Part shown: positions 1 through 64,000 of the stretch, one piece after another
Layout of the letters: each line of letters opens with the position of its first letter
Position numbering within the stretch: position 1 is the first letter of the stretch
Assembly: GCF_046119375.1 (NCBI RefSeq)
Contig: NW_027362771.1
Coordinates: 544,794,001 to 544,858,000 of the forward strand
Direction of reading: 5' to 3'
Length of the DNA: 64,000 nt
DNA from: Phyllobates terribilis
Taxonomy: Eukaryota
Notes under the pieces: model-generated
What the model saw: only the letters and a program-made list of their open reading frames with translations
Told to the model about the DNA's origin: nothing
The model's database searches: none
Made by a program: the position numbers and the translations under genes

Positions 1-1443
1 AGGAGCGGAATTACCAGACCGTGTGGAAACAAGCGACTCAGGAGAAGTACAGGAACTTACAGAGGCAGCTCCAAGAGCATCTGAGGAAGCACGGGAAATG
101 AGTGCGGTGGAAGAAACTTCTGTGACCGAAGAACCCGTGGTCTCTGAGGAACAACCCACCAGGAGGATGTCGACTTGAGAAGTGAGGAGGCCTGTGATGC
201 TGACGAATGAGATACTTAGTGAACCGAGTCAAGTGCCAAGGACTGTCGACTGGAAACAGGTATCTCTGCCTGCGGACCAGGTAAGCTCACTTGAGTGGTA
301 TTGACCACAGAGAGGCAGTATGGAAGATGTTGCCTGGTGGAAAAACTTGTTTTCATGCTTTGATTTTCCTTAAAAGACTTTGTAGAAACAAAGAACTGTT
401 AAAGCATAGAAAGAGAGCTGGTTGAAGACGTACGAAAAGCTCCAGCTGAAGAGATGCTGATTGTTTTAATTGTGTTGTTTATTTCTTACAGGCATCCTAC
501 AAGAAAAAGGTCGTAAGATTAGGTTGTTATCGATGTTTATGAACGTTATACCAATTTCACAATGCCAATTTGTATATAAAGTTATCCAACTTTCATCACT
601 GTCTCAGAATTGGTCAGATTGACCAATTAAGACGAATGTCGAGGACGACATTCAAAAAGGAGGGAAGAGTGTGACATGCAGAAATAGTGCTGTTGCTTTA
701 AAAGCATTTAGCAAATATTAGAAGTAACACAAGCACATGAGACAGGAAGTGTTGTGCTCCAGAAGCATCCAGCAACTAGATGGGTTAACACAGTCACAGG
801 AGAAGGGGAGTGTTTTAGCAGAGCCCCAGGGGGATTGTGGGAAAGTTGTTTACTGTCTGGCCAGAGCCAAAGACAAAGGTGGCTTATGATCTGTATCTCA
901 CAGAAGGTAAGGGAACAGAATTCAGGTTAGGAGGGAAGCTAAACAAAGGTCAGTTAGACTCCCTGAGCTAACAGTGTGGAGTATTATCGGCCAGGAAGAT
1001 AAAGACTGGAAGGAAGCATGTCATAGAGATCATCTCCCTCATCACACCCTTCCCCCCCTCCATCTACATGCAGGATAAAGAATGCTGTGTACTATTGAGT
1101 CCTTGTGAAGGAAAAGCCTGTGGTTGTGTATGCATTAAAACTGTGCTGTACGGTGCTACCAGATAATAGACTGTGTACTGCTGTGCTGCAAAGGAGACTG
1201 TACTGTTATTACTGGAGCCTGTTGCTCAAAAAGACATTTGCATTGCACTGGCTGTACATCATTAAATGTTACTGTTCTACCGTTTATGAAGAATCTTGTC
1301 AGATGTGTCTGGTCAGCAACTGAATCTATTGTGTGCCTGAGAGAAGCTGCAGCCTATGGTCGCCCTAAGTAACGGTTCCCCCAGGGACGAATTCATGTAA
1401 CCGGTGTCGCCCCTATCTGAACTTATGCGGCGTACGTGTAACA
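1..1443 (+). mobile_element. 3' part of a Gypsy-type LTR retrotransposon: acidic pol tail, PPT and 3' LTR (670-1443)
   Basis: Purine tract aaaaaggagggaagag (~654-669) directly precedes TGTGACA (670). The LTR-like segment ends TGTAACA (1443), giving TG...CA inverted termini. Bases 1-180 read as a Glu-rich tail in one frame. Confidence 0.65.
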
Positions 1444-1637
1444 CAATGAAGGTGATCAATCAGTGGAACAGGAGGCCACGAGAGATGGCGATTTCTCCTT
1501 CAATGGAAGTCTTCACACAGAGGCTGGACAGACATCTGTCCGAGATGGTTTAGTGAATCCTGCATTGAGCAGGGGGTTCCACATGATGACCCTGGAGGTC
1601 CCTTCCAACTATAACATTCTACGATTCTATGATTCTA
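1444..1637 (+). mobile_element. CR1 LINE 3' end
   Basis: Typical CR1 3' UTR (ctggaggtcccttccaact) ending in ATTCTAYG repeats. A second copy lies at ~12815-12972. Confidence 0.8.
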
Positions 1638-1845
1638 CATGAAACTCTCCCAACTATGTCTTTATGGACCTTGTACACTGGGCACAGTCATGGGGAACAG
1701 AAAAGGGCCTTCTCCACACTGTTCCCTCAAAGTTATTCCCTATCCTATGTATAGGAGATAACTTTCAAACTTGAGAATACCCCTATAAGATTTCCCTTCA
1801 CCTGAAAACTAAGACCTGAACCCAGTTGATAATTATAATCTGTGA

Positions 1846-2190
1846 GTGACCTGAAGAGGGCGCTGTACACAGGAGATGCCCTCACAATCTAACAGACTTG
1901 GAGCTACTGCATGGAAGAGTGGGCAAAGATTGCCAAATCTAGATGTGCCATGCTGATAGACTCCTACCCTAAAAAACTTAATGATGTCATAAATTCAAAG
2001 AGTACTTCAACATAGTATTAGTTTCAGGGTGTGTTTATTTATGCAACCACATTATTTTACTTCTTTATTTTTATTTTTCCACCTGAAAAGATTTCAGTGT
2101 ATTTTTCAATTGGATTTTTTTTTGGAGTTCTGAAATGATTCTTCTTGGTGGAATATTTTTTAGATGACAAAAACTGTAGACATTTTATAT
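1846..2190 (+). mobile_element. Tc1 transposase C-terminal fragment with TIR remnant
   Basis: Degenerate translation DLKRA...LTDLEL..MEEWAKIAKSRCAMLIDSYPK resembles the Tc1 C-terminus. Confidence 0.6.
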
Positions 2191-2650
2191 CTACTGTAAT
2201 GTACATCTATATTTAATCCATTTAGATAGAGGACACATTTTTGCTTTGCTTAATTCTTTGACAGAATAGCCAAGAACTCTCCTTTGTTTCCATGATGCGG
2301 CAATGTACATGCTTGACCTCCATTCTGTTTCATTCCATTCAGAGCTGATGAATATTATTGACTGGAGTACCCCTTTAAAAACTATTTTATTGCTTTATAT
2401 TCAGTTTTGTTTTTCCAGGGAAGTGTAAGAATTCAGGAGGAAGTAGTCTCTAAAAAAGCAACTTTTTCCTACTTTTAGAATAAAGTTGACAAACAGTCTA
2501 ATATCAAATAAATATAATCTAAATCACTCACCACCTATTTCATAAACTATATTGCTCTAAAAAGCTATGATGACATGGAACTTCTCCTGTGAAATCATCT
2601 ACTTTTAGATTTATTTGGCATATTAACAGCTTTAAAAATATTTTTTCAAG

Positions 2651-2750
2651 GTTCACATTACCCCAACAGCCTGAGATACAAGTTTAATTTCATAGCTGAC
2701 GTGGTGCAGAAGATCGCTCCTGCCGTTGTCCATCTGGAACTCTTTAGAAG
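2651..2750 (+). CDS. htra4: HTRA4 serine protease exon 2
   Basis: ag|[33 protein letters not shown]|gt; 100 bp, phase 1 to phase 2, as expected for HTRA-family exon 2. Confidence 0.9.
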
Positions 2751-3000
2751 GTAATCATCAAGACCTGAGTTTCATGGGTGAGATCCAATTAGGAGTTGAC
2801 TAGTTCACATTTATAAGAAGCCAACCAATAAATTGGGCTTTTTTTTTTTTTATTAAGGCTAACACTAGAAATAGACTCAAAGATATACCAACTTCTTTGT
2901 AGACGTAGTCATCTTTAAAAAAAAAAAAGGTTAACCGTCGTTTTCATTTTTATTTATGCAAAAATCAATAGTACGCATAAAAATAAGAAACTTTTTAATA

Positions 3001-3341
3001 CATCTTATCAGAGAAATCTGCTTCTATCTCCTCTTGGATTGATTGTTCTCTCTCAATTAATGGATAAAATTTGTATTCAGTGAAGACAGATTTTATTTCG
3101 TTGCTGAGATAAAAGATGACAGTTGGTGCTTATAAAATTCAATGGAGAGGGGAGTAGCTAGAGGCCGACACAGACTTTCTACTGCAAGTTTCATAGAGTT
3201 TTCTGAGCACCAACTGTCATCTCCCTTCTCACTAATGGGAAAATCTGTTTTCACTGAATATCTATTTTAGAGATTTTATCCATTATTTGAGAATAAAAGA
3301 TCAGTCCAAGAGGAGAAAGAAGCAGATTTGTCTGATAAGAT
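3001..3341. mobile_element. Fold-back MITE
   Basis: Long imperfect inverted arms: tcttatcagagaaatctgcttc ... gaagcagatttgtctgataaga. Confidence 0.7.
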
Positions 3342-3587
3342 ATAGTACAAAGTTTCTTATTTTCATGTGTACTATTGCTTTATGAACAAAAAAAATAATT
3401 AAAATGACGTTCCACGCTCCCATCGGCGCACGTCTGTGACACGCCAATGAGTTGTCATGACAGCCAAGGGTCTGCTGAAGACCCCCGTACCTGTCATTAT
3501 TATCCTCCTGTTCTTACCGGCTCGTGGCTGGCGTTCATAGCAGATCATGATTTTAGCTATACATAGCAGTGCATCAGTGAGCAGGAG

Positions 3588-5320
3588 ACCAGGACTCACA
3601 GGCTTTCTCGATATCTGAGCAGGACTCACAGGCTTTCTCTATGTGTGGGAGGGGGTAGTAGGATTCACAGGCTTTCTCTAAGTCTGAGCAGAAGAACAGG
3701 ACTCACAGGCTTTCTCTATGTGTGGGCGGAGGTAGTAGGACTCACAGGCTTTCTCTATGTGTGGGCGGGGGTAATAGGACTCACAGGCTTTCTCTATGTG
3801 TGGGCCGGGGTAGTAGGACTCACAGGCTTTCTCAATGTATGGGCAGGAGAACAGGACTCACAGGCTTTCTCTATGTGTGGGTAGGGGTAGTAGGACTCAC
3901 AGGCTTTCTCAATGTCTGGGCAGGAGAGCAGGACTCACAGGCTTTCTCAAATGTGTGGGCAGGGGTAGTAGGACCACAGATTGTTCTGTGTGTGGGCGGG
4001 GGTAGTAGGACCACAGATTGTTCTATGTGTGGGCAGGGGTAGTAGGACCACAGATTGCTCTGTGTGGGCGGGGGGTAGTAGGACCACAGATTGTTCTATG
4101 TGTGGGCAGGGGTAGTAGGACCAAAGATTGTTCTGTGTGGGCGGGGGTAGTAGGACCACAGATTGTTCTATGTGTGGGCGGGGGTAGTAGGACCACAGAT
4201 TGTTCTATGTGTGGGCGGGGGTAGTAGGGCCACAGATTGTTCTATGTGTGGGCGGGGGTAGTAGGACCACAGATTGTTCTGTGTGGGCGGGGGTAGTAGG
4301 ACCACAGATTGTTCTATGTGTGGGCGGGGGTAGTAGGATCACAGATTGTTCAGTGTGGGCGGGGGTAGTAGGACCACAGATTGTTCTATGTGTGGGCGGG
4401 GGTAGTAGGACCACAGATTGTTCTGTGTGGGCGGGGGTAGTAGGACCACAGATTGTTCTGTGTGTGGGCGGGGGTAGTAGGACCACAGATTGTTCTATGT
4501 GTGGGCGGGGGTAGTAGGACCACAGATTGTTCTATGTGTGGGCGGGGGTAGTAGGACCACAGATTGTTCTATGTGTGGGCGGGGGTAGTAGGACCACAGA
4601 TTGTTCTGTGTGGGCGGGGGTAGTAGGACCACAGATTGTTCTGTGTGGGCGGGGGTAGTAGGACCACAGATTGTTCTATGTGTGGGCGGGGGTAGTAGGA
4701 CCACAGATTGTTCTATGTGTGGGCGGGGGTAGTAGGACCACAGATTGTTCTGTGTGGGCGGGGGTAGTAGGACCACAGATTGTTCTGTGTGTGGGCGGGG
4801 GTAGTAGGACCACAGATTGTTCTATGTGTGGGCGGGGGTAGTAGGACCACAGATTGTTCTATGTGTGGGCGGGGGTAGTAGGACCACAGATTGTTCTATG
4901 TGTGGGCGGGGGTAGTAGGACCACAGATTGTTCTGTGTGGGCGGGGGTAGTAGGACCACAGATTGTTCTGTGTGTGGGCGGGGGTAGTAGGACCACAGAT
5001 TGTTCTATGTGTGGGCGGGGGTAGTAGGACCACAGATTGTTCTATGTGTGGGCGGGGGTAGTAGGACCACAGATTGTTCTATGTGTGGGCGGGGGTAGTA
5101 GGACCACAGATTGTTCTGTGTGGGCGGGGGGTAGTAGGACCACAGATTGTTCTATGTGTGGGCAGGGGTAGTAGGACCACAGATTGTTCTATGTGTGGGC
5201 AGGGGTAGTAGGACCACAGATTGTTCTATGTGTGGGCGGGGGTAGTAGGACCACAGATTGTTCTATGTGTGGGCGGGGGTAGTAGGACCACAGATTGTTC
5301 TATGTGTGGGTAGGGGTAGT
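3588..5320. repeat. G-rich minisatellite, 35-38 bp units, in HTRA4 intron 2
   Basis: Units ggactcacaggctttctctatgtgtgggcgggggtagta to ~3960, then ggaccacagattgttctatgtgtgggcgggggtagta. Confidence 0.95.
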
Positions 5321-5577
5321 AGCCCATACTCTGTGGTGTGAGTGGTAAATCGGGACTTACCGACTTTGTAATCAAGGAATTAATCAATCTAATGAAGAAA
5401 TTCTTGTTAATAAGAAGCCAGGACCTGTGCGCCAGGTGCTGGGAGTCAGGGAAATAGGAGGAATGCCAAAAAGGCACCTTGCCTTGGCCAGGCCATGGAC
5501 AGTTCAGCCACAAGACTGGATAATAGGTGAATTGTGCTCCTATAACACGTAATATAACCGGTGTTTTCTTGCTGTAG

Positions 5578-5782
5578 GTCTCCGTTCACTGGCCAGGAGA
5601 TGGCCGTGTCCAGCGGCTCAGGATTTATTGTGTCTGAGGATGGACTAATCGTAACAAACGCACATGTTCTCACCAACAAGCAGAGGATTAAAGTAGAAGT
5701 AAAAAACGGGGCTCATTACGATGCCAAGATCAAAGACATTGACCAGAAGTTGGATATCGCACTTATTAAGATTGACCCAGAT
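5578..5782 (+). CDS. htra4: HTRA4 exon 3 (catalytic His and Asp)
   Basis: [68 protein letters not shown]; 205 bp; ag/gt boundaries. Confidence 0.95.
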
Positions 5783-6209
5783 GTAAGTACCAGAGACCGG
5801 CCTGTTATCCCACTAATAATAGGGCAATTAAAAAGAACGGAATGGGCCGACGGTTACTTCCGTATTCCTATACACCCTACCATGGAACCCCTAAGTGTGC
5901 GTGTGGTTTTGGGAACTTGTTGCTTGCCTCTTTTTAGGCCACAAATGGTAAGATGGAATGGGGGCCTTAACTACCTTAATTTCATGCGATGAATCATGGA
6001 TGCCAACAACCATTTTAAAAAAAAGTTAAAAACAGCTTTACTTGAAGTCTTGAAAAAGTTTCCCAACATCTGGTATATGGCATGTATTTCTTTAACCATT
6101 TCTTCCGCATAAGGCAGAGGCCCATATCTTCGTTTTTGTCATGCATGTGTAGTAGTGGGGAAGGAAGTAGCTTCCCTCTGGCATCAAAAGGGTTAAAGAG
6201 TATGTTCCC

Positions 6210-7513
6210 CAGGGCCGGCGTCAGCACCCCGCACACCCGGGCAAGTGCCGGGGCCCTGAGCAGGCGGGGGGGCCCACTCACCGTCGGGGACCCCGGCGCG
6301 CTATGGGACCTGTGAGCGGTGTGGTGCCAGTGTCAGCGCCCGCTCTCCCCTCTTTACACCGCGCTCTGTCTTGAGCCGTCACAGGCAGCGCAGAGCGGGA
6401 AGACACCGGCGCGGGTGAGGGGCCCAGGGGCCCGGAGCAGCGGCAGCAGGTGAGAAGTTAGGTGAGTATTTGATTTTTTTTTTTTATATGTATGGAGGCA
6501 TGGGGCTTTATATGGTGGGCGAAAACAAGTGACATCCTGCATGGGGCATTATATGGGGGGGGGGACAAGTGACATCCTGCATGGGGCATTATATGGGGGG
6601 GAACAAGTGACATCCTGCATGGGGCATTATATGGGGGTGGAGAGGTGACATCCTGCATGGGGCATTATATGGGGGGGGAGTGGTGACATCCTGCATAGGG
6701 CATTATATGGGGGGAGAGGTGACATCCTGTATAGGGCATTATATGGGGGAGAGGTGACATCCTGCACGGGGCATTATAAGGGGGGGAGAGGTGACATCCT
6801 GCATTGGGCATTATATGGGGGGGAGAGGTGACATCCTGCATGGAGCATTGTATGGGGGGGGACAAGTGACATCCTGCATGGGGCATTATATGGGGGGGGG
6901 AGGTGACATCCTGGATGGGGCATTATATGGGGGGGAGAGGTGACATCCTGCATGGGGCATTATATGAGGGGGAGAGGTGACATCCTGCATGGGGCATTAT
7001 ATGGGGTGGAGAGGTGACATCCTGCGTGGGGCCATTATAAGGGGGGGTGACATCCTGCATGGGGCATTATGTGGGGGCCAGTATTCTGTATGGAGCGTTA
7101 TAAAATGGCCAGTATCCTCTATGGAGCGTTATATGGGGGCCAGTATCCTATATGGAGCATTACATGGGGACCAGTATCCTGTATGGAGCATTATATGAGG
7201 ACCAGTATGCTGTATGGAGCGTTATATGGGGACCAGTATTCTTCATGGAGCCATATATGGGGCCCATAATACTGTATGGAGGACTATACTGTCCGGTCTG
7301 CACTGTGCGTTGAAAGAATTCCCCAGTTTCTGAGCAATTGTAGAATTTACAATAGATATAGCTCATGTAATGTAAGAAGTGAAATCTTCGGTATTGTACT
7401 ATATATATCTATATTTCTCTGCTGTATCTGTGCATCATGAATCGTGGTATGTGTTAAAGGGGCCCACTGAGACTCTTTCGCCCAGGGCCCACAAAAACCT
7501 GGTGCCGGCCCTG
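6210..7513. mobile_element. Non-autonomous hAT-like element with internal minisatellites
   Basis: TIR CAGGGCCGGC...GCCGGCCCTG; flanks atgttccc/atattcca (6/8, degenerate 8-bp TSD). Internal ~36-bp array at ~6505-7075 and ~30-bp array at ~7075-7270. Confidence 0.75.
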
Positions 7514-7570
7514 ATATTCCAGACGGTTAGATCTGTCTGGGCTGCAGTTAGGTCCCCTTAAGGGGTTAGT

Positions 7571-8790
7571 TGTGATAATCCAGCCCAGTAGAGTAAAGGG
7601 GAACCCAGTGCTATGGTTGGCCACAGGATGTGAATAAATGCTCTGTCCCTGATGTGTTTCCTTGTGGGCTGTAGTATTGGTAACCAGCCACAAGATACCG
7701 CTGTCTCGGGTGCAGATGACAGGTTAAGTCTGCCAGTAGTATTGCAGACATGAAGGACAGTGAAGGGGTTAATTGTGTGATGACAGCCCATAGAGGGTGG
7801 GCACATTAGGAAAATCTTTGGTTAGGTTCCAGAACCAGGAAGTGAGAGTTCAGTGTTGTGTGGTAACTGAGACAGGCCAGACAGGCTCCGTATCTCAGAC
7901 AGCAGATCACCAGAGAGAAGAATCCCTCCACAAGAGTCCCCTTAGCCAGCCTGGGAAACTCAAGAGAGCCATTGAGGACCCGGGGACACATTCTGTCTGC
8001 GGGCTGCAGAAGAAGTCAGGACTCAAAGATGTGTGGAGAACTAGGATCCGGATATACTGACATTGGTGAGGAAGATTCTCTAGGACTAGAGAATAAGGCA
8101 ACAGAGATGCTTCACTTAAAGAGAGAACCAGAGCTGAAGTTGTATCCAGTACCTGTGGGAAAGATGACAACCCGTTGAGCCTTATCCATTATATCTGCCA
8201 GTAAATATTGTACATATTCCTCTTCCCCAAGTAAAGTCCCAGTTATGGTTATGAACCTCGTGTCCTCTGAATTTATTGCTGCCCTGGTTCCAGAAGAGAA
8301 ATGCCTGGAGACAGACGTGACCGACTGGTCTGAAGTAAGTGGAAAGTACCACATACACTGCAGCACATCAGAGGGAGTACACACCTTGTCTGTAGGGTGC
8401 CAGAGTGAGCAGGGGCCACAGATTGCCCACGACTACCTCGCTGGGGCACCTTACACACGCACGTGGCACACATGGTTTGTGGACCCACTGTGCCACGGGG
8501 CCAGGCTTACCTAGGAGGGGTGTGGCTAAGCAGCTACCAGGTGTTCACTGGAGCTCCTGATGGTGGAGTCAGGCTTGAGCTGCAGGTAGCCGCCACTCCT
8601 AGGCAGTCCCTGGTACTGCAGCTGCTGACCCCAGGGGTCAGTTTTGCCGATACTGTCGGTACGGCTTCAGGTACTGCCGAGGTGGCTTCAGGGTTCAGGT
8701 TCCACCGGTGTGGCTTCAGGGTTCAGGTACTGCTAGGACGGCTTCAGGGTTCAGGTACCGCCGGTGCAGCTTCAGGGTTTAGGTACTATT
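7571..8790. mobile_element. Possible LTR-derived remnants
   Basis: TGTGA-starting non-coding block with LTR-like composition and a short cttcagggttcaggtac repeat at ~8660-8790. No TSD found. Confidence 0.3.
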
Positions 8791-9424
8791 TGATGTGCAG
8801 ATCTTAGATTATTTTCTCATGCCGGTCCGGCATGAGAAAACAATTGCAGCATGTGGCTCCAATATTCGGATCACGCGCACCCATACCCGTCTATGGGGGC
8901 ATGTGAAACATCGGACTGCACTCAGATTTCAACTGAGTGCAGTCCTATGTACTCAAACAGAGACAATGGAAAAGATGGACCACTCCAGGCCACTCCGTGC
9001 AGTGCGATGTGATCCTTGTACGAGCTATACGGCCGTCTTTCTGCGCCCTTCCACTAGCAAACTGGTAGGCTGCACCAAAATTCATAAGAGGAGCCTAGGG
9101 AAAAAAAAGCACCATGGCTTCTTGTGTGGCTTCCACTTAAGGAACCAATCTGCATAAAAAGGAAAGTCATTTATAGATACATTATATAACTTGGCTTGTG
9201 CAGAACATGAATTATAGCTTGTATTATACTCCAGAGCTGCACTCACAATTCTGCTGATTGTCACCAAAAACTTTATCAGACACATCCCTAGCTGCTTGGC
9301 TGATATCCTATAATGAAAAAAGGCTGTTAGATTTTTTGGTTCCTATATTAGATTATTGTACAGTTCACGGTTTAAGACTGCACTCGACACATGGTAAATC
9401 CTGAGAGTAAGTTCTGTACAGACC

Positions 9425-9770
9425 TTAAAGGGGCACTCTCGTTTCATTTAATCTTCTGCCTTAGTCAAACAAAACTCACCATCCCTGTGTACACCGGCGA
9501 GTCTCTGTCGCAGCTCCGGGAGTCTTGCATTGGCTGCACAGTTGACATTGCGGCACTAACTCAGTAAGTTCAGTGGCTCAGCCAGTGTGCACGGACTGCC
9601 CCGCTCAGAGCCACCGGCCACAGAGCTAACGACGAGTTATCAACGCTGCAGCGAATACCAGACATTGACTGCAGTAATGGAGACTCAGGGGTGGACCTAA
9701 GAAGGGTGAATACGGGATGGTAAACTGAGGCTGGTGACAAAGATTAACTGAAAAGGGACAATCCCTTTAA
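9425..9770. mobile_element. T2/Kolobok-type MITE
   Basis: TTAA-AGGG...CCCT-TTAA termini. Confidence 0.7.
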
Positions 9771-10596
9771 GCCAGGAGAGATTTTTGTGATTTCAGCTCT
9801 GAAGTTTATGGAATTGTAAAACCTTCTTTGGAATTTATTACAAGCTGTAATGAGTCTCTAATGCTGAGCTGATCCAATCACTTGACCGCTACAGCCAATC
9901 ACAAGCTTTGGCAGTCAGGTGACCTAAGAAAATCGATTCCACCACCACCAGTGTTGCCTTCGCTGGATCCACTGGTGTTTAGAGCAGATCTGTATGCCTC
10001 ATTTTATTGCTTTAAAAACATCTCTGTGGTTTGTACATTTTTTTATGCATTTAAGACATGCTAGGAACTATAATAAAGGAATTTACCTGTCCCCCTTTTA
10101 CCTCCCCTTCAAAAAAAAAAAAAAGTAACCTGCATTGTAAAGTAAATTATATAACTTTAACAACTCATATAGGACACTGCTCCCGTGATGTATATGAAGG
10201 GGGCTGGCTGACTACTTATTCTAACAGCAAAGCCATCCCCCTCCTCTATCACAGCCGATACATGGACAGATAAGGGGCTGACTTAGCTATTGAAATCAAG
10301 ACTGACGGCACAACAGGAGTCCAGTGGGTTGGCCATTTTCTCAGTTGAATTGTTTTTTTTTGTATTTTCTTTCTTACTGTCAATGAATATAAGTTATATC
10401 CTATTCGTTTAGGATTGGCCCTCAATGTGTGAACGGTGTGGTCCAGGCCTCCGAGAGTTCAGCTGAACGAGGGGCCATAGTGCCTATTGACCTCCTTATT
10501 GTGATCCCGGCACAGCATTGCACCACTACATATGTGCCAGATACTGTAGCTCATCCCATTAGAAGCCTCATTAAACGGTAAAATCCCCTTTTACAG

Positions 10597-10791
10597 GCTC
10601 CACTTCCAGTCCTCATGCTGGGCCGATCGTCTGACCTTCGGCCTGGAGAATTTGTGGTCGCGCTCGGCAGCCCGTTCTCTCTACAGAACACTGTGACCAC
10701 CGGGATTATCAGCACAACCCAACGAGGAGGGAAGGAACTAGGTCTGAAAGATTCCGACATGGATTACATCCAGACAGACGCCATCATTAAT
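10597..10791 (+). CDS. htra4: HTRA4 exon 4
   Basis: [65 protein letters not shown]; 195 bp; ag/gt boundaries. Confidence 0.95.
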
Positions 10792-10826
10792 GTGAGTCTT
10801 CGGCTGCTCTATGAATTATATATGAA

Positions 10827-11257
10827 TAAATCTAGAAATGGGAATAAGAATGTGATACCCTATGGAGGGAGAGCGGGAGATCGCTGGTTACACTCACCTG
10901 GTGGAGATGTCACAGGCACAACTCCTACGTAGGCATGAAGAAAACCAGCAGCTGCCCCATGGCTGGTGGATAAATCCTCCAAGAGATATTGGATCCGGTC
11001 GGATGAACACGAAGGAGGGCTGCGCTGCTGGAGTAAATCAATTCTTTTGAAATGATTAGAATAAGATTTTTTATTCACGACGTGTTTCAATCTTTATAAA
11101 GTGAAAAAAAACAAGACCAAATTTAGATGTTTTTTCACGCCGCTACGGTGTTGAAACGCTTTGTGAATGAAAAAAAACCTTATTCTCATCATCATTTCTG
11201 AAGAATTGATTTACTCCAGCAGCGCAGCCCACCTACGTGTTCATCCAACTGGATCCA
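10827..11257. mobile_element. Penelope-like fold-back insertion with degenerate hammerhead remnants
   Basis: Inverted arms 10990-11257 with GAAAC-like motifs pointing outward from the centre. The left boundary is approximate. Confidence 0.5.
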
Positions 11258-11332
11258 TGAATGTGTGTATGGTGGTCTTTACCTGATTAGAGAGTGTGTC
11301 ATTAATAGTCATTATTTTCTTTCTTTTATCAG

Positions 11333-11365
11333 TATGGAAACTCTGGGGGACCGTTGGTGAACCTG
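11333..11365 (+). CDS. htra4: HTRA4 exon 5 (33-bp micro-exon with catalytic Ser)
   Basis: ag|TATGGAAACTCTGGGGGACCGTTGGTGAACCTG|gt = YGNSGGPLVNL. Confidence 0.95.
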
Positions 11366-11419
11366 GTGAGTCGTCACTGCGACCTTATTAACAATGACAT
11401 TGATATTACTGATTTATGC

Positions 11420-12410
11420 TTTAATATTGTGATTAAAAAATGACTAAACTTTTAGTTTGCTTTTTTTATAATTTTGTCTCCACCTTGACATGCTTAACAT
11501 GTCACTCTCCGCAAGGAGAAATGTTACCTCTTGGATCCCAGTCAGATGCCTCTCACCCAGCCGAACCAGATATCACACTTTGCACTGACGAGGGGCAGTA
11601 CCCCGAAACACAGAGTCTGCAAATTGAGATTCTGGTTTGGCTTTTATCCTAAGTCACGTGACAAGGCTTGTTAGAGAGTCGATATTGACTTTTAGGATTG
11701 CTACTTCCTGTAGGTGGTGCTAGAGGTCTAGTCCTCTTCCTGTCTGAAGAGGCAATTTGCATGTCTCCAGCATAGAAAGTTATGAAATAAATAACTTTAT
11801 TATGAGATTTGTCTTCATTCTTGTAAAAATTACATTTAAGTGACTTTTAAACTCTCTATTTTCCTGTCTGATATCAGAAAGTACTCATTTGGAGAACAGA
11901 TGATGGCAGTGATGGGTCAGTTCAGCTCCTGTGTCTCACTAACTCTGGGGATGAGAGGCTGCAGTACATTGTTCTGATAAGGGCACAGCCAGACAGATGT
12001 ATAAATTGGACCTAGATCAAATCACAAGGCTCGGACTGGCCAGCAGCTCTCCTGACCTGAGCGTGACAGCTTCCTATATTTCTATGCAGCTTTCACGCTC
12101 CAGGCAGGAGAGCTGCGGCCAGTCCGAGCACTGAGGTCCGATTTATACAGCCGTCTGAATGCGCCCTAAGCAGAACACTCAGAGGAGGACACAGGGTCTG
12201 AGTTGACCATTTCATTGCCATCATCTGTACTCCATATGAAGTGAGTAGACTGGAGAAAAGCAGGTGGTTTGGAAGTCACTTATATGCATTTTTTTTTCCG
12301 GAATGAAGACAAATTCCCTAATAAAGTGATTTACAAAGTTTCATAACTTTCCATGCTGTACAAAATTATAAGAAAAATGAAAGTTTAATTACTTTTCAAT
12401 TTAATATGAT
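11420..12410. mobile_element. Fold-back MITE hosting the HHR element in its left arm
   Basis: Arms cagcatagaaagttatgaa / ttcataactttccatgctg, with inner pairing across ~11880-12240. Arm homology resumes left of 11475. Confidence 0.65.
11579..11623 (+). ncRNA. Type I hammerhead ribozyme motif
   Basis: TTTGCA-CTGACGA-GGGG(CAGTA)CCCC-GAAAC(ACAGA)GTC/TGCAAA: stem I, core, stem II, short stem III and a GUC cleavage triplet. Confidence 0.8.
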
Positions 12411-12814
12411 TAAGCGCTGTGAGTGCATCTTTCATTCTGGAGGACCCTGTACATCCACACATTACACACAAGGTCTTTTGATTTCAATGAGAATTGTGCA
12501 ATGCTTTGTTTTACCTGCGGTGGCGCTGCAGGGAGATATAACACTTTTACTGTTGATCAGTGGGATTTATAGCAGAGGGACAACCTGTCATCCACATGTT
12601 TTAAATGACCCTTCCGACAATAGGGGATTGACCAAAGCAGACAATCCTCTGGCTCAACCTTACTTTTTAGAGAGGGAATACACAGTTTATGTTCACCACC
12701 ACCATGTCTGTGGGCTAAATCTCTTCACACAAAGTGTTTCATGGCAGAGAAAGTACAGGAGAGGATGCAACATTATAATATATATCCTCCAGTAACAAAT
12801 GTGATATATCTGCG

Positions 12815-12972
12815 AGAGGTGGTGAGTTCTCCTTCAATGGAAGTCTCCAAACAGAGGCTGGACAGACAGCTGTCTGAGATGGTTTAGTGAGTCCTGCATT
12901 GAGCAGGTGGTTGGACACGATGACCCTGGAGGTCCCTTCCAACTCTAACAGTCTATGGTTCTAGCATTCTAA
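12815..12972 (+). mobile_element. CR1 LINE 3' end (second copy)
   Basis: Homologous to 1444-1637. Confidence 0.75.
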
Positions 12973-13019
12973 TTACTCATCATGGAGTAGAGACCTATAC
13001 AAAATAAACAAGAGCTGTT

Positions 13020-13620
13020 GTTTTCAGCACCATGGAGAGATCATGATTTTTGACCAATGGTAGAAGGTGTACACCATAGTTGTGGATAAGATATATCTGT
13101 CGATGGATGCTCCTGAGTCCCTCATAATCAAGCACCCTGGTATTGGCTGAGAAGGCACAAAGACACCGATAAGAATAGACATCCGTGAAGGCAGATGATG
13201 GGTGATGGCCAGGGTGCTCCTATCCCACATGAGGGTACCAGCGAGATTGGCTAACCTTTACCTTATGTATATGGTCAATGGTTTGTAAGCCATAAAATAT
13301 AGGTGGTTAGAAATAATTTGCCAGTTATTTATGAAAGGCATATTGTTCTTGCCAAATTAATCCCAACGGCCAGAGCTTATCATCAACCATTTAGGCAAAA
13401 ATAAAGCATCTCTATTCATCAGCAGTTCGAGGTTTTCCTTTCCCGATTACTTGTCTTTGCACTGTCATCCAGTCTGAGGACTGTTTGCTATTATATATGC
13501 AGACCCTTATTGGTACCTTTCAGAATTGAGTTATATATCGGCAATGGAAGTTTGCCTTAATGGGTGTGCAGGAACCTACCCACCACACGTGCGAAATGTT
13601 GGGGAGAAATGTAGTTTATA
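13020..13620 (-). mobile_element. Possible degenerate L1-type ORF2 fragment
   Basis: Broken minus-strand translation (…QTIDHIHKVKVSQSRWY…) is weakly L1-like. Confidence 0.3.
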
Positions 13621-14264
13621 AATATAGCCTAGCCAACCTAAAAGGCACCAAAATTGGACAGAACATCCAGGGACGGATTTACTGTATGTGTAGCCGGTTC
13701 AGCTGTACATGAGCCCTATGAGGCTGCCATGTCCTTATACTTATGCAGGCTCATAACAATCACAGTACACATTCTATGTAACGGAAGGTAAGAGCTACAA
13801 TTGATTCCTAAATGCATCTTCCTTTAATTTTCTGCAATTATTCTATCACCATGACTGCATATGCCCTTACGGTTATTGCTCCACTAATCCATTCTGTCCT
13901 TCGCTATTCTCAAACCCCATCACCCGCTGAACAAATATTTATCTATCCTTCTATCTTACCCCTTCACTTGACCTCAACTGCTGTCCTGCTCCAAAACCTT
14001 AGATCCCTAATTTTTGAAACACAAAACAAGCCGGGAACTCTCCTTACCCCTTCTCCTCTCCTTCTCTTTGCTTCTCCTCATTAATTCTGGACCTCCACAG
14101 CTAATACCTAATATTTCCACTTCCTATCACTCCCCAGCTACTAGAAATTACTGCAACCTCCTAACCTAAAGCCCATTTGCTTGATCCCCGCTCCACTGCT
14201 CTCTCTGAAGCACTATGGAATGCCTGACCCATCAGTAATAAACTCCATGTCATTCATGACCTCT

Positions 14265-16060
14265 CTACTAGAGATGAGCGAACCTTTTGATGTTCGGGTT
14301 CGTCAATTAAACCCGAACATCAAAAAAATGTCCGTGTTTGGGCACCCAATCCCGAACCCGAACGGGGCCCCCGAACATCCCTGGTTTCCCATGCTGTCAT
14401 TGGCGTTACAGCGCGGGAAAAAAGGGCTGTGATTGGCAATAACATCTCTACCGCCGGTCACAGCGCTGCGGGATCACAATGTCAGGAGTCAGTGTGATCC
14501 CGTAGCTGTGACAGTTACCCGTAGTAAAAAGCTTACCGCAAGTCATAGGCGCCGGCTGATGAGACTACTACCCCATCATCACCCGGCGCCTTTTGTCACT
14601 GTAAACAAGCAGTGCAAGCACCGTTGATGTGACGAGTAATCTCTCAGCAGCCAGTGCTTGCGCAGTGAAAGAAAAAAAAAAAAAAAAGTTAAAATAAATA
14701 AATAATTATTTCAATAAAAATAATAAACACATTATACTCAACTACATCTAATCGTCGATGTTCTCGTCCCCTGTAAAAAAAAATAAAAAACACCATATAC
14801 TCACCTTACACCTAATCCCCAATGCCCATGTCTCCTGAAATAAAGATAAAATAATAAACCACCATAATCCTCACCTGTCCACCATAGTATATATAATATT
14901 GAGTGTCCCACAATGATTTCACTGATAGCACAGCCACATCTGGAGATGTGACCTTGCGATCGCTCCCGCAGTGTATCGCAATGAGCTGCCAGCACTGAGG
15001 TCACTGGAGTTCAAACAGCTGAAGATCACGACACCGGTGCTGCGTGAGAATTTTCCCACGCAACACTGATGCAGTAAGTGAGGGCACTTGAGCTCACAGC
15101 TGATCTTCAGCTGTTTGAACTCAAGTGACTTCACTCCTGCAGCACAGCACTATACACTGACAGGAGTGGTTGCACTCCTGTCAGTGTATACAGTGCTGTC
15201 TTCTACAACAGTCACATCAGTGATTGCTGATGTGGCTGCTATAGAAGTGAGCCGGTTCGTCATGGGACACTGTGGATTAAGTCATGATGGCGGACAGGTG
15301 AGGGATATGGTTGTTTTTTATTTTTGGTTTCTTACAGGAGACGAGGGCTTCGGGGATAGGGCGTTAGGTGAGTATACAGTGTTTTTTATCTTTAAATAAA
15401 TTATTAAAACCATGGAATTTTACTTAAAATAAAATACTTTATTCTGGCCGTGTCTTTATTTCAAAACCTTGACTATAGTAAGGTTTTACTAGTAATAAGG
15501 ACATCTTATAGATGCCCTCCATTACTAACCTGTGCTTCATGTCAGCCGCCAATACAAGGCTGACATGAATCCCAACCCTATTATCCCCCTAGCCATGGTT
15601 ATATGGCAGTGGGAAGAGTGAGGCTAAGCGCCAGATTTGGCGCATCTTATGAATGTGCCATTTCTGGGGCTGCTGAGGGCTGATATTACTAGCCTTGGGG
15701 GGGAGGCATGATCCATGGCCCCTTCCCTGGCTATTATCAGCTCACATTTGTCTGTTTAGCCTTTGATGGTTAGATTTTATAGGGGTATCCTACGTCAATT
15801 TTTTTCTGGGGTCCCCCTGTAATCTAGCCAGTTAAGGCTAAGCAAACAGCTGTGAGCTGTTATTAATAGCCAGGGAACATCTTTGGCTAACGGCATCTTC
15901 CCTGGTTAGTAATATCAGCCCTCAGCGGTTGGCTTTCCCTCTGCTGGTTATGAAAATGACACGGGAGCCCACGCATTTTTTTTATTTAATTCTTCATTTT
16001 ATTTCATTTCTAAGAAATCCCATGCCCATTGTGCTTGTTTTTGAAGCTGCGTAAACTCAC
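14265..16060. mobile_element. Non-autonomous DNA-transposon-like repeat nested in L2
   Basis: Starts tagagatgagcgaacc and has internal inverted arms (~14780-14900 / ~15280-15395, tactcacc/ggtgagta). Confidence 0.5.
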
Positions 16061-16597
16061 CCGCAGCATGTCAATTTCTGTAGCAGAGACGCAAGTCTTT
16101 TACACAGACAACCACACCGTTTTACTACCAATCCTCTCTTTCCTTGGCATCAAAGAGCTTGACCTCTCATGGATCTTCTCATAACTCACTAACCGCACAG
16201 TTAGCATCTCCCATTCCCTAATACCACCTTATATCGCCCTCACTCTGTCTGAGTCTCTCAAGGATCTGTACTAGGACCCCTACTCTTCTTCATCTATACT
16301 GTTTGCATGGGACAACTCATAAAATCCAATGGCTTTCAGTACCTATGATGACACTCAGATCTACTTTTTCTGGCCCAGATGTCACCTCTCTGCTGTTCAG
16401 AACCTCAGAGTGTCTATCGGCCATATTTTCTTTTTTCTCATTGCGCTTTCTAAAACTCAATGTTGACAAAACCAAACTCATCATCTTTTCCTCCATCTCA
16501 TTCAAACCCCTAGATCTATCTATCACAATAAATGACATCACATTTTCCCCTGAATCACAAGTCTGCTGCCTCGTAGTAACTCGTGACTTCTCCCTGT

Positions 16598-17159
16598 TGT
16601 AACATCTGTACCAGTTTCTGCTTCGGGTGCTTGGCGGCGCCACACCATTGTTGCAGGTCATGACTGATCGCATCAATCCTATTTTATTCCTAGGACTTGT
16701 GGCTCTGGCCAGTCCGGAAGCTACGGGTTTAATCTTGTTGATTTGGTTTCTTTCTGCTGTCAGCATTGGGTGGGGCTGTTCTATATAAACCCCTGAAAAC
16801 CAGCTCCCACTGCCAGTCAATGGTTTAGCTATCCTGGTTCAGACCTTCTGTGTTTTGTCCTGATTATTCCCGTTCTTTGACCCTGACTTGATATTTCACT
16901 ACCCGCTTGTTTTAGGATTTTGGTCCTGACGTGACTTCTTGGCTTTGAACCCGCTTGGCGACCATTCCTACCTCTGGTTTGCACTTTCGGATGACAGCCC
17001 TTCCATAGTAGCTATCCACTGGATCGTGTTGTAAAACAAGATCCCTGTATAGGGGATAAAGGGTATCAGGGTACTTCAGGAATCTGCTAGATGGAGTGGC
17101 TTGTGCCAACTCTGTCTGAGGTAGCCTTTTTGAGCCTGTGGCCTCAGGCAGACGTGACA
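16598..17159 (+). mobile_element. Solo LTR (562 bp)
   Basis: TGTAACA...GTGACA termini; perfect 5-bp TSD CCTGT (16593-16597 / 17160-17164); internal TATA-like ctatataaa. The L2 reading resumes across it. Confidence 0.85.
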
Positions 17160-17925
17160 CCTGTGCTTCAAACCACACATCCAAGCCCTTACCACCGCCT
17201 GCCACTTTCAATCCAAAAATATTTCCAGAATTCGACCCTTCTGCAACTCTGGATCTACTAAAATGTTAGCAATGTCCTTATCATCTCCCACCTTGACTAC
17301 TGCAATGTTCTCCTCTATGGCCTCCAACTAACTCTTTCTCACCTCTCCAGTCCCTCCTTAACTCTGCTGTTTAATTAATCCACCTCTTCCCTTGCTACTC
17401 TTCCACCTTTCCCCTCTTTATTGACTTCCAATTCCCCAACAAACCCAACTTAAAATACTAAAAATTACCTACAAGGATGTCTATAACCTCTCTCTTCCAT
17501 ATATCTCGAAAGAAATCTCCCGATATCTGCCCACATGTAATCTCCGGTCCTTACAAGACCTCCTTCTTTTTTCCCTATCATCCCCCATTCTCTGAAATTC
17601 CGTGCTCCAACACGTCCGATTTTCTCCCATATTTGAAACCTTCATACTTAACTTGAAAACTCATCTCTATAAGAAAGCTTACAGTCTGCAATGACCCCAC
17701 TGCCACCAATCCACCACCGGAGCTGCTGCAAACCCCCCCAACCTACTGTCTCTCTCCCCATTACCCAGTAGATTGTAAGCCCATGAGAGCAGCGTGCTTT
17801 CCCACTCTGTAGCAGTATGTCACTGTTAATGTGTACATTGTAATTTATACATTTATCTTGTATGTAAACCTTCTTCATATGTACAGCACCATGGAATTAA
17901 TGGTGCATAAAAATAAAAAATAGAA

Positions 17926-19770
17926 GGCAGAAACATTAACAGTGAGCCACAGACTGTACTTTTACGTATTAGAGAATTTTGTCTACCTAAGGGTCTAATG
18001 GTGTACTTCTTCACTGGCATAATATACTGGTACATAGAAATACATGTTTATACAACAGTACGTTATGGGTCAAAAAAGATCAAAAGTAAAAGAGATTTTT
18101 TTATCCATAAAGTTAATTAAAAATAATGGTGTAAAAACAATTATAATAATCTCATTTTTTTATACACTTTTTTTTAAAATAAACATTACAAACCAGTAAA
18201 TAACATGTACATGCTTGATATTGTGGAAGTGTAACAACCCATATAATAAAGTTAACATATTATTTATGACGATTGGTAAAAGGAAATAAATAAAAATGGT
18301 GCAAATGTCTTTTTTTTTTCCATTTAACCCATAATAAAAGGTAATATAAAGATAACGCTTAACTAAGTGTATGGTAAAATGGCCCCAAAATAAAACCTAC
18401 CTCTTGTCTCTCTCAAAAAAAACAGACATCATAGAGCAAAGTTTATGTAAAAATGAAAAAGTTATGGTTGTTATGAAGTTCAAAACAAAAACATTCTTCT
18501 GATCATCTAAACAAAAATGTCCATCAGTAAAGAGATTGCAGTACAAATTTTGTGGCATACTAGGTCATCTCTCCTTTTAATGGTATATTCACACATGGTG
18601 GGTTTTTGGCATACTTTGGTAGAAATTACAGGATGCATGTACTGTATATATGTGTAATGCGCACCTGTGTATATTATATGTATATGTTTTACTATATATA
18701 TACAGTATGTGTGTGTGTGTGTGTATCTTATATATGCTAGTATGCATATATGTACAATGTATATTTGTGTTTAATGTGTTAATGTATGTACAATGTGTGA
18801 ACATGTGCATATTTTATATATCTGTTAATATGCATGTGTACACATGGGTGACGCCTAATCCTTCTCTCCCCCAACATCATCTCTTAGGGGAGAGTCAGGA
18901 GGCCGCCATACACTAGACTGTCAACCTCGATTTAGACAACTTTAGTTTACTGTGATCACTAGATGCTTTCAAATATTTAATTTGTTTTCTTGAATCAAGT
19001 CCTACCCAGGATTCAAAGCCCTCTAGCTTGGGAGGCAGAAACCTTAACAGTGAGCCACAGAATGCCATATTACATTTCAGAGAATTTTCTCTACCTAAAG
19101 ATCTAAACTGTATATTTATTCTTCAATGGCATAATGTACTGGTACATAGAAATATATCTTTACACACCAGTACATTATAGGTAAAAAAAAAAAAGATCAA
19201 AAGTAAAAGAGATTTTTTTAGCTATAAAGTTAATAAAAAATAATGGTGCAAAAACAATTATAGTAATCTCATTTTTTATACACTTTTTAAAAAAAAAAAC
19301 AAATGTTATAAACCAGTAAATATAAAAGACTGGAATAAAATGGGTTAAAACTGCGCTACCATCTGAAGGATGATGAGGAGACAGGAATTCAAGATTACTG
19401 TTTATTAGTCAACGCGTTTTGAAGTATCAAACTTCTTCATCAGGACAAACCACAGTGATCGCTGATCTGTCCTGATGAAGAATGTTGATACTTTGAAACG
19501 CGTTGACTAATAAACTGGAATCTTGGATTCCTGTCTCCTCATCATCCTTCTGACGGCAGCGCAGTTTTAACCCATTTTATTCCAGTCTTTTATGGTTCCA
19601 TAATCCTGGGTCTGCAGCAGCCTAAGCCTTCTAGTGGTTGTGAGCACACAACCCGACCAGTTGAGCCCTATTGCCCACATTTTTTCCAATTTATTATCCG
19701 GATGAGACCCTATTTGTCCTTCCAGCTTTTTACTCTATAAACCAGAAAATAACATGGATATATTTGATAT
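17926..19770. repeat. Local dispersed duplication (~300 bp)
   Basis: 17926-18220 aligns with 19034-19320 plus 19750-19770. Confidence 0.8.
19321..19735. mobile_element. Penelope-like fold-back insertion with two opposed hammerhead motifs
   Basis: ~125-bp inverted arms across 19322-19593. HHR motifs at 19469-19507 (+) and 19408-19446 (-). TSD tataaaccagtaaa / tataaaccagaaaa. Confidence 0.75.
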
Positions 19771-20099
19771 TGCTCTAGTGTTAGACCTTATATGATCACA
19801 TATTAATCACTTATCATAAAAATGGTACAGAAATGTTAGATGTAGTGGTGATGGCATTGTAGAGTAGTGAGGAGGGCTGGATCATCCATGGTGAAATCTC
19901 TGCTTACTGCTTATAATGATGTAGTTAGAAGTAGTAAACGGATTACTATTTTCCTTACACATCACTTTACTTTATCCATTAAATCTGTAATGTAAAAATA
20001 TAGTCCTGGGGGGTAAGACCGCTGACGGCCTCCATGCAATTCGGTGATATATATCATTAGGAGATCCAATAGCTTAATTGTATATTTTTCTGTAGTGAC

Positions 20100-21606
20100 T
20101 GCGCTTATCCTGTCAAACATTTCCCATGATAGATTGCCGCTCGACCACATGTCTGTTCTTGTATTTTTCACCCCAGATGTTTCCAGATAGTAATATCAAG
20201 GAAACTTGTTCAACTAGCTTTTCCACATCTATCACTACATTACGACACAAAGGCGGGAATAAATAGTAATACTGAGATGTTGGATTTCCACAATTGTAAA
20301 ATGTAAAAAAAGCAGATACTCTACTAAATTCTCTGGAGCTATCGGTCCATCTATAGATAACAAATGGAGGCAGCACTCCAAAAAATGAAGTGCAAGAGTA
20401 CTGTCCCAAGTGGCAAAGTTTCGTTTTATAGTGTGAACCTTGATAAAGATTCACACTATGAACCGAAACGTCATTACATGGGCTTAATAAAGTCCCGCCA
20501 GTAATCTTGCACTTTATTTGTTGGAGTGTTGCCGCCATTTGTTTCCTATATTCAAAATTGAGGCTTGGCACTCAGATGTCCTCTATAAAGCTAGTGCTGC
20601 TTTAATTTTTTTCTGTATCTATCTATCTATCTATCGTAACATTTGCATCTTTACTAGTAGTGGACAACCTAAGGGTAGAACATCAATAAGTTTGTATTAA
20701 CGACAAAGTTCCACTAATGGAATCCTATGTGGTAATTCTGGTCATAAACTCAATATTGGCATGACACACACTCTTTTTCCACAGGGACTTAATCCCCCAA
20801 AAAATAAATTTGTATGAGCATATTATTCAACCATAAAAATAAATGTTATTATGTCAAAAAATTAAAAACAATAAAATACAGTGCTTCACAAAAAAGAGCG
20901 GGTAGCAAATTGATTTACATGCATAGACAATTGATGAGAAAATATTTCATTAAAAAACCTTTATGTTATGAAATATGTAAAGAAGACCTATAGAATAAGG
21001 ACAAACCCAATTTGTGGCTAAAACACATGTTATGTGCATATGGGGAAAACGGTGTTGAAACATTGAGTACCACCTGTGTAATACAGGAATAGGTAAGTAT
21101 GGACTGACATGTTTAAACAATAATGAATAGCTGCCAATCAACAACAATTCTACACACAGTTTTCCAATGACTATGTGAATACATTAAATAAGAATGAATA
21201 GGAGAGTGAATATCAAAAGGGTTAATACCTTGATAAAGTGCTCTGTGCAACCGCCCACCCGTCGCCCCGACGTGCGTTTCGTCTAGCCTTCTTCAGGGAG
21301 CTATAGTTGGTATGCCGCATGTGTGATATATATATAGTGGAAATGTGAATCTCGCATCGTTAGCCGGTGTACGCTCTGCTACTTCCGGTCAGGACCCAAC
21401 CTTCAGTGGCACATGCGTAGGATGAAAACTTTCTTTAACCATGGAACTTCCGTTCGCGGCAGTGAAGCTTTTTTGTGAAGCACTGTATTTTATTGTTTTA
21501 CATTTTTTGACATAATAAAATTTATTTTTATGGTTGATTAATATACTAATTTCTTTTTTTGGGGATTAAGTCCCTGTGGAAAAAGAGTGTGTGTCATATC
21601 AATAAG
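20100..21606. mobile_element. Penelope-like remnant cluster: RT fragment, fold-backs and HHR motifs
   Basis: Minus-strand SFLDITIWK (FLD motif) at ~20170-20210; fold-back 20345-20550; inverted repeats 20752-20898 / 21465-21606; HHR-like motif on - at 21265-21300. Confidence 0.55.
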
Positions 21607-21614
21607 TTTGTGTA

Positions 21615-23230
21615 GTAACTAAGGATAGTCCATGGCTATGGTGGATTAGCTATGGATAGGCCATAGAGAGGTTGTGGGCTACCTAGGGATAGACCATAGA
21701 TAAGGAGGTGGACTACCTAGGAATAAGCCAGAGATAATGTGGTGGACTACCTTGGGATAGACCATAGATAAGGTTGGTAAAGTAAGTAGGGATATAGCAT
21801 AAGGTGGTGGAATACCTAAGGATAAGCCATGGTGGTGGACTACCTAGGGAAAAACCATAGAGATAGACAGTAAAGTAATGGACTACCTAGGGGGATAGAC
21901 AAAAAAATAAGGTGGTGGACTACCTTGGAACAGACCATACATTAAGTGGTGGACTACCTAAAAATACGCAATAGATAAGGTGGTGGAGTGGATTACCTAG
22001 GGATAAACCATTGTGAGGTGTTGGACTACCTAAGGAAAGATCATAGAGAGGTGGTGGACTACCTAGAGATTGACCATAGATAAGGTGGTGGGCTACCTAG
22101 AAACAAACCATCAATGAGGCACTGTACTGCCAGAATCCAGACATACACATTAGATGGCTGTCAAACAAACGATGCTTTGGTTGATGGTTCAGCCAACATC
22201 CATCTCAGCCGACTCTATCATACACAAGAGCGCTCACTTTAGTGAACTCTCCTATGTTCCCTATGAAAGACGTCAGCTGCATGTTGGCCAGCGGCTTATC
22301 TTCGAAAAAACAATGTGCTCATCAGTCCTTGATCGGATATGCCAAATTGACATTTCCCCCAATGATCAGTCAGCCAGCACCCCCATACTGTTAATCAAAC
22401 CCGTTGACATCTGTGAGTCCAGCCGACATTAGTCTAATGGGTATGGGGGCTTTAAGGATATACCATAAATAAGGTGGTAGACAACCTAGGGATAGACGAT
22501 ATATATAACATGGTGTAGTATCCAGGGACAGACCATAGATAAGGTGATGTACCACCTAGGGATAAACCAAAGATAGTACAGACTACCTTGAAATAGACCA
22601 TCGATAAGGTGGTGGAATACCTAGAGATAGACCATAGATAAGTTGGTGGACTAACTTGGAATATACTATAGATAAGTTGATGGAATACAGAGGAATACGC
22701 TACTGTATATAAAAGGAATTGGACGACCTTGGAATAGTTGCTAGACAAGGTGTTGGACTACCTAGGAATAGACTATAAATAAGGTGGTGGATTACATAAG
22801 GATAAACCATAGATAAAGTGGTGGAATAGCTAGGAATAGACTATAGATAAGGTGCTGGACTACCTAGGAAAAGGCTATAGATAAGGTAGTGGGCTATCTA
22901 GGAGTAGGCTATAGAAAGGTGTTAAACTACCTAGGAATAGGCCAAAAATGAGGGTAGTGTGCTTCGTAGGGATAGACCAAAGATAAGGTGATAGCTTACC
23001 TAGCGATAGTGGATTGATAAAGGGTGTGTAGAAACTAGGGATAGTCCATAAAATAAGGTGGTGGACTACCTATGAATAGACCATAGATAAGGTTGTGAAA
23101 TATCTAAGAATAAACCATAGAGAGATGGTGGACTATCTAGGGAAAGACCATAGAGAAGTGGGTGGATTACTTAGAGATAGACCATAGATAAGGTGGTTGA
23201 CTCGCTAGGGATAGACCATAGATAATGAGG
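21615..23230. repeat. Degenerate 34-bp minisatellite, interrupted by a MITE at ~22110-22450
   Basis: Consensus ggtggtggactacctagggatagaccatagataa. Confidence 0.85.
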
Positions 23231-23432
23231 TGGATTACCACCAATCATCCATTTACTTTATGAAGGTTATCTCTAGTGTGCCTTAATGAGTGTTCGTGTA
23301 GAACGTACAGATTAATGTGGATGTTATGCTGATGACATGACCCACATAACCTTTTTTTGCTGATATCTCTTGATCAGTGTAATCCTCTCTTACAGATCAC
23401 TGATTGTGTCCTGGATTTCTCTTTTCTTATAG

Positions 23433-23547
23433 GACGGTGAGGTCATCGGCATAAACACATTGAAAGTGACAGCGGGTATATCATTTGCTATTCCATCTGA
23501 CAGAATACGACAATTCCTGGCTGAATCACATGACCGTCAGCTAAAAG
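23433..23547 (+). CDS. htra4: HTRA4 exon 6
   Basis: [38 protein letters not shown]; 115 bp; ag/gt boundaries. Confidence 0.95.
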
Positions 23548-23920
23548 GTAAAACTTTAGTGTCCCAAAAATGAATAGTATATAATACATAAACTACACTT
23601 GATAGAATCTGACCACTAGAAGTAGTCATTTTTCAATCTTATTAAACACTATACACAGAAAACCACAATTCCCGACATGACCTGACTCCTGTAGATGATC
23701 TTAATACAATTCAACTTCAATATACTGTATACATAGAATACTACAACTCCCAACATGACCTGACCACTGGACTATAATACAATCCTGTTATAACCTATAC
23801 ATAGTACATGTGCAGTAGATAAGTCTGAGGATTGATTGAGATACTTCATGATCTGTAGGTGACGTAGTCCTGATATCCTGAATCCAAACTAGAGCTACTG
23901 ATCCATATTCATTTCTACAG

Positions 23921-23978
23921 GAAAGGCCATTTCAAGAAAGAAATACATGGGGGTGAGGATGTTACAGCTGTCTTCGAG
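23921..23978 (+). CDS. htra4: HTRA4 exon 7 (start of PDZ domain)
   Basis: GKAISRKKYMGVRMLQLSS; 58 bp; ag/gt boundaries. Confidence 0.92.
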
Positions 23979-24197
23979 GTACAGTTTTCTTTTTGGATCA
24001 TGTGTCCTTCATAATGCACAAATACATTGTAAAGTGCATTGCTTAAATGATATGTACACCTCTGGCATGGGAAAAATGAGTTTACATATGTTAGTGGTTA
24101 CCTTTAGTTTATACAATTGCACTAAGTTACAGACTGCAATCTTCGTTGAGTTGACCACCAGGTGTAGCCTGACCCAGGCTTCAGACTATGCTCTCGT

Positions 24198-24720
24198 GGG
24201 AGTGTCTCTTCCAGTAATATAGGCTAGATGTGATATTTGTGTGTATTTATGCTGCAATCTTTATTAGCTCATAGATTAGCACTGCTTCTATCCTGCACTT
24301 ATTTCTTCTCCATGTGCTTTCCTCTTTGCCTAGAAAGCCCATTCCTTCTTGACCATCAGTTGCAGCCTGATAGTCTTTAAATTATTCTCTACTGGGAGTG
24401 TCTCTTCCAGTAATATAGGCTGGATGTGATCTCTTTGTGTATCTGTGCTGCTGTGTTCATTAGCTCATAGATTAGCACAGCTTCTATCCTGCACTTATTT
24501 CTTCTCCATGTGCTTTCCTCTTTGCCTAGAAAGCCCATTCTTTCTTGACCATCAGTTGCAGCCTGATAGTCTTTAAATTATTCTCTACTGGGAGTGTCTC
24601 TTCCAGTAATATAGGCTGGATGTGATCTCTTTGTGTATCTGTGCGGCTGTGTTCATTAGCTCATTGATTAGCACAGCTTCGATCCTGCACTTATTTCTTC
24701 TACATCTGCTTTCCTCTTTT
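24198..24720. repeat. 196-bp tandem triplication (~2.7 copies)
   Basis: ccagtaatatagg recurs at 24211, 24407 and 24603. Confidence 0.9.
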
Positions 24721-24969
24721 TCTATAGCCTGTTCTGTCTGTTCTCCTGTCCACTGCAGAACTATGTGCAATCCCCTCCCATCCCTCTTCCATCTCTAACA
24801 CTAACAGTAGGAAGAGAGAGAGAGTAAAGATTGACATCAAAACCAGGAGCAGGAGCTCTGAAGGATTTTAAACATTTCAGTCAATTACTTAGCTAGATAA
24901 AGAACTTACACTCTTCAGCAGCAAAGTGGTTGAATATTTTTAATAAGGCTATTTAGCAATTTTTACAAG

Positions 24970-25370
24970 ACAGAAGAGGAATCGACACTTTTGAAATGTG
25001 TTGCTGGAGAAGGATGCTAGCAATACCATGGATGGCAAGAAGAACAAACAAATCAATTTTGGAACATATTATGCCAGACACCCGAAGCAAGAATCACCAA
25101 GCTACGTCTTGCCTACTTTGGACACATCATACGAAGAGAGCAATCACTGGAGAAGAACATAATGGTTGGAAGAATAGAAGAAACAAGACAAAGAGGAAGA
25201 CCAGCAACCCGATAACTTGATACAATCAAGATAACTGTGAAGAAGACCCTGGTGGACCTCTCTAGGCTCGTACAAGATCGATCTTCCTACAGATCGTTCA
25301 TACATCAAGTCGCCATGGCCCGAGATTGAGCTGAAGGCCGTTAATAATGATAATAATAATAATAATAATT
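24970..25370 (+). mobile_element. RTE-clade LINE 3' end
   Basis: FEMCCWRRMLAIPWMARRTNKSIL...LRLAYFGHIIRREQSLEKNIMVGRIE...RGRP, ending in a (TAA)n tail. Confidence 0.85.
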
Positions 25371-26300
25371 TAGTAATTTACCTAAAAAAATTCTGTGCCC
25401 AAAAAATTCAGGATAGGTAATAAATATATGATCACTGCAGGTCTGACCACTTCAACCACCACCAATTACGATAATGGGGGTCCCATGCCATCTATGTAAA
25501 TGAAACAGTAGTGCGCAGTGTGACCACTGGTCCATTCACTTTTCTGAATCTATAGGAGCCTCGATTACACATGTACACAACTGCTCTATTCACAAGGGAG
25601 ACACAGGACACCCATTCTTATTATTAGTGGAGGGCCCAACCTATAGACCCCACCGATCGTACATTTATCACCTAATAATAAATGTTGTTCATGAAAGAAC
25701 ACTTTTACATTGGTTATAAACACTGGTGACAATTGAATGGGTATGGGAGCATCCCGATTGTGACCCAAAGTCTGCTGTCGGAAGGGGGACAGGATGTATT
25801 TAAACATGCCTCATCATTATTTCTCCAACAGTTTCGCTACTATAGATTACGTGAAAACATTCATGTTCAGCGAAGCCGAGTCTGCTTACTTATAGATACA
25901 GATAGATTGGTCAACCTAAGCTGTCTACATACTTCGCATAAAACTAGGCCAAACGCACCGATTTCCCCATTGTCTGCTTCTTTTATTCTTTTTGGGACTG
26001 CTGGAGATTGTGGAGATATAACTAAGGTTGGAGTGGTCAATGTACGAGTGTGGCCACTGTTCCATTACAGTGAGAGTTCAGAGCCCTGATCTCGGGAGGT
26101 GGGAGACCCAGCAGTCAGGATTCAACAGATTTGCAAGTTATTACCAATACTCTGGATAGGTGAGAACTTTTAAAGATGGGAGTAATCCTTTAAGTGAATT
26201 ACGTTCTACCACAAAAATATCTCGAAGCTTATTTCATAACTTATGAAGGTCAATGATTCCAGTGATCGAAAATTGAGGGATAATACTCTATATTTTGCAG

Positions 26301-26396
26301 TCTTATCCGTGAACTCAAGATGAGGGATAAAGATTTCCCTGATGTCAACTCTGGAGTATACGTGTTTGAGGTCATTGCGGGAACTGCAGCTGCAAG
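26301..26396 (+). CDS. htra4: HTRA4 exon 8
   Basis: LIRELKMRDKDFPDVNSGVYVFEVIAGTAAA; 96 bp; ag/gt boundaries. Confidence 0.92.
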
Positions 26397-26725
26397 GTAA
26401 AAAAACAATGACTACATGTAGTATTATTGAACATGTCAATTGTTTGGTCAGATATTTCTCCTGCAACATTCATGGTTATGTAGGGACGGACCAAGTCTAA
26501 CACAACATTGTGGTTCATCAAGGAAGGTCCCTAAAGGATGACACCCATCCTCTATGATGTTCATATTAAGTGACAGTGGTGTTTTTTGTCCTTATCTCTC
26601 CAATATTACAGCTCTTGACTTTCCACTTTGGTCACAATGCCTAATAGGTTTATTTCTAAATAGCCTGGTTCTTAAAGTCACAGGTGGGATTGTAAAACTA
26701 AATAAATATACATTACATGTGCGTT

Positions 26726-26781
<56 letters not shown>

Positions 26782-26783
<2 letters not shown>

Positions 26784-28408
26784 ATACTGACCAAAAGTTC
26801 ACACTTTCTCATTTAAAGATTTTTCTGTATTTTCATGACTATGAAAATTGTACATTCACACTGAAGGCATCAAAACTATGAATTAACACATGTGGAATTA
26901 TATACTTAACAAAAAAGTGTGAAACAACTGAAAATATGTCTTATATTCTAGGTTCTTCAAAGTAGCCACCTTTTGCTTTGATGACTGCTTTGCACACTCT
27001 TGGCATTCTCTTGATGAGCTTCAAGAGGTAGTCACCGGAAATGGTTTTCACTTCACAGGTGTGCCCTGTCAGGTTTAATAAGTGGGATTTCTTGCCTTAT
27101 AAATGGGGTTGGGACCATCAGTTGTGTTGTGCAGAAGTCTGGTGGATACACAGCTGATAGTCCTACTGAATAGACTGTTAGAATTTGTATTATGGCAAGA
27201 AAAAAGCAGCTAAGTAAAGAAAAACGAGTGGCCATCATTACTTTAAGAAATGAAGGTCAGTCAGTCCGAAAAATTGGGCAAACTTTGAAAGTGTCCCCAA
27301 GTGCAGTTGCAAAAACCATCAAGCGCTACAAAGAAACTGGCTCACATGAGGACCGCCCGAGGAAAGGAAGACCAAGAGTCACCTCTGCTTCTGAGGATAA
27401 GTTTATCCGAGTCACTAGCCTCAGAAATCGCAGGTTAACAGCAGCTCAGATTAGAGACCAGGTCAGTGCCACACAGAGTTCTAGCAGCAGACACATCTCT
27501 ACAACAACTGTTAAGAGGAGACTTTGTGCAGCAGGCCTTCATGGTAAAATAGCTGCTAGGAAACCACTGCTAAGGACAGGCAACAAGCAGAAGAGACTTG
27601 TTTGGGCTAAAGAACACAAGGAATGGACATTAGACCAGTGGAAATCTTTGCTTTGGTCTGATGAGTCCAAATTTGAGTTCTTTGGTTCCAATCACCATGT
27701 CTTTGTGTGACGCAGAAAAGGTGAACGGATGGACTCTACATGCCTGGTTCCCACCGTGAAGCATGGAGGAGGAGATGTGATGGTGTGGGGGTGCTTTGCT
27801 GGTGACACTGTTGGGGATTTATTCAAAATTGAAGGCATACTGAACCAGCATGGCTACCACAGCATCTCGCAGCGGCATGCTATTCCATCCGGTTTGCGTT
27901 TTAGTTGGACCATCATTTATTTTTCAACAGGACAATGACCCCAAACACACCTCCAGGCTGTGTAAGGGCTATTTGACCAAGAGTGAGAGTGATGGGGTTC
28001 TACGCCAGATGACCTGGCCTCCACAGTCACCAGACCTGAACCCAATCGAGATGGTTTGGGGTGAGCTGGACCGCAGAGTGAAGGCAAAAGGGCCAACAAG
28101 TGCTAAGCATCTTTGGGAACTCCTTCAAGATTGTTGGAAGACCATTTCTGGTGACTACCTCTTGAAGCTCATCAAGAGAATGCCAAGAGTGTGCAAAGCA
28201 GTCATCAAAGCAAAAGGTGGCTACTTTGAAGAACCTAGGATATAAGATATATTTTCAGTTGTTTCACACTTTTTTGTTAAGTATATAATTCCACATGTGT
28301 TAATTCATTGTTTTGATGCCTTCAGTGTGAATGTACAATTTTCATAGTCATGAAAATACAGAAAAATCTTTAAATGAGAAGGTGTGTCCAAACTTTTGGT
28401 CTGTACTG
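26782..28408 (+). mobile_element. Tc1-superfamily transposon, DD38E type, copy 1 (defective)
   Basis: ~270-bp TIRs; TA at the right flank. Transposase 27192-28245 has a TGA at 27708 and a +1 frameshift at ~27900. Confidence 0.92.
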
Positions 28409-28853
28409 TATGTATATGTATATATATATATATATATATACATATACAATGTGGTAAAGTGAATTGCTCAGCTCTCACATAGGCAGACGCAGGAAACACT
28501 TCTTTGGTTAACATCCTGCTGATTTATTAATACATTGCATAAACCACGGCAGGATTCCACAAAATAAACACGGCCTCTACGAGATAATGGAAAAACAAAA
28601 AAGATAAAGTATAGTACAGTTCATAGGCAAGCGAGGTTTTTCCCGCTCCAGGTAGCACAATAGGGTTGTGCCCCAAAGAAAAAAACAGTGGCTGAGCATT
28701 TAACTTCTCCAGCCACACCGTTGAGGTGGAGATATGGTGAGTAGGTGTCCCGCCCATCTCAGACCTACTCACAAAGAACCAGACCCAAAATGGCTGATTA
28801 ACATCTTCAGCACCTAACATGCTGAAGAAACTTCTAGGTTCAGTTCACTGAAG

Positions 28854-30388
28854 CTAGTAGCCGCAGTGAAACATAGCTTCCCTCACATACATCACCAAAC
28901 TGTTGGCAGCCTTGAAATTGTCACATATTCCCCCCATCTGCCCAAAGCCCGGGGTTTTGGCACCTTCAATCACCAGACAGGGAATTCTAGAGAGAGCATC
29001 AGCATTACTATGTAACTTCCCGGGCCTATGCTCCACGTGAAAACTAAAGTCTTGGAGACCTAAAAACCACCTAGTCACCCGGGCATTCTTACCCTTCTTT
29101 TCCCTTAACCATCTCAAAGGGGCATGGTCCGACACTAGTTTAAATTTTCGGCCTAGTAGGTAATATCTCAGCGTATCTACGGCCCATTTTATGCCTAAGC
29201 ATTCTTTCTCTATTATCGCATAGTTTTTCTCACAGGAAGAGAGTTTCCGGCTCAAATACAGGATGGGATGTTCCTCCCCATTTATCTCTTGGGACAGCAC
29301 GGCTCCTAGAACAACTTCTGAAGTGTCTGGACCACAAATTCTTTATTAAAGTCTGGTGCGACCAGGACCGGCTGCTTACACAGTGCCAGCTTCAGCTGTT
29401 GGAACGCCGTCTCCATCTCATCCGTTCATTTCGCAATTGTTGTATTGGTGCCTTTGAGAAGATCAGTAAGTGGCACGGCCATCATGGCAAAATTTGGGAT
29501 AAACCACTGGTAATATCCCACAATTACAAGAAATGATCTCACCTGCTTCTTGGAGAGCGGTTGAGGCCAGTTCTGGATTGCCTCAACCTTATTTACTTGT
29601 GGATTAATTTCGCCTCTCCGATGACATAGCCTAAGTAATTGGCCTCCTCCTTCCCAATGGCACATTTTGTCAGATTTATAGTAAATCCAGCCTTCCTCAG
29701 AGCGTGCAGAATCGCCTTTACCTATGGTAGATAACTAGACAAGTCTTAGCTAAAGACCACAATGTCATCAAGGTAGGCTGCGGCATATTTCTTATGTGGG
29801 GCTAAGATCCGATCCATGGCCCTCTGAAAGGTGGCTGGGGCCCCCAGCAGTCTGAAAGGCATTTGAGTGTATTGGAAACACTCATCAGGTGTTGAGAAAG
29901 CCGTCTTCTCCTTGGCCCTCTGGGAAATGGGGATCTGCCAGTAGCCCTTCGTAAGGTCGAGGGTGATAATATACCTCGCAGGTCCAAGCCTCTCAATGAG
30001 TTCATCGACACGGGGCATCAGGTATGCATCACACAGGGATACCTCATTCAGCTTGCGGTAGTCATTACAAAATTTCCACTCCCTGTTGGGCTTTGGCACG
30101 AGAACGATGGGACTCAACCATCCACTTTTACTCCTCTATCACACCGAGGTCTAACATTCTCTTCACCTCGGTTGAGATCACCTCACGGTGTGCTTCTGGA
30201 ATCCAATAGGGCTCCAGGTTCACACTTATATGTGGCTCTGTCAACACATCATGCTCTACCACCTGCGTATGCCCCTTCAACTCCGAGAACAAGTCACGAT
30301 TCTGCTGCAGCAGTTCTCGACACTGTTGCTTCTGTGCCGGCAATAGATTCTCTGCTATCGTGACATCCTCCACCTTGGCTTCGGCCAC
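28854..30388 (-). pseudogene. Gypsy RT and RNase H (frameshifted)
   Basis: SPIVLVPK..CNDYRKLN..LDLTKGYWQ..YLDDIV; HPILYLSRKL..EKECLGIKWA..SDHAPL. Confidence 0.92.
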
Positions 30389-30439
30389 TTAGGCTAGGAG
30401 CTCCCACTGGTTCCCGATCCCGTCACGGACTGAGCAAGT

Positions 30440-31769
30440 TCACATGATATATCTGGTGCGTTTTCTTCGGCCAGGCTGGTGGACTTTATAATTAACTTTG
30501 CTGAGTTTCTCCACCACCTCATATGGGCCTTGCCACTTGGCCAGAAACTTTCTTTCGACTTTGGGGATTAGCACCAGAACACGGTCCCCAGGCTGGAACT
30601 GCCTCAGCCTCGCTGATCGGATATATACACTTGACTGGACCTCCTTTGCCTGGAGGAGATGCACCTTCACGATAGGCATCACTTTTGCGATTCTATCCTG
30701 CATGTGGGCGACATGCTCTATGATGCTCCGGTGGAGCGTAACTTCAGCTTCCCAGGTTTCCTTGGCAATATCCAGGAGCTCTCGCAGATGTTGGCCATAC
30801 AGTAGCTCAAACGGGGAGAAACCAGTAGAGGCTTGCGGAACCTCCCTTACAGAGAAGAGCAGGAATGGCAGCAGGTAGTCCCAGTCTCGACCATCCTTCT
30901 CAATGACTTGAGGTTCGCAGTTGGGCAATCTGGAGGACCTTACACATCTCCTTCATTACCTTGCTCATGAATGGGGTTCTTTGGTCGGTTAATATCTCCT
31001 TCGGCAGTCCGGTCCTGGCAAATATATGGACAAGTTCCTGGGCTATGCTCCTACTCGATGAGTTCCTTAGTGGTACCGCTTCTGGGTACTGGGTCGCATA
31101 GTCCATGACCACCAGGATATATTGGTGGCCCTGTGCCAATTTAATTAAGGGACCCACTAGGTCTATGGCAATCCTCTCAAAGGGAATCTCTATCACAGGT
31201 AGTGGGATTAGAGAACTACGGAAGTGGGAAGAGGCAGCAGTGATCTGGCAGGTGGGGCACGACTTACAATAGTTTAGGATCTCCCAGTGACACCCTGGCC
31301 AATAGAACCTCCTCATTATCCTCTCCCAAGTTTTCTCGACCCCCAAGTGTCCCCCCAGAACATGTGAATGGGCCATATCTAATACCCTCCATTGGTATGG
31401 CCCTGGAACTAACAGCTGTTCCACTGTCTCACCACCCCTTAGTTTGCTTACCCGATACAATAACTCCCCCTGAAGAGCAAAGTGTGGGAACCTAGTGTAG
31501 GCCCCCGGCTCTTGAGAAACCCCATTACAGACAGTAGCCTGGTTAAATGCCCCCTTTAAGGTCAGGTCCCGAACTTGAGTAGTCCCAAAATTCTCTCCGG
31601 ACACTTTGAACTCAGGGAGGTCGGCCTCCTTGGTCACCGACTCGTCCTCATTGCCGGCAAGGACACACAGGGGGAACTCATCCACTTGTGATTTCGACGC
31701 TGGTTCTTCTCTAGTGACCTGGCTTTTGTCCACGTGACTCAATATAGTACCTTTTCCCACAAGTTCCAA
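30440..31769 (-). pseudogene. Gypsy integrase (H2C2 zinc finger, core, GPY/F)
   Basis: HSHVLGGHLG..CKSCPTCQ; IAIDLVGPL; ILTDQRTPF; KWQGPYEV. Confidence 0.92.
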
Positions 31770-33093
31770 AACAAGGAAAAATCAGGGCCCAATATGACGG
31801 GATGTATCAGGTCCTTGACCACCCCGACCTCATGGGACTGGACACCACAGTCTGTTCCCACGGTCACTCTGGCCACAGGGTAGTCCTTGGCGTCCCCATG
31901 TATACAGCTAATGCCCACGGTTTTGGCGGGTACCAACTGGTGGGGAATGGTAGCACTGATTAGGGTCACCACTCCGAATCCAACAGCCAAGCACCCTCAG
32001 CCCATTCATGGGCACGGCAGACGCTTACGGCCTCTCTCTGGGTTGACAGTCCACACTACAGGCCGGATAGGCGTAATAGGAACAACGCCGGCCTAGGCTG
32101 CAGTCCATTGGTCCAAGGGACATATGACACCGGGCGGCTAAGTGTCCAGGATTGTGACAACTCCAACAGACCACATGCTTAACAACAGTCTTTGTGGGAC
32201 CCTCAGTGGAATTGGGATGCCCCCCAGTTGTGGCTCTAGACCCCCTACGTGGTGAACCTGCCCTCCTTTGGGTATTCCAGTACGGGTAAGTGACTATGTC
32301 TAGTTACCTCAGGGATTTCTCAACCACCTGGTACCTCTCTACTAGGCCGACGAGGTCGTCCGCGTTCTGAGGGTCACCCTGGGCAACCCAAGTCTGTACC
32401 GACCTGGGAAGGGAGTGTATGAATCTGTCAATCACCACCCGCTTGACCATCTGGGCAGGAGTGGAAGACTCTGGATGCAACCACTTCTAGACTAGCTGCA
32501 GTAAGTCAAACATCTGCGAACGAGGGGGGTTTGTAGCCGGCATACACCCAGTGGTGGACTCGTGGGGCGCTCACTGCCATAGTCACTCCAGGTGTGCCAA
32601 GATTTCTGTCTTTAGTTTGGCATATTCCTTGGCATCCTGCAGTGCTAAGTCATAATATACCTTTTGGAGTTCACTCAACAAATATGGTGCCAGAACCTCT
32701 GCCCCCTCTCAAAGACTGTCAGAAAGGCTTCTACATCATGCCCTGGGGTCATCTTCTGCATGGCCCGTCTTACCGCCTTCCTGACACGTGAGTCATCAGC
32801 CGGACCTGGGGGTGGGGCGATCAGTCTGCCCTGGATGCCGCTGCGCTTTCTGCTGCAACTGGATCTGTTGTAGCAACAGCTTGGTTGTTTCCTGATGAGC
32901 TTGCTGCTGCTGCAGAAGCTGTTGCTGCTGTAGCTCCTGGTGCTGTTGTAGCTGCTGCAGGTGCTGTTGCTGCTGGCTCTGGACTAGATGCTTTATGAGC
33001 CCCTCCATGCTGCCAGACATCTCTTGCTGGCTGGCGGACTTCACCCAGGACATCCACCATTCTCTGTGGCTGGTACATGAATTCCTGGAATCT

Positions 33094-33112
33094 TGCCCGC
33101 ACTCTCGCACCA
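33094..33112 (-). promoter_or_regulatory. Primer-binding site, probably tRNA-Ala(AGC)
   Basis: Minus strand TGGTGCGAGAGTGCGGGCA is a near complement of the recalled vertebrate tRNA-Ala 3' end GCCCGCATTCTCCACCA. Confidence 0.6.
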
Positions 33113-33611
33113 ACTGTGGTAAAGCGACTTGCTTAGCTCTCACAGAGGCAGACACAGGAAACGCTTCTTCGGTTAACTTCTTGCTGGTTAACCACAAAAT
33201 AAACATGGCCTCTCCGAGATAATGGAAAAACAAAAAGATAAAGTATAGTACAGTTCATAGGCGAGCGGGGTTTCGCCCGCTCCTGGTAGCACAACAGGAT
33301 TTCACCACAAAGTCCTTCTGTGGAGCTCTCTCGCTTCCACACACGCACAGTCTGGAGACTTCCTTCTCCAAACCACACACCCCCAGAGAAAAAAAACAGT
33401 GGCTGAGCATTTAACTTCTCCAGCCATACCCTTGAGGTGGAGGTGTCCCGCTCATCTCAGACCTAGTCACAAAGAACCAGACCCAAAATGGTTGATTTAA
33501 CCTCTTCAGCACCTAACATGCTGAAGAAACTTCTAAGTTCAGTTCACGGAAGCTAGTAGCCGCAGTGAAACATATCTTCCCTCACAAAGATCACCAGTGA
33601 TTCTGTCACAA

Positions 33612-35135
<1,524 letters not shown>

Positions 35136-35528
35136 GAGAGAGAGAAAACATATAATATATAACACAGAATCCACCATTCACAATAGATGATCATCACAGA
35201 TCACCTCCTACCCCTCCATGCGCCATGTCCTCTGCACAAAGCACATCTACAAAACTCTCCCATAAAAGTCAATCATCATTTCTTGTCTGTTGCTGTGTAA
35301 GGTCTATGTGGCTGCTAAAAAGCATACTTATAAATTCTAACGCAAAATATCATTCCCTGAATCATGTACAAGGGACATCATAACGCAATCATGCCGTCGC
35401 AGAGCCTAGTAAGCACAAGAAGTGCCCAGGATGCAGAAGTGAAGACAGCCCTGGTCCAGCTGTAATGGAGCACCGGACTGGATGCTGGATCATGGCAGAA
35501 TTAATCTTTTTGCTCAACTCTAATTATA

Positions 35529-37514
35529 CAGTGGGTACGGAAAGTATTCAGACCCCTTTAAATTTTTCACTCTGTTTCATTGCAGCCATTTGATAAATTC
35601 TAAAAAGTACATTTTTTTTCTCATTAAAGTACACTCTGCACTCCATCTTGACTGAAAAAAAACAGAAATGTAGAAATTTTTGCAAATTTATTAAAAAAGA
35701 AAAACTGAAATATCACATGGTCATTAGTATTCAGACCCTTTTCTTAGTATTGAGTAGAAACACCCTTTTGAGCTAGTACAGCCATGAATCTTCTTGGGAA
35801 TGATGCAACACGTTTAAAACACACCTGGACTTGGGGATCCTCTCCCATTCTTCCTTGCAGATCCTCTCCAGTTCCTTCAGGTTGGATGGTGAACGTTGGT
35901 GGACAGCCATTTTCAGGTCTCTCCAGTGATGCTCAATTGGGTTTAGGTCAGGGCTCCGGCTGGCCAGTCAAGAATGGTCACAGAGTTGTTCTGAAGCCAC
36001 TCCTTTGTGATTTTAGCTGTGTGCTTAGGGTCATTGTATTTTTGGAAGGTGAACCTTCAGCCAAGTCTGAGGTCCAGAGCACTCTGGAAGAGGTTTTCAT
36101 CCAGGATATCTCTGTACTTGGCCGCATACATGTTTCCTTCAATTACAACCAGTCGTCCTGTCCCTGCAGCTGAAAAACACCCCCATAGCATGATGCTGCC
36201 ACCACGTTTCACTGTTGGGATTGTATTGGGCAGGTGATGAGCAGAGCCTGTTTTTTTTCCCCACACATACCGCTTAAAATTATCACCAAACAGTTCTATC
36301 TTCGTCTCATTAGACCAGAGAATTTTATTTCTCATAGTCTGGGAGTCCTTCATGTGTTTTTGAGGAAACTCTATGCAGGCTTTCATATGTGTTGCACTAA
36401 GGAGAGGTTTCTGTCGGGCCACTCTGCCACAAAGGCCCGACTGGTGGAAGGATGTAGTGATAGTTGACTTTGTGGAACTTTCTCCCATCTCCCTACTGCA
36501 TCTCTGGAGCTCAGCCACAGTGATCTTGGGGTTCTTCTTTACCTCTCTCACCAAGATTCTTCTCCCACGATTGCTCAGTTTGGCTGAACAGCCAGGTCTA
36601 GGAAGACTTCTGGTGGTTCCAAACTTCTTCCATTTAAGGATTATGGCAGCCACTGTGCTCTTAGGAACCTTGTGTAATGCAGAAATTCTTTTGTAACCTT
36701 GGCCAGATCTGTACCTTGCCACAATTCTGTCTCTGACCTCCTTGGACAGTTCCTTTGAGCTCATGATTCTTATTTGGTCTGCCATGCACTGTGAGCTGTG
36801 AGGTCTTATATAGACAGGTGTGTGCCTTTCCAAATCAAGTCCTATCAGTTTAATTAAACACACTCCAATGAAGGAGTAGAACCATTTCAAGGAGGTACAT
36901 GCAAAAAGTCAATAGTAGCCAGGGATCCGCACGGAAATGAGGGAGGCACACCCTCCTGCAATCACTTGGAACCAAAACAAATAAAGTCCAGCGGAGGAAC
37001 CCTTATTTTGGCATTTTTCTTAAAATCTTTTTATTCTTCAACAATCCTTAAAAGAACATCATTCCTTTTCGGACCAGGTATGTACAGACAGTGGGCACTT
37101 TATGGCAGTATAGAGGACACAGCTGTCTAGGAACAGATTACGCGTTTCAACTGTATAGGTCTAGGTCTCAGAAGAGGACCTATATGGTTGAAACGCGTAG
37201 TCTGTTCCTAGACAGCTGTGTCCTCTATACGATTTCCAAAGGATTTCAAAGAGGATCACAAGTAATTGGACAGCATGCGACTTAAATATGAGTGTCTGAG
37301 AAAAGGGTCTGAATACTTATAACCATGTGATATTTCAGTTTTTCTTTTTTAATAAATTTGCAAAAATTTCTACATTTCTGTTTTAATGCAGTCAAGATGG
37401 GGTGCAGAGTGTACTTTAATGAGAAAAAATGAACTTTTTAGAATTTACCAAATGGCTGCAATGAAACAAAGAGTGAAAAATTTAAAGGGGTCTGAATACT
37501 TTCCATACCCACTG
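35529..37514 (-). mobile_element. Tc1 transposon (third family), defective
   Basis: TA-CAGTGGGTACGGAAAGTATTCAGACCCC...TA, with ~215-bp TIRs. Transposase MSSKELSKEVRDRIV...WSNETKIELFG...GSIMLWGCFS. Carries an insertion at 36896-37242. Confidence 0.9.
36896..37242. mobile_element. Penelope-like fold-back insertion with degenerate HHR
   Basis: Palindrome 37108-37230 with GAAACGCGTA on both strands. TSD atttcaaggagg / atttcaaagagg. Confidence 0.7.
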
Positions 37515-37634
37515 TATATAAATTTAAAACGTTTTTTTTTGGTACCTTTTTTTTCTATGCTAGGCCCTTTGCACTGAGTAGATATATTCCTAAAATATCA
37601 TATCTAATATGTTTATTATCACTGTCTCCCGCAG

Positions 37635-37800
37635 TGCTGGTATGAAGGATCATGACGTGATCATCAGCATTAATGGAAGAACGGTGAGCACTACAGAGGA
37701 CGTTAGTGAAGCCGTGAAGATTAGTGAGACACTATCCATTGTGGTACGACGGGGCAATGAAGACATCATTCTCAATGTAGTGCCAGAGGAGATGGGCTAG
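37635..37800 (+). CDS. htra4: HTRA4 exon 9 (PDZ C-terminus and stop)
   Basis: AGMKDHDVIISINGRTVSTTEDVSEAVKISETLSIVVRRGNEDIILNVVPEEMG*. Confidence 0.95.
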
Positions 37801-38231
37801 AGCCACACATGGCGTGATCTGAAGTTCAGATGTCCCAACCCGTCTTTAAGATCTCTGATCTCCTCAGGTGCCTTGTGCATGGAAGTTTACACTTGGATAT
37901 CACCAGTTGGCTCCAGTCTTTGACCTCCCATTTTATGGCACTGTAGTCTTTCCAAGAATGCTCTATTCACACACAGATTGTGGGAGAGGATTATCATCCC
38001 AGAGGCACCAATATTACACCATTCTATATGAACCTGAACCAAAATGGATATATGTATTGCGCTTTTGTTCAATCTCATATTCAACGAGGAATGATGAAAT
38101 GGAAATCCCTCAACATAGCCCATCGGAGGATTGACGATCAAAGCAGACATATGAAGAAAGCAAAATGTTAGCCATATGTGTTTATACATTAAGGACTTTG
38201 GGGGCAATATTTTAATTCTTTACAAACTCTG

Positions 38232-38720
38232 CTTGAAGGGGTTGTCCACTGTTTACAGTTCCTTATGGTTTCAAGGTTCCTCTGAAAATGAGCTGATCAC
38301 AGGGTGTCCCACAACTGCAGAGGACATTTCAAGGTTCCTCTGAAAATGAGCTGATCACAGGGTGTCCCACAACTGCAGAGGACCTGATCAATTCCCAGCA
38401 GAGCCAAAATAGGGAAATTACAGTTACCATCAATATGAATGGACTGTTCCTGAAATGGCGGATTAGGGTTCTCCAGTGAGAGAGAGGCGCTCTTTGTAGC
38501 TGCTCATCACTTTGACCAATTCCCAACGACCCGTAAGTTTTGCATAGGGTTACAAAAACATGGCTGCTTTCCTTCACATTTCGTCACACCTGTCCATCAG
38601 TTTCTATGTGGTATTCATTGTGGCTGACCTGCAATACCAGACACAACCCATGGACAGGTGTGGCACCATTTTTAGAAAAAAAGCAGCCATGTTTTTTTGT
38701 TGTTGTTGTTTTTTAATCCT
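38232..38720. mobile_element. T2-type MITE in the putative HTRA4 3' UTR, with a 58-bp internal tandem duplication
   Basis: Starts ttgaaggggttgtcc; duplicated units at 38271 and 38329; inverted arms aaaaacatggctgc / gcagccatgttttt. Confidence 0.55.
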
Positions 38721-39230
38721 GTACTCCTGAAACTCCATATTACCTAACAGGATTTTTGAAAATGGGTTTTCTATCCCGAATATCCACTTTAACTACAATG
38801 TATTATACAATTGTATTAGCTGCATAAAATAGCTCATAATCACTCATCACTCAAACTCAACAGTTACAAATTTGGGCAAATCCTGTTTTGAAAAAGGCAA
38901 GGTTTATGTAAACTTCACCCAAAAGTGGGTTTTCCCATTTAGTTTCTCAACACGATCAAGATCCTCGGGGGCGAGACTTAAAAGTCTCTTATTTACCAAA
39001 CAAGATGATAATCATGCTCTTAGTATACATAAATTAACCTGCATTATTTTTTTTTTACAGAAAATAGAACAACTGAATTACGGGAAGGAATGTGGCAGCC
39101 ATGCACATAATAATGGTCTATGCAAAGTTACACCCCATTAATGCACCCAGCTCTATATACATACACTGACAGTACGTGATAAAAAATAAGATTTTCTTTG
39201 AGTCATAGTACATGTCCCTATTCACCGTAC

Positions 39231-39236
39231 AATAAA
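39231..39236 (+). terminator. Candidate HTRA4 polyadenylation signal
   Basis: First AATAAA noticed after the stop codon, followed by a U-rich stretch. Confidence 0.45.
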
Positions 39237-39442
39237 ACAAGCCTGTCAGTTTCATATTTCACTCAATACTTTAGCATGCTTTCCTACATAGAAAAATGTC
39301 AGCATGCTTCAACTCATCCCCTCATTCCACGATCTGCAGCAAGGTTTCATAGGTAACTGAGTCATAAAGAACATTTCATAAAAGATCAGTGCTCTGTAGC
39401 TATGTATTGTATTTCATATATATATGTATATATACATAAATA

Positions 39443-41076
39443 CACAGCTCAAAAAAATAAAGGGAACACTCAAACAACACATCCTAGATTTGAATGAAAT
39501 ATTCTCATTGAATACTTTGTTCTGCACAAAGTTGAATGTGCTGACAACAAAATCACACAAAAATCATCAATGGAAATCACATTTATTAACCAATGCAGGC
39601 CTGGATTTGGAGTCGCCCCCAAAATTAAAGTGGAAAAACACACTACAGGCTGATCCAACTTTGATGTAATGTCCTTAAAACAAGTCAAAATGAGGCTCAG
39701 CATTGTGTGTGGCCTCCACGTGCCTGTATGACCTCCCTACAACGCCTGGGCATGCTCCTGGTGAGGCTCAGTATTGTGTGTGGCCTCCACGTGCCTGTAT
39801 GACCTCCCTACAACGCCTGGGCATGCTCCTGATGAGGTTGTGGATGGTCTCCTGTGGGATCTCCTTCCAGACCTGGACTAAAGCATCCGCCAACTCCTGG
39901 ACAGTCTGTGGTGCAACGTGACGTTGGTGGATGGAGCGAGACATGATGTCCCAGATGTGCTCAATCGGATTCAGGTCTGTGGATCGGGCGGGCCAGTCCA
40001 TAGTTTCAATGCCTTCATCTTGCAGGAACTGCTGACACACTCCAGCCACATGAGGTCCACCATTGTCCTGCATTAGGAGGAACCCAGGACCAACCGCACC
40101 AGCATATGGTCTCACAAGGGGTCTGAGGATCTCATCTCGGTACCTAATGGCAGTCAGGCTACCTCTGGCGAGTACATGGAGGGCTGTGCGGCCCTCCAAA
40201 GAAATGCCACCCCACAACATTACTGACACACTGCCAAACCGGTCATGCTGAAGGATGTTGCAGGCAGCAGATCGCTCTCCATGGCGTCTCCAGACTCTGT
40301 CACGTCTGTCACATGTGCTCAGTGTGAACCTGCTTTCATCTGTGAAGAGCACAGGGTGCCAGTGGCAACTTTGCCAATCCTGCTGTTCTGTGGCAAATGC
40401 CAAGCGTCCTGCACGGTGTTGGGCTGTGAGCACAACCCCCATCTGTGGACGTGGGGCCCTCATGGAGTCTGTTTCTAACCATTTGTGCAGACACATGCAC
40501 ATTTGTGGCCTGCTGGAGGTCATTTTACAGGGCTCTGGCAGTGCTCGACCTGTTCCTCCTTGCACAAAGGCGGAGGTAGCGGTCCTGCTGCTGGGTTGTT
40601 GCCCTCCTACGGCCCCCTCCACGTCTCCTGGTGTACTGGCCTGTCTCCTGGTAGCGCCTCCAGCATCTGGACACTACGCTGACAGACACAGCAAACCTTC
40701 TTGCCACAGCTCACATTGATGTGCCATCCTGGATGAGCTGCACTACCTGAGCAACTTCTGTGGGTTGTAGAGTCCGTCTCATGCTACCACGAGTGTGAAA
40801 GTACAGCCAACATTCAAAAGTGACCAAAACATGAGCCAGAAAACATTGGTACTGAGATGTGGTCTGTGGTCCCCATCTTCAGAACCACTCCTTTATTGAG
40901 TGTGTCTTGATACTTGCCAATAATTTCCATCTATTGTCTATTCCATTTGCACAACAGCATGTGAAATTGATTGTCAATCAGTGTTGCTTCCTAAGTGGAG
41001 AGTTTGATTTCACAGAAGTTTGATTTACTTGGAGTTATATTCTGTTGTTAAGTGTTCCCTTTTTTTTTGAGCAGTG
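39443..41076 (-). mobile_element. Tc1 DD34E transposon with short TIRs (defective)
   Basis: TA-CACWGCTCAAAAAAA..GGGAACAC TIRs. ORF 40782-39768 is broken by a stop and a frameshift. Motifs FTDESRF, QDN-34-E. Confidence 0.9.
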
Positions 41077-41099
41077 TACATATATATTATGTACACATA

Positions 41100-42942
41100 C
41101 AGTACAGACCAAAAGTTTGGACACACCTTCTCATTTAAAGATTTTTCTGTATTTTCATGACTCTGAAAATTGTACAGTCACACTGAAGGCATCAAAACTA
41201 TGAATTAACACATGTGGAATTATATACTTAACAAAAAAGTGTGAAACAACTGAAAATATGTCTTATATTCTAGGTTCTTCAAAGTAGCCACCTTTTGCTT
41301 TGATGACTGCTTTGCACACTCTTGGCATTCTCTTGATGAGCTTCAAGAGGTAGTCACCGGAAATGGTTTTCACTTCACAGGTGTGCCCTGTCAGGTTTAA
41401 TAAGTGGGATTTCTTGCCTTATAAATGGGGTTGGGACCATCAGTTGAGTTGTGCAGAAGTCAGGTGGATACACAGCTGATAGTCCTACTGAATAGACTGT
41501 TAGAATTTGTATTATGGCAAGAAAAAAGCAGCTAAGTAAAGAAAAACGAGTGGCCATCATTACTTTAACCCTAGAACGCATGACCATAAAAATCTACATT
41601 TTCACATACCTGGGGCCTTTTAGGAACCTGTGCAAATAACATGGAATAACTCAAACAAAATGACAAACAACTATATACCTGAGGAATACCTAGAGTTTCA
41701 AAATTCTAACTAATGTAATCTTGCAGAAAATAGAAAACAATTAACAAGGCGGGCCTGCGAGGCCCCAGGTATGCGTTCTAGGGTTAAATGAAGGTCAGTC
41801 AGTCCGAAAAATTGGGCAAACTTTGAAAGTCTCCCCAAGTGCAGTTGCAAAAACCATCAAGCACTACACAGAAACTGGCTCACATGACGACCGCCCCAGG
41901 AAAGGAAGACCAAGAGTCACCTCTGCTTCTGAGGATAAGTTTATCCAAGTCACCAGCCTCAGAAATCGCAGGTTAACAGCAGCTCAGATTAGAGACCAGG
42001 TCAATGCCACACAGAGTTCTAGCAGCAGACACATCTCTTCAACAACTGTTAAGAGGAGACTTTGTGCAGCAGGCCTTCATGGTAAAATAGCTGCTAGGAA
42101 ACCACTGCTAAAGACAGGCAACAAGCAGAAGAGACTTGTTTGGGCTAAAGAACACAAGGAATAGACATTAGACCAGTGGAAATCTGTGCTTTGGTCTGAT
42201 GAGTCCAAATTTGAGATCTTTGGTTCCAACCACTGTGTCTTTGTGCGACGCAGAAAAGGTGAACGGATGGACTCTACATGCCTGGTTCTCACGGTGAAGC
42301 ATGAAGGAGGAGGTGTGATGGTGTGGGGGTGCTTTGCTGGTGACACTGTTGGGGATTTATTCAAAATTGAAGGCATACTGAACCAGCATGGCTACCACAG
42401 CATCTTGCAGCGGCATGCTATTCCATCCGGTTTGCGTTTAGTTGGACCATCATTTCTTTTTCAACAGGACAATGACCCCAAACACACCTCCATGCTGTGT
42501 AAGGGCTATTTGACCAAGAAGGAGAGTGATGGGGTGCTACGCCAGATGACCTGGCCTCCATAGTCACCAGACCTGAACCCAATCGAGATGGTTTGGGGTG
42601 AGCTGGACCGCAGAGTGAAGGCAAAAGGGCCAACAAGTGCTAAGCATCTCTGGGAACTCCTTCAAGATTGTTGGAAGACCATTTCCGGTGACTACCTCTT
42701 GAAGCTCATCAAGAGAATGCCAAGAGTGTACAAAGCAGTCATCAAAGCAAAAGGTGGCTACTTTGAAGAACCTAGAATATAAGACATATTTTCAGTTGTT
42801 TCACACTTTTTTGTTAAGTATATAATTCCACATGTGTTAATTCATAGTTTTGATGCCTTCAGTGTGAATGTACAATTTTCATAGTTATGAAAATACAGAA
42901 AAATCTTTAAATGAGGTGTGTCCAAACTTTTGGTCTGTACTG
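41100..42942 (+). mobile_element. DD38E Tc1 copy 2 (defective, with piggyBac-type MITE insertion)
   Basis: TA-CAGTACAGACC...GGTCTGTACTG-TA; stops at 42162 and 42561. Confidence 0.92.
41569..41783. mobile_element. piggyBac-type MITE (215 bp)
   Basis: TTAA-CCCTAGAACGCAT...ATGCGTTCTAGGG-TTAA. Confidence 0.85.
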
Positions 42943-43699
42943 TATATGTACATATATACACACACACACACACTATATATAGCAAGTAGCAAGCTTTCAA
43001 TACAATAAGCTCGTAAGCTTGCTATTTGCTACCATCTTTTCAGTTAGCCTCTCAAAGGCATCAACCACTGAGAACTCTCAATTTTTAATAGTTTTCTATC
43101 TACTGGTCAACACGGTACCAACATATTTTTCCTGTTGTAGTAAGGCTCATTCAGACGTCAGTTTCAGTTTTTCACATACGGATTCTAAGAGTATTTTTCA
43201 CTCGTACCTATTATAGTTTCTTGGGCTGTTTATATGTCCATACATCCTTGGGGATCAGAGAAATGTCCAATTTTGATCCGAATCGCGGATCAAACTCTCC
43301 AATGAATGTCTATGTGTCCATGACCCAAAAATCAGACTCTTGATGCCATCCGTGTAGAAGAATCTTGGAATCCGTGAGGTCCATTTTTCACTGACTGCTT
43401 TAAAGGAGAAGCCTGAGAAACCTTTATCGGTTTGTTTTTTAGCATACGCAAACAGAAAAAAACGGATTAATCTTGAATGGTAAAAATGGATACGCTGACC
43501 AAACACTGATGAAAATCTAATCCAAAATACTGTTAAATATCGGTAATTATTTTGTGTCCGAGAAAAATTATTGACGTCTAAATGAGCACTTAAGTGTAGA
43601 CCACAAGGAGCGGCTGATCGCATGTGTGGACAACAGCCACCCCATGCGGTCTCGCCCTAAGTGAAAAGCTCAGGTCACACAGCCACTGAAACATATTCA

Positions 43700-44540
43700 A
43701 CGAATTCACCTACAAAGCTGTTGCTGTACTATGAAACAAAATTTTCCTGAATCAGAGCTCTATGCTCTTCCAAACGATCCTGCTACTTCTTTCTACAGTG
43801 AAATCATCAGTAAATACCAGTGACCCAGTCTATTGGTGCCATACATGCCCATGATATAACATTGCCACACCAGATGATTCGGCTGCTTAATATCATGAGC
43901 TATGCCATTGTCTTTTCCGCTCATCATTTTGGTAGAAGTTACTCTTGGTTTTGTCTATCCTTACAATTTTGTTCCATACAAAACTGGAAGTTTTTTTTTT
44001 AAGATGTTTTCTACTAAACTCGAATATGGCTTTTTTTGTTTTTGAGACTCTCCAGCGGTTGCATCTTGAGATAAACCCTCTCTACTTACATTCATGTAGA
44101 GTCTCTTGATTCTTCTCTTGGACATTGATGTCCCCATCCTTGAGAGTATGAATAACTAAGTAAAGAGAACCCTTCACAATATCGAATCTTGGAAAGAATT
44201 CTGTGATTGTCCACTTCAGTTTCTTTTGCGCTCCTCTTGGCCCTTTTGGTATTGCTGAGCTCTCCACCACAGTCCTTCTTATAAATAATGTACCAAATAG
44301 TTGACTTGGCCACGTTTCGGCTATTTCTCTTTTTTTTTGCATTTTCAGTCTAATAATGGCCTCCATCACATGAGTTCGTTGACACCTTTTGAGTTCCCAG
44401 AGGAATCAAATGCAAATTCAACATTTAGCATCAACTCCAGACCCTAAATAGCCACTGGCCAGCAGACCAACCATATGTCCTATTACATTTAAGCCAGTGA
44501 TAATGGAGGGACTGTGTACAAAAGGGCTGTAATTCTTAAA
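43700..44540 (-). mobile_element. Old Tc1 transposase fragment
   Basis: EAIIRLK...REIAE...AKSTIWYIIYKK...ELSNTKR (paired-like DNA-binding region). Confidence 0.6.
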
Positions 44541-44899
44541 CTGGATTGTTAGGGACTAAAGTTGGGTGGATCAGTTCGCAGAACTCCAGTCCATCTGCCA
44601 GGTCAGTAGTCTCTGCTGGATGGAAGGCTCACAAATTTCTTAACTTCTGGGAGCCCCAGAGCGATTTTTGATTAGCCAGGCTAACACAACGTGATTTATG
44701 CGTCACGTCGCAAAGATAAAGTCCCGTCAGCCCTGCTAATCAAAACAGAAGCCGAGAATGGCAGGAGGTAAGAGATTCGCTAACCCATGTAAAGGCCAGA
44801 GACTGCTGACATGGCCGAAGGACCGGAGTCCTGCAAACCATTCTGCTCAATCCTACTAGGGTGTAAACTATTGAGATATGTGGGGTCTGACAACCGGAA

Positions 44900-45360
44900 C
44901 ACTCACCAAACTAATATTGATGATCTATTCAACAAGTTTTTGAGATAGGTACCAAATCTTGGACCTCTACCTCCACAGTTCTCATATTGATGAACCGTGG
45001 AAGGACAAAGCCTTTATTCCATTATTTTTAGAAAATATCTTGAATTTAAGTTTACACTTCAATCACGTGTTGATGGCTTCGTAGAAAATCCATTGTACTC
45101 GTATATAGAAGATAGAAGAATTCTGTCACTGTCCAAAAACTCCTGGACCCAACTACATATCCATCCATAGTGGTAATGGATTGTGATTCAGATTTAAAAG
45201 TTAGTACTAATAAAAACCTAAAAACTAATAAACAATTAACATTAAAATGAACGCTCTGGAAAATAATTTCCATTTTGTTATCCTGGTGTACGGCCTGAGA
45301 TGTTGGAGCATGACTTGATTCAAAAGATCTTGTGGTATGTGTCGGATCCTTATTTAGGCC
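44900..45360 (-). mobile_element. Possible L1 ORF2 C-terminal remnant
   Basis: Frameshifted H.W.C...FW.V-like motif near 45120-45180. Confidence 0.3.
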
Positions 45361-47350
45361 TCATTTATCTACACTACCTAGTCTTGTTCCTCATCCCGAC
45401 CAACGCAAAATTAGTCTTTCCCTAAAGCAGTTTCAAAACTGAACGCAACCCGACAGATACCTGTGGATGTAAAGTCACCAATTCGGCTATTCTCCCAATG
45501 TAGAAGTTAGTGGAGCCGAATTAGCCTTTTAATAGCCCATTCTTGTCTATTCAAGTCAGCAGCTTGCTGTGGTCAAACCCTTAAAATCCACTGTTTGTTC
45601 CGTATCTGTACAGAGCGGGAAGGCTAGTGACCAGGCAGCATATAATAACGTGATGGAGAAAAAACCCGCGAGTTTACTTTTTATGGAAGCAAAGATTTTC
45701 TTATGTTTGTTGTCAAATTCCAATAGCAACTGACAGAATTTTGAATACAGCTCTTGAAAATATTCTGTAACTCGGTCTCTGAATCGTTAATGCAAAGACA
45801 CTAAATAGGATTCACTCAATTTTTGTTAGAATGGAAAACAACTGTAATTTGCGGGGAAACCGCAAGTGTTCAATTTTCCTACAGCATACCCGCAGGGAAA
45901 ATGAAGTATTACACCATTCCTATAGAAATAAGTAGGAAGTCTATGCAATGTACAGTCCTCCAACGTGATAAATCACTCTTTACAGCCATGGTCCACACCA
46001 TTAATAGAGAATAGTCTGACAGAATTCAGAACTCATTAGTTAGGAAATGGACTTTAAAAACCAGACGCCCCCTTCAGGTAACAAAGAGCAATATCTAATG
46101 ACACTAAAAACCTCTGCAGACAGCTGTTTTACTCTACTAATGATATGGTATGTGTTAATAGCATATGTATAGCCCCCCTGTCCTCCTTAGAACGGCATCC
46201 ATAGCCATCATTAGTCCATAGCATTTCAGTACAGTAGCTCATTATTCTTATAACTTCTCCATCATATTCTTCAGCTATTCCGTTTTATTCTACATATGTA
46301 AAAAAAAAAAAGCAAATAAAACAAAGTGGCATTTGAGTTATAAGTTTACATTAAGCCTGCAGCTATTTCATTATGTCAACTTTATATTTTCGTATAATTG
46401 CATTATATATTTTACGCCATTTTAAACGTCTGTATTATGATGTAATTACTGTTTACTAATACAATTGTTTATCTACAATTACCTTTTATATTTTAATGTT
46501 TTACCCCAAAAAATGGCTGATCTTTCTTAATTCATATCATTGTCTACTAATGTATCTTAGAATTAGAGGAATTTTAACATTCTAAGTAAAGCTTCACGCA
46601 TCCGATGTTCACGGTTCTAGTGTGCACCACGATGTCCGCACAGACCACGGGTCTCTGGACCCGAAAACAGACTCAAAAGGAATATACGAGTCTGTGGAAT
46701 TTGGGTTAAAAAACTAATCGGTTGGTCTGGAAATTGCAGTCCGTACTCAGACCGTGAATATCGGACATGGGAAACCGGCCTAAGAGTATGTGCACACGTC
46801 GCCTTTTTCAGGTGGGTACGCGCATGAGCTCACCTGAAAAAGCGATTAAAAAAAGGTTAAAAAGCATTAACACAGCACATGTCAAAAAGACTTGCTGTGC
46901 ACATGTTCAGTCTTTTTAAGCTTCTTTTAACCACTTCATGCTTTCCAACCTATGAAGCAGCTAAAAGAAATGATGAAAAGAACCACAAAGACACCAAAGA
47001 ATATGTTTCAGGGGGGAAAAAAAAAAAACAACCCACCGCCGGCATTTTCCTGAAACTTCTTCCTCTTGCAAAAGTCAGCAGGTATGCCGGTACCTAAAAG
47101 ACTTCATGCGCCCATTGGAACCCTCGGCGGTGTTTCCACAGAATAACCCCTTTTTTAAATGAAGCTTGACGGTCAATTAGATGACTGCCATGGGGCAGAT
47201 TTTGGAAACCCCTGGCCATTAGATGTTAGGTGAAAGTCTGAACCTTCCTCGCCAAATGGGAATCAAACTTATGTGCCAACAGGGCCATAGACTATAATGG
47301 TGCCAGCAGAGTGAACGTGCACTCTGTCGTGCATCATTTTCGGGCATATA

Positions 47351-48980
47351 CAGTACAGACCAAAAGTTTGGACACACCTTCTCATTTAAAGATTTTTCTG
47401 TATTTTCATGACAATGAAAATTGTACATTCACACTGAAGGCATCAAAACTATGAATTAACACATGTGGAATTATATACTTAACAAAAAAGTGTGAAACAA
47501 CTGAAAATATGTCTAATATTCTAGGTTATTCAAAGTAGCCACCCTTTGCTTTGATGACTGCTTTGCACACTCTTGGCATTCTCTTGATGAGCTTCAAGAG
47601 GTAGTCACCGGAAATGGTTTTCACTTCACAGGTGTGCCCTGTCAGGTTTAATAAGTGGGATTTCTTGCCTTATAAATGGGGTTGGGACCATCAGTTGTGT
47701 TGTGCAGAAGTCTGGTGGATACATAGCTGATAGTCCTACTGAATAGACTGTTAGAATTTGTATTATGGCAAGAAAAAAGCAGCTAAGTAAATAAAAACGA
47801 GTGGCCATCATTACTTTTAGAAATGAAGGTCAGTCAGTGCTAAAAATTGGGCAAACTTTGAATGTGTCCCCGAGTGCAGTTGCAAAAACCATCAAGCGCT
47901 ACAAAGAAACTGGCTCACGAGGAAAGCCCCAGGAAAGGAAGACCAAGAGTCACCTCTGCTTCTGAGGATAAGTTTATCCGAGTCACCAGCCTGAGAAATC
48001 GCAGGTTAACAGCAGCTCAGATTAGAGACCAGGTCAATGCCACACAGAGTTCTAGCAGCAGACACATCTCTACAACAACTGTTAAGAGGAGACTTTGTTC
48101 AGCAGGCCTTCATGGTAAAATAGCTGCTAGGAAACCACTGCTAAGGACAGGCAACAAGCAGAAGAGACTTGTTTGGGCTAAAGAACACAAGGAATGGACA
48201 TTAGACCAGTGGAAATCTGTGCTTTGGTCTGATGAGTCCAAATTTGAGATCTTTGGTTCCAACCACCCTGTCTTTGTGCGACACAGAAAAGGTGAACGGA
48301 TGGACTCTACATGCCTGGTTCCCACCGTGAAGCATGGAGGAGGAGGTGTGATGTTGTGGGGGTGCTTTGCAGGTGACACTGTTGGGGATTTATTCAAAAT
48401 TGAAGGCATACTGAACCAGCATGGCTACCACAGCATCTTGCAGCGGCATGCTATTCCATCCGGTTTGCGTTTAGTTGAACCATCATTTATTTTTCAACGG
48501 GACAATGACCCCAAACACACCTCCAGGCTGTGTAAGGGCTATTTGACCAAGGAGGAGAGTGATGGGGTGCTACGCCAGATGACCTGGCCTCCACAGTCAC
48601 CAGACCTGAACCCAATCGAGATGGTTTGGGGTGAGCTGGACCGCAGAGTGAAGGCAAAAGGGCCAACAAGTGCTAAGCGTCTCTGGGAACTCCTTCAAGA
48701 TTGTTAGAAGACCATTTCCAGTGACTACCTCTTGAAGCTCATCAAGAGAATGCCAAGAGTGTACAAAGCAATCATCAAAGCAAAAGGTGGCTACTTTGAA
48801 GAACCTAGAATACAAGACATATTTTCAGTTGTTTCACACTTTTTTGTTAAGTATATAATTCCACATGTATTACCGTAATTCATAGTTTTTATGCCTTCAG
48901 TGTGAATGTACAATTTTCAAAGTCATGAAAATACAGAAAAATCTTTACATGAGGTGTGTCCAAACTTTTGGTCTGTACTG
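47351..48980 (+). mobile_element. DD38E Tc1 copy 3 (defective)
   Basis: Full TIRs with TA flanks. TAA at 47792, 2-bp deletion at ~47918, TAG at 48705. Confidence 0.92.
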
Positions 48981-51791
48981 TATGCCTACTGGAAGCGGAC
49001 ACTCAGAACTAGTCTAGTACATGTGGTCACATGCCGACTAGACGTGCGCAGCGTCATCAATGCAAGTGTATTGAGTGAGGCCGGACAAGTCTTGTCGGAA
49101 TGTGGCCGGAAGTATGCAAATTACTTCTTGTTCCTGGTGCCAGAGAATCCTCACTGCGTGCAGTGTGAACGATGCGAGTGTTCACGAGTCAGCAGTCACA
49201 TAGAGTGACTGCAGACTTGTACCCCTAGGCCGGACAACCCCTTTAAGTTTCTTCTTCTAAATTAAGAAACTCACAGTTCTAGAGGGAAAACAACTAAAAT
49301 GCCTAGTCGGTCAATTCATCAAAGTGTTTAAGCCAGTTTTCTGGCATAAATAAAACAATTGGAAAATTAAAAATGTTGGCGCAAAGAGAAATATTTAGTG
49401 ACTTTTGGCATTTTCAATCCAGTCCTGGCCAGAATGGGTGCAGCTTGGGTGTGACGACAACAGCCTGCCGAATTTGTCATAAATTACGAGACTTTAATGG
49501 CATAGGTTGTGTCAGAAATGTTACTCCAGTCTCTGACTGGAGTAGCATTTCTGGCAAGAGGCACGCCACCGAGAAGACATGCGTTATTCATTTAGTGGCG
49601 TGCACCTCATAGTGAATTTGGAGCATCTTACCACACCATGCCCCTTCATTTAACACTTAATCGTCCACAAATATTTTTCACAGCTGAGAATTTGTTACCA
49701 GTACAGTGCACAAAATCCTCAGCATTGAATCTGGTTTCTTTCGCTCACAAAGGACAATGATCTCGGCTGTGAGAAGAATTGGGGCTGTATGGTTTTTAGC
49801 CTCTAGATATAAACTGGTGTAAAACTATGTGAAATGTAGCAGAATGTATATGCAACTCATAGTTTTGCAAAATATTGTGGCTTTTGAAGGTTTTTGTTTC
49901 TCTATGCCAATCTCAGGCAGCTTGACCATCTTTTTGAAAAGTCGTCAGAGCTTAGACAGGAGGTGATCTGATTTTCAACTTTTTTTCCCCAGGGTAAAGT
50001 CAACGGGAGAAATGAATTAAAAGCTTTCTTGTATCTCCTGCTAGATAGGAAGGATCAACAGAAACTTTGCCGTGTTCACCTCAGCTGTGCAGCCCCTGAT
50101 GAGATGCCAAACATGGCGAGTGTGAGGAGCTGGCCACTTACTAAAGACTATTGGACCAATAGACATAGAGCGGAGTCCATGGCTCTAAGGGATGCAGACT
50201 TTTTCCAGCACAGAGCACAGGTTCCATCGATCTTATTGTTGTGTTTTATCAGAGATTTGCTTGCTCGTCAGTTTAAGTGCAGTAATTTCACCTGGAAAGT
50301 GTTCAGCTTCAGGAATCAATGTTTCCATTCAGTGACAGTAAGCAGAGGAAGATGTGATTGCTAGATCTTATGTATATCTAAGGCCAGACGCAAAATTGGT
50401 AAAGGTAAAAGCTATCATTCCATTACTATTTTCAGTGTCTCAGGGGCCTCAATTAAGCCATTGTTCTCCCAGTCACTAGTCCCATTGTGTGGCTGGGGGT
50501 AGTAGACCCTGAGGAGTCATCACCACAGGGGATCTTGCATGCAGTCCCAGGTGATGGGCTCAGCATCAGTAAAATACCTCCACTAATGCACAGTTAGCTT
50601 TGGGGGAGGGGCGTTTCCCTAGGGCCAGGCTCAATTCTTGGGGTATTTATGACACTGACGAGGAAATGAATAGGTTGTTGTTAGCTGGAGTTGGATACAC
50701 GTGCTACGGTTGTAGCATCCGCCGTCTCGAGGAGCATGGGCCGTGATTGCAGACAATACCGGTGGAATATACAACAGCTGTGGGCCAACCGAAAGTTGGG
50801 AGTCAGTGGGTATCAATAGGTACGGGCAGGTCTGTGCAGTTGGTAAGCCAAACCACCAACTCCGAATCCTCAATTTCCCCGACTTCCGACTCCACAGCAC
50901 TGCTTCACTATTGAGCATGTACATAAAGTGCAGCACAGATTCATCTCAACTAAAAGCCTAAATCCTTAGATCAGGAACAGAACAGACATTTATAAGACAT
51001 TTCATAACTTATAAAAATTCTTATGACAACATTTACAGCACACCCTGCAGTGTATTAACGAATCCAATGTATACATATTTTAGGAGTCGGTCCATTTTTA
51101 CCGACTCCGAAAAAATGGACACCGACTCCCAACTCCACAGCACTGAGTGCGTGAGTAGTGAAACTATCGATCCCGGGTTGGGCTCTTGTGGGCTGGGGAC
51201 ATTGCATTGTGACCATTCTACCCGGAATTGCTGTTAGACCATGGACGAAAGGAATACAAATAGTTACGGTACATAGTTAACCTGCCTGGGTGATTATTAC
51301 AACCCACAACCTCAGATCTTCACAGTGAGTTTACAACTCTCGCAGCTCAAAAGTTAGATTTGCCATTTTTTTTTTACAATATAAAGTCAATGGCAGAAAT
51401 GATTTGAGGTGATCAGAGCAACATGTTTGAAGATATACTCTCCCTAAGCCGGAGATACGAGCAAACTTTCAAATCGCTTCTCCCATTGGCTTTGCATTGA
51501 AAAAAGTTTAACATCTAACTTTTGAACCACGAGAACTGGAAAGTCAACCAGTTAACATCTCAGGCTAGCAAGTTCATCAAAAACATTTCTCATGATGGTG
51601 TGCATGGGCGCTGAAGAACGCACCAAATTCATTAACAGGTGCATGCCTCTTAATTTGGAGCAACTTACTCCATCCTATCCTCCATCAGGACCGCCAGTCC
51701 TGATGTTATGTTTTATTGCACAGTTCCTACAAGTACTTAGGATCTACCAACCATACATTACACCCGCAGGCAACAATGGTATAATTCCTTA

Positions 51792-51797
51792 TTTATT
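51792..51797 (-). terminator. Candidate TM2D2 polyadenylation signal
   Basis: AATAAA on the minus strand ~260 bp after the stop; an alternative lies at 51712-51717. Confidence 0.45.
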
Positions 51798-52054
51798 ATA
51801 GTTACAGGGCATCGGCATTTATAACTTATTTACAGATTTTTATCTTACAAACGAGACCAAATGTGGCAATGATTCAACGCGTTCCTAGTCATTTCAGAGG
51901 TAACCGATCGTCGTTGTATAGTCATAACGTGAAATAAATAACGACGCCAAATGGTGCATCTGCGGTGATAACACACCCATACGCCTCGTGAGAGGGATCC
52001 GAGTACAAGTCTATGGCTGCAGTGCAATAAAACCCTTCTGTTAGGAGGACACAG

Positions 52055-52268
52055 TCAGTAAATGGTGCACCAGTTGCTGTTGTCACTTGGCATTAACCCT
52101 CCGGTAATGAGCAGGATGAGATCTACGAACCACCAGATGCCCAGTCCTCCCAAGGTGAGGAGTTTACCTACAGCAGTGCCAGTATGTCCTAGGCAGAAGC
52201 GATCAACTCCAAAACATCCAAGGAAGAACGAGTAGAATAAGGTGGTAATGAAATAATGACCGGTGTAT
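52055..52268 (-). CDS. tm2d2: TM2D2 exon 4 (TM2 domain and stop)
   Basis: [70 protein letters not shown]. Confidence 0.96.
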
Positions 52269-52329
52269 CTGGTAAAAAGACAGAAAACAAAAAGACATTA
52301 ATAAAAAAAATTCTAGAATGACGCTTTAA

Positions 52330-52592
52330 TAAAAAGTGTAGGGGTATTACGGTCTCCAACATCCTATCCCAATATGTAGAAGGTGTAATAATAAAAAAAT
52401 ATTAGCATATACCTCCAATTAGAAATGTAGTATAGTTCTTCTGATTCGCTATGTCGCTTACCCCATGTGCAGGGCATTGCAGTAGCTTAGGTATCCATGG
52501 TTACGACCATTCATATAGTGAGTTAGTGGTTGTAACTAAGCTATTGCAATGCCCTGCACATGGGTAAGTGACATAGCGAATCAGAAGAACTC
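52330..52592. mobile_element. T2-type palindromic MITE (family also at ~60873-61180 and ~62395-62648)
   Basis: Shared core gcattgcagtagcttaggtatccatggttacgacc and its reverse complement. Confidence 0.75.
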
Positions 52593-53559
52593 AGATGAGT
52601 GGTCTCAAAACTGCAATGCTGTGGGAGGAATTTGGGGAGCTGACAGGGGCTCCTAGACGGCAGTGAGTGGATATGAGGAAGAAACAGCTGATTGTTCCCG
52701 TCTGTCAGTCCATGATCAGGGGCCAGGATCCAGAGGAAGGAACAGAGGTTGGGCAATAAGGAGGAAGCAGAGAATGAAGCATGGAGAAAGAAGACAGACG
52801 GAAAATAAATGAAACACGCCAAGAAGGAGAAATAGGAGGAAAAGTAAGATGAAAGAGGCTGTGAGCTACCTTTTTTCGGGAGTGTATACCTACAAGAGGC
52901 GGACATTCAGACGCAGTCTACTACGTCTGGGTGTCCACCTCCTGTAGGCGTACACTTCCAAACATGATGCATGTCAGAGCGCACGTTGGCTTTGCCGTCA
53001 CCATTACAGTCTATGGCCCCGTCGGGACATACGTCCAGACCCCGTTTTGTGGGGGATTTCGGACGTATGCCCTGACGGGGACACAGAACGCAATGTGAAA
53101 GTGTCCTTAAAGATGTGTGCACATACTCTTACATTGTAAAAGGTGGTGTAAAAGAAAGGCAATGACTTCGCTTTCCAGGCTCATTCAGCATTTTTCTACC
53201 AGGGATGGGCGTTATTCTATTAATAAGTAACGTAATACTGCCCCCTATTGGTGATAAAATAGACCGGATCACGGTCAATTCTAATGTCAGACTGAAATTG
53301 CTTCGTAAACTTTATTACCGACTCTTTCACAATTGAATCTTTCTTGTATGGATATTAGATGATGAGCTTAAAGTGCAGCAAAATTAAAAATAAATATATA
53401 TTTTTTAGTGGAAATCCACGTAAGAATGGGAAATATCGAGCTATCCGGAGTGACTTTGAACAAGGCATGCGGGATACGCGGGGGGTCTGGGATTTCATAA
53501 ACTCAATTTTGTGGTGTTTTCAGGTGCACCGAAAACAATGTGGTTGAGGAAGAACATCC

Positions 53560-53790
53560 AGCCAATGTTAGTCCAGTCCAGACTTGTGAAAGTGGAGTAA
53601 TGGAGTGGGGAGTGTTTTCCTGGCAGTCTAGCTCCTCTGATGCCTGTGGATGGACGTCTGGACAGTAGGGCTTACCTAAGCATTGTGGCCAACTAGGTTC
53701 ATGCCTTCCTGGCAGCTGTCTCCCCTATGGGAGGAGAAGGCTTTCAGCAGGACACTGCCCCATGCTACAATGATCATATAGTGGTTCCAG
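53560..53790 (+). mobile_element. Tc1 transposase fragment
   Basis: SGVMEWGVFSWQ...YLSIVAN...FQQDTAPCY. Confidence 0.6.
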
Positions 53791-54281
53791 GGCAGGTCCC
53801 AGCTGGTAAAACCATCGGCGTCAATCAAAACTACAGTAAAAGCAAGCTCTCATACAGCTATAGCTATTGGAAGAAGAAAGAAACCACAAAATCAAAAATG
53901 ATAACAGGGTTAAATCTAAAGGAACATCTAGAACGGGCTTCCTCCATCCAAGAAAGAAGAGGTCCTGCCCGTATGGCCAATATTCCTGTGATGTGATGGG
54001 TGTCTGCAATATATCCTTTGCTGGTAACATAATTGCTTCACAAACCAAATTCCCTTGTATTGAGAGACACCATGTACGACTAGTCGGAATGTGACTGGGA
54101 AGGATGTAAATCGCATACTAGTGGTCATGTTACCGCCTGTTGTCACCGGCAAAACCGCTGAATCATTTAGCACCGCACGCCGTCAGGATTTAGTAGTATG
54201 CAGTCACATATCAGAGAACCGGAAAACCCCTTTAATTCATGCACTTCCAGGGGGAATAACCAGAAGTACGAGGTCACATAC

Positions 54282-54397
54282 TTGATGCAAGGCTTGTTCC
54301 CCCGTTGGAACATACGAGGTCCGGCGCACTCGATGCCATTCAATGCTCGGCACAATACCTTTGTGTGCTCAACGTCAGCGTACGCCTGCCCCCCGAA
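54282..54397 (-). CDS. tm2d2: TM2D2 exon 3
   Basis: [38 protein letters not shown](K); 116 bp; ag/gt boundaries. Confidence 0.95.
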
Positions 54398-54499
54398 CTG
54401 TGAAAAAAGAAAAGGCAAAATTATTAATAATATGTATACAACTCTATCATCAGATACAGTATATAGCCCATCAATCAAATGGGAAAAATGGGCCAAGGC

Positions 54500-55146
54500 T
54501 GGACACAAGGATGCTGACAATTTTCATTTTTTTCCTCCTCTTCTTCCAAGAGACGTAACTTTTTTCAATTTTTCTATCGACTTCAGTGAGTGAGGGTTTG
54601 TTTTTCTTGGGGAACGATCTGTTGTTTCGAATGACACCACTTATGGAGAAAACACCAAGTGCGGAGAAATGATGAAAAATACCTTAATTCTGACATTGTT
54701 TTTTTTGGATTTTTGTTTTTACAGCGTTCGCGGTACAGTAAAATTTACCTTCAAACATGATTCTCCAAAGTCAATAAAATTACAGTGATACCAAACTTGT
54801 TTAAATTTATTTATGCGTAGAAAAGTGGAAATATTTAAGAAAAAAAAAAGTTCTCTCTTTACAGCATTTATCGGACTGGTTAATTCATTTTATTTTTTGA
54901 TAGGAGTTTTATGGATGCGGCAATACCAGGACCCTAACTGCCATGACACCCTGTGATCCCGACCTCAGGGATTGACAGCAACATTTAAATGGTTAAACAG
55001 CAGTGATCGCAGCTCCGGTTGCGGCTCTTACAGACAGAGGCCGGCTGTGTAGCACAGCACGGGGTACGGTGCCGGCTCAGATCCCGAGCTTTTCCTTACA
55101 TGGAGACCTGACGTAGCAGTATATCCACCGTCCAGGAGGGGTTAAG
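54500..55146. mobile_element. Non-autonomous TTAA-type (piggyBac-like) repeat, partial
   Basis: Ends gtccaggaggggttaa; resembles a dispersed AT-rich anuran repeat. Confidence 0.45.
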
Positions 55147-55183
55147 ATCACAGATGGATGATACGCTGTATCACTGGCGTTAC

Positions 55184-55271
55184 CTTGGTGCAGCCATAGC
55201 CAAGGTCCTGCTGGACGGACACATTTCCGGTGTGGTCTACCGGGTCGTCACAGTCTATAAAATCTTCAGGC
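55184..55271 (-). CDS. tm2d2: TM2D2 exon 2
   Basis: (L)PEDFIDCDDPVDHTGNVSVQQDLGYGCTK; 88 bp; ag/gt boundaries. Confidence 0.95.
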
Positions 55272-55567
55272 CTAAAAAGCAGAAATCAAAAAATATGAAG
55301 ATTATGTAGAAATATTTAGTCTTGGAGTCTGGAGCAGCCGCAAGTCTGGAAACACCGACCATGAGCGGCAGCAACCAGAGAGCAAAGGACACATCTATAA
55401 TAATGTCTCGTAATAGTACAACCATGGATGTGCGAGTCTGGAGCTAGGTCACTGCTGCCCCAGGGTCATCACAGCAGTCCTCCCCCACCACCACAGTAGT
55501 CCCCTCACTACCACTTGCACAGTAGTCACAGCAGTCCCCCTTCACTTCTTTAGTAATCATTGCATTC

Positions 55568-57692
55568 ACTGCAGCCCCCCTCCGCCTTCTCAGCAATCGG
55601 CGCAGCCCCCCTCCGCCTTCTCAGCAATCGGCGCAGCCCCCCTCCGCCTCCTCAGCAATCGGCGCAGCCCCCCTCCGCCTCCTCAGCAGTCGGCGCAGCC
55701 CCCCCCTCCCCTTCCTCAGCAGTCGGCGCAGCCCCCCCCTCCCCTTCCTCAGCAGTCGGCGCAGCCCCCCCCTCCCCTTCCTCAGCAGTCGGCGCAGCCC
55801 CCCCTCCCCTTCCTCAGCAGTCGGCGCAGCCCCCCCCTCCCCTTCCTCAGCAGTCGGCGCAGCCCCCCCCTCCCCTTCCTCAGCAGTCGGCGCAGCCCCC
55901 CCCTCCCCTTCCTCAGCAGTCGGCGCAGCCCCCCCCTCCCCTTCCTCAGCAGTCGGCGCAGCCCCCCCCTCCCCTTCCTCAGTAGTCGGCGCAGCCCCCC
56001 TCCACCTCCTCAGTAGTCGGCGCAGCCCCCCTCCACCTCCTCAGTAGTCGGCGCAGCCCCCCTCCACCTCCTCAGTAATCGGCGCAGCCCCCCTCCACCT
56101 CCTCAGTAATCGGCGCAGCCCCCCTCCACCTCCTCAGTAATCGGCGCAGCCCCCCTCCACCTCCTCAGTAATCGGCGCAGCCCCCCTCCACCTCCTCAGT
56201 AATCGGTGCAGCCCCCCTCCACCTCCTCAGTAATCGGTGCAGCCCCCCTCCACCTCCTCAGTAATCGGTGCAGCCCCCCTCCACCTCCTCAGTAATCGGT
56301 GCAGCCCCCCTCCACCTCCTCAGTAATCGGTGCAGCCCCCCTCCACCTCCTCAGTAATCGGTGCAGCCCCCCTCCACCTCCTCAGTAATCGGTGCAGCCC
56401 CCCTCCACCTCCTCAGTAATCGGTGCAGCCCCCCTCCACCTCCTCAGTAATCGGTGCAGCCCCCCTCCACCTCCTCAGTAATCGGTGCAGCCCCCCTCCA
56501 CCTCCTCAGTAATCGGTGCAGCCCCCCCTCCACCTCCTCAGTAATCGGTGCAGCCCCCCCTCCACCTCCTCAGTAATCGGTGCAGCCCCCCTCCACCTCC
56601 TCAGTAATCGGTGCAGCCCCCCTCCACCTCCTCAGTAATCGGTGCAGCCCCCCTCCACCTCCTCAGTAATCGGTGCAGCCCCCCTCCACCTCCTCAGTAA
56701 TCGGTGCAGCCCCCCTCCACCTCCTCAGTAATCGGTGCAGCCCCCCTCCACCTCCTCAGTAATCGGTGCAGTCCCCCTCCACCTCCTCAGTAATCGGTAC
56801 AGTCCCCCTCCACCTCCTCAGTAATCGGTGCAGTCCCCCTCCACCTCCTCAGTAATCGGTGCAGTCCCCCTCCACCTCCTCAGTAATCGGTGCAGCCCCC
56901 CCTCCACCTCCTCAGTAATCGGTGCAGCCCCCCCTCCACCTCCTCAGTAATCGGTGCAGCCCCCCTCCACCTCCTCAGTAATCGGTGCAGCCCCCCTCCA
57001 CCTCCTCAGTAATCGGTGCAGCCCCCCTCCACCTCCTCAGTAATCGGTGCAGTCCCCCTCCACCTCCTCAGTAATCGGTGCAGTCCCCCTCCACCTCCTC
57101 AGTAATCGGTACAGTCCCCCTCCACCTCCTCAGTAATCGGTACAGTCCCCCTCCACCTCCTCAGTAATCGGTGCAGTCCCCCTCCACCTCCTCAGTAATC
57201 GGTGCAGTCCCCCTCCACCTCCTCAGTAATCGGTGCAGTCCCCCTCCACCTCCTCAGTAATCGGTGCAGTCCCCCTCCACCTCCTCAGTAATCGGTGCAG
57301 TCCCCCTCCACCTCCTCAGTAATCGGTGCAGTCCCCCTCCACCTCCTCAGTAATCGGTGCAGTCCCCCTCCACCTCCTCGGTAATCAGTGCAGTCCCCCT
57401 CCACCTCCTCGGTAATCAGTGCAGTCCCCCTCCACCTCCTCGGTAATCAGTGCAGTCCCCCTCCACCTCCTCGGTAATCAGTGCAGTCCCCCTCCACCTC
57501 CTCAGTAATCGGTGCAGTCCCCCTCCACCTCCTCAGTAATCGGTGCAGTCCCCCTCCACCTCCTCAGTAATCAGTGCAGTCCCCCTCCACCTCCTCAGTA
57601 ATCAGTGCAGTCCCCCTCCACCTCCTCAGTAATCAGTGCAGTCCCCCTCCACCTCCTCGGTAATCAGTGCAGTCCCCCTCCACCTCCTCAGT
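55568..57692. repeat. 31-32 bp minisatellite (~68 copies) in TM2D2 intron 1
   Basis: Unit cctcagtaatcggtgcagcccccctccacct, with ordered variants. Confidence 0.95.
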
Positions 57693-57871
57693 AGGTAGCT
57701 CTGCTTGCTGTCAGTGAATGAGCACATTCCTCCCCAGGGATGGAGCCTGTACAGAGGGGACACTCCTGAACGCTGAGCTTCTATGTCCTTTGCACAGAGT
57801 GCAGACAATCCTCTGTATACACTGTAGCACACCCTCAGCTGTGAGCAGTCTGTAGGGGTTTTTATACTCAC

Positions 57872-58050
57872 AAGTACTCGCACAATACGAGGGGTCCCCG
57901 GGGGTCTCTCAGCTCGGAGGCCGGGGTGTTGCTCGGCTCAGGAGACGTGGCGGGGCTGGTGTTATTCTGCGTGGCGATGAGGGAGAAGGTGAGGAGCAGC
58001 CCCTGCCCTACCAGCAGCAGGTAACCCGCCGGGGGCCGCAGCCACCCCAT
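57872..58050 (-). CDS. tm2d2: TM2D2 exon 1 (signal peptide)
   Basis: MGWLRPPAGYLLLVGQGLLLTFSLIATQNNTS...DPRGPLVLCEYL|gtgag. The spliced CDS is 597 nt = 198 aa. Confidence 0.92.
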
Positions 58051-58765
58051 CTTCCTCCTGCCGCGACCTCACAGCCTCTAACCAGCTTCTTCCGCCAGCA
58101 CTCCTACCGGCCAATCACAGAGCAGAGACGTGACGTTAACGGAATGACGCTTCCTTACGTCGTACGTCACGGCCGTGGAATTTTTTGTCTCCTCTGAAGG
58201 CGCCATTTTTGAATAGTTTTCTATATCGTATACAATACATAACGGTCTACAAGAAAATGGCTACACCATAGAAAACACACGATTTATGCAGACATTGTCC
58301 AATTTACTACTATTGGCAAAAAAATCTTAATCGGTTGTAGTATAAAGCTCAAGTATATTTCTAAAAGTCATTATCAGTTATTCTAAGGATATTTTGAAAA
58401 TAATTATTGGTGCCGTAATGCTGAATACAGAAGCACACATGTGGATTGCGTTTCACAGGAAGAACACCAGGTGGCGCTCGCTAAACAGGGAGCCAATGGA
58501 CGACCGTGGCAAAACCGGTTCGCGCACGCGCACTGGCTATGTTGAGGTCAGAGAGTGATCAGCTGGGTTGAGTGCAGTGTGTGCACTTACATGGGAGAAG
58601 TGAGGCGGGATCATCATCATCATCATCCTGCTAGGAAGGGGATCAGCTATCACTGGAGGAAGCAGGGCAGGGGCTGGGGTATTGGGGTGCAGTGCTGTGA
58701 TTGCAGCTCTGGAGGGGAGGGTGCAGCACTATGCATCAGTGATCTGGACTCTGCATGTACATGTC
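58051..58765. promoter_or_regulatory. Bidirectional promoter region, TM2D2/ADAM9
   Basis: CpG-rich patches; CCAAT at 58111 and 58493; CRE-like TGACGT at 58131; YY1-like CGCCATTTT at 58201; CTCF-like ACACCAGGTGGCGC at 58464; NRF1-like GCGCACGCGCA at 58522. Confidence 0.65.
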
Positions 58766-58829
58766 ATGGCTGCTGCAGTAACTCTGTCCCCTGGGATCGT
58801 CCTGCTGCTCAGCTGCTCCCTGGTCTCAG
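58766..58829 (+). CDS. adam9: Probable ADAM9 exon 1 (signal peptide)
   Basis: gtcATGG Kozak context; MAAAVTLSPGIVLLLSCSLVS then a phase-1 donor G|gtaag. The name rests on the known HTRA4-TM2D2-ADAM9 synteny, not on sequence similarity. Confidence 0.6.
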
Positions 58830-59764
58830 GTAAGACCTCTGCTGTCACTGTCTGGTAGAAACTTCCCCCACTCTCTGCTAGATCTGCCACAACATCCTTG
58901 TTTTTTTTCTTTCCCTTTTTTATTGTTTCTTACACTTTTACCTGCTGTGAAACATTGTATCAGTCTGGAGCCTAAATCTAGACTGGGTGCAAGAGTAACA
59001 AACCCTCAGCTCTGGATAGAAAGTGTTTCCACTGAGATCTGATTCCGCAGACGTTCTGGAACTACAACCCCCAGTAGTTAGATCAGGCTGAGAGTTGTAG
59101 TTTTGCATCTGCGGAGCCTCAAGTTCTTGCAGTCGTTACTAAACATTGGTTTCAGTTACTTTATTATTGTGATTTGGCTGTGGCTACTCAGAGCACCGCC
59201 ACAAAAGATGGCGGTGTGCCGCTGCGACATCGCAGCATTACGACCCCCAAGGTACCGCAACAAGCAAGGTGCGAAAAGTTAGATTTTTTTTTGTGTGACT
59301 TCCTTGTTACAGTCGCGATACTCTGCAGATCGCAGTGCCACCCGACCCCGTTCGCTTGCGCCATTCACGGGACCGGTGTCGCCATGTTGCCCCTGGAAAA
59401 CTCGATCATTACTGGCTGACGAGATTTGTTCCTAAATCCACATTTGCAGCGTTTGTCACAATTTGAGGACTCGCTTTACATTTCTTTTGGTTGTTATATG
59501 GTTAATTTTGTTCAATCATTTCTTGGAAGAGCAGATAAATTTCTCCAGTTTTCGTGATCACTGACTGATTGTCGTCTCTATAATGTAATGTAGAGCTCGG
59601 CTCAGGGTCGGGCGCAGAGTCCCCCATGTACCGGCGGGCGGATGGGGTTTGCTATTACACAGTTGTTCCGCAGAATGTCCTGACGCACCCGTGATTTCTG
59701 GCATCGTCTCCATTCATTTGGTGTCCGGCCGTTCTCTTCCTCCTAAAATAGCTAAACAAAACTA

Positions 59765-60140
59765 TTGTGACTCACATGACACCTCCAGGAGCTCTGATGA
59801 CATCTTGGATAGAGAAGTGTGATCCCTCACTACACAGAACACATCTCCTCCAGAGTCCAGTGGTGGCGGCTTTACACCACTCCATCCTACGCTCGGCATT
59901 GTGCTTGGTGATGTAAGGCTGCATGCAGCTGCTCGGCCATGATGCTCCTGACGGGGGCGCATTGCTTGTGCTGATGTTAATAACCAGAGATGGTCTGGAC
60001 TTTGCAGTTATGGAGTCAGCAGAGCATTGGTGACTTTTCTGCCCTCTGTTCCTCAGCACTTGGCCCTCTGCTCTGTAATGTTACGGGGTCTCCACTTCGT
60101 GGTTGAGTTTCTGCGGTTCCTTCCACTTCTCAGTAATATC
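59765..60140 (-). mobile_element. Tc1 transposase fragment
   Basis: PYITKHNAERRMEWCKA...VL.SE..FSI. Confidence 0.65.
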
Positions 60141-60872
60141 ACTCACAGGTGATGGGGAAGATTTAGGAGGACAAAATGTCATGAACGGACTTTTTACCCT
60201 GGTGGCTTCTAGTACTGGACCGCACAGATATCAGTAAGCTCTGCACCACCGCGGCGTTCTGTCACATGTTAGTAAAGGCGGGGGGCCGGAGGGGTTATAC
60301 AGTGGGGGCGAGGGGCTAAATGTCATACACTTAGAGTGTGGGGTCGGATGTCGTACACCGAGGGGGGGGGGGTGTGCGGTGGGGCCGGGTGTCGTACATT
60401 GGGGGTGAGGTGCCAGATGTTATACACCGGAGGGGGGCGAGGGGACTGAATAATAAACCTCCATTCAATAATTCTGACGTGTGGCCGGTACTGTTCTCCG
60501 CATAGTGCCGGCGTCGCTGACTCGTGTCCTCCATGTTTTTCGGCCCAGTTCCTGGGAATTCTCGCTTCAAGAAAAGATTATCCTTTTTGTGATGTAAAGC
60601 AAAACCGTTTCCTCTTATTTCCTTATCGGTTCCTTGTGGTTTTCAAGGTCTCTGATTGCTGTTGTGGACGAGGAGCCTTTGTTGACTCTTCATGTGACCG
60701 AGACACAGAAAAACCCTGTAACTTCTCGTGGCAGGAAGATGACGGCCAACCTGGATCCATTACATGAAGGACACCGTATAATGGCGCCTGACATCGATTC
60801 TAATGAAGCCCATCAGGTTTCCATCACGGTGTCCTTCATTTTACTAGAAAAAAAAAAAAATATATCATAGCA

Positions 60873-61177
60873 TAAAGGGGCATTCCCATCTCCAAGATCC
60901 TGTCCCAATATGTAGTAGGTGTAGTAGTAGTAATAATATTAGCAGATGCCTCCCATTAGAAATGTAGTGTAGTTCTTCTGATTCGCTATGTCTCTTACCC
61001 CATGTGCAGGGCATTGCAGTAGCTTAGGTATCCATGGTTACGACCACTCATATAGTGACAGTTAGTTATTAGTGGTCGTAATCATGGATACCTAAGCTAC
61101 TGCAATGCCCTGCACATGTGGTAAGCGACATAGCGAATCAGAAGAACTATACTTTATTTCAAATTGGATGTATTTGC

Positions 61178-61180
<3 letters not shown>
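60873..61180. mobile_element. T2-type palindromic MITE
   Basis: Same family as 52330-52592. Confidence 0.75.
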
Positions 61181-61223
<43 letters not shown>

Positions 61224-62394
61224 AATAATAATATAATAATATATTATTAGACCATATTCACACCTTCAGTATTTGGTCAAGCACATTAATTATTTATAGA
61301 TGTGCAGAATTATAAAAACATGGCGACTTGATTCTTTGGAAACTGCTCCTTCCATGACCGTAAGTTTTGCCTGGTATTGTAGCTTGGCTCCATTCACTTC
61401 CAATGGGACTGAGTTGCAATGCCAGAAATGACCCATTGTCAGGGATGGCTCTATTTCTGAAAGAAGCAACCATATTTTTCTAATCTAACTTTAACTCCTT
61501 TTAACCCTTCGCGCACGCTGGCATGACTGCACTTCACAGTTGGGTTGCACGTATAAGAACTTCAGTCTGGTCCTGCTTTAAGTCTCCACCACTGTTCCTG
61601 GTATCTGTTATTGTCTGCCGTCCCATCGTCAATGCTGCAGACAATCTGTGAGCTCAGCAGCTCTGATGACCTTGTGCGTCAACTTGGGCAGAGGCACTGA
61701 ATTCACTGATTGGCTGCAGCACTGTCGACGTGACGTCAGCACTGCAGACAATAACAGACACTAGGAGCATTCGCAGCAGTGGCGACTCAAAGCCGGACCC
61801 AGCAATGGTGAATAAAGCAAAGCTTTTTTTTTTTTTTTTTAAACGAATTGGACCTGGGGACAGGGGTTTTCTGATACTGGAAAACCCCTTTAATTTCTAT
61901 GAACTTTGCCATTAGTGAAGACTTCTGAGGATATCTTGGAAAAGCAGCATGTAGCTCGATACGTCACCAGCATGAAGCGAAACCTTCAGTGTAAATGACC
62001 AGACTCGAGCAGTATCTCATTAAAGAGTTAAAACGGAGGCTGGTGTACTTACTTTGAATCTTGATATTAAGATTAGCTTTTTTTTTTTCTTTTTTTCTTA
62101 GTCCAGCTATAGCTCATGAGCCTGAATGTGTTCAGTCTCTGCCCACTCACCCATCCAGCATGACTGACAGCTGCAGCTTGTACTGAGCAGTGAAAGAGTT
62201 CAGCAGGGAGAAGGGACACTGAGGAGCCGTTAGTCCGGCCAGATGGAATGAGATTGAGTTAAACTTTCATAAAGGATTATACAGTCATTCTTATGTGGAT
62301 TTTCAAAGTAAGTATCTAGCCCTCATCAGGTCTAGGAGATCTGTTCAGTAATGTATACAATTTGGTAAGGCAACCCCTGTAAAGCGGATGTTTT

Positions 62395-62648
62395 TTTGAC
62401 GACCCTTTCCTCGTGTGCAGGTATTGCAGGACCTTAGGTATCCATGGTTACGACCAGATATAGTGACAGTTAGTTAGCTAGTTGCTCATAACCATGGATA
62501 CCTAAGGTCCTGCAATACCTGCACATGAGGAAAGAGACAGCAAATCAAAAAAACTATACTACATTTCTAATTGGAGGTATTTGCTAATAATAATATTACA
62601 CCTACTATGTGTTGGGATAGGATCTTGGAGATGAAAATACCCCTTTAA
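62395..62648. mobile_element. T2-type palindromic MITE (partial)
   Basis: Same family; ends CCCTTTAA. Confidence 0.7.
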
Positions 62649-62800
62649 GTCCTCTCTCATAATCTGTGGGGGCACAGTCAGGAGGCTCCTATAGAGACTG
62701 GATGGTCAGCCGAGATCGTCAGGTTTGGCCGACTTTTATCTAATAAGTATGGAGACCCTTAGACCCGCTTTAATTGAAAAGGGTTTGGGGAGACTCTATA

Positions 62801-63066
62801 GGGTATGTTCCCAGTGGACGAATTTGCTGCAGAATTCCCTCTACAGATTCAGTTGCGTCTCACAATCCGCTCTTTGCGTTTGCAAAAGTTGAAAATAACC
62901 GGATGTGGTGCAGATTTCAAGTCCGCGGCGCCGGTCAGTTTATGCTGCAGATTTTTCCCGGATGGGATTCCGAGAAGTCGTCTCACCCGCGAAGCTGCTG
63001 CTGTGATACGCAGGGGGGTTTTGTCCAGAAGGTCTAGATAGACATTTTGCTGTGGGAACGTACCCT
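62801..63066. mobile_element. Harbinger-like MITE
   Basis: Termini gggtatgttccca / tgggaacgtaccc. Confidence 0.5.
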
Positions 63067-63539
63067 GAATATTAGATAACCAGCAACATAATGGCTGAAT
63101 GTCTGCAGGAAACACAAAATAATTCTATTAGTGATCGTGCTCCTGTCCAGCCTGGAACAGCGATGATCTGCAGATGGATCTTCTGCTCCGGTGCTGAGAA
63201 AACACAGTAAGAGCCATTGATGCCCCAGAACACGAATGTGCATCAGAAAACAAAGGGAAAAACAAACATCAGCTCAAGAAAACCTGAAATGTGACCCGGC
63301 ATCCTGAGCCGCCCTCCTACTACGTCTCACAGGTACATGGGCCGCCAGTGCTTGGTAAATCAACAGGTCCAACCTTTCATTGCCCCTTTACCAGCTGTTC
63401 CCATGCATCACCGGACCTGGGCAGATAGTTGTTTTTATAGGTTTCTTTTATGTTTAAACTCAGCATTTTTATGTATAAAGCTATTACCCTGCCGCCAGAG
63501 CGCACACAGACTTAGTCCTTCTTCCCTCGACCACGCGTA

Positions 63540-64000
63540 GGGGAGAGCCCGCGGGTCTCACCTCTCCTTGCCCCCCGCGGATCTCACCTCTTCTTGCCCC
63601 CCCGCGGGTCTCACCTCTTCTTGCCCCCCCGCGGGTCTCACCTCTTCTTGCCCCCCGCAAGCCTCGCCTCGCCTGCCCCCGCGTAGGGGAGAGCCCGCGG
63701 GTCTCGCCTCTCCTTGCCCCCCGCGGGCCTCGCCTCTCCTTGCCCCCCGCGGGCCTCGCCTCTCCTTGCCCCCCGCGGGCCTCGCCTCTCCTTGCCCCCC
63801 GCGGGCCTCGCCTCTCCTTGCCCCCCGCGGGCCTCGCCTCTCCTTGCCCCCCGCGGGCCTCGCCTCTCCTTGCCCCCCGCGGGCCTCGCCTCTCCTTGCC
63901 CCCCGCGGGCCTCGCCTCGCCTGCCCCCGCGTAGGGGAGAGCCCGCGGGCCTCGCCTCGCCTGCCCCCGCGTAGGGGAGAGCCCACAAGTCTCGCCTCAC
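63540..64000. repeat. GC-rich ~25-bp minisatellite running off the window end
   Basis: Unit ccgcgggcctcgcctctccttgcccc. Confidence 0.9.

Follow-up and report, generated by a model that had tools for sequence, protein, structure and literature searches.

A fold-back insertion with two damaged hammerhead motifs in a protease gene intron, most probably the truncated end of a Penelope-like element

Insertions of Penelope-like elements (PLEs) often carry an inverted, 5'-truncated copy adjoining the 5' end and a tail of 30-40 bp on one side, as described in three papers (PMC8557442; PMC3846280; PMC8969392). For the minimal hammerhead ribozymes of these elements, Cervera and de la Pena (2014, PMC4209133) give ~9,000 minimal motifs in Xenopus tropicalis and report dual minimal hammerheads that are located on opposite strands ~100-700 bp apart. 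The protein of a green anole PLE nicks and extends both strands of AT-rich DNA and initiates at two internal sites of the RNA, with a preference for RNA that is uncleaved (PMC11167929).

We report on a 413-nt fold-back (hairpin-shaped) insertion, 19323-19735, in a window of 64,000 nucleotides, i.e. the whole stretch of DNA that was analysed. The insertion is most probably a single, old and severely 5'-truncated copy of the pseudo-LTR and tail that form the non-coding end of an endonuclease-positive (EN+) PLE, situated in an intron of an HtrA-type protease gene. The insertion pattern is a known one, and the locus is an ordinary decayed example of it, one copy among many. Membership in the EN+ PLEs rests on structure, from which we also infer a link to an autonomous element encoding RT plus GIY-YIG. 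The features of the locus are as follows (TSD, target site duplication).

18187..18202, plus strand: empty target, in the paralogous copy 17925-18308 of host repeat 19033-19836
19307..19322, plus strand: left TSD copy, 16 nt with 3 G/C in 16; identical at 15/16 positions to the right copy and likewise at 15/16 to the empty target
19323..19454, minus strand: left arm, an inverted 5'-truncated copy with its 3' end outward and without the extension; reaches 11 nt upstream of the core
19408..19446, minus strand: minimal type I hammerhead, minus copy, core at 19443; stem II perfect (5 bp), stem III palindromic, A in place of G12 (19420)
19455..19467, no strand: head-to-head junction with a short spacer, unlike the upstream letters of related copies; bounds approximate
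19468..19593, plus strand: right arm, a direct 5'-truncated copy that begins ~4 nt upstream of the core
19469..19507, plus strand: minimal type I hammerhead, plus copy, core at 19472 with core letters intact; stem II broken at 19483, 19484 and 19494
19509-19514, plus strand: AATAAA immediately 3' to the hammerhead, mirrored on the minus strand at 19401-19406
19594..19735, plus strand: one-sided 142-nt extension ('tail'), which belongs to the element family (contigs are colinear across 19593)
19736..19751, plus strand: right TSD copy, from the maximal-repeat comparison with the left copy

With the complex insertions of EN+ PLEs (Craig et al. 2021, PMC8557442; Arkhipova et al. 2013, PMC3846280), the locus shares the head-to-head inverted end, the one-sided extension, the TSD round the whole unit and the AT-rich target. 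It differs in having no coding part and in an extension of 142 nt versus 30-40, and its 16-nt TSD compares with 8-10 nt in the rotifer PLE paper. The minimal hammerhead traits given by Cervera and de la Pena (PMC4209133) match the motif anatomy of each arm; relative to the metazoan PLE motifs covered there, both copies at this locus are damaged, they are 29 nt apart instead of 100-700 bp, and the nominal cut triplet is GUU. Compared with the anole element Poseidon PAc, as described by Frangieh et al. (2024, PMC11167929), the two internal 3' ends, the uncleaved hammerhead in the insert and the both-strand geometry are common to both, and the distance from the proximal end to the start of stem II is 114 nt here and 111-118 nt in PAc. 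In contrast to PAc, no open frame begins at stem II (there is an in-frame stop inside AATAAA) and the second end is positioned much further out. Finally, the non-LTR retrozymes, as described in two sources (PMC7229834; bioRxiv 10.64898/2026.07.22.740005), are likewise short and non-coding, carry a type I hammerhead and are related to pseudo-LTRs, whereas here the motifs are on opposite strands, not in a head-to-tail tandem, and the ribozyme is minimal, not canonical.

Insertion geometry, empty target and host gene

The maximal direct repeat between 19307-19322 and 19736-19751 is 16 nt long and thereby sets the bounds of the insertion at 19323-19735; a first-pass annotation of this DNA, made from the letters, had recognized the duplication and given its length as 14 bp. 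Inverted arms, which it had placed at 19322-19593 with a length of ~125 bp, are indeed present, and each is 131 nt long (19322-19452 and 19463-19593, 119/131 complementary, 10 nt between them). The differences between the arms comprise 7 transitions and 5 transversions. On folding, the 414-nt stretch reaches -223.5 kcal/mol (z -25.5), with 0 of 100 shuffles as good. A reading of arm plus tail as tandem units was rejected by sequence comparison.

An uninterrupted target, placed by the first-pass annotation at ~18185-18220, was found at 18187-18202, and the host segment 17925-18308 aligns to both insertion flanks (242/277 columns on the left and 80/99 on the right). The host repeat 19033-19836 is multi-copy, and other copies in the contigs are also without the insertion. 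Among the rows listed, a joint skipping 19276-19738 was present in two contigs each in X1 and X5 and in none in X6 and X9 (for the runs see below). Three samples from two studies contain near-identical contigs that cross the right junction (records 8, 15 and 23), and X1 may be the source sample; among the pieces listed for X1, X5, X6 and X9, no contig spans the whole stretch.

The window is repeat-rich animal DNA, by its likeness possibly from a non-mammalian vertebrate and probably an amphibian, in which HtrA-type serine protease exons were predicted on the plus strand at about 5590-37790 (Trypsin_2, E 2e-12); exon-like matches to what we take to be HtrA-type protease motifs are located at 10645, 11336, 23445, 26335 and 37651. 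The exons that flank the insertion, one ending at ~11368 and the next beginning at 23433, have normal splice signals, and the insertion is thus intronic. Both the intronic position and the family membership of the 142 nt at 19594-19735 had been overlooked in the first-pass annotation.

The window also contains several Tc1-like transposons, three of which (26744-28446, 41077-42981 and 47345-48984) represent one young family (92-97% identical), with one copy in the gene and two past the last exon seen; others are at about 33660-35135, 35525-37518 and 39768-40719. A broken LTR-retrotransposon remnant with RT and integrase domains covers about 28850-33250 on the minus strand, and minisatellite arrays were noted at 21600-23240 (unit 34 bp), 3578-5322 and 55464-57694. 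Hairpin-shaped repeats in which our scans found no hammerhead motif, probably MITEs, are present at 10990-11257, 15672-15926, 52340-52591, 60873-61197, 62405-62647, 2936-3409 and 11768-12358, and the three near 52-62 kb belong to one family.

Hammerhead motifs and the family seen in contigs

In each arm a 3-bp stem I is followed by CUGAUGA with one additional A, then by stem II (5 bp), GAAA and the palindrome AACGCGUU, the homoduplex of which has -9.3 kcal/mol. The bulged base, G10.1-C11.1, the palindromic stem III and the position near the element end, all of which characterize minimal type I hammerheads, are present. The arms, the motif scans and the opposite strands thus bear out the description of a fold-back insertion carrying two oppositely oriented hammerhead motifs, and the details given for each copy agree with our data: stem II of the plus motif, described as weakened, fails to fold (+3.8 kcal/mol when forced), the minus motif combines a perfect stem II (-2.8 kcal/mol) with AAAA for GAAA, and the AATAAA reported after the motif is found on both sides. 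The nominal cut site of the plus copy is after 19504 (GUU). A pattern written from both motifs had 2 matches in the 64 kb versus 0 in 100 shuffles, and a structural descriptor had 3 matches in the window versus a shuffle mean of 0.01, where the search patterns were derived from the motifs themselves and the descriptor was relaxed post hoc to allow AAAA. Rfam called neither motif, the sole Hammerhead_1 match in 17000-22000 being another motif (21263-21302), below threshold, and single-strand folding yields no hammerhead fold for either, as expected of minimal motifs.

With respect to function, positions 19420 and 19421 (mirror 19494) have changed in the two ways in which a single CpG can be deaminated, and G12A is a standard inactivating change that serves as inactivating control in PMC13481778. 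We found no intact core with stems able to fold in a transcript: the minus copy has G12A, stem II of the plus copy is broken, and in the predicted fold the opposite arm pairs with the whole core (probability at least 0.999, versus 0 for stem I). A transcript from either strand holds one sense motif only, and joint action of the two motifs is ruled out because they are on opposite strands and both damaged. With the motifs on opposite strands and buried in a 131-bp duplex in any transcript, the locus is, as predicted by folding, very probably catalytically dead and without self-cleavage. Moreover, since the hammerhead is whole in both arms, the insertion ends were not set by ribozyme cleavage.

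For the family, contigs of 4 of 20 listed runs were aligned to 19030-20650 at 80% likeness (1223, 919, 709 and 53 contigs); X1, X5 and X6 are DNA runs and X9 is a run guessed to be RNA, and contigs were used throughout. The contig tables give the best-supported rows, with 155 letter rows, 49 joints, 936 loose ends and 3209 pieces beyond them. Among the 53 contigs of X9, none had ≥99% likeness and 2 had 95-99%. The run search listed no RNA run that contains the sequence, a result without bearing on expression. Summed contig depth over 19415-19469, which is not a copy number, was 10587/10128/3302 versus ~9/14/5 on the unique flank (X1/X5/X6), and depth at the hammerhead so far above the unique flank points to a large dispersed set of related copies. 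The depth is uneven along the unit, with 10587 at the hammerhead, 101 in the outer left arm and 84 in the distal tail (X1).

At position 19420 the letter restoring G12 accounts in X1 for 7112 of 9441 depth units (116 contigs) and has a similar share in X5 and X6, and the letters restoring stem II have 778/1313 depth units at 19483 and 739/1313 at 19484. As the two damaged features, G12 on the minus strand and stem II on the plus strand, are both restored in the majority letters of the contigs, the core, judged by these letters, is intact in the family and the decay is that of the present copy. Absence of a conserved core from the family had been named in the first-pass annotation as the outcome that would count against it; related copies retain the core.

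Among the rows listed, seven records (5, 6, 7, 13, 14, 18 and 20) run colinearly across 19593, two X1 contigs end at 19736 and 19737, and four records (3, 4, 29 and 30) leave at 19575-19586. On the basis of these exits the family would appear to have two 3' ends separated by 142 nt. The match of related contigs to the left arm continues as far as 19454, where, among the rows listed, 33, 29 and 22 contigs leave into dissimilar sequence. Two X1 contigs (records 3 and 4, 87% and ~86% alike, 23-27 differences) cross the apex, which indicates that similar fold-backs are present elsewhere; other joints represent inversions with different breakpoints, e.g. 19452-19460 to 19602-19608, and joints such as 19450 back to 19400 represent related hammerheads in tandem elsewhere. 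The related copies, dispersed and multi-copy in the contigs, hence differ in extent, joint and arrangement, which is expected of truncated PLE ends.

Proposed priming of the two arms and competing explanations

In the mechanism that we favour, a PLE protein would have nicked both strands of the AT-rich target, 16 nt apart, and reverse transcription would have been primed twice on hammerhead-uncleaved RNA, from a distal start (19735) and a proximal start (19593). Both cDNAs would have stopped just 5' of the hammerhead and then been joined head to head, and later CpG-type and other mutations would have damaged both ribozyme copies so that no ribozyme activity is left. Target-primed insertion, as proposed in the first-pass annotation, is supported by the head-to-head geometry, the one-sided extension and the 16-nt TSD in an AT-rich target. 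The 413-nt copy is without an open frame, as expected of a truncated end; no RT plus GIY-YIG frame was found at the locus, and two motifs that we take to be those of PLEs had no match in the window.

The left arm has upstream family letters that are missing from the right arm, and the right arm has the tail that is missing from the left; neither is therefore a plain copy of the other. Specifically, the contig loose letters before 19468 resemble the left arm and differ from the right, in a consensus of low agreement (0.39-0.45), and based on these loose-end letters two priming events would explain the asymmetry better than one snap-back, in agreement with in vitro work on the anole PLE. A second arm made by self-priming of the cDNA (fold-back), or by a DNA template switch after insertion, would be a mechanistic variant of the PLE reading and is in our view unlikely. 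Self-priming was proposed for palindromic PLE junctions (PMC3846280), it is consistent with some letters that both arms share and many related contigs lack (19520), and in three other fold-backs the direct copy extends further 5' than the inverted one, which fits a snap-back; at the present locus, however, it is the shorter arm that extends further 5' and the longer one that carries the tail, an arrangement that a single snap-back would not produce. Also against this variant, the left arm directly adjoins the TSD, and host DNA is absent from it.

Regarding the origin of the element, the first-pass annotation had proposed a PLE-mobilised ribozyme cassette, and the PLE part of this proposal is supported by the motif anatomy, the head-to-head geometry, the one-sided extension and the TSD, whereas, given the variable extents, joints and arrangements of related copies, a dedicated non-autonomous cassette finds no support. 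We consider it improbable that the locus belongs to a dedicated non-autonomous family (a non-LTR retrozyme monomer or a fixed fold-back cassette) that is mobilised by a PLE in trans and has no coding parent of its own. That Xenopus retrozymes are homologous to pseudo-LTRs (bioRxiv 10.64898/2026.07.22.740005) would fit such a family, as would the two other contigs that cross the apex and the tandem-hammerhead joints, while the head-to-head copy without head-to-tail tandem, the very uneven depth along the unit and the different joints of other inversions do not. Every related piece seen is short and non-coding, which could be taken in its favour but is uninformative, since short-read contigs cannot reveal a distant frame. 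That the insertion is a MITE of a DNA transposon, or a fold-back element, with a hammerhead-like motif that arose by chance is largely refuted and, to us, barely conceivable, despite the many hairpin-shaped repeats in the window and a loose T-rich motif common to both termini. This terminal motif is weak and was picked post hoc, and scores as high were reached in 109 of 5000 shuffles and in 47 of 6396 tiles of the window; on the right, the inverted repeat stops 142 nt short of the element end; and the insertion ends show neither matching terminal inverted repeats nor a short, fixed TA/TTAA-type duplication, the ends that the first-pass annotation had regarded as pointing to a MITE. In addition, the motif has all four minimal-hammerhead traits, far above chance. 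We know of no cut-and-paste superfamily with a 16-nt TSD. Finally, exaptation as an intronic regulator of the host gene, through an active ribozyme or as a hairpin source of small RNA, is very improbable: the element is intronic, would be transcribed on the plus strand as a long duplex and is present in three samples, but its two arms decayed independently, catalytic and structural positions included, and the best Rfam microRNA match has 41.7 bits versus a gathering score of 118.

Junctions at the hammerhead's 5' edge

Three further hammerhead-bearing inverted insertions were found within the window, and these belong to families other than that of 19323-19735. The one at 20696-21597 is of PLE type, is located in a 34-bp degenerate tandem array and has an exact 14-nt duplication (20682-20695 and 21598-21611), inverted ends of ~143 nt and a one-sided extension of ~50-60 nt; its hammerhead-like motif (21263-21302, minus strand) scores 17.7 bits with Rfam Hammerhead_1, below threshold, and has a TATA-like box 36-40 nt upstream. 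The fold-back at 20352-20550, which is decayed and multi-copy in the contigs, has a hammerhead core of U3-A8 type at the apex, with AATAAA further downstream, and 37108-37230 is a fold-back (88%) with a decayed hammerhead at the apex and the same palindromic stem III as the 19323-19735 insertion. No TSD was found for 20352-20550 or 37108-37230.

An apparently intact and more canonical type I hammerhead, with a 6-bp stem I and a 4-bp stem II, is present at 11579-11623 on the plus strand; no clear TSD was found for this motif (11585). Being ~210 nt past a host-gene exon and on the plus strand, it would be in sense orientation in the pre-mRNA. It is possibly a retrozyme-like monomer and, by its letters, would be a better candidate for activity than the motifs of the 19323-19735 insertion.

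A motif scan elsewhere gave three loci (L001-L003) in metagenome_contigs and none in viral_contigs. These loci belong to a single additional family that shares the hammerhead core layout and has three compensatory, double-sided changes in five stem II pairs (alignment A1, where the last three rows are poorly aligned and were left out of the pair counts). They have a common 3' end ~165 nt past the core, in a T-rich run that resembles the 3'-end motif of the 19323-19735 insertion, and L003 has a fold-back at the hammerhead. The three loci have no coding frame >126 aa, and no RT plus GIY-YIG frame was found beside these matches.

In 4/4 fold-backs with a hammerhead in the arms, a tiny sample that was selected through the hammerhead motif, the apex is offset from core position 3 by -14.5, +3.5, 0 and +2 nt. 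A TATA-like box is positioned 36-40 nt upstream of the core in 3/4 copies (2/3 families) that retain upstream DNA. We tentatively suggest, as a possibility that we hold to be doubtful, that junctions near the hammerhead's 5' edge mark the start of the template RNA, and that priming of both target strands, with no template jump by either cDNA, gives rise to head-to-head fold-backs. Counter-examples are the 20696-21597 insertion, with its junction ~170 nt upstream of the motif, and L001 and L002, which extend at least 119 nt upstream; a counter-case is the Drosophila virilis promoter, which is TATA-less with a start further upstream (PMC2377424). We found no literature linking PLE inversion junctions to transcription start, most subscription papers being outside the search. 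The locus itself is of little weight, yet it is a clean example for teaching, complete with its internal empty site. If the clustering holds genome-wide, such mini-insertions would show where the PLE template RNA begins and at which sites reverse transcription starts, and this would have a bearing on how PLEs copy themselves and on what their hammerheads do.
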